The notes under the pieces: model-generated
Told to the model about the DNA's origin: nothing
The model's input: only the letters and a program-made list of their open reading frames with translations
Databases searched by the model: none
Shown: positions 1 to 64,000 of the stretch, one piece after another
How positions within the stretch are numbered: position 1 is the first letter of the stretch
Layout of the letters: every line of letters starts with the position of its first letter
Position numbers and translations under genes: made by a program
Assembly (NCBI GenBank): GCA_000708835.1
Contig: DF237254.1
Span: 41,898 to 105,897, forward strand
Length of the DNA: 64,000 nucleotides
Reading direction: 5' to 3'
Source of the DNA: Klebsormidium nitens
Lineage: Eukaryota; Plantae; Klebsormidiophyceae

Positions 1-321
1 GCCTTTCAGGCTGTTGAACGACGAAGTCGCACTTCCATCTAGAATTAGTAAAACAACGGGGTTAACCGCCGCAAAATAAACACTGCTTTGGAGAACACCT
101 CGCTTCCTTGCTCGATGCAAACTGCTAAAGAAGGACGTGAGAACCTTTCAGGCGAGTGGACAAACTCTGGTGAACCTCTCCAATTCAAAGCTCTCTTTCC
201 TCCTGCGTTACCAATCCTTCAATGGGAAAGTAAGATCTGGAAGTATAGGTGACTTCCTGGAAAGTAAATGCGAAAGTCGAAGTTTCAATGACGACAAAAA
301 TAACCGGAGCAGCATTCCCAC

Positions 322-3300
322 CTGTACGGCACTTCCTGGTCCCCGATGACGTTGGGCACCTTGATGCGTCGCAGCGCGCGCACGCGCGTAGGGCATTCCA
401 ACACCACGTGGCCCTCAGATAAGGGCTCCTCGCCAGTCCCCGTCAGCGTATAAACGCCGGCGCCCGATAATTGCAGCTCTGATCAGAGGGATACGAACGA
501 CACTATGAGAAGTTTGTCCGGCCTTGTCAATGTGTGTGATCCGGAGCCGTGGCGGTACAACGTCGATCGCAATGCACACGGTGGAAACCACTCACAGGAT
601 CACAGCCGAGCCTAAAGCTTCTGATGACCTCATTCGATCAAAGATCTTGCAAATGGAACGGAAAGAAACTCAATTGCAAACGCGCCTCCCCAATTGCCTT
701 CAACTCTGGAGTAGGCTCACAAGGTAAGACAGACGAGTTCGTCTTCGCAGGGAGACAGAATCTGCAGGAGAAGACACCCCTCCAAGCGGCAGTTCTTGTA
801 TTGGAGTTGTTCCACTCATATAACAAAGTAGTCCGACCAGCGTTCCGTTCCGCTCACCAGAGGTGTACTCCCCGATCCACGGCGGCCGGAACGTCAGCGC
901 GTACTGCGTCATCCCTCCGGGGGGCACCGACACCTCTCTCGGCCCCGTGAAAGCCGTCCCCCCCGAAAAGTTGGCCTTGACAATCAGCGGCTTATCCGAG
1001 CCGTTGGATATGGGCAGCTCCTGCAGGATGCTCGCGCGCGCGGGGCACGAGAACGCGAGCGCAGCGCGCGCGTCTGGCGCGGCCGCGCAGAACTCCAGGT
1101 CGAAGACGCGCACGTCGGCCGGTGACGTCAGCGTGACGCGGGCGGGGTAGGTCCCCGGTTGCTTCGGGCTAAACGTCGCGAGCAGGACGTTGGCAGGGGC
1201 GGCAATTTTCGGGTCAGCGGGAGGTTTGCCGTTAACCGCGGGTTCCTTGGGCGGCGGTTTGGGGTTTGGGGAACCGAGGGTGACGTCATGCGGCACGTGG
1301 ACGTACTGGCTGCTGGAGTGCACGGCGAATCTCACCGCGCGCGTGCTCGCGCCCTGGACGATTTCCCCGAGCGCTTTCAGAAGCTCCGTCTGCTTTTTGT
1401 TCTTTGCCCCGGGGTGCTTCTCTAGGAAGATGCGCTTAGCGTTCTCGAACTGGGGATTGGTCACCGGGATGACCACCTCCTTAACCACCGGGTTTTTGCC
1501 AAACTCCGTCACGAACTTGGGCAGCTGCGTCGGCGCGGGGGGCTTCGCTTTCGCCTCGACGAGGTGCACGATTTCGCCGAAGATCTTATCCTCTAGGCGT
1601 ACCGTGCAGCTAAACTGCCCCTGTTGGAACGGTAAAAAGTGCACCACCAGGCGACCTTTCTCTTTCATTCTCAACCGCAGGACGGACTTGTCGCAGCCAA
1701 ACGCGTCCGGCGGAACGGCCTTTCCGTCGGCGCTGCCAACGGAAGCGGAACTGGGCTCCTCCGAGATGGGCGCCCGCTTAACCGCCTTCTTAACCTCCGG
1801 CTCGGCCGCGGGTTTCTTGACGCACGCCTGGAGTAGCGTGACCGCAAACTCACAGTCCCCAGGGAACGGGTTCCCAACCTCTAGTTCGACCGTTGTGTAC
1901 TCAAAGAGACGCGCTTCCGTCTGCCACGTGGCAACCGGAAGCTCGGACAGCGCGCGCGCGCGCAGCGCAAAGACCATGGTCGCGGCCACGGCCGCGCCCT
2001 CCCGCTTGCTCGCGAGCATCAGGCGTCCCTCCACGGGTTTAGAAATCGACGGCGTGCAGGTTATCATAACCTTCTCGGTTCCCCGGGGTTCGATGCGGAT
2101 TGAATCCTTCCCGACTTCGAACTCTTTGCTCCCCTCTAGTTGCACGTGGTAGGAGATCGGCTTCGACGTCGGGTTGGTTAGCTCGACCACCTTCGCTAAC
2201 CGCTCCCCTAACCGCCCCGCGAACTCCACCGTGGACCGGGGCGCCAGCTGCGGCAGCGCCTGGTAGAGATAAACCGAGAACACTAGAAGTTCTCGGGCCT
2301 GCGGGAACGCCAGCTCGTCCTCCGTGATCGTATAAGGTAACCGGAGCACGCCCATCATTTCGATGAGGACCTTCGCGTTCGCGCGCACTTTGGACTCGCT
2401 CTTGGCGCCACGTGTCAGCGCCTGGGAGAAGCTGTTGAGGCCCGGCCAGTGGGAAACTAGAAGCGCGTAGAAAACGGTGCCGTCGCGCAGGTCGGCGTCG
2501 AAGTTGGTCACCCGGTAGGCTTGCCCCGGGAGGACCTTCCGGAAGTGGGCGGTCATCCATTTGAGCAGAACGGACTCCGGAACGCTGGAAAAGCAAAGAA
2601 TCTCAAAGTGAGGAGTTGTACCGAAGTACGGAATGTTCTTTGTTTTAGTGGGGAGGACCTTCCGGAAGTGGGCGGTCAATCACTTAAGCAGAACGGACTC
2701 CGGAACGCTGCAAAAGCATAGAATTTTAAATTGAGGACTAAAAACGGAGTGCAGATTTTTTATTGGAATCATACTATAATGTCACTGCTTGAACGAAGGG
2801 TATTCAAGGGAGCAACCCACGAAAAACTCTAAGCGACTGCGCTTAATTTGAAACGGGACAAAAGCTTTCGAATGAACTCTGCAGCGGAAGCTTATGATCC
2901 GCGAAAGACGGTGTAGCGCATCGCTACACCTCAGGTGCTTTCACTCAACTTCCACCGTGAAAGCCATGTTTGTTACGTATCCAGGGTGACAAAACCTGTG
3001 ATTTTGGTCAGTGTATGCAAATCGTCTACCTGAGGAAGTTGCTGCCCACAAGGGACGGGTCGGTGGCGGCGTGCTTTCCGTTCCGCTTTGCGCCGGCGGA
3101 CGGAACGGGCGGAAGGAGGCCCTCCATCCCCGGAAGCGTGGCCAACGACTTGGGAGTGACGCGGTTGAGTACAAAGATCCGCAACACCTGCAAAGAACGA
3201 AAAACCTCAATCTTAGTCTGAATCTTGAATTGAATCAACATGAAAGTGACGAGACGAATGAACTGAGTAGAGGCTCCGTGGATTCGTGCGAAACAATGAT

Positions 3301-6300
3301 GGAAGCAAAAGTAAAGTTTCATTGCAAAAAGGCAGCGTCTATTCGACCCCGGCGGCCACTTGCTTCTCTGAGAAACGTTGCACCAATTAGTTTAGGTAGA
3401 GTTCCTTTCGAGACCTAAGCGAGTGTCCTTTCCGGTTACAGAACCGGATATTTGAAAGCAGAGGCTTTTGGGTTCTCAAGTGTTAAATTTCGAGACAACG
3501 GAACCTCTAACGGATCTGAAATAACAGGGTATCTAGACAAACGAGACCTCTAAGGAATCTAAAAAATAGGGTGTCTACATTGAAGCTTCCTTTGCGGGAG
3601 CGGAAAATACAAAGACGGACTGTCCACTGCTCTTGAGTTTGGAAGAGCTGTTATTGCAGCTGCAGCAGCGAGAAATATGCTGTCATGACCTCCGCGTGTC
3701 ACAGGGAAACTCTGGCGGCATCCTTTTATCCACCCATCAGAACTTCAAAATTCTTCCGTTTGATCAGTGGGTCTAGTATGAAATGTGTAAGCCCGCGGCT
3801 AGTAAAGCGGCAATCGTCACCTGGAACAGCGTCATGTGCCACGCCTCACTGGACACGTTCGCAAAGTTGGCCAGCACCGCGCGCCAGGCGGCCGCGGCTT
3901 CCCGCGCGCCGGCCGCCGCCGCGCCCTCGCCGTCGCCCTCCTCGCCCAAACCCTCCAAACCCTGCTCCCTGGTCGCGAGCACGCGCTCCAGATCGTCTTC
4001 CGTCAGCAACAGCTCCGGTTTTACCGCGTTCAAAAGCGCGCCGTGCTGCTTCAGAAACGTCAGCACTTTTTCGTACTGGCCCCGGACCGCCTCCGCCTGG
4101 TCCTTCTTGTTGGGGGGCAGTTTTCCCAGCTTGCCGGGCACCCCCTTCCCGCTCAGATTCTCCACCAGCTCGACCAGCAGCTTCCCCTTCGACGCCGAAA
4201 ACTCGCCGGCAATGTCTTTAATCGGCGCGCGCGAGAGCGTGACGTCAAGCCAGCGCGCGAGTGCGCCGCTCTGTGACGTCACGCTGGCGTCGGACAGCTC
4301 CGGGGGCTGGATCTTGTACCCGGCGTCGGGAACTAGAGTCGGGGCTTTTCCGTCTTCCACCGAGATTTGCAGCGCCTCCTTGTTGAAGGTGAGGAACGGG
4401 TGGTTCGTGAGAAGGCAGTTGTCCGCCGTTCCGGTCACCGGAACGGAAAATTTTCGGCCGTCGTCGTCGAAGAAGTCCAGATTCGCCGTGAAAGAGAGCG
4501 GCTGGTCTGACGCAAAGCTGACGTCGACGGGCAGGCGCTCCTTAGCGAACCCTATAAGCGTTCCTCCGGGGAACTCCAACTGGAGGGGCGCCTTATCGGA
4601 ATCGATCGGCAGCCGGTATTTGACGTCCAGGTTATCGTAACCCTTGTTGACCAGGTAGAAACGTGCGCGGGTGCGGATGTCAAGCGGAACAACCGGAAGG
4701 GTAATCTCCCTAACCTCAAAAGCTAACCCCGGCGCCAGCCCCGTGCCTTTTAGGGTCAGGAAGGAGTACGGCTCCTTTTCCGTTGTGCCGTCCAGGTGCA
4801 CCGGAACGGAACACTTGTACTGCTCCGCCTCCCGTGGCAGGAATGTGACCCGTATCGTTGTCGAAGTGCCCTCCGCCAAAACGCCCTGCTTCGGTTCGAC
4901 GGTGAACACGCCCTTGGAGGCGTCCACGTCAGCAGTCCCCAGCTGCCACGTCAGCGGCTTCTCGTCCGTGTTCGTGATCGTCGTCTCCATAGCGTATGGG
5001 ATCTGCTTCACCGTTTCTTTCTTGACGATCTTGGCGCCAAAGGCGAGGACGGGGGGCGCGAGGCGCGCCCGCGGCTTCAGCCCGCGTGCGCGCACCGCGC
5101 GCGCCGGCTGCTCGCCCGCCGGAACGCCGAGGACGGACAGTGGAAGGTCGAATGACTCCACGCGGTCGCGCGTCGGCTGAAACGACAGCACAAATGTCAG
5201 CGTCTTTTTGGCCGCGAGCAGAATCTTGTACTGCGGCCCTTCGTCGTCGATCTCGCCCTGGGCGGAACCGCCAGAATCCGCTTCGACGTCAATACTTCTC
5301 GGCCCCCCGGGGGAGATCAGCTGCAGCGGTCCGTCGGCAAATTCCTCCTCATTCGGCGCGGTCGCGGTCGCGGTTGCGCGCACGCGCGCGGGCAGCTCGA
5401 GCCGGAACTCCGGGTGTCCGCTGAGGTCCAGCAGCAAAGCCGCTGGAATTCCGCTGCTGTTGGTCAACGTCAGCGTCTGCTGTGCTGACGCGCCGATGTA
5501 AATAGCCCCGAAAGCGAACTCCTGCTGTTCGATGGTGACGGTCGGGACGACGGCGTGCGCGCACACCTGGAGACCGGTCGGTTTGCCGCCCCGGGCAGAG
5601 ACCTGCGCGAAAGCATTTTGGTCATTGATGTGGTCAACAAGTAGCACTTTTCAGTCTAGAGACACTCCGTGCAGTGAGAACGTCTGGAAGCCTTTTGGTT
5701 GTGCATATATCTGGTTCGAGAGGTTGTCCGGGCGACCTTAAATTGGAGCTCGTTTATAGAAGCACGGAACTCAAAACTAATCAAGAACTCGCAACTCGCA
5801 AACCTTGCCCTTTTGTGGTCCATTTCCACTCGAGGGTTGTAGTGAATCAGAATCCGTAACTTGAGACTGCGTGTCCCAAACGCAAACACAACCTCATTCA
5901 AGGTAAGTGGAGGGTGCGATTTCGAGGAATAGACAAAGGACGCCCATGAGCAACTCTTTGTTCTCCATCTGAGCGTTGCACAAGATCTTAAAAACATATC
6001 AATTCCGCAATCCTTCGCGCCCCAGCGTATGTGTGTACATGGTACGCTAATACCGAAGTAAGTGAAAAGCAACCACAAGGTCAAAGTTTACTTTGTTGAA
6101 AGCTTTTGATCCGTTGTTGGGGTCCGTTTCAACGAACCTTTTTCGCAAACCTAAGAGTCTCTTCAAGTCGCCCTTGAATAGACCCAGCTTCCAACGAGAG
6201 TAGCTGAGTATTTACCTGGAGCCACGCGTCGTACTCTTTCGCCTCCTCCGCTTCGAACGTCAGCTCCAAGTCTTGCGTTCCCCCCGGGCTGATCCGTCCG

Positions 6301-9300
6301 GCGACCGGGCTGCAGGAAAGCACCGCTGACTGGTCGCCCGCCGACGCCCGGAAGACGACGTCCGTCTTGCCGACGTTCCGCAGCGGAACGGTCTTGTGGA
6401 CAGGGGCGCCCACCGGAACCATGCCCAGGTCGAGCTTCTTATCCTTGAAGGCGCACTTGCCTTCCAGGCTCTCCCCTGCATTGAAACGGCTATTCCTTCA
6501 AATGGGCGTAGGCCATGCATGAACACCCCAATAAAATCGAGGGTAATGGGGCCCCAGAGTGGCCAAACTTCCAATCGGGTCCGTCCGAAAACGACTCGAA
6601 AGCTTTGAATGACAAATTTCGGACAGTTGAAATCGAACGCTCAAGGTTGTTGTCAGGTCACACTTTGCGTTCTTCCTGGGTTCCCTTTCTGCTCGATTCA
6701 CACACGTCTTTTCAATCACTCATCAAGATCCGGCCAATCTCTCGTCAAGCTGCGTTTCGCACTTGCTTCTGGAGACTTAATCAGGGCATGAATCTGCGAT
6801 ACCTGAATCGCAAAGACAGCCACCTACATACCGCAAATCAATACCGAACAGCTTTGCTTTTCACCAAAAGAGATACGCGGTATCAGAACCTTCTTTCCTT
6901 GACCTTCCTTTCTTGTCACATAACATACGGAAGCCTAGCTTTCTCTTGCTCACGAAAACCGCGGTACGTACCGCTACAGCGCACCCGCTTGCTCGCGCCC
7001 GCGCCCCCTACTACGCTCAGCGTCAGGAACCCGTCGTTGTTTCCGGTTCCGGGCCGCCACGTGACGGTGACCGGAACGGAACCCAACTTCTCGATCGCGC
7101 CCCGGGTTGGCGTGACCTCAAACGCCGGGTTAGAGCACTCCCACTGGTAGTCCGCAGTGTGGTTGTTCGGGTTATGGACGATTAACTGCTCGGTTATGCA
7201 GGGTTCCCAGTCGTCGGGTGTGTAGCGGAAGTCAATCTCCTCCCGGGAGATGGAGAGAGCGACCGGTTCTACTTCGGCGAGGACCTCCAACTGAAACCTG
7301 TGAAACCGGGGGAAGCAGTATCCGCTGAGTCAGGCCATCTTAAAAATCGAGTGGTTCCTCTCGTGATAGGCCAAGCTCTAATGGTGTCGTTAGGAAATCA
7401 CCAACTGAAGACCAGATCGTCAAGCTGAGCGAAAGCGGCTCGTGAGTTGTCAACATGTTTGTCTGTAGCCGGACCAAATCGGACGGCAAACGAGGAGATG
7501 CGGGAAGTTTTTAGGATTGTCTTCTGAAGGCTACGACGAGACGGGCACGGCGAACGGAACGGTTTAACGTCTGGCGCAAGGTCTTACGCGAGTACGCATA
7601 AGCTAGTAAAGCCCATTTCTCACGTGCAAAGAAGATTCTTTAAAAGTCGGACGAAGAACCCAGAGAGCGGGCCATTAAGAAGCAGGTGTCCTGACAAAGA
7701 CCCGTTTCGGTAACCAACATGAGAGCCCTGATTGTTTTCAGACACATCAAAGGGCTGGTCTTCGCGATTGGGGCTGGGTAGGAGAGTACACGTTTCAACC
7801 AATGGGATTGGAAACAAGCGGTTCGCCCCATCGTAAATTCGGACATCATGCGAGAACAAATCCTTCACGGAAGCATACGCTCCTTCATGAATGAACCGGA
7901 GTCCTCTTGGACTCATTCTAGAGGATTCTCTGAGACAGCCGACCGAAGGGATGTCTCCAAACCATTGTCCTTCATCTCAGCAGCTGCAAAGCCGGACCGT
8001 CCGATCCTTCCTGCTTACCTGTGCTGACCGTTAATGACGTACTCCACCTTCTGGCGCACCGTCTGCAGCTTGTTCGTACACAGCACGATCCTGAAGCCCG
8101 CCGTTGCCCCGGGGGGGATCACCTGGCTCTCCGGTTCGCTTTTCTCCAGCTCCGGTACGGACCGGGTCTCAACCCCGACCAGAATGCTCTTGTGCAGCTT
8201 GTTCGTGACTGTGAAAATCTTCGTGTGGGGCGCCAGAGCGCTGACCCGCCCAAAGTCGAGAGAATGAGGCCCTGCTACGATCTTCACGATGTCGCTCGGG
8301 CGTAATTGTGAGTGACACTCGTGCGCCTCCCCCGCTTCACAGGGCCTCGCCTTAAACTTTGCCACGGAGTGGATTTCGGACTCGGTGTTCGTTTGCAACG
8401 GACGGTTCTTCGGGCGGACGTACGAACCCTCCTTCCCGATCTCGTTTACGTCTTTGATCAGCCACAGCGGATCCTTCGCGAGCGGCAACTCCGGTTCGGG
8501 TTCCCTTAAGCCGGAGAACAGCGCTAACCCGAGGTTTAGCGCGTCGTCCGGGGGCGGAGGTTTAGCGGTCCCCCGGTTTTCTCGCTCCTCTCGTTCCATC
8601 CGGGCGCTCCGCAAGAAGGTCTTGTACTGATCGCGATGCTCGTCCCGCTTCGTTGACTCGTTCCTCGATAGCTTATGCAGCCCGCCGATGGCGTCGTCCT
8701 CCGCCTCCACTAACCCGCTCACTAATCCGCTGGTTAAGCCGCTGTTCGGGGAGACAGAAGTAAGCGCAAACCCGGTGCGTCTCTTCTCGGGCGACCGATT
8801 TGTTCCCCGCCCAACCGTTGCCGCCTTTACCGCAACCGTTGCAGGAGCTTTTCCGTCCACTCGCACCTCTAGTTTCTGCACGACCGGCCCCTTATCCGCC
8901 CCGCTTATGTCGCACGTCAGCACCGCCCGGCGAGGCCCGATGACTTTTGGATCAAAAGTGACGGCCACCAATTTAGACGCACGTGGGGGGATGATCCCGT
9001 GATCGGGTGCCACGTGGAACTCTGCTAAGCGTCCGAACTCGAACCGCACCGGGAGCTCAGTCTCTCCGTTCTCGAGCGTCAGCGTCTTCTTGACGCGGGT
9101 CTTCAAACCGGGCTCCCCGAACGAGAGGGCGGTCGGTGTGAATACAACCGAGGGCTCGACGCCCTGTCCCCAAATCGGGAGCTTCAGTCTGCGCTTCACC
9201 TCCTTCACATCGAAGATCGTCAGGAAAGAAAAGACTTGCTTTCCCGCACCCGCCGCAGGTTTCGTCGTCGAAAACCCCTTCATCGGCCCTTCTCTCGCAA

Positions 9301-11266
9301 CCGCCAACGTGATTACCACAGGTAATTCAGAAAACGGTGGCACCGTTCCGCTTGCCGGTGACACCGTCACACACTTCGACTTCGCCGCCTGGAGTCCCTC
9401 CAGCCTTTCAGCCGAGATGGTGTCAATCGGGCCGTGGTCCCCAGACCCCCGGCTGCTGTCCGGGTTCGTATACAGCCCCGTCTCATAGCTTATGGGCACG
9501 GGTCCGAGGTTTCGCAAACGCGCCCGCACCGTTTTGGAGCTCCCGAAGAACAGCGAACCGAAGTCGATTCTCCCCAGGGGCGTCCCGTCCTCCGCGCAAA
9601 AGTCCACTTTCTGGGGGGTGCTCGAGGCAGTGATTTCGACCCCCTGGGACTGAACTTGCCCCGGCTCCCCCCATTTAAACTCCACCCCCGCCTTAAAGTC
9701 CCCCGCATCTTTGGCCTCGTATGTGACTTTGACTTCTTCTCCAGAGTTCGGACCCAGAAACCCGCTTTGAGGTTCCACTATAACAGGGCAACTGTGATCG
9801 AAGCGTACCGACCATTCTGCCCCTTTTCCGCCTTTGTTCGAGATCGTCAGAGTCTTCTCGATTACGCTTCCTTGAGCAACCGCGCCGAGAAGTAGAACCG
9901 AGGGTTCGATGTGAAGGAAAGACTGGGGGAGAAGAGTGTGCAGCGGAATGCAGAGGGGGGGGCCTTGCTCTGTCTCGATGGTAAGTGCGCCGTGGACGTC
10001 CTTTTTGAGGGGGCCGTCTTGGCGGACCGTAACCTGCAACAGAGAAATCTGAATGTCACTTCACATGAAAAGATAAATATCCTGCAAACCACTATCAGCC
10101 GGAGCTGGTTATGAGTAGCAGCAACTTGTGCTACCGCCAATTTAGACTGATCCTTAAATCCCTGATGAAGAAGAAATCGGTTTGACCATGAAAGAGCGAT
10201 TTTACCAGGCACGGCGCTCCTGGTGACAGCCCGAAAGATCAGACTCTTCCTAAAGAAAGTATTGTTTCGACCCTTGTGAGGGCTAGAGGCCCAATAGAGC
10301 AGTCTCTTTCGGCAAGGTACGGCAGAGGGGCTCTGGAAACCCCGAGCGCTGCAAGCAAGTCGACCTGTCCAACTTCTGATGAGCATCCCATGAAAAAGGA
10401 AGGAAGGAAAAATGTGAATCCATGACACAGAGCATTGGCAGGATGGCACTGCCGAAGCTGGCTCTAATCTCCCTGTTCTGCTGCTCACGGTCTTTTCCTC
10501 TCCGCATTGACAATCGGATTACCAAATGTGGCGCGCAAGCTTTTCTCGAAGTGGAGAGAAGAGGAACATTCACAGAAACACTTGCGTGTAAAGTAGGACT
10601 TTGAAAAGGTTCCCATTCTGGCATTTTGACGAAGAGATCGTCGTCTTCTTTCTGTCATCATGTACTTTTGGCTTTTCTTACCACCAAAATCTGACCACCA
10701 AGTTCCCACACACAACTTTAGAGTGCAAGCTCAGAACTTGATACATCTTGACTTGTAGGATCCTAACCTTTCAGAATCTGGAAAGTGTATCCAGTATGTC
10801 CAAGCTATATTTTTCTCTCCAAATCAGAGACAAGATTACAATCAGCAATAAGCCTGCTGCCAAATTCAAGCAACAAGCCAAACAAGCGGTGTCAAAACGG
10901 CCAGACCCCCACCTTCACTTTCGTCTCTATCCCCGGGGCCAGCTTCACGACCCGGCTCGCTGACACCACCCCAAAGCACTCTGGCGTGGGGGGCAAAATC
11001 CGGACAGAGTGCGTGCGCACTGCATCCACATTCTTCAGTGTCAAGAACGCGTGCTGCTCCGCCCCTGTTTCCGATGCCTGGAAATTGACACTAGCTGGGA
11101 GGGCCCTGATGAAAGGATGCGCTCTTAGCAGGGGGGCCGCTGTGGCTGTGCTAGGGGCCCCCTCCCGGGACTGGCTGGCATTGGAATTGCCTGAGAAAGG
11201 AGTGTCGAGGCCTCGTTTTGGTACCGGCGGCGGCTCTGGCTGGGGGCCGGCCAGAGAAGCCGCCAT
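322..11266 (-). CDS. CFAP47: Cilia- and flagella-associated protein 47 (multiple ASH/Ig-like domains plus CH domain); 3' end continues beyond window start
   Basis: Spliced minus-strand exons with GT/AG and consistent phases: ~11266-10909, 10033-8020, 7297-~6972, ~6477-6214, ~5603-3818, ~3187-3030, 2586-~860, ~484-322. CH-domain motif 'SNFLSVPESVLLKWMTAHF..VTNFDADLRDGTVFYALL', repeated 'L.L.N.....' ASH-type beta segments and 'YTLTGTGEEPLSEGHVVLEC' match my recollection of CFAP47. Confidence 0.85.
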
Positions 11267-12454
11267 GCTTGTGCCGCCACAGGGCCTATCTGTGTCTCAT
11301 CCCTTGTTGTCGCCCCTCGTAAGCTATGAATCAAAATGGGAGCTCACAGAGCTCTTGGAATGTGTGCAGCAGGTAAGATTCGAGACAATCTTTTGCTAGG
11401 TGTCAACCTAGGGTGGCCACTTTTCTAGGAGTACTTTTTCAGAGCTGGTAAGGAACTCCTTACTGATATAAAAACAGTCTGCTACCCCAGGTTGGGGATC
11501 ACAATGGAGCGCAGGGACTGAGCTCTGGCATTCTTTGCGACGCACCTTTTAAGCGTTTCTTTTTCTTCTGGGCGAGAAAGGGGCAACCCAGGACATCCAA
11601 GAGGTGATCACAAGAATTGCATGTGATGTTCTCAAAAAACTTGCTCCCTTGAATGAGGATTCTATGTCCATACGCCTGGCTCTGCGGCTCCGTTTCAAGC
11701 TGCCTTTCAGCTCAAGCCTCAGATAGCTAGCTTGTCCAGCTGCAGGAGATCGCGGTCCTACTAGTTCAAGGGGATTGCGGTCTACCTACTACGGAGGTAT
11801 CACCTACAAATGCTGATCCGTGAGCTAGGCCCAGGTGTTCAGCTGAGTGTGGATCTGTACGTCCTTTCGTCCAGCTTACGTCCGTCGATTGAATCAGAGG
11901 CGCATGCAGGCCGTTCGATCAGCAGCCTCGCGCGCGGTCAATCGTTACCATCGGCGGTACATAACTGAGGGCAAGCTGGAGTCGACCACGTACCAAGACT
12001 CAAGAGTATTACACGGATTGCATTGCTGCACAGACTTCACAAACCCTGGCCATCTGAAGCTCGAGATAGTTCCTACTCATTGTAGATTGTGTAAATAATA
12101 GCCCCATGCAGCCGCTCTTTGATCACTCAAGCTTTAGTGACTCAGAGTCAAGGCATCCAGAGTCCTGGCCGAACAGCAGGACTATTATGCCAGATTTAGA
12201 CCCAGGGAAGGTTCTTCCAGCGTCATTCAGACCGCTCCTGCGCTTCTTTCACTAAGCTTCCCTGTTTTTGGTGAATCATAAAGGTTGTGGCGGATGGGGG
12301 CCGGTCGCCAATAATGATCTCTGCTCATTGTCCTTCTTTCAGATGTTTGTTTGAGCTCTTTTTTAGGCACTTCCCTGTTCGGGGACTAAATCTAAGCTGA
12401 AAGGAAATACACGCAGCTGATAATTCTGCGACCTAGCTTCAGAAAGTCGCAGAG

Positions 12455-15101
12455 ATGACGGCATTCCTCGAGTGCCCCGTTTGTTTTGGGCTGCTCCACA
12501 ACGCTGTGGAAACCGACTGCGGGCACTGCTTCTGCGCAGACTGCCTGAGCAAGACACGCAAGCATGACAACAGGTTTGTCCCCGTTATTTTGACCAAACT
12601 GCTTGCAAAATGCAGGTTTAATGACAACCGCTGAAATACGGGTAATGCACAGGTGATACAGCTCTCTTTTCAAGCAACCTGCCGATCTACATCGAGGGGG
12701 AAGCATGAAAAAATTGTCAGGTTGCTAGTACGTCGCAGACTCGACTAACTTAGTCATCTCAATTTTCAAGCTTCCTTTCTACCTCGAACCGGCATTGTGC
12801 TTGCAAAGATCTGTAGCGTCCAAAGTCCAACGGTAGCAAGGTTCTCTGCGTGCAGCAACATTACCCCAATGTGTTCTTTGGTAAAGTAATTGAGGCATCA
12901 AAATCAGTCGTAACATTGAAGGGAGAGTGAGCAAGGTTGTGAAAGGCAGTTAGCCAGCTCAAGCTTCGATAAGCACGTTCCCTTAGAGCTAGTGCCAGCT
13001 CATTGAAACCGACACTTCCTGTACTAACCTTGAGATAAGCACCTTCATGCACCTTCATAGATTAGGTGGTCATGCAAATGTGCTGTACCTAACTTTTTCC
13101 TCCAAAGACCACGATGGATTGCACTGTCTCTGGCCTTCTTCTTACCACGCACTTCTGAAAAAGTTACCTGATTGAGCAGAGTGCTTGTTTCTTGCAGTCT
13201 GCAAGTGATATCATTTAAAGCCAGGGCATATTACAGCGCCATCTGATAAGAATTCCTCTGCCCCCCTCTCACAACTTCAGCAGAAACGTCCCCATCACGT
13301 GTCGTCGAACTCGCCCTTCTCTTGGCTCTTTTCCCGTCCCTGAAAGATGCATTGCAAAAAATCACTTTCTCGCAGCTCCGTTGTTTCCCCTTGTTTCATG
13401 AGCGCCGTCGTTCTACGCACGATACATCCTTCAATCTGCTCCTGCGCTGACCTCAAGATGACGTCACGTCGTAGCTGACCGACCTGCCGGAAGCCGATTT
13501 GATTCATTCGTACACCCGAGCTTCCATTGTCAAAGTCACTCTGCAACTGCGGTGTTTCACGGGACGTACTTCTACGGGTCACGTTATTCGATGTCACTAC
13601 GATATTATCTTCTGTTGCGCTGACCTCACGATGACGTCACGCCGCAGCTGTCCAACCTGCCGGAAGCCGGTCCAGTTCGTACACCCCAGCTTCATCGTCC
13701 GGGACTTGGTCCTCAAGTACGGCGGGTCCGACGGGCGCGCGAAACTAGAGGCGGACGCCGCGGCGCAGCGGGAGCGGGACGCGGACGTCGACGAGCATGA
13801 GGATCCGCTCATCATTGCGATGCAGTTCAAAAAGTGGACGGGTGAGGGGAAAGCTTTCGATTGTGGTAAAAACTTGAGCTTGGTGTCGATTTTGGATCGT
13901 TACGATCTCGGATGGGGAAGGTGATCTCGGATCCAAGGCCCGCTCATTGGTGTGATGCAGTTCAAAAAGTGGACGGGTGAGGGGAAGGCGATTGTGGGAG
14001 AGTGTTACCGGCCGGTCCAAATAGCAACGCTACCGTGTGATTTGAACACGACGAGTTCAGTCTGCAAGGTTAGGCAGGGGGACGCAAAGATTGGCAGGAC
14101 CGGTTCCGCAACTGAGGTTCAGACAAACCGTGCCTAACCGAAACAAACAGACATCTTTTTGGCGTCAGAATCTGAACGGCAGCGCTGCAACTCTTGGTCG
14201 TCCCCCAGCCATTTCGTGGTTCTGCGGCCGCCTGTAATTAAGCTTGATGCATTTGACTTTGAATTGTAACGAGCTCGGACGCGCAAACCTGGGGAGCTGA
14301 TCTCGCACTCAAGATCGAAGAAGCTCGTGTACATAGCTCGCGGCGTCTAGTAGCCGAAGACTGACTTAATCGAGTCCGGGATTGTCCGTCCCAAACAGAT
14401 GACATCCGGATCAGGGGCACGACGTTTTAAAGCTCTTGGAACCGTACCTGCGTCAAGCAAGTCACTTGTAAACAAATGCAAACAATAGACTTCTTGTTAG
14501 CCCATACATAGTCGAAAGCGGACACGTGAGGTCTGCGGGGGTGAGCAGTATCTCATCCACAATGCCGGATGAGCGTTTTCCTCATGGACACGATGATTAA
14601 GGTTACTTTGTTTAAAGTACTTCTTGTGTCTGGTCGGAGTTTAAACTGCTTTCAAAGGATTACCCGCCTGGCTATGAGCAATGAGTCTTGCTTGTTCCGC
14701 CGTGTTGGTTGCTCAGCCAGGGTCTTGCCAACGCCACTTGGAAATCGGCGCTGTCCTCCTCTAATCCACAACCCACAACCCCTACTCTCTCTGAAAATAT
14801 CGAGTTCATAGATTAAGGCGCTTGGTTAAGTAGTCTCGGTCGAGTCTATTCCAGCAGTCTCGGTCGAGTCTATTCCAGAACCCACAACCCCTGAAATCTT
14901 TGAAGATGTCAAATTCATAGACAAAGGCGCTTAATTTAACCAATGTCGGTCGAGTCTTGTTGCGCAGAGTGTTGTTGTGGAGGTGGGAGCGGCGCGTTTG
15001 ATCCGGAGGACGTCTTCTCGCGGGAGTCCCTAGAAGAGTTCATGGCTGCGGACAGTTTTCACGACACCCTCGTCAGGGTCAACAAAGCGATCAGAACGTG
15101 A
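12455..15101 (+). CDS. Small C3HC4 RING-finger protein (~148 aa), putative E3 ubiquitin ligase
   Basis: Exons 12455-12573, 13648-13841 and 14968-15101 splice in frame: MTAFLECPVCFGLLHNAVETDCGHCFCADCLSKTRKHDNSCPTCRKPV...KKWTECCCGGGSGAFDPEDVF...KAIRT*. Canonical CxxC..CxHxFCxxC..CxxC spacing. Confidence 0.85.
14770..14967 (+). repeat. Tandem duplication of the RING intron 3' end (three copies of t(c/g)tcggtcgagtct...cag)
   Basis: The aacccacaacccct...ttcataga...aggcgctt unit occurs twice, and 'tcggtcgagtct' occurs three times, each followed by an AG. Confidence 0.8.
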
Positions 15102-15535
15102 GCCCCGGCACTTGGCGTTATCTATTACCTGCTTTGTGCCTCTGTCTCATTGACGGAAACAAGAGTGGAAATACATCTTGTGTCGTACTTCTGCTTGCCG
15201 GAACTGGGTTGATTGCTTTGACCAGATTAAGTAAGCGCAACTAAATCCCTTGGTTTACACCCTTATAATTTCTACTCAGAAACTGAGAGGTCAATCAACC
15301 TCCTACTGAACTCTGAAATTTGTATGAACCAAAGGAAGGACTTTAGAGTCCCGTTTTCCGTGTGGTCTCTGTAGCCTGTCTGCAGCTACGACCTTGACTT
15401 TTAAAAAGTACCTGATTCAGTGCTTCGGTCGACGGAACGCCTTTTTCGACGGTTGCCAAAAAGCAGCCGATGCACTCTCGTATGGTTATCAAATGACGCT
15501 GAACTAACCCGAGCAGCTCCGGACGGAGTCCCTAC

Positions 15536-18500
15536 ATGCGTCTCTGGGGATCTGCAGACGTCGTTCCGTTCCGCTGTTCCGTTCAGGTGGACGCCCGGCT
15601 GCTGCTCGACCGGACTGGCGTACTGCCTCTGGCCGTGCTGCTGCTGCTGCATGCTCTTTGTCTTCTCGTGAGTCCTTGCGTCCGCTTTTGCCCTTTTGAA
15701 CTTAATGCAGATTCCACCACATTCGGGTCACGATCCGTTTATGATGACCCTAACGGCATTCATTCGCGCGAGATCTTAGGCATGGCGCCTGTGCTAGTGG
15801 CTTGCATTGAAGAACGTAGCTGCGTGCTGGCAGGCGGAATGCGGGCTCGACTTCGATCATCTCAAGCAAGCATGAGCGTCTCTTGTGAACCCCCTACGCT
15901 ACAGTTGTAGAACGTACAGAAAAAGAAAATAAAACAGATTGACATCTGTAAGCCCGACCTTTTCAGAGTTCTGTGCTTTGTCTGATTGCCTCGATAAGAG
16001 TGAAGCCCAGCGTCCGCTTTCGTCATCTGCCCTTGGATGTAAGAACGAGAGCCAACAAGAACGGTTTGTTTCTGGTCGGCCGATAAGAACAGAGAACCAT
16101 TTTGATTGTTTTTGCAAAATCCTCCAAATCGTTTCCAGAAGAAGCCGGAAGTTTAGAAAAACTTGATTCAAAACCCTTTTTTTATGTACGCGCGCGCAGC
16201 GAGTACGCGGTGTGGCAGGTCGAGGTCGCGCTCAAGGACGCAAACGAGGCGGCCGCGCGCGCGCAGGCGGGGCACGTGTGGACTTTAATGCACATGGACG
16301 GCGAGGACCGGGAGGCCGGGCTGATCGACCACCGGTTCTTCTTAGTGCTAACCATCGACCCGGTTAAGGCGCGCAAGTACATGAAAACCCTGGTCAAGCC
16401 CCCGGGGGATTCCCCGGGACAGGGTGGACAGGCGCCGGGAAGCGCCGAGGAGATCGAGGCCGCGAGTGAGTGGTGCTCCGCTTTCTTTCAAAAGATGCCG
16501 TTGGGGATGGAAGGTAATTCTGGAGTTCCTCGGGGATTGGTTCCTGCGGGGTGTTCGCTAGCCGAAATCAGGGCAAAGAGTTGGTAGTGACGCGCTTCGA
16601 AGAGACAATGCCTGCACTGGAAGCTTGAGTCTTAGCACCAGAGTAAGTGAAATCCCTCGATGCTTTGTCTAAGGGGCTCTTCGAGACGGAAGGGGTTTAT
16701 GAAAGAACCGTTCATCCTTGAACATCTAAGCACGAGCTATTATTCGGAACAACGTTGGGTAAAGCAACCCGACAGTGTCAAAAGTCGCGGGCAGACTGGC
16801 CGATTGGCCTTACAGCAAGTGCAGTTAGGGGCGAGTGGAGCCTGACTGTGTAAGTGATTCCTTGAAACTATAATCAAACCATTTGGCATGGATTCTGTTT
16901 GTGCCACTCTTCTTCTGGCGCCGCTAAACAGTAGAACCATCCAAAATCAAGCCGTAGCATCTAACCAATTTGATCAGACTCCCAACCCTGAAGTGAATCT
17001 CATCAAACCCCGCCCAAACCTAACCCCTAAACCCCGCAAACGCAGGGCGCCTCGCGGCCGAAAAAGACGCGGCGATCCGAGGGCGAGATCGAACGAGATT
17101 CTGAAACTCTTCTTTCTGCTCAAATCGCCCAGATAGAAACTCACTCAACTCTGTCTCCCAGGCCTCACAATCCATGGCGTTGATAAGCCCTTCGCGCAGC
17201 TCCCACCTCTAAACCCAGTTTTATCCACCCCGCCCTAACCTAACCCTTAAACCCCGCAAAACGCAGGGCGCCTCGCGGCCGAGAAAGACGCGGAGATCCA
17301 ACGGCTGAAGCGCGAGAACGAGCTGATCAACGGCAAACTTCTGGAGCGCGGTTTGAAGATCGTCCGAACGGTGTCCGGACGGGTGGTCTCGCCGGTCTTT
17401 CGGACGGCGACCCGTCCGAGCACGCCCGCGCGCGCGCGGTCGCCCTTCAGCGCGCAGTCGTCGCCGTTCAGCGGCAGGGACAGCTTGGGAGGTAATAATT
17501 TGGGGTTAAGAGATTGATCTAAAGGGTTATGTTTGATTTTGAAGATCTGGAAGAAGGCGCTTTGGAATGTTCAAAGCTTTGCATTGCCGAGAAAGGCGAT
17601 CGCTTCGCCATGTGACATCTTCATGTCAGACGCTGCCCGTCCGTTTCAACTAAGATCATGGATGCACCCAAGTTGGTGGTATGTACGGTACTTGATGTTT
17701 TCCGGAAGCCCACGACAATTTTTCGACTTTCGAGTGTACCCAAACATTAAAACCCCATACCCAAACTCAAACCGCAAACCCCAAACTGCAAACCCCAAAC
17801 CCCAAACCCAACCCAAACCCCAAACCCAGACCCCAACTTCCAACTTCCAAACCCAAACTTTCCCCTTCACAGCGTCTCCTCTCGGTGACTCCCCGGGCAG
17901 CCCCCGACTGCCAGACGTCGACGAGACGGCGGTCCTGGAGGATGACGTAGCAGCACAGACAACCGTTGGATCACTCGCGTCACACAGTCTCGACGCCGCC
18001 CCGGACGCTTCCGGCGACACTTCAGATTCCGCTTCCGGTTCCGCTAGGCATCCGATCTTCTCGTCGGGTATGGACCTGCCCCAAATCAGCCTGCCCAGGG
18101 TGCGCGTGCTGCGCGCGGGCTCGCGGAGGATGACGGCATCCGGAGCAATGACGTCACCACGCGCGGTGAGTCGACGGCTCATACGCTATCATTATCTTTC
18201 TGTGACGTACGATGCTTTTCATAGGTGTATTGGGTAGAAAATTCCGTCCTTTCCCTCTGTTTTTCTTCATCTCTGCTGCCATGCTGCTTCTGTCGTGTGC
18301 TCGGCTCCTGTCGGCTGGTTAGCGCGGTTTCCTCTTAACAAATGAAGGTGAACAACGGAATCGTCCCAACCCGTCCGTGTACATATCAATAAACCAGCTT
18401 CTGTCGGGAGCAAATGACGTCACTCAGCAGATAACCGCCTCGATCTTACGTTCAGAAGCCGGCTCTGTTCGCCTCGGGCCATCTGTTGAGAGCGAAAACA

Positions 18501-19101
18501 GAGTTAGCTCCTTGCTATCATTTCATAAATGCGAGAAGCGCGTCTGGAAAGTTTGAAGCTTCCTCCTTTGAAAGCACGAAACGGAGTGGCATGCGGTAAC
18601 TTCTGATGTGAACAGAGTACTTTATCAGATTGCAAGAAGGGTCCGAGCCTGCCACGTGTCAGGACACGCCCGTCAGAGAGTGGCAGTGGCTTTCTCCCAG
18701 CATGAGAAGACTACGAGTTTTGTAAGATTATGGCGCCAAGCAATCGACCAATCCCTTTTGTATGCTAAGTCTTGACCAGGAAGTGACCGGTTGCTGTCTT
18801 GGTGATACGAAGACGTGCTGCGTGCTCCACTGACAAACAATTCGAGATTTAAGGAAAAAATGGAAACGCGTGACTTGAAGAATGATATACTGGACTGCAG
18901 GAGCTGTCTCCGACCGCACAGACGGCCGACGCGGCAAGGCGGCGCGACCGCGTCATGCAGGAGCCGGCCGCGCAGCAGATGCCGCCGCGCGCGGAGCCGG
19001 CCGCGCCTAACAACGCCACGCACGCCATAACAGCAGCGGGGCAAGCTAGTGTCAACGGAGAGAGCAATGGGGCCCCGGGATACAATGGCAATGCTCCATA
19101 G
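15536..19101 (+). CDS. Hypothetical protein (globular-looking segment, short coiled coil, Ser/Pro/Ala-rich tail); start exon uncertain
   Basis: GC3-rich exons 16200-16465, 17267-17491, 17873-18165 and 18901-19101 join in frame with GT/AG sites and end at TAG 19099-19101. The upstream exon(s) near 15536-15900 could not be resolved. Confidence 0.6.
17735..17865 (+). repeat. Degenerate (AAACCC)n telomere-like tract at an intron 3' end
   Basis: aaaccccatacccaaactcaaaccgcaaaccccaaactgcaaaccccaaaccccaaacccaacccaaaccccaaaccc lies immediately upstream of the AG at 17871-17872. Confidence 0.85.
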
Positions 19102-20260
19102 ACCGTGACACCGTGGCGGCCGTTTTGATATTTGACTGTCAAGCCATCAGACTGCAGGCTGTGTTGTCGTGCGTTCATGCGTTCCTTCTTCATAGACGGG
19201 CCTCGCGGGTGTAGAATCCAGTACTCTCTGCTCGTGTCAAAATGCTCAACGTCTACGTACAGCTAGGTCCCCATGCGACGGGCACTGTGCAACTCTTCGA
19301 AGTATTGTTGTCAAGCCCGGCGCGTTTGGCAAGCGCGCCCGCGCCAACTTTGCTGATATAGGCGGTGCATCGATCCAAGTGTCCAGCAACATATGCAAGT
19401 TTGTACGCTCATGGTGTCACGCCTGATCGACTCTCATGTAAGCCTCGTCGAGCCAAAATAATGATACTATTGATGAATGATCTTATGAACTCCATGCATG
19501 ATCTACTCGCATCATGTTTAATTTTGACGCTTTTGCCGCGACACACATGTCCCGCTATGGGTACCGAGCCTAATCAAATACCGGCCGAGCTTGTATCGCA
19601 TGACAGCACACAAGCCAGGACTCAACCATGTGTCGCATGCATGCATGGTGAGGCTGCACTTACCCAAAATTTAGCAACTGGCCGTTCGATCCGGATGATC
19701 GCGACAACGGTTGCAAGAGACAGACACCATTTCCTAGGCTCAATATTTGCCGCGGTCCCGGGCTGGTCACAGGTGACAACCGGTCGAGCTAGGCTGCATC
19801 ATGCACGTGAAACCAGAAAAACCATGTCACGATGCCTGTGGCCATGCATGCCGAGCTCACAAGGCACAACTTATGCTGTGGATTGGGTATACATGCACAA
19901 GCATTGCACCTTCCAAAGCAGATGTATTTCAAGAAGTATCCTGTATAAAAGCTTTAATCAGCGTCGGATGTGAATGCATGTGCCAACCTTTAGGTTGACA
20001 ACTATTACGTGGTATTAGGGGGTGCTCCAACTCTGACCGACTGGCCTCCAGTGACATCCACTGCTTTTTGACTACGCGGCAGCCTGTACAAACGATGCCA
20101 CTTGGATACCTAACAAATGCTTTAATATGAAGTCACCAGTAGCTTCGAATTGTGGGCGCAGACATAGCAGATTACTAGAACATTTAGACCGACTTGTTGA
20201 CGCCACATACACACAACGGGCATCAAAGAATGCAACTCGCACAATTGCGAACGGGGTCGC

Positions 20261-26950
<6,690 letters not shown>

Positions 26951-29210
26951 CTGGCGGCTGGACAGGGCTCCGAGAGTATGCTAGACGGTGCCTGTACAGA
27001 AAACGCAAAATGTGTACCAGAGAAAGTCCCACTCTGACTTCTCCCGCGGAATCAATCTTTTTCCTTTGGAAACTGAGGAATGCGAGGTTCGGGCTGTCGA
27101 AACTGGTGCATGTGTGACACCCTAGCTGAACGGCAAAGCTCCAGGAAAACCCTGCAGACGAAACAGAATAAGGCCCTGACCGTTTAGTTTCGGGGTGAGA
27201 GCTGCAAACCTGCCAGGTGCCACTTGCAGTGACAATAGTAGGTATGTGGGAGTGGTTTTTGCCCTAGTGGAAGTTGCTGATAAGGATTGCATAACTACTT
27301 CCAAAGCTTCGTGAAGCAAGATCTCTGAGGGGGAAGAACAGACAAGAGGCTCGCGATGATTCCATCTGTCAGCATAAGGAATGACGTGGATCAAATGCAG
27401 TGGCCAGGCAAAAGTCCAACGTGATGGCTACAGGTTCAAGGCCAAGCGGAATTAGCCATGAAGCCAATTGAACGGCATCATGAGTGCATGATACTCGATG
27501 AACATTTTACTCACGAGCTATCTTGGATTTAGAGAAGGTTCTTCAAGTGAAAGCGGCGCAATTGCGTCGACAAGTGTACAGACTACGAAACACTTTCATG
27601 TATGAAGGACGGTGGAGGACCCCGTTGAGATTTCACCGGGTATGATCCTGGATTTTTGTAGAATTTTGACACAGAAAAGGCTGCGACCGCAAAGAGGTGC
27701 GCAAGAGCAGGGGCTTGATGGATTGCCGAGGCAAAAGTTGGTGATGTGAGCTTGTCTAAGTAGGACCCAGCATACGGAGGAAAGCAGTTGCGAGTGCCTG
27801 TTAGGCACTGCTGGTGACAGCCACATATGTTGGAAACCAACAATGTCCTGACCAGCGAAGCAGCATTCTGGGCAAGAACTTGAAGTCTTGTTCTCCTTGG
27901 GCATAAGATTTTGAGGCATTATGATCAAGGTTCGCATCCAGAAATATGCGAATACAAGAGTTGAGCCGACTGCAGTTCATGCATCACCAAGGAAGATCAG
28001 GAAAATGGAAGCACATTATTGAACACATTGACTCCGCCCTCTGATGCAGCAGGTGGTATGGACAACACTTTCCTGATCAGATCAGAAGATAGAATGCAGG
28101 ATCATTCCAATCAGATCTATCTGTGAAAGGTCCACATTTGAGAGATCTTCAAGCCACCCTCACAAAAGTAGAAGCGCCCGGGTATACGCGATGGACACGA
28201 AGCTGCTTAATCTGACCACCTCAGCAAGTACTCAACAGCATGACGAATCGTGGATTCTGGTTCGAACAGCCGCAAATTGTAAGGCATTGCTTTCAGGAGA
28301 CAATGCTGGGACCGATGTCGCAACATTAGCAAGTTGATCCAGTCAAACGATACACACTTACCTTGTGCGAAGGAGATCGAGCCTGGTAGCAGCAGAAAGC
28401 CAATGCAAATTGCAATGCGGTTGCGACCGTCTTTCCTGTTCGCAATTTTCCTTTCAACGGTGTTCATTCCCACGTGAAATCTTGTGAGCTACTGAGTAGA
28501 CAGATCTAAGCAAGACACAACTAGAACAGGGACAGCACAAGGACAAATATTACAGTAAACTTATAAGACTCGTCAAAACCTTTATCGCGCAACGTAGAAC
28601 ACCACCGCTACTAGTTCAAGCAAACCGCAAATATCGGAAAAAGCGTTCGTTGAGCTGTTTTCCACTTTTACACGTGGCGCAATGAGGTCTGCCACCACTT
28701 TGTGCTGAATCATCGCTTTTTGAAAAGTTCAGGGGGCCTTGACCACAGTCAATGATTGATGTTTCAGATGAATCACCACACCGCGTCAGCATGATGAAAG
28801 CGGTGGAGATGAACGGCCCTTTGCTTATCCACCTGTCACCTTCGGCCTTATCCGTACTCGTGGTGTGTGTTTGTTGGCGGGCTGCAACTCGACAACGGCT
28901 GCCAGGTGTGTTCAAATGCATTAAATGTCAATCATGCTGGCGGCTGCGGCTCCGTGACAGCACGCACGTCGCACACACGCCGTGCCGGAAAGCATGGGCG
29001 GCCGCAGCTCTCCAGTCGATATCCAGATTAAACCTCGGAACAGATCCATCATATCGGATCTGTTTGCCCGTCTCAATTCATTCAGCAAGTCCACCTCGGA
29101 ACTGCTTTCGAGAGCAACTGCTCATTGCACCTACCAGTCACTTCCAAAAGATATCTTCCTAGAATTGGCGCTCCTTCTTCCACCTCTTTGTTAGCAATTC
29201 CTATCCCTCA

Positions 29211-31615
29211 ATGGCGTCTCCTCCAATGAAGTCGCTTGGGCTCGTCCTTTTGGCCTTGTTTCTGCTCTCACAGGCAGCTCCAGCTTATGGGGCTCGCAGT
29301 CTGGCCCGTGGTGCAGTGGACAACCTCGTGTCAAACTTGCCTTCATGGATGATGCCAAGGTCCCTGTGCATCCCCACAGTGTCTTCCTGGGTGGAGAAGC
29401 ATGAGGGAAGGCATCGTTGTGTGTATGAGAACGAGCAGGGCGATAAGGCAGTGAGTTTCTGATCCAAGCCATCTATGTTTGATGCAGCCTTTCCTTCATG
29501 TTATTGTTGTTGCAAAAGGGTCCAGCTGAGACTTCCGTGCATGGGAGAGCTGTGCTCAACCTCTCCTCTGTCTGAGGTCATCAGAAAGGGTGACGATCTG
29601 TAAGCAAGGGGTTGATGAGCTAGTTTGGATTACTTGCTCTAGCATCAGAGTTGTAAGCAGATGTTGATAGCATATTTACCAGAAGTGGGTGCATGCAGAC
29701 CATCAGGGGTCCTTATGAATAGATCATGGGGGGTATAACCAGCCAGGCTCGTACAGGAGTTGACTGGCTATCAATTGTTGGGTGGTGGTCACAAAGGCAA
29801 TTACTGCTCTTTCTTACAGATGTGACAGAACTGTAAGTCTGAAACCTCTGGGCTTTCTTGTCGCAGCTTATCTACTATGTTCTGGAGCAATTTTGAGTGA
29901 GCCCTAAGGTCAGAATTGAGTGATCTGCTCCAGCAATTCAGACTGTCTCATATTAGATACTCAAACCCCTGCAAGGCTGGCCAACCTTCAAATTGCATGG
30001 TCTATGAGGTGGAATTCAACATGATGTATATCCTTAGCGCAGTGGGTTTTCTCTGCTGCAGATTGGTGTGAACTACAACCTTGAAGACGACCGCTCAGCA
30101 AGAAAGAGCGAGTTGAAGACGGTTCTGGCGGACTATGAGAAGGTTCTCAAGGGCGAGCAGTGCCTTAACGATGTACAGATTAGCGCCCTCCTACTTGCTG
30201 ACACAAAGCGCAAGTAAGATTGTGGTTCCAACTTGATACGTGTATGCTTCTCTTTGTGGCTGTGCCTGGAGTCTGCTTGTTGGTCTTAGGCACTGGTAAC
30301 GATTGACAAAGGTTGTTGTTGTTGACCATGGCGCCTGTCAGGATTTGGCCCCTTTTAAGGGTCCCCAAAGCCATGTAGCAACCAGTGGTGTAGTTGCAAG
30401 GTGGATTGTCAGTCTTCGGTTAGCCAAGGTTGGTGCAAGACCCAAGACTGGGTTCCTCCTTGTTTGTTGTAGGATTAAGGATTACGTTATGCAGGATTAA
30501 GGACTACGTTATGCAGGATTGGGTGAGCCGTTGTTTGTGTGGGACTGACAATCACTGCTTCTCTCATGATTGGGTTACCTGTAGTCTCCGGAGGATGGAT
30601 AAATCTGGCCATGCAAAGTCTGGGTCCATTTGTGAGTAATCCTGCTTGTGATGGTGATTGAGTTACTTATTGAAGACTGTCTTTACAGGCTGGACGAGGT
30701 TGCTGAGACAGTCCATAAGCTGGACGATCTCTGCTGCGACATTCAAGCAGTTCTGGCTGACCTAGACTGGTCTATGGGCCAGAAGGGGCTTGATGACTCT
30801 GACGTAAGGCTTCCTCGCATGTTTCTTGAGTTTGAAGTACATCTGCTTGGGTTAATTTTGGTTTAGCTCCAAGTCTTGAACACGCAGAGCCTTCTTGTTG
30901 GTTGTAGCAGATTATGGCTCCTAGACTGGGTTATACTCAGATTGGTGGTTTGGTATTTGGCATTGTGTTGGCATTGAGCAGTCAGAGCATACTGCAACCT
31001 GCCTTTTATCCTAGAGGTTCTAACCATAAGTGGCATTTCGACCTGTATTTTCCAAACTGTAAAATCCTAAAGTGTTCATCACAAGTTGCGTCCTGTAAGA
31101 TTTTGGCAGGCAAAATCTTTTTGCTCTGAGCAGACACGCTGATTTAGTGGTGCAATCTATGCTTATGTGTGGCGTTAATGCAGGTAACAATTCCAATTCA
31201 GATTCAAGGATCGAACTCATTTAGACAGGTCGACTCAATGGGTACAGGCAGTCCTGTGGGGAGTGGTTGCTGACAACGTGGGTTGTCTCAAGTTATAGCA
31301 CTCTCTTTCGGCAGAGTTGACAAGCTCATCAGTTCTATGGGTACTTAGAGAGATTGCTTCTATCAACTTGTTTTCCAATTGCCCGACTTTCTCTTACTGA
31401 ATTAGTCAGCTGAGTTGCTTATTGTCTTTTTGCAGTCTTTCTTGAAGGAAACTGAGAACGGTAACTGGGAAGATGCCGCAACAGCACTTCGTGCTACTAT
31501 CTGGTGCGTTAGCCACAAGAAGCGCTGCGATGCTGATGTGGCCAAGATTGAGAAGGGCTGCAGCAAGGGGTTGAACCTGCCCGACTTTGTGCATACGACC
31601 TACTCTCAACAGTAG
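29211..31615 (+). CDS. Secreted T4/GH24-like lysozyme-family protein (228 aa), catalytic motif degenerate
   Basis: Exons 29211-29450, 30062-30213, 30689-30803 and 31436-31615 splice in frame. Signal peptide (LGLVLLALFLLSQAAPAYG). HEG-x5-Y-x4-G-x3-IG motif, 'ADYEKVLKGEQCLNDVQI', 'QAVLADL..SMG..GL', 'GNWEDAATALRATIWC....RC' resemble eukaryotic T4-type lysozymes. Confidence 0.75.
30471..30520 (+). repeat. 22-bp tandem duplication in lysozyme intron 2
   Basis: aggattaaggattacgttatgc aggattaaggactacgttatgc aggatt. Confidence 0.85.
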
Positions 31616-31997
31616 GCTGGTCCGGCCTGACCGATATAAGGGGATGGCATAAGCGGGGGCTTATGTATTTCAAGGTGGGCCATCCCAGTTGTACAGTTTT
31701 GTCCTGAATAGAGTTGCGGCATTAGGAGATTTTGTAAAATTGCATATGGGATAATATGTTGAGTTTCACTCGCGATCCGTGTTTAGCAGCAATCGCAGCC
31801 CGCAGCGCGCGCCATCGAGTTGTATCATACAGGTAGTTTTTGTACCAACGGCGATGTTTGTTACTTTCGAGTGTATCAAAGTAGCCGATTGTAGCGTGTA
31901 AAGCTTCGCTAGCGCGCAGGAGAAGAGCATACCACTTTGTAGTAGGGCGTGGACTTCCAAGAACAATAGGTGGAACAACAAACATTTTTCATAATAG

Positions 31998-32131
31998 ACG
32001 GCATCTTTTTGGCACCCCTTCTTTGACGAACCGCGATTACCCTCTGTCTTGATTGCAAAACATGTCGTTTGCGCTCATTGCAAGGGGTGATCCCGGTTGG
32101 TCAAAGAGGGGTTGCCAAAATGCTTTGCCGT
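31998..32131. other. Imperfect inverted repeat / long stem-loop (~134 nt)
   Basis: acggc/gccgt, ttttggcacccc/ggggttgccaaaa, tctttgac/gtcaaaga, aaccg/cggtt, gattaccc/gggtgatc and ttgcaa/ttgcaa pair in nested order. Confidence 0.75.
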
Positions 32132-33614
32132 TTGTTTGCATCACATTCGTTGTCGTCTTCTCTTCTCCTCTCGAATTCAGAGCTATGCAAGGTTGAAACG
32201 AGTCTAGACTTTAGTTACAAGAATGGATTGCCTAATACTCGGTTATTTCGGGCCTAGGACATTCCTATATTCTCAAACAGCATGATTAGAACGAGTTGTA
32301 TCGTAACTGCACGGATTTGTGGAATGGTCGGAACCGTTGGTTCACCATAGGTGTCAATTCTGCCACCTAGTCTAAACCTCATGCAGAACATCTATGCATG
32401 TGTCGGTTTTATAGATATGCTTTTGCGACCCGCTTAATAGATTGTCGTAGATATCTTAATAATTCGCATGCAAATCACATGTATTACTCTGACATGCAGC
32501 GCCAGCATTGTATAGATATCGGTAATTACTCTCGTGTGAGGCCTAAGATACGAGTTACCCGGGCACCTCCAACCAAAAACCGAACCCAGATACCTAATCA
32601 CCCGCTCCGCACCCCACCCCAGCCTAATCACCATGCCATCCCCACCCGTCCCCCGGGTGCACATCTTAGATCACGCGGCACTTAGGTGCCACGAGAGTAA
32701 TATATCGGAGTATTGTCTATAGTACCTCATGCACTAACACTTACCTACACACAAAACTTAGTAAACTTTCATGGCGAAACTTGATGTGTGAAAGGAGCTG
32801 GGCGTATACAACATATGCGCATTGGCATTATGAGTCTATCACAATGCACGCGGAGATACGTTAGTGACGGCAGCCTCTCTTCAAATATACGCGTAGTCGT
32901 ACGTGACCATGCCACTGAGAAACTTAAAAGTATGCAATCACTTGGACGGACGTGTCTTGTGTGCGCAGACATATGCGGGGACACAGTGGTGCACGTGACA
33001 TGGTGACGCAGTCGGGATACCTATCATTTGCAAGTCAAAATCTCGACTTGATTGACTCTTGCGGTTTAACGTACATCATCAAGCACAATTTATCATCATG
33101 TCATAAAGCGGATTGCAATCACGGCTCTTACGTGAGGTATTAGACTCAACGGTATTAGACTCGGTTCCCTCGACGTACGTACTGAAACAATCCATCCGAG
33201 GTACTTTTGAAATCATAACGCTTGAGATCAAACACCTTGTCAAAGAATGATACGTATATTCTTCTGCAGTTTGCGTGCGAGAGTTGGTAGTACTTACAAC
33301 TTCGTCCTACAGTGCTATCTAATTCATACCCTGCTTGATCAACTTCAATCAGAAATATTCAGGCAGTCGTATTGTGAACATGCTCAGCTTAAACCCTCAG
33401 CCTATTCCAACTGACTCCTCAACGCGGCCTCCACCCCGGTTGTTTGCCCCGGGCAGATTTGGCAGATTTTTAAAATTCTCCCCTCTGGTTCCCCTGGGCG
33501 CTTGTTTGTCCCCCGGCCGACGCTCCCTTTCTTCCCGGAGCGATCCCCCTCCTCCCCCAGGGGGAGAAAATCGTCGTTTTCATGCTATTTCTTCCTCTAA
33601 TTTTTACGATTTTA

Positions 33615-36600
33615 TCAAAGCTTGGTGTACCCCGACCGCCGCCCGGGGTTCTGCGTCACGCAGAACGCGAACACGAGGCACGCCCCGGCCACGACGCACG
33701 TCCCGAACACGATCAACAAGTCGATCATCTTCGCCTTGGGGCCCGGTTCGTAGCACGTGCTGTTCCCCCAGGGCCCGAAAATATTGGGTTTGTTAACCAA
33801 CTTGGGTTCCGGCCGGGTCGCTGCCCAGAAAAGCACCCAGGATTTGGTGGTTGTCGGGTCCATTTGGTAGGGTTGCAGGTTAACCAGCGTGCTCCAGGCG
33901 GCGGTCACGTTGATGATGGCCAGGTTCGAGTAGAGCGCGCTCGTCCACGTGTTGTTGACCTGCGCGCGCGCGGGTTTGGGGGTTTTTTACGGGACGAACG
34001 GCAGCGGTCTCGGCTTAGGAGTCGATAAGCAATCAGGAAGGCTGATCGCTCTTCTCATTATCTGGAGCAGATCATTCCTGGCATGGAGGACGTTCGGCGG
34101 TGCGCAGAGAAATGCGGTTGAGACTGCGAAGGCAGCAGGTCGGGCTCTTTGCCGTGCACACCTTTCTTGTATGAGCGCGACCGAGATGCGAGACGCAGAA
34201 TTCGACCGTATGTATCAGAGAGCCGTTCAGTGGACCTTTTGGGCTCAATTTGAGACATCGAGAAGCTCAGCAAACCCCAGATTTTGATTGTCCGGTTCCG
34301 AAACTCAGATTTGGACTTGATCGGAACGCCTAGTCACAGGTTTTGCAGTCCTGTGAGCAGATCCAAGCGAGTATGAGCCGCATCCTTTGGGTCGTGATTG
34401 GATGTGTCCGCCACCAAATCACCTTTTGAGTGTTGTTTCCTAGTACCTCCTTGCAATTGGTGCGCAAAAGTAGTCACAGGCCGAGCTTCGTCAAACGTTC
34501 GCCGTTTTGCGAACGAACTGGCAGGGCGCCCTTGGACTCTGTTTCACAGATGGGTCTTCGACTTATACTCGGCAACATGAAATGTCTCAGAAAAACCAGC
34601 GGGGGAGGGAATTTACAAAGGGCGCGTAAATCCAAAGTTCTTCAACAGAAACTAGAGGGGAGAAAAACTCACGAAGGGCGCGTAGTCCTGGAGGCGCATC
34701 GTCCACTCCTCGAGCACGAAGTCCGGGAACCGTACGATCTCCATGGGAAGGATCATCGGACGCATGTGCTGTCCGTGGATTGCCTCCGTCGAGTTGTCCG
34801 CATACGTGGCGTACGTCACCTGAAAAGCAGGCGTGATGACGTCAGCGAAAGCGAGATGCCAACCGATTTACGTCAGGGCAGGTTGGAAGCAGACCGTCCA
34901 GACGGTTAGCGCCAGAGCGGGGAGAGTTGACGTGGGGATTACGTCATTGGCTTTCCTCCACTTGCAAGTGATGTGACATCCAATCCGGCTCCGCGTTGAA
35001 AAAAGATCAACTTCGTGTGACGCGGCCAAACGGTCACTTGATGATTTGACATGGAAACAAGGGAAAAGGCTTAAAAATCTGGTGAAGAAACTTCTTCGAA
35101 ACAGTGAGAATCTGGTGAAGATTCTCGAGCCACGCGAGGCACGCTCCAAAAGAATCAGTGCCCATCAAGGGTGGTCTTCGGCAGAGTCTTCCTGACTGTG
35201 ACAGGTCTCAAAAGTCACCGGAAAAAGTTCCAACCTGCCGCAAAGCGGGCTGTCGACGCCGTTACCATCGGGACAGGTCGTCAACGAGGGAAAGAAATAG
35301 GCCAATACTTACATTCGGTCCATCCTGCACTCTCACCAACCCAGAACCAAAAGCCCACAAACTCGTTAAATTATGAAAACACAGCCCCGGCATTCGCCGG
35401 CATCTATCACTGGGCAACAGAACATAGACAAGTATCGGTTCTTTGCTGGGAACCCAATTTGCCCCTTCAAGGTACACCCAAATAAACAGAGAATCCAGCT
35501 TCCACCGGCCCCTATCACCGGGCAAAAACCGAACAGTTCGGCTCTGACCTGTCCCTCGGTGGCAATCCCCGCCACCTTGTTATCGCGGTACTTGTAGGGG
35601 CACGCGTTCTGGGCCTTGTTGATAAGGAAGTAGCGCCGCGCGGTGCGCCGCGAGACCGCGAAGAGCGCCATGCCCAGGTTCTGGATGTTCTGCTTGCTGG
35701 AGGCGAGCCCGTACAGCCGCACCGCGTGCGCGAAGTTGATCTCCTCCGCAACCTGTGCAGGGTTCAAGAGGTTTAAGGCTTGAACATCTGAGATTAAGGG
35801 CTTGGCACTGAGGATTCTTATTCTGAGTGCTGAAACAGTACGTACAGCCGCACCGCGTGCGCGAAGTTGATCTCCTCGGCGACCTGCGCAGGGTTTAGCG
35901 GAGTTTAGGCGTGGTCAAATATAAGTTCAAGGGGTTCAATCATTGGGTTTATCGGTTGAGCAGACAATCGTTTTGCTGGCCACTGATCTGAACAGTTCCA
36001 TAACATACGCGAAATTGATCTCTTCTGCCACCTGTGCAACAAGCTCGCTTGGTAGAGCTGACTAAATATCCATCAGATAGCTGTGGCTGCTTTTCTGTAC
36101 TCCAAGCAAGAGCAACTTTCTCCGCTCAGCCATTCCGTACTCCTCATGCTCATACTTTCTTCCCCGCTGACGTCACATTACGACTCACCGAAAGCACGTC
36201 CCGCCCGTTTGCTGACGTGTCCACGAGGCCCTTCCCCCAGTTGTGCCCGTGGAACCAGTCAAAGCTGCGGAACGTCGGGTAATACGTGTCGAGCGCCGAT
36301 GGGTTGGCCACATCGCGTATGAGCTCCTCAATGAAAGCGCCGTTGGTCGTTCCCCACGTGCTGGAGTAATAGCGCAGAACCGCGGCCGCGTAAATGAACG
36401 GGCCGTAGTTGTAGTGGTGGTAGTTGTAGTACGTGTTGCCGTTGTCGGTCAGGTTACCCTGCAAAAGAAGGGTCAAGGAGGTGCGTTAGAAAGACGAAGC
36501 CCGCGTATACACGGGCACGTAGTTGTTGCCGTTGCCGGTCAGGTTGCCCTCAGAGATTGGGTTAAGACGAAATTGGGGTAAGGAGTTTGCCCTGGCAACC

Positions 36601-39600
36601 TCAAATGGCGGGTCGGAAAGGTGGCGTAACGATGCAGTAGTTTTAACACGTGGCCGAAACGGGAGGTCAAAAACGATTATTTTCTTTTGGCAACCAAGTG
36701 AATGCTGACGTTCTGCTGGATGTCGTCTACTTGGCAAATATAAGGACTTCAAAAGTTTGAGACTGTTAAGCTAAGGCCCAAGCTTCTCCGGATCAACGAA
36801 ATTGGCCCTTCCTCCTCTTCCTTTTCTGGCTGCACATGCTACGGTGAGTCTTGGCCGCACCTGACCCAGCTCTTTCCATCCTTCACGATTCAGTTTCTTT
36901 CACCAAACATTTTCCCATAGCACAATCTACAAGGCATGCTAATGTTCGGCGACCGCGCGGCTCACGGTGTTGCCCTTGATGTCGCTGGACGAGACGAGGC
37001 CCCCCCAGGTGGCGTCGTAGTTGAGAGGCGTCAGCTGCTTGTTCTTCACGAAGTTGGCCATCGCTGACGTCAGCTTCGTGATGCAGTCCTTGTTGCTGAC
37101 GCCCACCACGTCCGCGGCCTGCGTGCAGAACGTCAGCGGAGGTTTAGACCGGGTTTGAGTTCGCGGGGTTTCAAGGGTGGTCCAGCTGGAGGTTGCTAGC
37201 GTGCTGTGAGAACCAGAAGGGATGAGACTAGCCATAATTACGAGGCTGTTTGTATATGTCAAGGAAACATTTTTCGTGGGCAATATGAAACACAGCAACC
37301 AAGAAAGGTGAGAACAGGTGCGCGACGAGTCTCCTCCTCTGATTGTTTTTGAGTACATTCATAAAGATCCTGGTATCCGGCAAAAGTCGGAGCAGGAGCT
37401 GCTCCTGCTCTGTCAGGAGAAGGGCAAAAAGCAGTAGAAACCGAGTGTGGGGGATGAGAGACGGCTATAGTGTACCTGGCAGAGCATCGCGTATTTCTGG
37501 AGCTGCCGCCCGAGCTCGTAGTTGGACGACTGATTGCCGGTCGTCGCCGAGAAGTCGAGCGCCAAATCGTCGATCAGAGCGGCCACCACGCCGTCGTACT
37601 GCGTGGGTTAAAGTTAACCCGTTCAAACCAGATTCTCATTTTCAAAGAAGTCAGCGGAAAAGGAAAGTTCGTGAGACAATCTTTGGAAAAAAATCTTTTA
37701 AAAAATCTTCCGGGGAACTTCGATCGCCTATTTCCAGTCTGCCCATTCTGGAAAATTCCACAGAGGCATTGAAGCATGAGAGCAGAGGATTGATGTTTGA
37801 GCATGTCATAGACACACTAGACGCACACTTTCGCCGAAAGATTCCTGGGTTAAGAGTTAAACCTACCTTGTCGGTTTGCATGGCGTTGGGCGGAGTCCAC
37901 GTAATGGTCCCCGTGTCCCCCTCGCGCAAGATCCACCGATCGCCCTCGAACGCTTGCATCATGCCCTGCCACAACAAAACGAGTTTTAGAAAAGGGTCTG
38001 AAACTTGTCACGGGTTGGAATGCTTTGAGGTTGGCCGTACCGCGCAGTACGTCTAATTTAGTGTATCAGTCATTCCGGAACGTGCCACAGTCGGGATGCA
38101 GTCGACTCGGCCAGATTGCGCAATTCCACCTAGAAAGCTTCTAACTCGAAATATGACAAAGTTCGCACTGATTCCTGCCAAGAGTTTTGATTGGTCGTAG
38201 CTTCAACGCTAGCAAAAAGTGGAGCGCGTCAGGACGGTCAAACAAGTTGAAGCCAGAGATCCTGGCTCTGAACGGGTCCCACGAAATTCGACTAAGCGGC
38301 TTAGCCTCACCTTGGTCGCGCCCCTCATGGCGAGATTAGTGAAGCGGAATCGTAGCTTCAACATTAACGAAAAGCGAAACGAGTCTAAACGGTCTAACAA
38401 GTTCAAGCCAGAGAGCCTGGTTCGGAACGGGTCCCATAAAATCCGGTTAAGCAGCTTAACCTCACCTTGGTCGGGCTCATCATGGCGAGGTTAGTGAGGC
38501 GGAAACTCGAGGTCGTGGCGTTAACGATGGTGTCCTGGTGGTGCGGGAAGCCAAAGTGCAGCATGGGAATGGTCACATTGGCGACCGTACCGTTGGCGAA
38601 CTTGAATGTCTGACTGTTGGTCGCGCCCGCGCCCTCGGCCTGGAAGCAACAATTTTGGGGTTTGAAATTCAGGATTCAGCGGTTAAGGATGTTGGGTCAG
38701 GGTTTTGGTGTTGGCCGCGTCCGCGCCCTCCGCCTGGAAGCAACAGTTTCAGGTTAAGGGTTCTGGGTTTGGGATCTAGGGTCGACGTTTCCGGGTTTGG
38801 TTTCGCGGTTTCCAGGGTCAGGGCTCAGGAGTCGGGGTTCAGTTATTGGAACGTAAGAGTTGGGTTTTCATTTCGGAAGTTCGATGATGAGCCCTCTGGT
38901 GAGAACCGTGCGAGGGGGCTGTAAATGCAAGAGAATATGCGGAAGGCCATTAAAATGCCCTGTAGAGAGGCGCTGCTAGCAGTAAGGTGACAGGGTTGAC
39001 TCTTGGGTCAGCACCCGGAGTACGCGCATCGAGCTCCAGGAAAACCCTTAGAGCGCAAGATTAAGCTACATAGGAAGGAAACCTTGTGGACTTATGAAGG
39101 AATCAAACAGTATGGAGTCTGGAGTAAGTAGATCGCCGTGTCCTTGCAGACCGCACTTTTCTTCGCTTTCACCTACCGCTCTACCTATCAAGCGTGTCGA
39201 TTCCATCGGTCAGCATAGAATTGCAATCGCACATCTTTTGCACTCAAAACGCAAACCTCTGATTATTGGAAAGACCGAAACTAGATTGTCGGCTCACCGC
39301 CACGTTCCACTTGAAGTAAATGTACGCGCCCGCGAGGCCCGTGCCGAGGACGGTCACGTTGAGCTGCCCGCCAATGGGGTAGCGCCACCTGTGCGAGTCG
39401 TACAGTGACGTCACGTAGCTCGTGTTGGACTTGCGGTAGATCTCGTTGAAGCAGAACTGCGTGTTCTTGTTGTTGGGGATCTTCGCCAGGCGGAGCGTGC
39501 CGGTGACGGGGCCTGAAAGGAGGGGTTAGCTTATGGGTTAGCTGAGGGTTACAGGGGATTAAGACGCGGGTTTACAACGCTCCCAGCGGTGGTTTGAACG

Positions 39601-42600
39601 GTGGGTTTGCTGAAAAGTGTTCTTGTTGTTCGGGATCTTGGCCAGGCGGAGCGTGCCGGTGATCGGGCCTGAAAGGAGGGGTTAGTTCGCAGGTTAGCTG
39701 GGGTTACAGGGGATGTAGATGTGGGTTAGCAACGCTCTCACAGGTGGTCTGAACGGTGGGTTTGCTGAGAAGTGCGTATTGAGATCCTGCTTAGGCGCGG
39801 CGTGCCGTCAACGGCCTCCCATTGGATGGGTTTTCAACGATGCCTATGAGGAGACCAGAAGTGAGATTGCATCAATCTTTGATTGCTCAAGCTTCGGAAA
39901 TAGCTGATATCATTGAGATTAGTGTGGACGAACGTTTCAGTATTTAGAGTGGCAGCCTGCCTAACGCGACCAATAGCCCGATGAGCAGCCGTCCCATAAT
40001 TGAGATGAACAATTTCCAAACAGAACGAGCGGCGAAACTGAGCGGAACGCACTGAAAGACAACTGAAGCTCATCAGTAAAGAATCAATATAACAGTCGTA
40101 GCGGCGTGACAAACTCCTGCTCTACAAACTGCTAGTCCCCACTCACTCTCCGCTGTCAGGTTTTGTCAGAGTTTCATGGCTCACCCGATGCTCTGAGCTC
40201 CTTGCCGCTATTGGACAGGGTCAGGGACGCGCTGAGGGAGTACAGCAGCCACGTGTCGCCGTTTGAGAGGGTGATCGTGAACCTGCGTCAAAAACGCACC
40301 GCTCAGTATAACGCACCAGTGGCGGGGTCACAAAATTCAAAAAAAAAGTGCTTCCGGCTCAGCTCATTCTAGCTTTCGGCTGTGGCGTAATGAGCTCGTA
40401 CTGAAGTCACAAGCACCAGCACTCCGAAACGACGGTCTTATCAGCGTCAGACCGCTTTAAGGAAGATTCGTAAGCGCTTCCTTCAATCCCCCTTCTATCG
40501 CGGTTCGGCCGTTCCCTCCGTAATATATAATCCCTCAGAAAGAGTCAACGAGACACTTCGCAAACGGCTGGCGCGTACGAAAATCCGCTCCAGAGTTGCA
40601 CAGAAGAAACGCACAACCTTTCGGCATGCCCAAAGCGGCACAGAACAAAAAGCTGTGCGGAACACCCAAAAGCGAAGTTTCTCAGGACCCGCCTTTTGAA
40701 ATGAATCGTAGATGAGCCTCTCACTTTTTGCCCTCATCGCCCACAGCCGTCGATGCCGCCACGCCCGTGATGCTGTGCGCCGTGTAGATGACAGGTGTCA
40801 GCCCCGCGTAGTTGGCCGTGACGTAAGCCATGCCCTTGACGAGGGGGAACGTCAGCGAGGAGGTGCCCCCCGAGGCCTTGTAGACGAGTGTGGCCGAAAA
40901 CTCGTCGAAGGCCGTCACGGTGTAACCCAGCCCGGTCTCGGCCGAAGAGAAACCCATGTCGGCCTGCTTCGCGGTCGTGTAGCTCTGCAGGGGGGAATGG
41001 TGACGTCAGCGGGTTGTGACGTGTACGAAGTCTGAGAAGGGAGAGAAAGTGTGTGGAAGGAGCTGAAGTCCCTTCCAATCTAAGATGGAAGCCAACGGCC
41101 TTCGAAGGATCGGCACTGAATGAGCCCTGCTCCGCTTGCTCTGCGTTTGAAATCGTGAACGCTGAGAGGAGGAGTCTTCATCTGTTGCCTTTTGATCTGC
41201 CAGAGCTGAGCTCGAACCCTGCGTCAGCAGCTGTCCCAATGTGCTCATATATTGCCACGTAGAACTCTGTTGTGATTCTTTGCACAAGCTTCGATGGCGT
41301 CCTTTTGTATTAGCCTGTTCGTCAGCTCTGCGGAGTGTTTCCTTGCTGGAGTGCTTTGCTGACGTAGCAAAGAAGGAAGCTTTTCTGTCCACATTGTGAT
41401 CTGCAATCCTTCAAAGAAGCTATGAGTGCGATGTAGACCTTGCGCTTTTCTTATCTACGGTGAGTACGACAACACTTCTTTCACCGAATAGAACTGTTCG
41501 GTAAGTCGCATCCGCTGGCGACCATCACTTCTCCGTCTTCTTTGAACCTCCCAAGACTTCTGCCTCTCACAATTTTGATTCAATGTTCAAAGACGAGGCT
41601 GTTCCTATGTTCCTGCACCGATCATCTCACGAGCAGATTCTCGTTCGCAAACCAAGGCTTTAGCAGGACGCCAGACTTGTTCGTTTGTCCAGCTGCCATT
41701 TGTTTTCTTTCAGATGACAGCTGTAGATTTGTACTGCTCGACAGCTGTACAAATCCGAAGCGCTACCCCTTCAAATTTGCTTGATGTGATATGCTTGCAG
41801 CTCGACAACCTGCTCACTGAGTTTCTTTTGGACCTCTGTTTCAGCTTTTTCTCCTCGTTGATTCCATTTTAGTTGCCTGACGACTCATGTTCTGCTCACA
41901 AGAGAATCAGAAGCAACGTCGGCTTGGATAGCAACTGGCGTAATCCATGATAGCAGGAGGTTCTTTCATTGGAGGACTTTGTCCCAGGATCCAGCAAGGT
42001 TTGCATCCGAGCAGATGGCTAAATTTGTTTTTGTGGAATTCGAGCTTTCCAAAAGGGGAACCAAAAGGCCACCTTAGATTGCTCACCATAGCCCTGTCGC
42101 TGGCTGCCTTTGCAGTGAACATGTTGACCGTGGGCTCATCCGCATGACTGATGCTCAGCCCAAAAGGCGCCACAGTGTTGGGCTGCAAATGGAAGAGTCT
42201 CATGTAAGTTGGTTTATCTAGTGGTAAACAAAATCCTCTCAAGTTCTTAGTTGTCTTCCATAGCATCAACCCATGTTTGACATCAACTCTGCTCTGTGGC
42301 TCCTCAACTCGTGTCTTCTAGCGCTGCGTGCCCTTTGCGCTGCAGACCTGTTGTGATCCACTTGAGACCTGAAGTGATGGTCATCTACCCTCACAAATTG
42401 CAATGCTGATGCACTTAGCTTTTGGGTACGAATCTTCTGGAATTAGCAGCATTTTGGACCGCCCCGCCAGAATGGTCAATTGCTGTATCTTCAATAAACA
42501 GATCTCCAACCTTGCATCAGCAGAGCTTTATCTTTCTCAGCACCTTCTTTCCACCATGCACGAGTATACAAGAGAACACGCCTTCAGGCCCCACCAGATC

Positions 42601-43037
42601 TCATCTTCATAAACTGCCCACTTCAAGGATTTGCCTGTCAATGAGCAGAAGCTTATGAGACTTACCCAGACCACATATGGATTCACATACACGTTCCCCG
42701 TTCCCGACCCAAACACCAGGCTCGTCCAGAATTCATTTGTGGGGATGGGCTTCTTCAACAGCGCGGCATCCAGGTTCTTTGGCGTGACGGGATGCGTCAC
42801 CGATGTGAAAAGCGTATTGGGCTTGGACGTTGAGATTGGGTCCGTGGGGTTTGTGCTCAGAGACGTTGTGCTTGCGGTTGTGGGGGCAGTCGTGGTTGTC
42901 CCCCCCGAAGTACTGGGGGTGGTTGACCCCCCCCCAATGATGAACGGGTTCGTGGTCGCCGCATTGGACACCCTGGTCAGAGTCGGGCTCAGCACGCAGA
43001 GGGCGACCAAAACGAAGGCTCTGTTAGTGGGCGCCAT
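33615..43037 (-). CDS. Glycoside hydrolase family 81 (endo-beta-1,3-glucanase-like) protein, 851 aa, with signal peptide, Thr/Ser linker and C-terminal TM helix
   Basis: 13 exons (43037-42666, 42182-42087, 40984-40725, 40282-40185, 39512-39298, 38639-38466, 37965-37867, 37598-37476, 37118-36966, 36458-36189, 35752-35549, 34819-34673, 33959-33615) total 2556 nt with no internal stop. GH81 motifs PIPTNEFW, PLVKGMAYVT, GDTWLLYS, FPHH, YDATWGG, HHYNYGPFIYAAAVL, LIRDVANP, FRSFDWFHGHNW, EAIHG, KSWVLFWAATR. Confidence 0.9.
38650..38870 (-). repeat. Degenerate GGGTTT/AAACCC tract in a GH81 intron
   Basis: Repeated gggttt/ggttaagg/gggtc units on the + strand, i.e. AAACCC-rich on the gene strand upstream of the acceptor at 38640. 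Confidence 0.75.
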
Positions 43038-43917
43038 TAGTGCTCTGGTACCCCCCCTCTCTTCAGATTGCCCACTAAGCGGTGCGCTTTGCATGCACCC
43101 CTTTCCCCGCGTGTATCCTCATTCCGCAATGCTGTCTGATTTTCCTCGTCTCTGTCAAAGGATCCGGTCAGCCACCTTCCAGCGACACCTTTCAGGAGCA
43201 ATGCTGTTGATCTTCCTAAGTCGAGGCTTCTTTCCTGCGATATTTTCAAAACCTAGCGAACATTTGCCTGTCTTCCTGTCCAATGCCGTTCTTTCCCCTC
43301 TACCAAAGACTGTGTTTTGACCGACTAGCCCGTGCATGGCAGGCCGGTTGCACTGTCTTCCAACTTTAGAGACGTTGGAAACAGTGGACAGGCTGGCGAA
43401 GTGCATCTGGTGTCTGGCGCAAGACTCATGTCGTTGCAATGCTGAGATTCAGAAGCTGCTGAGCAGCGCCTCCGGCTGATGGATTCTCAGAATCATTCCG
43501 TCATCGATGCACAGGACCGCGGAAAATGCATACGGTATGTCAGAGCAGACTGTCGCATGCATTGACATTCGGCCGGTTTGCAGTTTAAACGAGTTCCTAG
43601 TGAGTGCAGATACCGTACATGCGGGTGGCCTCTTGTTATGCGCGCGTGGAAAATTGGAATCTACGAATTGGCCGTCCACGATCTTCAGCTACTACGAATC
43701 GACGGCGTAGGTTCACGCGGCACTGTCAGCGCGCCCGTGCACGAGCCGGCCGCGAGCTTACTGCGCAGGCTCACGAGTTAGCTGTCTCTTAAGTTTGCGG
43801 CTGGCTCTTGAACTTGAAGTTGTGAAGCAGGCATTGCCATTCAATGCCGTTGCCATCTGCGATGCTTGGCGCCAGGCTTGACAAAGCGGGCAAAGCCGCC
43901 TTTCATCGGTGGTCAAC

Positions 43918-45237
43918 ATGGCTGACGCAGCTTCCCCGAGGGTTTCAGGCATGGGTGCACTTCCTCCAGAGCTCAAGGCGCAGATAGTCTGCTTGGCTGT
44001 GACAAAGACGGGACAGCACGGTGCTTGCACTCTCGCATCATGCAAATTGGTTTCCAAGGAGTGGTGTAGCTATGCACGCCAGGCGAGCAAAGAGCTTTCC
44101 ATTAGCTCGATGGATAGCAGGCGAACGCATGTGTCGCACCTGCGAGCTGCTTTGCAGAGCAATCCTCAAGTTGACTCGCTATGCCTGTACACAGTTTATG
44201 ACACACCTTTTGCAGACTGGGGAGAAGTGATCTCTGCCCTTGCTCCCAGGAAGTGGGCCTCGATGTCTCTCGCCTGCGAAAGCTACTGCGAGCCCATTTC
44301 CCTCGCTGCATTGCTGTCCGCCTCCTGCAGCACTTTACAAACTCTTGAGCTAATAGATGCAGAGCTGGAGATCAGTGGACTTGACCAGGTGTTCCGGCAA
44401 AGCGTGAACCTGCAAAACATATATCTCAGTGGACATGGCGGATTATCCCCGCAGAAATTTGCCGCAGTTCTGGCTGATGCGGGCAGATGTCAGCAAGTAA
44501 AGAAACTTGTCTTTGATAATCTCCCGTACACTGGCGAGGAACGAGTCGTCTCTTTGCCTGACAGCCTCAACCTGATACCTACAACAATCCCAAGTCTAAG
44601 GGCGTTGTCCTTCACAGCCTCCGCCAGCATTTCAACGGAAGCGTATGTAGCTCTAGCCAGTGGCTTACCCTGCTTGGAGTTGCTGCGCATCATCGGAACT
44701 CAGCTCTCCCACTTGAATGATGCAGTTCTCTTCAGCATCTCAAGATGTTGTCCGCTACTCAAAGAGCTAGTGCTTGGGTCGCCCCTTGTCAGTCTGCGAT
44801 ACACAAATAGAGAAGCGCCTATTCAGATAACTGCAGTTGGGTTAGTGGCCATCCTTCAACAGTGCCCCTCCCTCACCTCTCTAAAACTTTCATGCCTTCC
44901 ACAAGTCAAAGAGGACGCCTGGCCAACTCTTCTCCATGAGATGTGCAACATTAAAACCCTCGAATGCCCCTGGATTTGCAAGGTCACTCCCGCATTCAGT
45001 GCCCTCAAGGAGCTGGAGCGTTTGGCACTTTATGACTGGGGGATCCAGATCATGGAACAAGTGGATTTGGAACAATTGGCACGCGTAGTCGGAGAACTGC
45101 CTAACATTCTGACGCTCCAGATATGCTCTGCAAAGTTGAAGACGGCAGAGATTGACGTTATGAAACCTCACATGCCTGGTGTTACCTTGGAAACGTATCT
45201 TAGGGAGGAGGAAAAATGGAGGTTACAGAAGCATTGA
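43918..45237 (+). CDS. Intronless F-box-like/LRR (RNI-like) protein, ~439 aa
   Basis: Single long ORF. N-terminal 'LPPELKAQI...LASCKLVSKEW' is F-box-like, followed by LxxLxL repeats (LQTLELID, LRALSF, LELLRI, LKELVLG, LTSLKLS, LKELERL). Confidence 0.75.
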   Translation: MADAASPRVSGMGALPPELKAQIVCLAVTKTGQHGACTLASCKLVSKEWCSYARQASKELSISSMDSRRTHVSHLRAALQSNPQVDSLCLYTVYDTPFADWGEVISALAPRKWASMSLACESYCEPISLAALLSASCSTLQTLELIDAELEISGLDQVFRQSVNLQNIYLSGHGGLSPQKFAAVLADAGRCQQVKKLVFDNLPYTGEERVVSLPDSLNLIPTTIPSLRALSFTASASISTEAYVALASGLPCLELLRIIGTQLSHLNDAVLFSISRCCPLLKELVLGSPLVSLRYTNREAPIQITAVGLVAILQQCPSLTSLKLSCLPQVKEDAWPTLLHEMCNIKTLECPWICKVTPAFSALKELERLALYDWGIQIMEQVDLEQLARVVGELPNILTLQICSAKLKTAEIDVMKPHMPGVTLETYLREEEKWRLQKH

Positions 45238-46196
45238 CTACATCCAGTCCGCGGACACTTGATAAACCTAGCTGATCAATTGGATAGATTGCGATTACGA
45301 GAGCTTGATTTTGCAAGCTGACATAGACCAGAGCAGACAAATCATCAAGGGCGTCTGCTGGTGAGCAGACAACATAATCATAACATGATATGCACATGTC
45401 ACCTCCATCAATTGGACTCGACGTTGACTAATTGGCACGATCGTGAACCGCACATGCATTGATTGAATGCGACGGTGCATGCCATGGCAGGTGTATAATG
45501 ATGCAGAGATATGCAACCGACTTCATTTCCGCATGTTAGGATCGTTGAAATTTCCAGGTTGAGCGCTGCTCGCTCATTATAGCTGACATGATATTACACT
45601 CTGCAGGTAGTAGCTCCCCCAAAACCAAAACTCCAGAACATACAGTAAGCATGTGTACGCGTGCACATCCTTTCTAGCTTTAGTTGGACAGGCTCAAGAA
45701 CGATCAGCTTCATGATCTACCCGCCAGCCTGCTTCATGGTAGGTGTAACGAGGCAAATTTGAGCATGCACATTTCCTCTACTATCTGGTGGATTATGCCA
45801 TGACAATCTGCACGAATGTTTAGGAGCTCTAAGCATCATGCTTAGAGCAGCGATACCTTCTGAATATGGGAGAATCCTGACAAAGAGATCGTCGAGATTT
45901 GGATTGAATGGAGCTCGATCATATGTTCGACCCTATCCAGACATGGGCTCCGTCTTCACTCAAATTATCTAGAAGCAACTCAGATGTACTCGTGTTGACC
46001 AAGTTCCTCCACGACAAACTCAGATACCTCTCCCTTGGGGTTGCCAAAAATCTGCGGGAAGAGATAGAGAATGAGCTCTCAATTGTCGAACTTCTTTATA
46101 AAGGTTTGTCGCTTGAAGCTCTGAGCAGCAATACCCTTGAATCCACACAAGATTGAAAAAGTAGGTTGGGGTGCAACTTAACTGCCCCTCACCGCT

Positions 46197-49100
46197 TCAG
46201 AAAGTACCAGATCCGAGTCGAATCTAGGAAACGTGCTGCTTACTCTCATGATAGCTGGATCCTCGGGAGTTCCCGGCACACCCCAAAACGTTCCGTGCCC
46301 CCAGCTATATTAGCAATCACGCATGAACGCATCCGTGAGATGAAGAAATCGTGATGGTACAAAAAGCAGGGCCGTCAAGCTACCGCAGCTAGTGAGTACG
46401 TACCTGTTCTCTATCGATGGCTGCCAGGACCTTGTACTCGGTGCGCTTATCGTACAAGGCTTTCATTACCTGCAAGAACAACAAGGAACGTACATCTGCG
46501 ATAAACCCACCGGTAAAATTCCTAATGGGCATCATCACCAACCAGCCGTTGACAAAAGCAGATTCTGCACCATAGGGTCGTACACGCTGCTTGGGGACTC
46601 TCAAACTTGTTCGATCACGCTGCTCCTGCCGAGCATCTGAGTCTCCGACTCTCATTAAGAGATCAGTTGCGAGTATAAAGCCCAAAAATTATTCGAACTT
46701 CTTTCAATAAAAGTAACACTAGGCAGTCGTTGCACAAGCGCTTCAATGTACCTCTAATCGACTAAACCGTTTCCTCCGTTTCCTTCAACAGGTCCTAAGT
46801 CATTCTTCATTCAAGCGGATAGTCATGCAGGAAACGACCGTGCATAGAATCCGCCAACACCGTATGCAATCCGGAAATATGCACTGAGGAGGCAAAACGT
46901 GGGTGGTCGCTAACCAATTGTGCAACGTCCGCCCGGTGGATGGCCCCGACCATGCTCCGGTCTTCCGTCAGGAAGCCCTTCTTAGTTGCGGGCTGCACGG
47001 TGGAAGACAAGAGCCACAAGCTTAATCAGGTTTATTTTGGCATCAGCTTTCAAAAGCGTCAGCATCTTTGACGGGCAACACGCTGCACTTTGCCAACGTG
47101 AATTCTCCCCTTGGCTGTTCCCTTACAAACTGACTGCTACTCTGACGGCTCAAGTCGTATCAGGAGAGCTCAAATACGCTGCGTTACCCAACCTAGAAGG
47201 CGTGCAGGCATGTACCCTTTGCAAGCACGGTTTTGGTTAGAAGGGGGGAGGGACAAGACAAAATTTAGAGAGGAAAGCTTGTTCGAATGTCAATGCTGAC
47301 GGCTGAGGACGAGATTACCAACATCGACAGTACCCTTCAGACAAAATCGAGGGGCGCTCCAAGCTGGTCGGGACAGAAAGTTCGTTTTGTGGATTGCCAC
47401 TGACCTCAGATTTCAGCCCCCCGGGCCGAATAATCGTCCACACGAGGCCGCTGGCTTTCAACGCTTCCTCCGCTTTCTCCTTCTCCTTCAACACGGGCCC
47501 CAAGACCTCCTTCTCCTGAAGAGAGTTCTCGAGTCAGCGCACGGGTAGACTAATTATCCAGACCTACAGCACGCGGCTTCTAGGACTTGTGCACACGAGC
47601 CTTGTCCCTGCCGTCAAAAAGGTGCTTCTGCTTTTTGCACCTCACTGCAGATGAATTTTAGGGGGGGGAGTTTGCATACATGCGGTTTCTCTAACGTCTT
47701 CCGAAACCGGTGAAAGAACACTCTCTGTGGTCACGGTTGCTTGAATATCTCCGTACTCGCTGTTGAGGAACTTACTCTACGTTTTTAACGGTAATACATA
47801 TGCTTAACTTCAAACCACGGTCAAATCGGTCGGAAACGGTTCTACCCTAAGAGACTCTATACAAGCGAAACACGGCTTGCCTTGAAAGGGGCGAAAAGAA
47901 GCACAACCTGGGACCCCAGTGCAGAGAAGGCGACAGCAAAACCAGAACAGAAAGTTCGCAAGGTTTGTCTGCGTCCTGGGAGAAAGCGTCTACGATCATT
48001 CACCGGTGGGGGAAGCCATCTGAACACTCAGCTTCTGTGGGCCTTACCTTATCGGGGATGGCATCCCAGCTGTCACCCGTTCCTATGCTCGTCACCTGGT
48101 ACCACGCAGGTACGACTTTTAGTGGTGAAACTAGCCTCTGTTCAAGAGAAACATGCGCAGGAGCAGAAAGGTCCCACCTAGAAACCTGAATCCCTGAAAC
48201 CCTAAAGCCCTAAACCCCCACATCTGACAGGCAGACGGGCAGACTATCTGTGGAAGCTTGTCCTTCACATGGTCAACACTGGGAACTTCAGATGCACTAT
48301 CCAGTCTCCCTTATCGGCGCACGAGTTCGACACTCATTCCAATCTCCGAGCGAGACACAACACGACGAAGCACACAGATTTCAGAACCTGATCCGATCCT
48401 GGGAATTTGTGCTCGAAGTCACTGAGGAGCACTACGTTGACGAGTTGGCTCTACCGTCTTTACAAGCAGAGACACACGCCAACGGAACGAGCTTACCAGG
48501 ATGAATTTCTTGATTCCGGCCTTCTTTGCAGCGTTTATCAAGTTGATGTTCCCTTCCTGCAATGATGAAATGACGGCATCTCAGTTTGTCGACTATTTGT
48601 AACGGACCCTCTCCGTGACCATAGAGGTCCAAATTACCGCGTGCATGCTAGCAAAGAGGGAAACACCATGTACATGAAGAAGACAGTCTGCAGGAAAGGC
48701 AGATTAGAATGATGAGAGCCCGACGAACAAAGACGATCTCCTGCAAGATTTATCAGAAGCAGGTAGGAGTACTGCATTCACGGCAACCCCGTGGGGCGCC
48801 TCATTCAACACTTTGCTTGCGCAATCAGGCAGCGACGACCATCTAGCCCAAGTCGTGTCAGTAATGATGACTGGGCGCAGCAAAGGCGGAGAGGGCTTAC
48901 CGAGTCAACGTGGATGTCCTTGATGCCCCCCCCTGCATACACAAAAGCACCGCTTTCAGTTGATGGCTTCAGAATCTGAAACTGGTGCATCAGGGATGAA
49001 TGATTTCTCCGGCCTCCAAAGGTAGCACCCTCGGAGCGATTTCACTCAATCTGACATGCCAGAATAGAGTTCTGATATATTGTCCTCAGCGTAATAACCA

Positions 49101-50233
49101 ATCGCCAAACGTTGCACATTAAAAGCGGCTCAGTTGTATCGAATTCTGACTGCCTTCTTCGAAACACGTCATGCACAGCTCGGAAGACATTGAGCAATCT
49201 ACTAGAATCAAAGAAACGGATTCTACACCCGTTCAATGCTCTCTCTCTCTCACTTCCCAACACCATACATGGTGCTTGTTTCGCAGCGACTCACCAACCG
49301 TAGAGATGACCGCGTCCAGCTCCTTGTTTCGCATGGCCCGATCGATTGTCTCCGGCTTGAGCAGGTCCCCGACCGCGAGCATGGCTCCGAGGCCCTCAAT
49401 CTCGGNNNNNNNNNNNNNNNNNNNNNNNNNNNNNNNNNNNNNNNNNNNNNNNNNNNNNNNNNNNNNNNNNNNNNNNNNNNNNNNNNNNNNNNNNNNNNNN
49501 NNNNNNNNNNNNNNNNNNNNNNNNNNNNNNNNNNNNNNNNNNNNNNNNNNNNNNNNNNNNNNNNNNNNNNNNNNNNNNNNNNNNNNNNNNNNNNNNNNNN
49601 NNNNNNNNNNNNNNNNNNNNNNNNNNNNNNNNNNNNNNNNNNNNNNNNNNNNNNNNNNNNNNNNNNNNNNNNNNNNNNNNNNNNNNNNNNNNNNNNNNNN
49701 NNNNNNNNNNNNNNNNNNNNNNNNNNNNNNNNNNNNNNNNNNNNNNNNNNNNNNNNNNNNNNNNNNNNNNNNNNNNNNNNNNNNNNNNNNNNNNNNNNNN
49801 NNNNNNNNNNNNNNNNNNNNNNNNNNNNNNNNNNNNNNNNNNNNNNNNNNNNNNNNNNNNNNNNNNNNNNNNNNNNNNNNNNNNNNNNNNNNNNNNNNNN
49901 NNNNNNNNNNNNNNNNNNNNNNNNNNNNNNNNNNNNNNNNNNNNNNNNNNNNNNNNNNNNNNNNNNNNNNNNNNNNNNNNNNNNNNNNNNNNNNNNNNNN
50001 NNNNNNNNNNNNNNNNNNNNNNNNNNNNNNNNNNNNNNNNNNNNNNNNNNNNNNNNNNNNNNNNNNNNNNNNNNNGCGAGCATGGCTCCGAGGCCCTCAA
50101 TCTCGGACCGGAACTTCTCGTGCCGCTGGAGGGCCGTCACCCAGGCGCCCGCAGCTGACAGCTGGCGCACCAAGTCCATCCCCACGCCGCCGCCGCCCGC
50201 GACAAAAACTGCAAAAGGAACAGGGTCAGCCAT
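46197..50233 (-). CDS. NAD(P)-binding Rossmann-fold protein (atypical SDR, NAD_binding_10-like)
   Basis: Exon 1 ([10 protein letters not shown]...) spans the N gap. Later exons: [11 protein letters not shown] (~48933), [20 protein letters not shown] (~48550), VTSIGTGDS (~48094), [21 protein letters not shown] (~47517), [11 protein letters not shown] (~46995), [19 protein letters not shown] (~46471), then a probable last exon 46223-46197. Confidence 0.85.
48181..48220 (+). repeat. About 5 degenerate CCCTAAA (TTTAGGG) units, interstitial telomere-like
   Basis: gaaacctgaatccctgaaaccctaaagccctaaaccccc. Confidence 0.7.
49406..50075. other. Assembly gap (670 N) flanked by an identical 31-nt sequence
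   Basis: gcgagcatggctccgaggccctcaatctcgg occurs at 49375-49405 and again at 50076-50106. Confidence 0.95.
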
Positions 50234-52287
50234 GAATATGTGATTTGAATCAACAGAAAAGAGGGGGATGATTCAGTCACAAGAATCAGTGAAAGCCGCG
50301 TCTCTGTCTAGAGGAACAACGACTAAAAGGGGAGCAAAGCTTGTTGTATTGTCCTTGGTTTGAAGGCGATCCCCACGAATGAGATGTCGTTGGCTCTCGG
50401 CGCCTCAACCTCATGCAAGCCCTTCGACTTCTTCATAGGCAAAGTCCGAGATGCTTCCTCACATCACCCAAACACTTCGTTCAAACTGCGACCGAAGGCA
50501 ACTGCCCAATTTCAGTATGATGGCAGGCATACGAAGAAGTCTATGCAATAGAGGGCGAGCGCATTTAAGGGCTCACCGCTTGAGTTGTCCGGCGTAATGT
50601 CGCCCTCTTCCGTTGCGTTCCTGACGACTGACCGCTGCTCAGACCGCCTCATGGCCGCTTGCCTTGGGTCTGAAATCTTGGCCCCAGAGAAGGTGGAGGC
50701 CGCAGTGGATGACAGCTCAAAGCGGCAAGCGACTCTGGAGTTGCTGGAAGGCTGCCATACTGCATTTGAGAGACATAAGCGCGCAGGGATCAACCTGGAA
50801 GTTTTTCCATTCCATTGACGTACCACAATTGCCCCAACCCTGTGCCAGAAGATTGATAAAAGCAATAACCTGTTTCCTTGTCCACTCATGAAAGTGATTT
50901 CCAGCCACATCTGACAGTCTTTGGAGCAGGCAAGAGCCATCATGGTCCACGTGTCAGAAAAGGAGGGCGTGCTCACGTGAATGGACTCGCGAGCATGTCG
51001 GTCTCCTTGCTGCTTGGGATTCGAAGGACTGCCTGCCTTGCAGTCCAAGAATACCTGCAGTACATGGAGAAGAATCAGGATGCGTACTTGAGAGTTCGCA
51101 GCATTACGTTCCCGCATTCAGCTGGCTCCAATAATCACAGTGGGGCGGTCAACAAGGCAACATTGTCACTTCCTGTCCCTCGGTCTCCTTTTTGCAATTG
51201 AAAACCCCGCGGAGCCTGTGGCGTGCAATCAATGCTGCCCTCCAATATGTTAAGAAGCCCTTTCCCCCAAAGCAACCGCGTGCTCCTTGCAAACAAACTG
51301 TTCTGATAAGGAGCCCGTTCCAAGCTCCTCCAAAGAGCAACTTCCGACCAGATTGTGATAAGCATTTGAACACAAGTGCTGTAAGTTGCCAATGTCACAA
51401 CATGGCCTTGTACCTTTTCAACCAAAAAGACTTTGCATTGTGAGCAATGCCAAGGCTCAAACCGTTTTTGCCACCTCCACACCTCAGTGCATATTCACAA
51501 ACGCGTTTTGAAACGAGCCACATGAATATCATTCCCTGTGAGAAAGGCAGCAATAAGGAAACATTCACCATTGACTTACAAGTTGGCTGCTTCTTCCATA
51601 CACATTTGTTTTGAAAGTCAGTCTCAATGCTCACCTGCAGAGGAGCTTTTCACAACAGCCGCCATAGCCATGACGAACAGGAGCTCCAATATTGGCTCCT
51701 CCGCAGCTCTTGCAAAACCCTGCTGTCGTTCTCCTCACGTTCAGCAGGAAAAAGCAGCAGTTGTGTCACTGTAATCCTTTCAATTTCAAAGGAGCTTCAT
51801 CGATTGATCTACCTATCCTAGGACCTAGCTGCTTTACACCGGGCGCACATGCAAGGAATGGGAAAATGCAGCTATAAACTGCTGGAGTCCGCATTGCATG
51901 CTTTGTGAATCGTTGATTCGGAGGGCCAGCAAACATCGTCCCTCGATGATATACGAAGTCTCTCCGATAGAAAACCTCTTATCCGTCCGATCCATCGATA
52001 GCGCCTTCACACTCACACAGAGCGCATCTTCACACTCGCCACCGTCTGCAAAGGAAAGAGTTTGAGGCCCAGCCTCATCAGCCTTGGCTCTAGCCTCGTG
52101 AGCAGGAAGGTGCAATTTGCAAGCGGCTTGCAAGCAAGCTGGATTGTCAATAGTCACCAATTGAGTACAAATTGAGACAAAGTGGCTTGGTTTAGAATCG
52201 CTTATCTCATCGGTTGAAGTTGTTGATTGATCAGGGGCTGTTTCGGTCTGCAGCGGCAGCGCTCTTAGGGAATTACAGCAAGCAGCC

Positions 52288-54703
52288 ATGGCGCGATACG
52301 ATCGTGCCATCACTGTCTTCTCTCCTGATGGCCACCTGTTTCAGGTAGAGTATGCGCTGGAAGCAGTCAAAAAGGGAACCACGGCGGTAGGGGTGAGGGG
52401 CAAGGACACCATAGTCCTGGGTGTGGAGAAGAAATCAACCGTCAAGCTCCAAGACCCCAGGTGAGCATCGCTTGTGCTTACTGATTAGTGAATTTGTCTT
52501 GAGCATTTGAATTGACATACGTGCTGGATTGTCTTTCAACAACGTAAGTTCTGTTGATTGGCAGGACGGGGCATCTTCCACCAGATCATTTTTTCCTGAA
52601 TAGAGATTTCTATTGACGTTGTCATTCTGCGGCGATGATTGCGCACCACCACGTGGGTCTGCTTGGCAGAAGTTGCACATGACGTGAGGCTAAAATCTGA
52701 TTGACGTACGCCAGAAGCATTTTTGCATCAAGTGTACAAGAAAATCTTGTATCCTTAGGTTGTGCAATCATGGCTATCTGTTTCAGTTCTTGGCATGAGA
52801 AAGTGGCTCTTTGGCAATGAAAGAGAGTAAATATCTTGCAGCATATCTTTTTGCTAGCAACCAGAAAGAAGTTCGGGGGGGAGTTAGTATTGCTCCTACA
52901 AGGAAGTTGCAGCTTGTCGCTGACTCTGTGCTGCAGGTTGAGTGTTGCAGTATGGCTGCCATTGAAGGTGTCAATTAACCTTCTAACAATTAGTGGGCAG
53001 ATGCATGCCAACCACTATAACACTTGAGCGACATATTCACAGTGCCGTACCCAAGGAATCCTGACTTGACTCCCCATAAAGACCAGAGACCTGTAAGGCT
53101 TTTGAGGCAATGCGTAAGACAAAACCTTTACGCACTAAAGCATTTTGATGGCGTACGCAACTAATTACCTTCCCTCTCTCCCTCTCCAGAACGGTGCGCA
53201 AGATCCACAAACTGGATGAGCATGTGTGCCTGGCTTTTGCTGGCCTTACAGCGGACGCTCGTGTGCTCGTGAACCGAGCTCGGGTGGCATGTCAGAGCCA
53301 TCGGTTGACCCTGGAGGATCCTGTGACGGTTGAGTACATCACGCGGTACATAGCAGGAGTACAACAGAGATACACACAGAGCGGAGGGGTGCGGCCTTTT
53401 GGAATCTCCACCCTGATTGTTGGCTTCGACCCGCACACCCATACGCCACAGCTCTATCAGGTGAGCGGGCTGCGGAAAGATGCTGCCGTGGGTTCACGCA
53501 TTTATGTGACCTGCTATTCCGTATGTCGGATACGAGCAGTCGATGTAAGCGACTGTCGGCTGCGTTGAGTCTTTTGAAGGACTAGCTTCAAAGTGATCCG
53601 TATAGGGATGCGAATGGTGATTCTTCCACAGCCACTCTAAGCTCACTCTAATGGAGTCCAAGTGCTTACTTCCCACGGCTCTTTTCATCTTTATCAATCT
53701 TCGATAACCAACTCAAGAGGCAACTGAGCTGCTTTGTCAGTACAGAATTCCCTTCTCGAGTCTCTTGTAGACGCCTTTACAAGCCTGTGCTTTGAAGATG
53801 AGTTCTCAGGGACTGCGCCAGGTGCTTATTGCGAGTTCGGGAAGTACTGGATCTGCGACTTCCAAAGGCAGCGTGTCAGGCAGTGAGCTGAAAACAACCC
53901 GTGTTTGTCCTGCAGACGGATCCCTCAGGAACATACTCCGCTTGGAAGGCAAACGCGACGGGGCGCAACTCCAAGACGGTCCGGGAGTTCCTGGAGAAGA
54001 ACTACGAGGAGACGTCCGGCGAGGCCACCATCAAGTTGGCGGTGCGGGCGCTCCTGGAGACTGTGGAGAGCGGGGGGAAGAACATCGAGATTGCCGTCAT
54101 GACAAGGTGAGCGACTACTCTTGTGCAACTTAGTGGATGCATTGATTGGTTAGGCCACTGCTGTTGCCGGTGAACGTGGGCTTAGGGGCAGTGTGTACCC
54201 CACAACTTCTTAGCTACAATCGAGGAATGTCTCGGGTCTTTCCTTAGATCATTAACCTTCCGAGAGAGGTAGAACGTACCAAAAGCTTGGTTCGATGCTG
54301 GTGTGTGATCCAAAGATTTTCAGTGTAAGCAAGCCACTGGGGTTACTAAGGTGCTAAGATCCCATTAGCTCAGACGGACAAAGTTCACGTAAGGAGTCTT
54401 TTCGTGTGCATGACCTGCCTCCGTATCTCTGCCTGATGTTACCTATCTGCGCTCATAGATTGGGGTCAGAGTGACCCGTCTGCTTGCTTTGCTTATTCTG
54501 CAAGGATCGGAAGACAGTCCTAACTTCAAACCCCGTGCTGCAGAGACAAGGGTTTGACGATACTCGACGAGGCGCAAGTAGAGGCGATTGTGGCCGCCAT
54601 TGAAGAGGAGAAGGCAGAGAGCGAGAAGAACAAGGGCAAGGGGGCTCAACAAGCTAAGAAGAAGGTAGAGGAAACCCCTGCAACGCCCCCCGAGATTGAG
54701 TGA
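52288..54703 (+). CDS. PAD1: 20S proteasome subunit alpha-4 (PSMA7 type)
   Basis: [27 protein letters not shown]; exons ~52288-52460, ~53191-53460, ~53916-54106, 54544-54703; [32 protein letters not shown]. Confidence 0.95.
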
Positions 54704-55589
54704 TCAGATGCGCGACTGCGATGAGCCCCACTGACTTTTGCCTTCTTTCTTGAGAGGCGGAACTTTCTTTCTTTATGCAAGTCAAGAGCTGAGTCAAACG
54801 CGCTGGGCGTGAATCCAGAAGTTGGATTTTCTGTGTTCATTGGTGCATTTGTACGCTCGATGATGATTGAAATCCGCAAACTTCAAGTCGAAGACTGTCG
54901 TGTCAGGGGTTGTATGATGCAGCCAATAGATTAGGCCACCAGCTCCTCTTCTCGTTGCTACGAAGTGAATGTGAAAGAGCGCTCATCTTGTCTCTCAGGA
55001 GTCGTACAGCTCCTCAATAAGTCAGATCGATTATCCGAAGTCTTCAAATATGCATTGAGGCGGTTGCAGACCGAGATTGCAAGGTCTGTTGTCATGCGCC
55101 GGCATATCATGGACTGTGCTCGCTGTAGGATTTGACACAGAATGTAGCCATGGTACGTTTAATTATAGGGCAACACGTGTGACGTATGCTGTCATTTATT
55201 ACATCTGCACGTGCCCGATTACATGCTTCCAATCGTCGGACATGCACTTCAGTCAGTCGTTTTGCAATTATTAATTGCGGTGCAATTTCCAGGCCGTTGA
55301 CTTTGAGTGGGTGCTGTGACGGTGTCACTATAATAGGGCATGGCGCAAAATGAGGCAGTTCCATGCCATGCATCTTATTTTGGCATGGCGAGATTTGTGC
55401 GCTCATGCAGTTTGTTTTGAAATTGTCTAGTCGACTTTGCTCAAAAATGTTTTAAAGGCAATTAATCAAAGTGTGCCGTCAAAGTCCTGCTCAATTCACG
55501 TAAAGTGGGCGACCGCTGTCGACGCACTTTGTTGTATGAATTTCCGTATACCCTGGCGGAAAGGGAGTATTCTTTGCACGAAACAAGAC

Positions 55590-56897
55590 TCATGTAATGT
55601 GGCGGTTGGCAGCTTCAGTTGACGGAGGAGCTTCCTCCAGATTGGGCCGTTGATCCCTCAGCGATTGCAAGACGCTCTCATCAAAAGCATGCGGAAAGTA
55701 TTTGATGATGCGTGCACGCAAAACTCTGCAAAGTAAAAGTTGAAAGTCATTACTGTCCAGCAGGGACATCCACTGAACTTGGCCCATGCCTGTTCCAAAG
55801 TTCCTAATGCAAGATCAAAAAGGCGTGTTAGTCGCAGCTAGGGGAGCAACACTCTGGGCAACCATGTCGGAAGACTTTGACTGCGCAATCACACTTGCCA
55901 TCTGACTTGTCAAGAACGAATTCTCAGCATGAGTGCAGAAAGATGCAATGACGTCAGAGCTCGCTTCACAGACTACAACGGAAACACTTCCCGGAAATTG
56001 AGATGATGATGGTCCAACGGTGCGCTTACCTTATCTTCCGGAAGATGTAGTCCAAATCAAAGCGCATCTCTTTCAGAATCTTCGTGTTCACTGAAAAGTT
56101 GCGCGCCACCTCAGCATAGCTTTGAGCGGACGAGTCGTTAAAGTGAGCGAGTACAGCGTGGCTGTTCTCAAGTAGACTCAGTCTGCAAACAAAGTTCAGA
56201 CTTTCTCTCCTTGATGGTAGCGGGTTGACAGCAAACGTCGTGGAGCGACCTTGTGTTTGGGGTATGATACAGTTTCAATTAGTCACTGTCACTGTGCCCC
56301 TTTCAGATAGATGATACCAATGGATGAAGCTCACTATCTAATTGATTTAACGAAGATGAAAGTTTGCTCTCTTGGAAGTCAAGGAAAAGAGAGGTTGGTG
56401 CTGGGCATCCAGGAAAGGTTCAATCATTCTTGCCCCAGGGAAGGGCTGTCGATCAATGGTGAAATGAAGCTAGTTCTTCTGAAGTAGCTTCTTTTGGTGG
56501 CAAGTTACTCAAGATCTTCGATGAACATAATCCCACTGCATCGGCAGATCACACTTCCAGGTGCGGCTTAATAATATGTGGGATGCAACTTGCAGTACGT
56601 TGGTATTAGCTATTGGTCTCTTTCTGCGCCCACGGCAAGCAGAGCAGATTGCAAAGCGGGAAACAATCATGTTCGCTTGGTAGGATGTACATTCTAGCTT
56701 CTTCCTGAGGAAATCAATGTAGAGCACTAGCAACATGGGCCTTGGCAGATCCCCAGCAACATTAATAAGTGGCAAGAAAACAAGTACGTCGGTACTTACA
56801 TCTGCAATTGGAGCCCCTTCAACTTTTCCACATCTCCCTTGTCCATCAGACGCTCCACCTCGCTCACGAGCGCTTCCGCACCGCGTGCTTCCGCCAT
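55590..56897 (-). CDS. KXD1: KxDL-motif-containing protein (BORC/BLOC-1 associated), 128 aa
   Basis: Exons 56897-56800, 56182-56030 and 55725-55590 splice in frame: ...LQLQILSLLENSHAVLAHFN...NTKILKEMRFDLDYIFRKIRVLRARIIKYFPHAF...DQRPNLE. This matches my recollection of the plant KxDL family. Mostly missed by the ORF track. Confidence 0.85.
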
Positions 56898-57857
56898 CTG
56901 CTCATCCAGGCCTACCGACACCACCAACTAGAGGACTTTCTTGCCACTCACTATCTTTCGTTAGTTCCTGCCTGAAGCCTAAGGCCCTTCTCGCTGGTCA
57001 GAACACTCTGGTTGAGTGCCCTTGATTCAAAGAGGAGAAATTCCCAAGGCTGCCTTTCAAGGGCCACCACTGCCAGGAAAGCTTCAGAGGTAGACCAAAC
57101 ACCTGGTCACGCAGTTGCCACGCGCATAAAAGAAGGTGCCAATCGACAACAATGCGGTACAGCTATTGCAGCTCTGAAGGTCAACGTGGCAGCGCAAGTG
57201 GCCGCAAAAACAAACCTGCCCCAAGACCTCACAACCTTAGAGCTGTAATGGATTTACATCACAATCCGCAGATATCCGGGGAAAAGCTGCGGCCATTCCT
57301 GCAATCCTTGTAGGCAGATTTCGTGGCTTTTGTCTGGCTCAACTTCAGATGTGTGAGGAGAGTCGCCTCTTCTCGATCACAACATGACGAGCTCTCCCTT
57401 TCATTGTCGAATTGTTGACATCAAGCTTTCAATTTCAGGATATTCTCCATTCCGGGGTACGTTACTGGAGACGTGACCGCTGACCCAAGGACTTTCTGAG
57501 CCGCCCGATAAGCTGAATTTCCCAACTCCTGGACTGAAGGACGGTCCAGATGCGACATACTGAGCCTCGCAAGGAAGTTCGTTGCAAGTTGCAGGAATCC
57601 GGAATGCAGGCTTCAAGGCTTGCCTGGTATTACTTTTCCCAACGTGCATTTGCACTGGCAGTGGTAGAGCCCTTTCAAGCCTTGGTAGGGCGCGCTGTTT
57701 ACTAATTCAAAGTTACATCCGCTCACCATTGATCAGCAATTTGATTCAACTTATTTGCCGGAGAGAAGCACCAGATGCTTAAGGTGCAATTTGTTGCTAG
57801 AGGGGAGTGTTGCGTGACATCCAAGCAAGGAAAGTGCGCGAGGCCCTTTAGGCCAGC

Positions 57858-62810
<4,953 letters not shown>

Positions 62811-63491
62811 CCCTGCTCGGGTGAAATTGTTTTTGCTCGTAACATTGTGTGTGGCACGACAATGATGCTAAACCCAAAGATTGATTATGAAGAGGACGAG
62901 CGAGGATTGAAGACAGTTCAAATGCTAGAGCGGATGTCGACCAAGCTAGGGCGCATGCGGTCATTAAATGCACCATCCAAGTGAAGGTCGAGGGTGGCAT
63001 TTTTTGACACCTTATTATCATCTCGAGTACGCCCGGTAATGATACATTTTATTCGTTCCCTGATTGGTCGAAACCCTTTACCATTGACTTCGTTGACCAC
63101 GAAGTCACTTGAATCAAAGCGCACCCCACCCTAGATCGAAAATTCAAAAGATCGACACCGTCCAACTTCCAATCCAACGGCATAGAAGTACACCAATTGT
63201 ATACCTATATCGATTAGTATGAGTCCGACGTTCTTGGCTACGCTATTAAGTCGTGTCGGCCGGTCTCCTCTAACCCACAAAGGTTCATCTTGAAACCCCA
63301 GAAAGAAGTGTCAGTTTGAGCACAAAAATCGACCCCACTTTGGTTTGACACTAGTAGGGCCAAAAGTCGGAGCTGGTTAGCCACGTGACCCGGCACCTTA
63401 ACTTGGCATGAAACCCGAGTAAGGTGGCCATTCTCTTTCACAATGATTTGTGGACGAGCTGTTGCGCTGTGGTCTGCTTCCTTTAGGGTCA

Positions 63492-63991
63492 CTATGGGCC
63501 TTCCAGTTCGATCATGGAGTAGGCGCTATTCGCAATCGACTTGCGCGGCAGCCAGTAATTGAAGTTGCGAGGGAGGCTCGCGCCTTGCGAGCCGGCCCGG
63601 CGCGCCAGGTATATAGCCTGGGAGGGCGGGTATGGAGAATAGGATCCAGAACTTGATCTCAGATTCCCGATCTCAGGACATTCCGGATCTCAGGAAGCCA
63701 GCGTAGGGGGCTGCAATCTGCGGGTAATGTATCCCCATAGCTTCCGAGTCTGCGCGTTTAACGATTGACCGGGGCGCCCGGTGGGAGTCACTTTAAGTCG
63801 TCCGATATAACTTTCAGGGCCCAGCTTGAGTAGATTGCACCCGGCGGAGCTAGATGGTAGACGTGGCCTTGCAATCCTGAGGAAACCTCAGATCAGGAAT
63901 TTTGGATCCTATCCTCTGTACCCGCGCCCTCCGGCCCTGGCCGCCGCCGGCCGCCGCGGCCCGCGCGGCGCTCCATCATGCTTGTGTGATA
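63492..63991 (-). CDS. Probable last exon(s) of a gene entering from beyond the right edge; product unknown
   Basis: GC-rich segments ~63991-63918 and 63617-63492 are bounded by plausible AG/GT sites. Reading frame is ambiguous. Confidence 0.3.
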
Positions 63992-64000
63992 CTGAAAACT

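Follow-up and report, generated by a model that had tools for sequence, protein, structure and literature searches.

Phage T4 lysozyme and the T4L-like endolysins (CAZy GH24, PF00959) are two-lobed proteins in which a Glu ends helix A and the following hairpin of the N-lobe carries the two partner residues of this acid. In T4 lysozyme the Asp/Thr pair (Asp20, Thr26) positions the attacking water for the catalytic Glu11. The triad Glu-X8-Asp/Cys-X5-Thr is present in all T4L-like endolysins for which a structure has been solved (PMC8228626).

GH24 domains in the service of a cellular host are described from bacteria and from eukaryotes. SpmX from Caulobacterales contains a co-opted phage GH24 domain, in which E11 is kept, D20 is replaced by Leu or Arg and T26 is unconstrained (bioRxiv 10.1101/418723). 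The domain shows an attenuated peptidoglycan hydrolysis which is abolished by the exchange E11A, and the P22 lysozyme variant D20L behaves like SpmX (bioRxiv 10.1101/418723). Eukaryotic GH24 proteins derived from phages or bacteria are described for bivalves (PMC5303276) and for the fungus Trichophaea saccata (PDB 8B2S; PMC10394673).

We have analysed a stretch of 64 kb from the streptophyte alga Klebsormidium nitens (contig DF237254.1), in the following called the window. It contains a gene for a lysozyme-like protein, which is compared here with the systems mentioned above.

Gene structure and transcript support

The window gene was read directly from the DNA. It is located at 29211-31615 on the + strand, consists of four exons separated by three GT-AG introns, and encodes a product of 228 aa. 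An in-frame stop codon (29160-62) lies upstream of the ATG. The features are as follows:

29211..29450, + strand: exon 1, 80 codons including the start codon, phase 0. It encodes the signal-peptide-like segment (29211-29291), a linker predicted to be disordered, the first conserved Cys (Cys53), helix A with Glu65 (29403-05) as its last residue, and the hairpin residues Asn74 (29430-32) at the position of T4 Asp20 and Ala80 (29448-50) at the position of T4 Thr26.
29451..30061, + strand: intron 1, 611 nt, GTGAGT...CAG.
30062..30213, + strand: exon 2, 50 codons and 2 nt, from the second hairpin strand to the N-lobe helices, with the third conserved Cys.
30214..30688, + strand: intron 2, 475 nt, GTAAGA...CAG, phase 2.
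30689..30803, + strand: exon 3, 1 nt and 38 codons, with the long inter-lobe helix and a Cys-Cys pair.
30804..31435, + strand: intron 3, 632 nt, GTAAGG...CAG, phase 0.
31436..31615, + strand: coding part of exon 4, 59 codons and the stop codon (31613-15), with the C-lobe helices, the conserved Trp residues, the Arg that matches T4 Arg145 and the last three Cys.
31616..31696, + strand: start of the 3' UTR; positions 431-687 of the transcript contig L003 align to 31437-31696.

Intron 2 holds a tandem direct repeat of 22 nt (30468-30511), the copies of which are 91% identical. Elsewhere in the window, between 48001 and 50000, the GC content goes down to 0.36, compared with about 0.5 on both sides.

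Transcript support is given by intronless contigs of relatives, which originate from sequencing runs and from a metatranscriptome-like sample. They are of two kinds, represented by L003 on the one hand (88-90% nucleotide identity to the window gene) and by L001 and L002 on the other (77-79%). Each of the three contigs aligns as four transcript-contiguous blocks, the ends of which coincide exactly with the exon borders of the window gene, and positions 162/163 of L003 bridge 29450 and 30062. As judged from these alignments, every exon junction is confirmed by orthologous transcripts. At the protein level exons 1 to 4 are 98, 94, 97 and 85% identical to the L003 product. The dN/dS value in this comparison, counted exon by exon and pooled, is 0.053 with a dS of 0.76, which indicates that the window gene is under strong purifying selection.

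No second copy of the gene could be identified within the 64-kb window. Profile and word searches in the protein collection returned a paralogue from K. nitens and no product of the window gene, which may therefore be unannotated or very differently modelled in the K. nitens gene set. This finding could be read in favour of a decaying copy or a chance chain of open reading frames that does not work. Such an explanation is hardly credible: the frame is intact through all four exons, all splice sites are canonical, spliced orthologous transcripts exist, and the low dN/dS at this level of synonymous divergence argues against decay.

Similarity to T4 lysozyme and the catalytic hairpin

Pfam searches with the four exon translations taken singly revealed nothing relevant, and phmmer searches against the PDB with exons 1 and 4 gave chance matches only. 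Exon 1 likewise found no match in a word search, as the length window of this search would lead one to expect. When its mature part was used for an exhaustive search, five matches resulted. Two of them, a protein from Chara braunii and a two-domain protein from Closterium, are true relatives. The other three (P0001-P0003), which contain Ig-like or different repeats, were discarded as spurious. A profile search starting from the true relatives led to 16 proteins, among them named members from Closterium species and Sphagnum and the K. nitens paralogue KFL_003520130; two matches with identifiers of the type SM000... presumably belong to Spirogloea, and several more are unnamed transcripts. The 16 also include P0020, which carries PF00959 and the canonical Glu...Asp...Thr. 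Homologues of P0020 with 75% identity sit on phage contigs, and one of these matches a PHROG endolysin family. Three further family members were found on metagenome contigs.

The preliminary description of this DNA had proposed a T4 lysozyme ancestry from the spacing of the hairpin residues. A profile built only from streptophyte sequences, without any phage sequence, matches T4 lysozyme in the PDB with an E-value of 6.5e-7 over residues 6-157; if P0020 is added as one phage member, the E-value is 2.6e-13. The comparison with PF00959, which had been suggested as a check, has two sides. None of the window exons matches this Pfam family, just three of 12 family members do so at E<1, and the best of them (19.2 bits, E 0.0017) stays below the gathering score of 22.3, so that single algal members differ in this respect from recognised PF00959 proteins. 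The family profile as a whole, however, matches the PF00959 protein P0020 (E 1.2e-9) as well as T4 lysozyme itself. A tblastn search with an orthologue against cultured phages found the tail lysozyme of T4-like Salmonella phages (E 6e-4, 24% identity, 81% of the query).

As stand-ins for the window protein, two orthologues were used for fold models (AF2), namely P0006, which is 82-87% identical to the window exons (exon 4: 69%), and the L003 product (85-98%). The mean pLDDT is 83.6 for both, and 147 of 202 residues of the L003 model reach a pLDDT of at least 90. Both models are most similar to T4 lysozyme, with TM values of 0.64-0.76 in Foldseek and Z scores of 16-17.6 in VIA; the match to 201l_B, for instance, has a Z of 16.9 and an rmsd of 2.8 A over 150 of 166 residues. 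The next VIA matches are pesticin (Z 14.7), P22 lysozyme (13.8), SpmX (12.5), the fungal GH24 protein (11.8) and chitosanases (8-9). In the ESM Atlas all of the 30 nearest clusters are phage PF00959 families. Based on the profile matches and these models, the window protein is a homologue of T4 lysozyme (GH24) with a two-lobe fold of the T4 lysozyme type and the beta-hairpin of the N-lobe. The absence of a lysozyme fold had been named beforehand as an observation that would speak against the proposed ancestry; the fold is found in the orthologue models.

In the HMMER alignment of the family profile with T4 lysozyme, Glu65 corresponds to E11, Tyr72 to Y18, Asn74 to D20, Gly77 to G23 and Ala80 to T26, and behind Ala80 the next Gly corresponds to G28 and an Asn to G30. 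The hairpin thus reads Glu, eight residues, Asn, five residues, Ala, which is the T4 spacing, and this register is identical to the one given in the preliminary description, including the replacements at positions 20, 26 and 30 and the retained Glu. In the orthologue models helix A stops at the residue equivalent to Glu65, which places this Glu at its C-terminal end. The triad is incomplete in the window protein, with Asn74 and Ala80 in the partner positions. Exon 1 ends with the codon for Ala80, which places intron 1 after the residue that matches T26 and before the one that matches I27, inside the motif, as had been noticed before. A different junction of exons 1 and 2 which restores Asp or Thr had been considered as an outcome against this reading of the hairpin. 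It was rejected: the orthologous transcripts fix the junction, Asn74 is encoded within exon 1, and the Ala is the same throughout the family. Another candidate was the sequence His-Glu-Gly-Arg-His (29400-29414), which resembles the HExxH motif of zincins. It is not kept in Closterium and Spirogloea and straddles the end of the helix, and the resemblance is probably a coincidence of sequence.

The active-site positions were compared in 24 family domains from Klebsormidium, Chara, Closterium, Spirogloea, Sphagnum and moss-associated samples. Position 11 is acidic throughout, with Glu in 22 and Asp in two domains. The latter (P0010 and L005:151-807) both belong to the bryophyte-like clade and are not sisters in the tree. 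Position 20 is unconstrained (N, A, T, S, H, K, L), which means that there is no replacement base at this site, and all 24 domains have Ala at position 26. G12, Y18, G23 and G28 are invariant; in the profile alignment W126, W138 and R145 are kept as well. The Arg at R145 is present except in Closterium, where it is Val or Ala. The Closterium proteins P0004, P0007 and P0008 consist of two tandem domains, both of which contain the Glu and lack the Arg. The salt bridge to Arg145 therefore does not by itself explain why the Glu is retained.

In fold, in the Glu at the end of helix A, in hairpin spacing and in these conserved cleft and core positions the family resembles T4 lysozyme. It differs from it by the loss of Asp20 and by the invariant Ala in place of Thr26, and also by eight conserved Cys, a signal-peptide-like N-terminus and introns in a eukaryotic nuclear gene. 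The combination of Glu at position 11, a non-acidic residue at position 20 and a residue other than Thr at position 26 is shared with the muramidase domain of SpmX (PDB 6H9D), and both are under purifying selection in a cellular host; some algal members even have Leu at position 20, one of the two residues found there in SpmX. In contrast to the window protein, which is a single-domain eukaryotic protein predicted to be secreted, SpmX is a membrane-anchored multi-domain polarity factor of bacteria and derives from a P22-type lysozyme. Y18 is lost in SpmX and invariant in the algal family, and the algal model is structurally further from SpmX than from T4 lysozyme. The likeness between the two is convergent and not due to common descent.

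The family resembles the GH24 proteins from bivalves and Trichophaea saccata in that it combines a lysozyme fold of the phage type with a predicted secretion from a eukaryotic cell. Those proteins are described as lysozymes or muramidases. The algal family is devoid of two of the triad residues and makes up a streptophyte clade of its own. A cleft of the lysozyme superfamily with just one evident catalytic carboxylate is also the feature of goose-type lysozymes and single-glutamate lytic transglycosylases (GH23, GH102-104). None of their structures is found among the 50 best fold matches of the orthologue models.

Secretion features, distribution and introns of the family

The preliminary description had listed a signal peptide, eight Cys and three introns. 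Both counts are exact, and the N-terminus is indeed signal-peptide-like, with a hydrophobic core of 11 residues (KD 3.18) followed by AYG|A. The core and the small residues before the predicted cut are kept in nine relatives, and family members for which the N-terminus is available start in a signal-peptide-like manner. The eight Cys, which are distributed 2+1+2+3 over the four exons, are conserved in the family; the nearest phage relative P0020 does not have them. A predicted secretory route, as opposed to one into the plastid, finds its support in these two conserved sequence features, in agreement with the preference expressed earlier.

In the maximum-likelihood tree the sequences group by taxon. 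The Klebsormidium clade of the window protein has a support of 99/99, Spirogloea and Closterium cluster together (81/79), and so do Sphagnum and unnamed moss-associated sequences (95/93). The K. nitens paralogue and Chara stand separately. The deep nodes are without resolution, and the root is not reliable because the single outgroup has a very long branch. There is no vascular-plant protein among the 16 profile matches, for which 8000 candidates within a length window were scored. Neither the family pattern nor P0020 found a relative when bacterial and archaeal genomes were scanned; as the pattern required Ala, this blank says little about the origin.

No intron position is shared between the window gene, the K. 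nitens paralogue and the Sphagnum gene in a comparison of L018, L019 and L020 with the window introns, the near-misses being 1 and 4 nt apart, and the Chara gene is intronless. Introns that date back to a common ancestor were rejected, as the positions differ at every site among the three genes. The pattern fits an acquired gene that was originally intronless and gained its introns separately. One intron of the K. nitens paralogue is apparently of the GC-AG type. The deposited model of this paralogue (KFL_003520130; DF237301.1, L018:2833-3060) has 156 aa; its start is an internal Met a short distance ahead of the catalytic Glu. The frame is open further upstream, where it codes for the first conserved Cys and a segment resembling a signal peptide, and the model looks truncated at its N-terminus.

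The window gene is best explained as a member of a streptophyte-specific offshoot of the phage-type lysozymes, which occurs in streptophyte algae and mosses. Going by sequence, the locus is the second K. nitens member of this GH24-like family, beside KFL_003520130. We found no paper on the family in a literature coverage that is incomplete, and one member has the automatic JGI label GH24 lysozyme; the family is apparently undescribed.

Possible functions

As the best reading we tentatively propose, with a confidence somewhat short of even, a secreted peptidoglycan-directed protein that still makes use of its Glu, with weakened or altered catalysis. The protein would enter the secretory pathway and be cross-linked by its eight Cys, giving a GH24 fold with four disulfides. 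Outside the cell the conserved cleft would take up glycan strands of the peptidoglycan type, and the retained Glu65 would protonate the glycosidic bond. With the Asp/Thr pair missing, cleavage might be slow, as in SpmX and the P22 lysozyme variant D20L, or might follow a different chemistry, for instance a substrate-assisted or transglycosylase-like one. The protein's likely role would be the handling of bacterial cell-wall material around the alga, either for defence or for the release of wall fragments. The preliminary description had offered a pseudo-lysozyme and an altered mechanism as possibilities; by analogy to SpmX an attenuated hydrolase may be added as a third.

The main rival is a pseudo-lysozyme which binds peptidoglycan, or a chitin-like glycan, in its cleft without cutting it, and which would act as a secreted lectin, agglutinin or sensor of microbial patterns. 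We consider it possible, at a lower probability than the Glu-using protein, which we favour. The loss of two of the three triad residues in the whole family and the unconstrained position 20 are what a binder would lead one to expect, and they count against the Glu-using reading, as does the incomplete triad of the window protein. The Asp at position 11 in two members points in the same direction, because from T4 mutagenesis the exchange of the catalytic Glu for Asp is expected to inactivate the enzyme, and the tandem domains of the Closterium proteins are more like those of multivalent binders. However, an acid is always kept at position 11, over the whole span of streptophytes and even where the salt-bridge partner is gone. 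The active-site acids of T4 lysozyme cost stability rather than provide it, and binders that derive from glycosidases have usually lost the catalytic acid. It is for these reasons that the Glu-using reading is preferred; moreover SpmX, with the same pattern of residues, can still hydrolyse.

Two other explanations concern the substrate. An enzyme or binder for a different beta-1,4 glycan, which could be fungal chitin or chitosan or a wall polymer of the alga itself, is unlikely. Chitosanases do share the superfamily fold, and the remodelled hairpin could reflect a new substrate, but the model is far nearer to T4 lysozyme than to them (Z 17 versus 8-9), and many of the T4 cleft and core positions listed above are kept. 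Still less probable is an enzyme for plastid peptidoglycan remodelling that cuts the thin chloroplast wall of streptophyte algae and bryophytes during division. All named members belong to streptophyte algae or mosses, lineages for which the retention of plastid peptidoglycan is reported, and vascular plants are missing among the profile matches. That plastid peptidoglycan has to be hydrolysed is treated as a real need in the literature (PMC4015805, PMC9434261), which is in favour of this explanation, whereas the published candidate for the plastid hydrolase is DipM (PMC4015805). Against it stand the N-termini, which, where available, are of the hydrophobic signal-peptide type and not transit peptides, and the eight conserved Cys, which point to an oxidising secretory route.

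A wider scenario, which we put forward as speculation and regard as doubtful, would be the acquisition of a T4-type phage lysozyme before the Klebsormidiophyceae separated from the other streptophytes, and its conversion into a secreted protein which is locked by disulfides and works with one acid in its cleft. This protein might represent a new mechanistic class of GH24, transglycosylase-like or substrate-assisted, or a peptidoglycan sensor in an early form of plant immunity; algae and bryophytes would have retained it, and vascular plants would have lost it.

The family is easily overlooked, because its members stay below the Pfam threshold and the K. nitens protein set apparently does not include the window copy. 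Should cleavage or sensing of peptidoglycan be its function, the protein would add to the cases in which a eukaryote has domesticated a lysis enzyme of phages. Under the same condition it would be a eukaryotic parallel to the bacterial SpmX, in which the same two catalytic residues were dropped and the acid was kept. The protein is small, defined and expressible, and can be used to ask whether a GH24 cleft works without Asp20 and Thr26. It also offers a way to ask how the algal relatives of land plants handled bacteria or their own plastid wall.

What the first reader, a model, noticed from the sequence alone, without database searches (positions are those of the whole stretch)
35700..36458. 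GH81 protein with intact frame but both catalytic carboxylates replaced: probable beta-glucan-binding pseudoenzyme
Seen: the universal GH81 motif (Y)NDHH(F/Y)HYG reads YNYHHYNYG (Tyr codon at 36420-36422). The DGRNQESTSEA motif, reassembled across the 36189/35752 junction, reads NGRDVLSVAEE, so the first Glu is Leu (36192-36194) and only the second Glu remains. All 13 exons stay in frame and surrounding substrate-binding aromatics (WGG, FDWFHGHNW, W..WAATR) are kept. Established: in characterised GH81 enzymes the NDHH Asp and the first Glu of ESxSE are the catalytic acid/base pair, and the soybean GH81 glucan-elicitor-binding protein binds oomycete beta-glucan. Inference: selection preserves binding but not hydrolysis, giving a lectin or receptor.
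Basis: partly seen in the sequence, partly recalled or inferred. Interest (0 to 1): 0.88.

Follow-up and report, generated by a model that had tools for sequence, protein, structure and literature searches.

The report
Conserved membrane-anchored dead GH81 glucanase homologue
An expressed, intact 13-exon gene encodes a membrane-anchored relative of beta-1,3-glucanases (family GH81) that has lost two of its three catalytic carboxylates yet has been kept under strong purifying selection in three related species, so it is a working non-enzyme, most likely a glycan-binding protein, rather than a broken gene.

Summary
A 13-exon, 870-residue GH81 gene lies on the minus strand (43094-33615). It reads YNYHHYNYG (Asp to Tyr, 36420-36422) and NGRDVLS|VAEE (first Glu to Leu, 36192-36194; second Glu kept). 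RNA-derived contigs confirm junction 36189/35752 without edits.

The loss goes beyond two residues. Of 27 columns at least 97% conserved in 176 full-length GH81s, this protein keeps 20, the fewest of all. The changes are K488R, D562Y, H566N, Y569P, F609Y, S622N and E638L.

It is not decaying. A syntenic metagenome contig carries a full orthologue with the same 13 exons. Over 728 codons dS is 0.72 and omega 0.12, lowest (0.05-0.085) in exons 6-10 around the former active site. Tyr, Asn, Pro, Asn and Leu are kept in three species; the Tyr and Leu codons differ only synonymously (Leu: CTT/CTC/CTG). All 11 N-glycosylation sequons, the C-terminal membrane helix and the GYT(K/R)L tail are conserved.

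A conserved pseudoenzyme is therefore well supported. Glucan binding and a receptor role remain inference, because the cleft is remodelled. A relocated catalytic residue cannot be excluded without a structure.

Dead glycoside-hydrolase homologues are known in other families; I found none described for GH81. The scan has not noted this on other DNA.

The parts
42666..43094 (-). Exon 1: start codon, hydrophobic signal-peptide-like stretch (residues about 26-39; probable cleavage after VSNA), Thr/Ser-rich linker, start of the GH81 N-terminal domain
   Evidence: The orthologue in L002 keeps the same layout, with indels only in the Thr/Ser-rich part.
42087..42182 (-). Exon 2
   Evidence: Same length and AG/GT borders in L002.
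40725..40984 (-). Exon 3 (GH81 N-terminal domain, PF03639)
40185..40282 (-). Exon 4
   Evidence: The exon 4/5 junction appears as the loose end of an RNA contig in run X2.
39298..39512 (-). Exon 5
38466..38639 (-). Exon 6 (FPHHQD motif)
   Evidence: Omega 0.07.
37867..37965 (-). Exon 7
   Evidence: Omega 0.05.
37476..37598 (-). Exon 8
   Evidence: Omega 0.06.
36966..37118 (-). Exon 9
   Evidence: The junction to exon 10 is confirmed by an RNA contig in run X4. No amino-acid change against L001.
36189..36458 (-). Exon 10: former catalytic centre, YYNYHHYNYGP ... FDWFHGHNWG ... NGRDVLS
   Evidence: Omega 0.08 against both orthologues.
36420..36422 (-). Tyr562 codon in place of the invariant Asp (Asp475 of 4k35)
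   Evidence: Codons TAC/TAT/TAC in the three species.
36399..36410 (-). Asn566 (99% His in GH81) through Pro569 (99% Tyr in GH81)
   Evidence: Both kept in L001 and L002.
36240..36242 (-). Asn622 in place of the 98%-conserved Ser of GHSW
36192..36194 (-). Leu638 codon in place of the first Glu of E-S-x-S-E
   Evidence: Codons CTT/CTC/CTG in the three species. The equivalent Glu to Ala change inactivates barley GBP1.
35549..35752 (-). Exon 11, starting VAEEINF. Glu642 (35744-35746) is the retained second Glu.
   Evidence: Junction 36189/35752 lies in a 319-nt RNA contig of run X1.
34673..34819 (-). Exon 12 (IHGQHM in place of IHGIHM)
33615..33959 (-). Exon 13, including the stop codon
   Evidence: 88.6% amino-acid identity to L002.
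33657..33728 (-). C-terminal transmembrane helix, residues 834-857
   Evidence: Kyte-Doolittle mean 2.63 over 19 residues. One conservative change in L002.
33618..33656 (-). 13-residue cytosolic tail TQNPGRRSGYTKL ending in a GYxxPhi-type motif
   Evidence: The tail is TQTPGRRSGYTRL in L002.

Best explanation
The gene encodes a type-I membrane glycoprotein. Its layout is: signal peptide, Thr/Ser-rich stalk, complete two-domain GH81 ectodomain, one transmembrane helix, and a 13-residue tail ending GYTKL.

The GH81 catalytic centre has been taken apart. The invariant Asp is Tyr, the first Glu is Leu, and the neighbouring His, Tyr and Ser are Asn, Pro and Asn. Canonical inverting hydrolysis of beta-1,3-glucan should therefore be lost.

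The replacements are old and are themselves held by purifying selection. The protein is thus a functional pseudoenzyme.

The most likely mode of action, which is inferred and not shown, is non-hydrolytic binding of a glycan in the retained but remodelled cleft. Beta-1,3-glucan or a derivative is the first candidate ligand. The binding would occur at the cell surface or in an endosomal or vacuolar lumen. The tyrosine-based tail would direct adaptor-dependent trafficking. Any signalling would need a partner protein.

Shown: gene structure, expression and splicing, residue replacements, selection, and conserved topology features. Inferred: loss of activity, binding, ligand identity and trafficking.
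For: Gene and family:
- The gene model has 13 GT..AG exons and 870 codons.
- GH81 N- and C-terminal Pfam domains are present.
- The protein is collinear with full-length GH81s at 32-37% identity.

Replacements:
- Asp475 of 4k35 aligns with Tyr.
- Glu1 is Leu and Glu2 is kept.
- The protein keeps only 20 of 27 columns that are at least 97% conserved. That is the lowest of 177 sequences. Equally long-branched canonical GH81s keep 26-27.
- 21 of the 22 departures from the 85% consensus lie in the C-terminal catalytic domain.
- Mutating the first Glu abolishes activity in barley GBP1.
- BhGH81 variant chains in PDB differ from wild type only in the E-S-x-S-E region.

Expression:
- Spliced RNA contigs cover both key codons with no differences.

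Selection:
- A full syntenic orthologue (L002) has identical exon lengths and splice sites.
- Omega is 0.12 at dS 0.72 over 728 codons, and 0.05-0.085 in exons 6-10.
- A second orthologue fragment (L001) gives omega 0.05.
- 20 of the 22 derived residues are identical in L002.

Topology:
- The transmembrane helix, the tail and 11 of 11 N-x-S/T sequons are conserved.
- Canonical GH81s P0016 and P0127 share the C-terminal anchor plus short tail, so the anchor predates the loss of catalysis.
Against: - No binding or activity data exist.
- No 3D model could be made, because the spliced protein has no reference usable by the fold tool.
- Several residues that are near-invariant in active GH81s, and probably touch substrate, are also replaced. 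Beta-1,3-glucan may therefore no longer be the ligand.
- Lineage-specific acidic residues conserved in both orthologues sit next to conserved cleft segments: E485, D696 and D715. They could in principle supply new catalytic groups.
- RNA support is thin: single contigs at depth 2-9, and intron-only contigs are also present in the same runs.
- The signal peptide and the meaning of the tail motif are judged by eye and from general knowledge.
Confidence: 0.6

Rival explanations
1. It is still an enzyme. Catalytic groups have moved (for example Glu642 plus a lineage-specific Asp or Glu), or the activity has changed to transglycosylation, another linkage or another substrate. On this reading the conserved remodelled cleft reflects a new chemistry rather than mere binding.
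For: - The second Glu (E642) and many cleft residues are kept.
- The derived residues are strongly conserved, and the lowest omega lies around the old active site.
- Three acidic residues specific to this lineage and conserved in L002 lie beside conserved cleft segments: E485 next to Tyr484, D696 next to Asn697, and D715 next to the F714A change.
Against: - Two of the three invariant carboxylates are replaced by Tyr and Leu, together with the adjacent His and Tyr.
- A single Glu to Ala change at the first Glu already inactivates barley GBP1.
- No described GH81 has any activity other than endo-beta-1,3-glucanase (PMC9609564).
- Migration of both acid and base is rare.
Confidence: 0.15
2. It is a conserved non-enzyme whose role is not glycan binding in the old cleft. 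Candidates are a protein-protein scaffold, a wall-to-membrane linker, a decoy for foreign glucanase inhibitors, or an abundant glycosylated lysosome- or vacuole-membrane protein.
For: - Many substrate-site residues are replaced.
- A heavily N-glycosylated lumenal domain (11 conserved sequons) plus a very short tail ending G-Y-x-x-hydrophobic resembles lysosomal membrane glycoproteins. The resemblance rests on my own knowledge of LAMP-type GYxxPhi tails; the sequence facts come.
Against: - The strongest constraint sits exactly on the exons that form the former active-site region (omega 0.05-0.085).
- Most conserved aromatic and polar cleft residues persist: Y484, Y560, N561, H563, W584, R597, D598, D616, W617, H621, W623, S639, E642, W746 and W761.
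Confidence: 0.2
3. It is a decaying pseudogene, or an artefact of the exon model (wrong junction, or an alternative exon carrying canonical residues).
For: - There are intron-only RNA contigs and duplicated 'echo' copies of the exon 11 and exon 10 starts inside the introns.
- No full-length orthologue was found in the 5.8-billion-protein set.
Against: - The frame is open across 13 exons in two species, with identical exon lengths.
- Omega is 0.12.
- The junction is seen directly in RNA.
- The echo copies encode the same VAEE start and offer no canonical Glu.
- There is no second GH81 in the window.
Confidence: 0.03

Closest known systems
Active GH81 endo-beta-1,3-glucanases (Rhizomucor miehei Lam81A, PDB 4k35/5xbz; Bacillus halodurans BH0236 GH81, 5t49; Clostridium thermocellum Lam81A, 6fop)
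   Same: It has both Pfam domains and is collinear over about 700 residues. It keeps 68 of 90 consensus columns, including the second Glu, the FDW.GH.W block and RDVANPS.
   Different: Asp to Tyr, first Glu to Leu, His to Asn, Tyr to Pro and Ser to Asn at near-invariant positions. It has a C-terminal membrane anchor. It sits on a long branch (1.6 against a median of 0.27) with no relative above 40% identity.
Membrane-anchored canonical GH81s from protist transcriptomes and assemblies (P0016, P0127)
   Same: Signal peptide, GH81 ectodomain, one C-terminal transmembrane helix and a short basic tail; P0016's tail has a Tyr-x-x-Ile motif. All sit in the same broad non-fungal clade.
   Different: They keep Asp/Glu/Glu and 27 of 27 strict columns. 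They are presumably active enzymes.
Plant GH81 beta-glucan-binding proteins (soybean GBP, barley GBP1)
   Same: They are GH81 proteins that bind beta-glucan and were proposed as part of a perception machinery.
   Different: Barley GBP1 keeps the catalytic centre and hydrolyses laminarin, and E500A inactivates it. Soybean GBP has a hydrolase domain beside its elicitor-binding site. Barley GBPs are not required for glucan-triggered ROS. No specific relatedness to the plant clade was tested here.
Invertebrate beta-1,3-glucan recognition proteins (betaGRP/GNBP/LGBP), which are GH16-derived
   Same: The logic is the same: a glucanase homologue that lost its catalytic residues and serves recognition (own knowledge; reviewed in PMC7915573, which was read for other points).
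   Different: The fold is unrelated (beta-jelly roll). These proteins are secreted and bind mainly through a separate N-terminal module.
Chitinase-like lectins of family GH18 (for example YKL-40, Ym1)
   Same: They are glycoside-hydrolase pseudoenzymes in which loss of the catalytic acid leaves a glycan-binding cleft (own knowledge).
   Different: The family, fold and ligand differ, and they are soluble.

Membership tests
GH81 (sequence family) | Match to the GH81 N-terminal domain PF03639 above the gathering score | tested here: met
   Exon 1 scores 31.2 bits and exon 3 scores 48.7 bits, against a cut-off of 25.6.
GH81 (sequence family) | Match to the GH81 C-terminal domain PF17652 above the gathering score | tested here: met
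   Exon 10 scores 106 bits and exon 11 scores 38.2 bits, against a cut-off of 25.6.
GH81 (sequence family) | Full-length collinearity with characterised or annotated GH81 proteins | tested here: met
   36% identity over residues 75-779 to P0005. It clusters within a GH81 tree.
GH81 (sequence family) | Beta-sandwich plus (alpha/alpha)6 barrel fold | not tested
   The spliced protein has no reference that structure prediction accepts, so no model was made.
Active GH81 endo-beta-1,3-glucanase (EC 3.2.1.39) | Invariant Asp of the N-D-H-H motif | tested here: not met
   It is Tyr562. The column is 100% Asp in 176 GH81s and aligns to Asp475 of 4k35.
Active GH81 endo-beta-1,3-glucanase (EC 3.2.1.39) | First Glu of E-S-x-S-E | tested here: not met
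   It is Leu638. The column is 98% Glu. The Glu to Ala change is inactive in barley GBP1.
Active GH81 endo-beta-1,3-glucanase (EC 3.2.1.39) | Second Glu of E-S-x-S-E | tested here: met
   Glu642 is kept, also in L002.
Active GH81 endo-beta-1,3-glucanase (EC 3.2.1.39) | Hydrolysis of laminarin or curdlan | not testable with these tools
   Needs a biochemical assay.
Pseudoenzyme (functional, non-catalytic homologue) | Catalytic residues missing while the fold-defining sequence is kept | tested here: met
   It keeps 20 of 27 strict columns and 68 of 90 consensus columns. The losses concentrate in the catalytic domain.
Pseudoenzyme (functional, non-catalytic homologue) | Purifying selection after the loss | tested here: met
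   Omega is 0.12 over 728 codons at dS 0.72. The derived residues are conserved in three species, and the Tyr and Leu codons differ synonymously.
Pseudoenzyme (functional, non-catalytic homologue) | Expression of a correctly spliced mRNA | tested here: met
   Three junctions are seen in RNA-derived contigs of four runs, at low depth.
Pseudoenzyme (functional, non-catalytic homologue) | Demonstrated absence of catalysis | not testable with these tools
   Inferred from residue loss only.
Beta-glucan lectin or pattern-recognition receptor | Binding of beta-1,3-glucan | not testable with these tools
The cleft is partly remodelled.
Beta-glucan lectin or pattern-recognition receptor | Signalling-competent cytosolic part or a known co-receptor | tested here: not met
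   The tail is 13 residues long, with only a Tyr-based sorting-type motif.
Type-I membrane glycoprotein | N-terminal hydrophobic signal, one C-terminal transmembrane helix, conserved N-glycosylation sequons in the ectodomain | tested here: met
   The hydropathy scan finds one segment, 833-859. All 11 sequons are conserved in L002. The signal peptide was judged by eye.

The most novel reading that the evidence does not exclude
The protein is a cell-surface, endocytically cycling receptor built from a dead GH81. It would capture beta-1,3-glucan, either from the walls of fungal, chytrid or oomycete parasites or from the alga's own wound or callose glucan. It would then deliver the glucan, or report it through a partner, using a LAMP-like GYxxPhi tail. 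This would be an algal counterpart of animal betaGRP or Dectin-type glucan sensing, evolved independently from a different hydrolase family.
Probability: 0.15. Interest if true: 0.75.

Novelty: new variant of a known kind. Interest (0 to 1): 0.5.

Why it matters
GH81 is regarded as a single-activity family, endo-beta-1,3-glucanase. The plant 'glucan-binding proteins' of this family that have been characterised enzymatically are active enzymes.

This is a well-documented natural case of a GH81 whose catalytic machinery is gone. It is backed by splicing, synteny, omega and codon-level evidence, and the remodelled cleft stays the most constrained part of the protein.

If it binds glucan, it gives a ready-made non-hydrolysing GH81 scaffold for studying beta-1,3-glucan recognition. 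It would also be a candidate component of glycan sensing in a little-studied alga.

It further shows that a membrane-anchored GH81 architecture existed before catalysis was lost.

The claim is modest. Dead glycoside hydrolases reused as binders are familiar from GH18 and GH16.

Tried and rejected
1. I aligned all 13 exon translations to P0005 to build a pseudo-full-length query (A1). MAFFT scattered the fragments, so I discarded it.
2. I built a cleaner profile from P0005 plus exons 3, 10 and 11 (A2) and searched the 5.8-billion-protein set. Only generic GH81s came back. The profile scores the window protein at 475 bits locally, which would rank second. No full-length orthologue is therefore in that set.
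3. Exon 10 as a query found only the fragment P0033.
4. Two degenerate DNA patterns, for YYNYHHYNYG and FDWFHGHNWG, gave 0 hits in the JGI metagenome contigs. Yet a protein look-up later found JGI contigs carrying the orthologue. Its motif reads YNYHQ, which explains the first miss. The second miss is unexplained.
5. The primary structural papers on GH81 (Pluvinage 2017; Zhou 2013) are not held. Full-text searches for the catalytic residue names found nothing. The acid/base roles therefore rest on the barley mutant, on an indirect comparison of PDB variant chains, and on my memory.
6. I did no structure prediction. The spliced protein exists only in my scratch files and may not be typed in.
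7. I considered whether the intronic echo copies could supply an alternative exon with a canonical Glu. They encode the same VAEE, and the observed transcript skips them.
8. I considered RNA editing at the two codons. The contigs show no differing letters.
Full report
**What is there**

On the minus strand between 43094 and 33615 lies a 13-exon gene. Every intron is GT..AG, and the joined exons give one open frame of 870 codons. The exon coordinates are listed under parts.

Pfam places the GH81 N-terminal domain in exons 1 and 3, and the GH81 C-terminal domain in exons 10 and 11. The whole protein is collinear with full-length GH81s at 32-37% identity.

The N-terminus has a hydrophobic signal-like stretch followed by a Thr/Ser-rich segment. 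The C-terminus has one strongly hydrophobic helix (residues 834-857) and a 13-residue tail, TQNPGRRSGYTKL. There is no second GH81 in the window.

**The observation**

- Exon 10 (36458-36189) reads GNLTDNGNTYYNYHHYNYGP...FDWFHGHNWGKGLVDTSANGRDVLS.
- Exon 11 (35752-35549) starts VAEEINF.
- phmmer against PDB aligns the Tyr at 36422-36420 with Asp475 of Rhizomucor Lam81A.
- NGRDVLS|VAEEINF aligns without a gap to DGKDQESTSEEINF of the closest full-length relative. So the first Glu is Leu (36194-36192) and the second Glu is kept.

In a MAFFT alignment with 176 full-length GH81s these three columns are 100% Asp, 98% Glu and 99% Glu. Apart from two sequences with gaps there, only one other sequence has any replacement in the triad, and none has two.

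**The loss is wider than two residues**

Of 90 columns at least 85% conserved, the protein keeps 68. Of the 22 changes, 21 lie in the C-terminal catalytic domain.

Of the 27 columns at least 97% conserved it keeps 20, the lowest of all 177 sequences. The changes are K488R, D562Y, H566N, Y569P, F609Y, S622N and E638L. Canonical GH81s on equally long branches keep 26 or 27.

So this is targeted dismantling of the catalytic centre, not general divergence. Many are kept (Y484, Y560, N561, H563, W584, R597, D598, D616, W617, H621, W623, S639, E642, W746, W761). Several near-invariant ones are not.

**Is the loss inactivating?**

In barley GBP1, changing the first Glu to Ala abolishes laminarin hydrolysis (bioRxiv 10.1101/2023.04.12.536646).

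The BhGH81 variant chains in PDB score like wild type in the N-D-H-H region but 1.3-1.4 bits lower in the E-S-x-S-E region. This fits substrate-trapping mutants made in that motif, but it is an indirect inference.

I recall, without a held source, that yeast Eng2 mutagenesis also found the Asp and both Glu essential. The exact acid/base assignment could not be checked.

**Expression and splicing**

Four runs of one study (coded X1-X4, organism A, labelled 'RNA?') were laid on 33600-39550, which is within the 6,000-letter limit.
- One 319-nt contig joins 36189 to 35752.
- Another contig joins 36966 to 36458.
- A third contig ends at 39512 and continues with the last bases of exon 4.

The contigs cover both key codons with no differing letters, so there is no editing.

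Depth is low (2-9). Three contigs lie wholly in introns, which points to pre-mRNA or some DNA in the libraries.

**Selection**

Exon 10 as a query retrieved one fragment, P0033, from a Logan contig (L001). L001 carries orthologous exons 9 and 10. Over 141 codons dS is 0.36, dN is 0.019 and omega is 0.05, while the intron between them is only about 52% alignable.

Exon 11 as a query retrieved P0263 from a 93-kb JGI metagenome contig. The fetched locus L002 carries the complete orthologue.
- All 13 exons are present.
- Exons 2-13 have identical lengths and AG/GT borders.
- The exons of the downstream neighbour gene are in the same order.

Over 728 codons the amino-acid identity is 85.7%, dS is 0.72, dN is 0.087 and omega is 0.12. 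The lowest values (0.05-0.085) fall in exons 6-10, the region around the former active site.

Tyr562, Asn566, Pro569, Asn622 and Leu638 are present in all three species. The Tyr codon is TAC/TAT/TAC and the Leu codon is CTT/CTC/CTG.

Of the 22 derived residues, 20 are identical in L002. So are 62 of the 64 retained consensus residues that lie in exons 2-13.

All 11 N-x-S/T sequons are positionally conserved. So are the Cys pattern, the helix and the tail, which reads TQTPGRRSGYTRL in L002.

A decaying gene is excluded. The derived state predates the split and is maintained.

**Relatives and distribution**

The protein sits on a long branch (1.6 against a median of 0.27). It lies in a poorly resolved non-fungal GH81 group that includes protist transcriptome sequences, a raphidophyte (Chattonella) sequence and rotifer genes. 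Nothing exceeds 40% identity.

Two canonical members of that group, P0016 and P0127, have the same C-terminal anchor plus short tail. The membrane-anchored architecture is therefore older than the catalytic loss.

A profile that scores the window protein at 475 bits found no comparable hit among 5.8 billion proteins. The lineage is known only from this genome and two environmental or assembly contigs.

A few other GH81 clusters have single replacements or a degenerate second domain: P0001, P0010, P0041, P0046, P0064 and P0087. Full-text searches found no paper describing a GH81 pseudoenzyme.

**How it most likely works**

The shown facts support a functional, membrane-anchored, glycosylated pseudo-GH81. 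The strongest constraint lies on the old cleft, and many sugar-binding-type residues persist. From these I infer non-hydrolytic glycan binding there, with beta-1,3-glucan as the first candidate ligand.

The tail is too short to signal. Its conserved G-Y-x-x-hydrophobic end resembles tyrosine-based sorting signals (own knowledge). So trafficking between the surface and an endosomal or vacuolar compartment is plausible.

My rough odds:
- Non-catalytic: about 0.8.
- Glycan binding in the cleft: about 0.5.
- Beta-1,3-glucan specifically: about 0.35.

**Rivals**

A neo-enzyme cannot be excluded. Three lineage-specific acidic residues conserved in both orthologues flank conserved cleft segments: E485, D696 and D715. 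A non-glycan structural or scaffold role is also open. Pseudogene and mis-splicing readings are contradicted.

**Context from the scan (unverified leads)**

Other notes on this genome report further glycoside-hydrolase-like genes with replaced catalytic residues. They include a GH17-X8 protein and the neighbouring lysozyme-like gene. One follow-up calls the genome algal. I did not verify the organism. CFAP47/CFAP65-like exons in the window show it is flagellate.

**Verdict**

The pseudoenzyme reading is well supported. The lectin or receptor function is plausible but untested. This is a new variant of a familiar theme, dead glycoside hydrolases kept as non-enzymes, in a family where none seems to have been described. 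Interest is moderate.

Noticed in passing
window 35841-35913, about 35990-36045, 36519-36550, 39617-39774, 38195-38504; L002 9927-9957, 10293-10352, 10442-10501, 6251-6276, 9580-9606: Introns of this gene hold tandem 'echo' copies of exon-intron junctions, covering either acceptor plus exon start or exon end plus donor. Most repeat periods lie near 130-166 nt. The orthologue has them too, partly at other junctions and spacings; its exon 11 start echo is 72 nt upstream and 97% identical. This suggests recurrent duplication or gene conversion. The observed transcript skips the two echoes in intron 10. By eye, echo-versus-exon differences are about 7 synonymous to 7 non-synonymous, so there is no clear coding constraint.
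   Followed up: partly
window 31995-32132 (minus strand); L002 13677-13790: A long hairpin of about 125 nt lies in the intergenic DNA between the GH81 3' end and the next gene. It folds at -67 kcal/mol with z = -8.1. Both arms are almost invariant in the orthologous contig, while the loop and flanks differ. Only sub-threshold Rfam miRNA-precursor matches were found. It is a candidate conserved miRNA-like precursor or structured element.
   Followed up: partly
window 29343-31593; L002 14124-16720: The exons of the neighbouring gene are conserved in the same order and orientation in the metagenome contig. Another first-stage note calls this gene a T4-type lysozyme-like gene with altered catalytic residues. 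The two glycoside-hydrolase-like genes are therefore syntenic neighbours in both species.
   Followed up: partly
window 700-10039 (minus strand): Large open exons carry CFAP47, CFAP65 and HYDIN-type Ig-like domains and a CH domain. This looks like a cilia/flagella-associated giant protein gene and shows that the organism is flagellate.
   Followed up: no
proteins P0001 and P0010: These long proteins (about 1640 residues) carry two GH81 modules. One module reads Y-W-H-H in place of Y-N-D-H-H and lacks the second Glu. They are tandem active-plus-degenerate GH81 architectures from unknown organisms.
   Followed up: no
Metagenome-contig scan versus L002/L003: The exact degenerate pattern for FDWFHGHNWG found nothing in the JGI metagenome contigs. 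Yet L002 and L003, which are JGI contigs, encode that very peptide. The pattern scan and the protein look-up therefore seem to cover different sets of records.
   Followed up: no

Follow-up and report, generated by a model that had tools for sequence, protein, structure and literature searches.

The 64,000-nucleotide stretch of Klebsormidium nitens DNA analyzed here (the window) carries on its minus strand a GH81 gene with a coding region at positions 33615-43037, which comprises 13 exons (851 codons plus the stop). From high to low coordinates, exons 1-5 lie at 43037-42666, 42182-42087, 40984-40725, 40282-40185 and 39512-39298, exons 6-10 at 38639-38466, 37965-37867, 37598-37476, 37118-36966 and 36458-36189, and exons 11-13 at 35752-35549, 34819-34673 and 33959-33615. 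The model consists of GT..AG, frame-consistent splice sites that were chosen with homologues as a guide. The junctions 36966/36458 and 36189/35752 are present in spliced contigs, and the 851-residue protein aligns end to end, without large gaps, with the transcriptome protein P0151. An in-frame ATG at 43094, upstream of the modeled start, would lengthen the protein by 19 residues.

Domain searches were run with the exon pieces, and the whole spliced protein was analyzed by scripts. The exon pieces match positions 1-294 of Pfam PF03639 and positions 8-349 of PF17652 in order (112.6 bits for the top piece), and the GH81 chains in the PDB are matched over the catalytic barrel with an E-value of 5e-17. 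Judged by fold and sequence, the protein belongs to GH81, with complete and colinear N and C domains. Full-length orthologues above 57% identity were absent from the results of an exhaustive representative search with exon 10, which gave just a 96-residue fragment of a relative (P0019).

Residues 1-26 (42960-43037, minus strand) form a putative signal peptide, recognized by sequence and hydropathy: a short basic n-region, a 12-residue hydrophobic core and S-N-A before the predicted cut (...VSNA/A), with S and A at positions -3 and -1. The n, h and c regions agree with the rules by which such segments are judged, the start being ambiguous because of the ATG at 43094. The adjoining Ser/Thr/Gly-rich linker (residues 27-72; 42822-42959, minus strand; 52% Ser+Thr) is likely to be O-glycosylated. 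Both the signal-peptide-like segment and the Thr/Ser-rich linker had been described in an earlier note on this DNA, and both are found in the 13-exon model. That note had also claimed at least 11 luminal N-x-S/T sequons; the model has exactly 11, every one luminal, but this number is not specially abundant, given that no enrichment was found when the ectodomain was shuffled (mean of 10.5 sequons, with 49% of the shuffles reaching 11).

The last exon (V738 to the stop; 33615-33959, minus strand, as are all the following features) encodes the end of the GH81 C domain followed by a 65-residue membrane module. The C-domain end, V738-R786 (33959-33813), corresponds to positions 301-349 of the 349 positions of PF17652 and terminates at R786. 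The module starts with a Pro-rich juxtamembrane stalk of 31 amino acids (P787-D817; 33720-33812) that contains the sequon N803-S-T and Cys806, continues with a predicted transmembrane helix of 21 residues (L818-V838; 33657-33719) with three conserved cysteines (C825, C831 and C837), and ends with a predicted cytosolic tail of 13 residues (T839-L851, TQNPGRRSGYTKL; 33618-33656) in which R844, R845 and K850 are basic. The Kyte-Doolittle 19-mer mean of the helix, 2.63, is the maximum for the protein, compared with 1.49 for the signal peptide and at most 1.25 elsewhere, and the helix is the sole segment of the whole protein above 1.6. The final residues of the tail are YTKL (Y848-T-K-L851; 33629-33618), preceded by Gly, so that the extreme C-terminus reads GYTKL, and the stop codon TGA follows at 33617-33615. 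A probable 3' UTR extends over 33294-33614, with RNA-type contigs over 33558-33804 and 33328-33511, and includes, at 33298-33294, a candidate poly(A) signal, TGTAA, of the type that green algae use. All the sequence strings quoted in the earlier note occur on the minus strand where it had placed them. Five residues between the stalk and the helix (AKMID) were missing from it, which has no consequence. The cleavable-looking signal peptide, the single C-terminal helix and the short, positively charged tail support the type-I, single-pass membrane topology that the note had predicted.

The transmembrane segment is expressed. RNA-type contigs cover the helix, the tail and the stop continuously, and one unspliced contig runs through the stalk, helix, tail and stop plus 57 nt without a joint inside; no RNA-type contig bridges the exon 12/13 junction. 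Spliced contigs show that the respective runs contain mRNA and fix the protein sequence ...RDVLS/VAEEINF. The same RNA runs also contain pre-mRNA or DNA, as is apparent from intronic contigs at 34139-34397 and 35801-36080. A run from another organism (X7) gave matches of 18-32 nt only and is uninformative.

Purifying selection acts on the last exon, which is thus more than an open frame arisen by chance. A related species, represented by the Logan contigs L001 and L002 (last exon) and L003 (catalytic region) and separated from the window gene by a dS of about 0.4, has the same acceptor (...GCGCAG/GTC), the same stop and 94% protein identity in this exon. The 25.5 synonymous and 7.5 non-synonymous differences yield a dN/dS of 0.075 (dN 0.03; binomial p 7e-10). 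In the stalk, the protein is identical, with five synonymous and no non-synonymous differences (p 0.00045), and for the helix and tail combined, the dN/dS is 0.15 (p 0.0075), the only changes being T824S and V827A in the helix and N841T in the tail. The intron and the 3' flank are, by comparison, unalignable (about 45% identity in a forced alignment). A word search with the last exon found a single cluster (P0170), so that the conservation of the tail amounts to one relative, seen in two runs.

The activity of GH81 enzymes depends on an Asp and two Glu residues (D475, E553 and E557 of RmLam81A), with the signature E-S-x-S-E. Two of these three residues are replaced in the window protein, which has Y543, L619 and E623 instead and thus lacks the set expected of an active endo-beta-1,3-glucanase. 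Tyr543 (codon 36420-36422) aligns with the catalytic Asp475 of RmLam81A, a position occupied by Asp in 97% of the homologues. Leu619 (codon 36192-36194), the second-to-last codon of exon 10 and confirmed by a spliced contig, aligns with the first catalytic Glu (Glu553 of RmLam81A, Glu500 of barley GBP1), and the second catalytic Glu (Glu557 of RmLam81A) is retained as Glu623 (codon 35744-35746). The positions of the Asp and the first Glu are conserved in 95-97% of the homologues. The complete Asp/Glu/Glu set is present in 235 of the 261 homologues sampled (128 of 150 plus 107 of 111; the remainder are mostly fragments), and neither the Tyr nor the Leu is shared by any. Apart from the close relative, which has the same Tyr543 and Leu619 (L003), not one of 257 homologues has these two catalytic residues replaced. 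Of the 69 family-invariant positions, 58 are kept, and the 11 changes are grouped around the active site; H547N, Y550P, S603N and S622A are further active-site changes. In barley GBP1, substitution of the first Glu alone (E500A) abolishes activity (10.1101/2023.04.12.536646). With only one catalytic residue of three remaining, a non-enzymatic binding role fits the window protein, and a non-catalytic, membrane-tethered glucan-binding function appears plausible.

With 11 changed invariant positions near the cleft, the ligand could also have been altered or lost.

The earlier note had treated a membrane anchor on a GH81 protein as exceptional. This view is not supported: a C-terminal helix combined with a signal peptide is predicted in about 8-17% of the complete non-fungal GH81 homologues sampled. 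These anchored proteins, all uncharacterized, come from Rhizamoeba saxonica (EP01130_P019303, P0169), Euglena gracilis (EG_transcript_3416, P0289), Symbiodiniaceae (Cladocopium/Effrenium; P0111 and P0110), a EukProt transcriptome (P0012/P0151) and JGI environmental samples (P0119, P0186, P0202 and P0216). The protist proteins combine a signal peptide, a GH81 domain, a single C-terminal helix and a basic tail, the arrangement predicted for the window protein, but all of them keep the catalytic Asp/Glu/Glu, and their overall identity to the window protein is only 32-39%. The tree groups them with the window protein in one non-fungal clade (SH-aLRT 100), within which the anchored forms are scattered. 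No plant glucan-binding protein was recognized among the representatives in this tree. The nearest named relatives of the window protein are Rhizamoeba and other protists; P0169 and P0012, which are among the nearest, both have a YxxPhi motif in the tail (YTKI and YQPI). When the 65-residue stalk, helix and tail were compared with the 294 collected proteins using phmmer, only P0170 was detected, and the other GH81 anchors lacked detectable similarity. Literature searches on anchored or inactive GH81s turned up no description of the architecture signal peptide, GH81, C-terminal helix; a published remark mentions 'a few' transmembrane domains predicted in stramenopile GH81s, and transmembrane helices are described for Phytophthora GH17, not GH81. 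The earlier note had also allowed that its reading would fail if membrane-anchored GH81s were common and enzymatically active elsewhere. This is partly the case: anchored forms with Asp/Glu/Glu do exist in several protists, and the catalytic residues suggest that these are active. By sequence, what sets the window protein apart is that it has an anchor and at the same time a disabled active site, rather than the anchor alone.

Taken together, these features make it probable that the product of the window gene is a type-I membrane glycoprotein with a single pass, in which a dead GH81 ectodomain serves as a membrane-tethered beta-1,3-glucan lectin, with a tail that may be read by adaptors. The cleavable signal peptide would bring the chain into the ER, by a topology predicted from the usual rules, leaving the complete GH81 fold (beta-sandwich and alpha/alpha barrel) on the luminal or extracellular side. 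The conserved, Pro-rich stalk would link this fold to the one transmembrane helix, with the 13-residue basic tail in the cytosol. The ectodomain would most likely bind beta-1,3-glucan without cutting it, in the manner of a tethered lectin. If functional, the C-terminal Gly-Tyr-x-x-Leu might be read by the mu subunits of clathrin adaptors, in which case the protein would be expected to shuttle from the plasma membrane to endosomes or the vacuole and back.

The tail motif bears on this reading and also on its main rival. The YxxL cytosolic tail announced in the earlier note is present, as Y848-T-K-L851 in the predicted cytosolic segment conforms to YxxPhi, but its weight as a sorting signal is low: a 13-residue tail with this composition has a chance of about 11% of containing YxxL, so that the motif alone is weak evidence of sorting. 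Its conservation is little informative because the dN of the relative is only 0.03. The motif lies at the end of the tail, 9 residues from the membrane. For a YxxPhi that ends precisely at the C-terminus, the chance is about 1.2%, falling to about 0.09% when Gly at -1 is also required (a post hoc calculation). Lysosomal tails with a C-terminal GYxxPhi are known from LAMP1 (GYQTI), LAMP2 (GYEQF) and CD63 (GYEVM), and GYTKL resembles such lysosome- or vacuole-targeting tails at least as much as it does surface endocytosis signals. By this analogy, the protein could be a resident membrane glycoprotein of the endolysosomal system or the vacuole, directly targeted there by GYxxPhi, with the dead GH81 lining the compartment or binding glucan inside it. 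The heavily glycosylatable ectodomain agrees with this possibility, to which we give a minor but appreciable chance, considering that the sequons are at the chance level and that the GYxxPhi rule, reportedly set out by Bonifacino and Traub in 2003, was derived from animals.

Alternatively, the dead GH81 might hold the cell's own (callose-like) beta-1,3-glucan, with the anchor connecting the state of the wall to the membrane and the tyrosine motif serving for turnover, by analogy with the wall sensors Wsc1 and Mid2 of yeast and the wall-associated kinases of plants. A membrane anchor on a non-cutting ectodomain with a glucan-binding fold would suit such a tether or wall-integrity sensor, and the very strong constraint on the stalk, with its free Cys and sequon, suggests more than a spacer; given the 13-residue tail without a signaling domain, we regard this role as unlikely. 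A membrane-bound endo-beta-1,3-glucanase that remains active through other residues, similar to the anchored protist homologues with intact catalytic residues, is very improbable even with Glu623 kept. Such an enzyme would have to tolerate a Tyr in place of Asp and a Leu in place of Glu, where conservation is 95-97%, along with H547N, Y550P, S603N and S622A, whereas the single change of the first Glu to Ala inactivates barley GBP1 (10.1101/2023.04.12.536646).

It is highly improbable that the membrane module is a gene-model artefact or belongs to a minor isoform, the main product being soluble via another 3' end. The unbridged exon 12-13 junction and the intronic contigs would accommodate this scenario, but retention of intron 12 leads to a stop after 6 codons and costs the GH81 domain about 50 residues. 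The last exon, moreover, encodes the terminal part that the domain cannot do without and runs in frame into the stalk, helix and tail, which are under selection, with splice sites conserved in the relative. Finally, small residues upstream of the hydrophobic stretch (G810 and A813) could suggest a GPI-attachment signal whose removal leaves a lipid-anchored protein without a cytosolic tail, but this can hardly be credited, because a GPI signal ends in its hydrophobic stretch, as the fungal homologue P0093 does, whereas here the stretch is followed by 13 hydrophilic residues, Arg-Arg and Lys among them, that are conserved up to the same stop in the relative.

The membrane-tethered, non-cutting lectin remains the preferred reading. 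The interpretation in the earlier note is partly supported, as regards the membrane topology and a role in binding; the receptor in need of a co-receptor and the ligand-induced endocytosis envisaged there are hypothetical. An anchor by itself is no sign of a receptor: a minority of protist GH81s are predicted type-I membrane proteins, and one algal lineage retains an anchored GH81 under selection after the loss of the active site, which makes the window protein a candidate membrane-tethered glucan-binding pseudoenzyme. The bolder proposal, that a disabled GH81 became a membrane receptor or sensor for beta-1,3-glucan (microbial, prey-derived or from the alga's own wall), with the stalk, helix and GYTKL tail coupling capture to adaptor-mediated internalization or to a partner kinase, appears doubtful. 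If it were true, no transmembrane glucan receptor built on GH81 would have preceded it, and the long-sought perception complex around the plant glucan-binding proteins (GBPs) would have a precedent in evolution. Known GH81s are beta-1,3-glucanases, either soluble or bound to the wall, and the GBPs of plants, for which no link to membrane signaling is known.

Among known systems, the membrane receptor Dectin-1 recognizes beta-1,3-glucan and has a YxxL motif, but it is a type II protein with a C-type lectin domain that signals through Syk, a kinase that to our knowledge is absent from green algae. Dectin-1 and LAMP1, LAMP2 and CD63 are analogues, not homologues, of the window protein, and what they share with it is a short tail that has Gly-Tyr-x-x-hydrophobic as its last residues or close to them; LAMPs, as far as we know, do not bind glucan. 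The GH81s with solved structures, RmLam81A (4K35), CtLam81A (5XBZ) and BhGH81 (5T49/5UPI), are soluble secreted enzymes with Asp/Glu/Glu, compared with Tyr/Leu/Glu and a 65-residue C-terminal membrane module in the window protein. The plant GBPs (soybean GBP, barley GBP1 and GBP2) have the GH81 fold, bind beta-1,3-glucan and have long been considered components of a complex for glucan perception, without a signaling domain of their own (10.1101/2023.04.12.536646). They lack a signal peptide and a membrane helix, reach the apoplast by an unconventional route and are active glucanases (10.1101/2023.04.12.536646), unlike the window protein, in which the catalytic Asp and the first Glu are missing and which has a putative signal peptide, a predicted helix and a tail.

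The sequence is best described as that of a membrane-tethered GH81-fold protein, putatively non-catalytic and glucan-binding. The gene is a eukaryotic one with many introns on the minus strand, and its 3' end holds the anchor segment. In stop-to-stop translation, GH81-like pieces form a colinear series between 33000 and 46000, and Pfam searches match the successive pieces, in order, to positions 1–294 of PF03639 (GH81 N domain) and 8–349 of PF17652 (GH81 C domain). The last piece covers positions 301–349 of the 349 in the PF17652 profile, so that the GH81 domain ends within the last exon, with ∼65 codons beyond it. A 13-exon model (43037–33615), built from tblastn matches guided by homologues, GT..AG pairs that keep the frame and two junctions from RNA-type contigs, gives an uninterrupted 851-codon frame that aligns end-to-end with the full-length homologue P0151 (32% identity, E 7e-122, no large gaps).

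At no fewer than six exon ends of this gene, the segment next to the splice site has an echo copy, 72–90% identical, inside the adjacent intron, 56–156 nt off (35841–35913 and 35710–35782; 39617–39774 and 39461–39619; 38709–38749 and 38615–38655; 36519–36550 and 36429–36460; 34593–34628 and 34649–34684; 38195–38349 and 38350–38504). The start of exon 11 has an additional, more diverged copy at ∼36061–35939; a spliced contig passes over the exon 11 echoes (36189 to 35752), one RNA-type contig (35801–36080) reads them unspliced, and the last exon lacks such a copy. On the plus strand, in head-to-head arrangement with the GH81 gene, lies an open frame of 442 codons in a single exon (43909–45237), leucine-rich-repeat/F-box-like in appearance; the ∼870 nt separating the two start codons may serve both genes as a promoter region. 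The window also holds exons of great length that probably encode a flagellum-associated protein with MSP/ASH-like repeats (700–10039, minus strand), enolase exons (22233–26387, minus strand) and a prokaryote-type aminotransferase exon (57858–58355, plus strand), gene content in keeping with a green-lineage organism that has flagella and plastids. There is an assembly gap, a run of N, at ∼49400–50100.

When the protein is aligned with solved GH81 enzymes, Tyr543 falls on the catalytic Asp475 of the active endo-β-1,3-glucanase RmLam81A and Leu619 on its Glu553, the exon junction at the latter being fixed by a spliced contig (...RDVLS joined to VAEEINF), and Glu623 is retained at the position of Glu557. 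The Asp/Glu/Glu set is present in 128 of the 150 best representatives from an exhaustive search, none of which has Tyr or Leu at these catalytic positions, and in 107 of the 111 proteins of a second sample; both substitutions are common to the window protein and its close relative. Sixty-nine positions are shared by 85% or more of the homologues; the window protein keeps 58 of them, and the 11 changed positions (D543Y, H547N, Y550P, S603N, E619L, S622A and others) are grouped around the catalytic centre. In barley GBP1, a glucan-binding GH81 protein, replacement of the first Glu with Ala abolishes laminarin hydrolysis (10.1101/2023.04.12.536646).

All the C-terminal strings quoted in the earlier note are found in the window. 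On the minus strand, the GH81 domain ends with ...KSWVLFWAATR at R786 (to 33813) and is followed by a Pro-rich stalk (P787–D817, 33812–33720), a hydrophobic stretch of 21 residues (L818–V838, 33719–33657), the tail TQNPGRRSGYTKL (T839–L851, 33656–33618) and the stop codon TGA (33617–33615). For the helix, the Kyte-Doolittle mean over a 19-mer reaches 2.63, and the next values in the protein are 1.49, in the signal-peptide core, and 1.25, which leaves exactly one membrane-helix candidate. At the N-terminus, MAPTNR, a hydrophobic core of 12 residues and ...VSNA before the next A resemble a cleavable signal peptide; use of a second ATG in the same frame, 57 nt further upstream (43094), would extend its n-region. 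Residues 27–72 are 52% Ser and Thr. The protein has 11 sequons, all luminal, but this count is uninformative, because the shuffled ectodomain averages 10.5. That the C-terminus is a GPI signal is most improbable: the hydrophobic stretch forms the end of such signals, whereas here it is followed by 13 hydrophilic residues, including Arg-Arg and Lys, that are conserved in the related species. The fungal homologue P0093, unlike the window protein, has a GPI-type C-terminus.

Spliced contigs with joints 36966 to 36458 and 36189 to 35752 (both GT..AG, minus strand) occur in three runs of the same organism, which therefore contain mRNA. A 247-nt contig from 33804, in the stalk, to 33558 covers the helix, tail and stop without a joint, and a second one, spanning 33328–33511, is probably 3' UTR. 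Taken alone, the RNA evidence is modest because no contig in the three runs bridges exons 12 and 13 and intronic pieces are present in the same runs; comparison between species gives stronger evidence that the segment is expressed and translated. When the last exon was used in a word search, a single cluster came up, P0170 (94% identity), carried by contigs L001 and L002, from two runs, of one related species. Its acceptor, frame and stop codon are kept, with ∼90% exon DNA identity, whereas the intron and the 3' flank are unalignable, intron 12 being ∼450 nt long compared with 713 nt in the window; exons 12 and 13 (169–324 and 779–1120 of L001/L002) show 94% protein identity, with the splice sites kept. 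By Nei-Gojobori counts and a one-sided binomial test against neutrality, the comparison with this one species gives dN/dS of 0.075 for the last exon (p 7e-10), 5 synonymous and 0 non-synonymous changes for the stalk (p 0.00045), and dN/dS of 0.15 for the helix and tail (p 0.0075). The conserved frame and low dN/dS indicate that stalk, helix and tail are translated and under constraint. Topology rules, expression and selection all lend good support to the predicted type-I topology proposed earlier. A soluble isoform produced by retention of intron 12 is not sensible, since a stop six codons on would truncate the GH81 domain and remove its end.

The claim that this architecture is exceptional is weakened because anchored, apparently active GH81s exist across several protist lineages. 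Among first-sample proteins with a complete C-terminal end, a post-domain hydrophobic helix and basic tail are present in P0012, P0119, P0111, P0110, P0127 and P0115, as well as in the fragment P0020, and all anchored representatives of this sample have Asp/Glu/Glu. Such a C-terminus is also present in 7 of 86 proteins of the second sample (P0169, P0151, P0186, P0202, P0216, P0289 and P0243, the last being GPI-like). Where a source is named, it is Rhizamoeba saxonica, Euglena gracilis, Cladocopium or Effrenium; signal-peptide-like N-termini suggest that several of these proteins are type-I too, and no description of anchored GH81s was found in the literature. A quick tree built by maximum likelihood from 86 domain sequences puts the window protein into a non-fungal clade of 29 rows (SH-aLRT 100). 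All five anchored rows of the tree are in this clade, dispersed inside it, and the 57-row fungal-type clade has none. Closest to the window protein are the Rhizamoeba protein (39% identity), P0009 and P0012, and similarity of its stalk, helix and tail to other GH81 anchors is undetectable. Bdelloid rotifers (Rotaria, Adineta, Didymodactylos; P0191–P0201) have GH81 genes 44–47% identical to the Rhizamoeba enzyme, with no C-terminal helix in their products; GH81 is rare in other animals, so that these genes may have been acquired horizontally.

The receptor or endocytosis role is a hypothesis, made somewhat more plausible by the disabled active site and by the strong constraint on the stalk; the protein may sit at the cell surface, cycle, or reside in an endolysosomal or vacuolar membrane. 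The tail motif YTKL matches YxxPhi, with a chance expectation of ∼11% for tails of the same length and composition, and its conservation in the related species (dN ∼0.03) carries little information. YxxPhi also occurs in the tails of the two nearest anchored relatives, YTKI in Rhizamoeba and YQPI in P0012, and the window protein ends in Gly-Tyr-x-x-Leu, with the motif nine residues away from the helix; both observations are suggestive but post hoc. In this geometry, the tail resembles the lysosome-targeting tails of LAMP1, LAMP2 and CD63, which have the same Gly-Tyr-x-x arrangement at or near the C-terminus.
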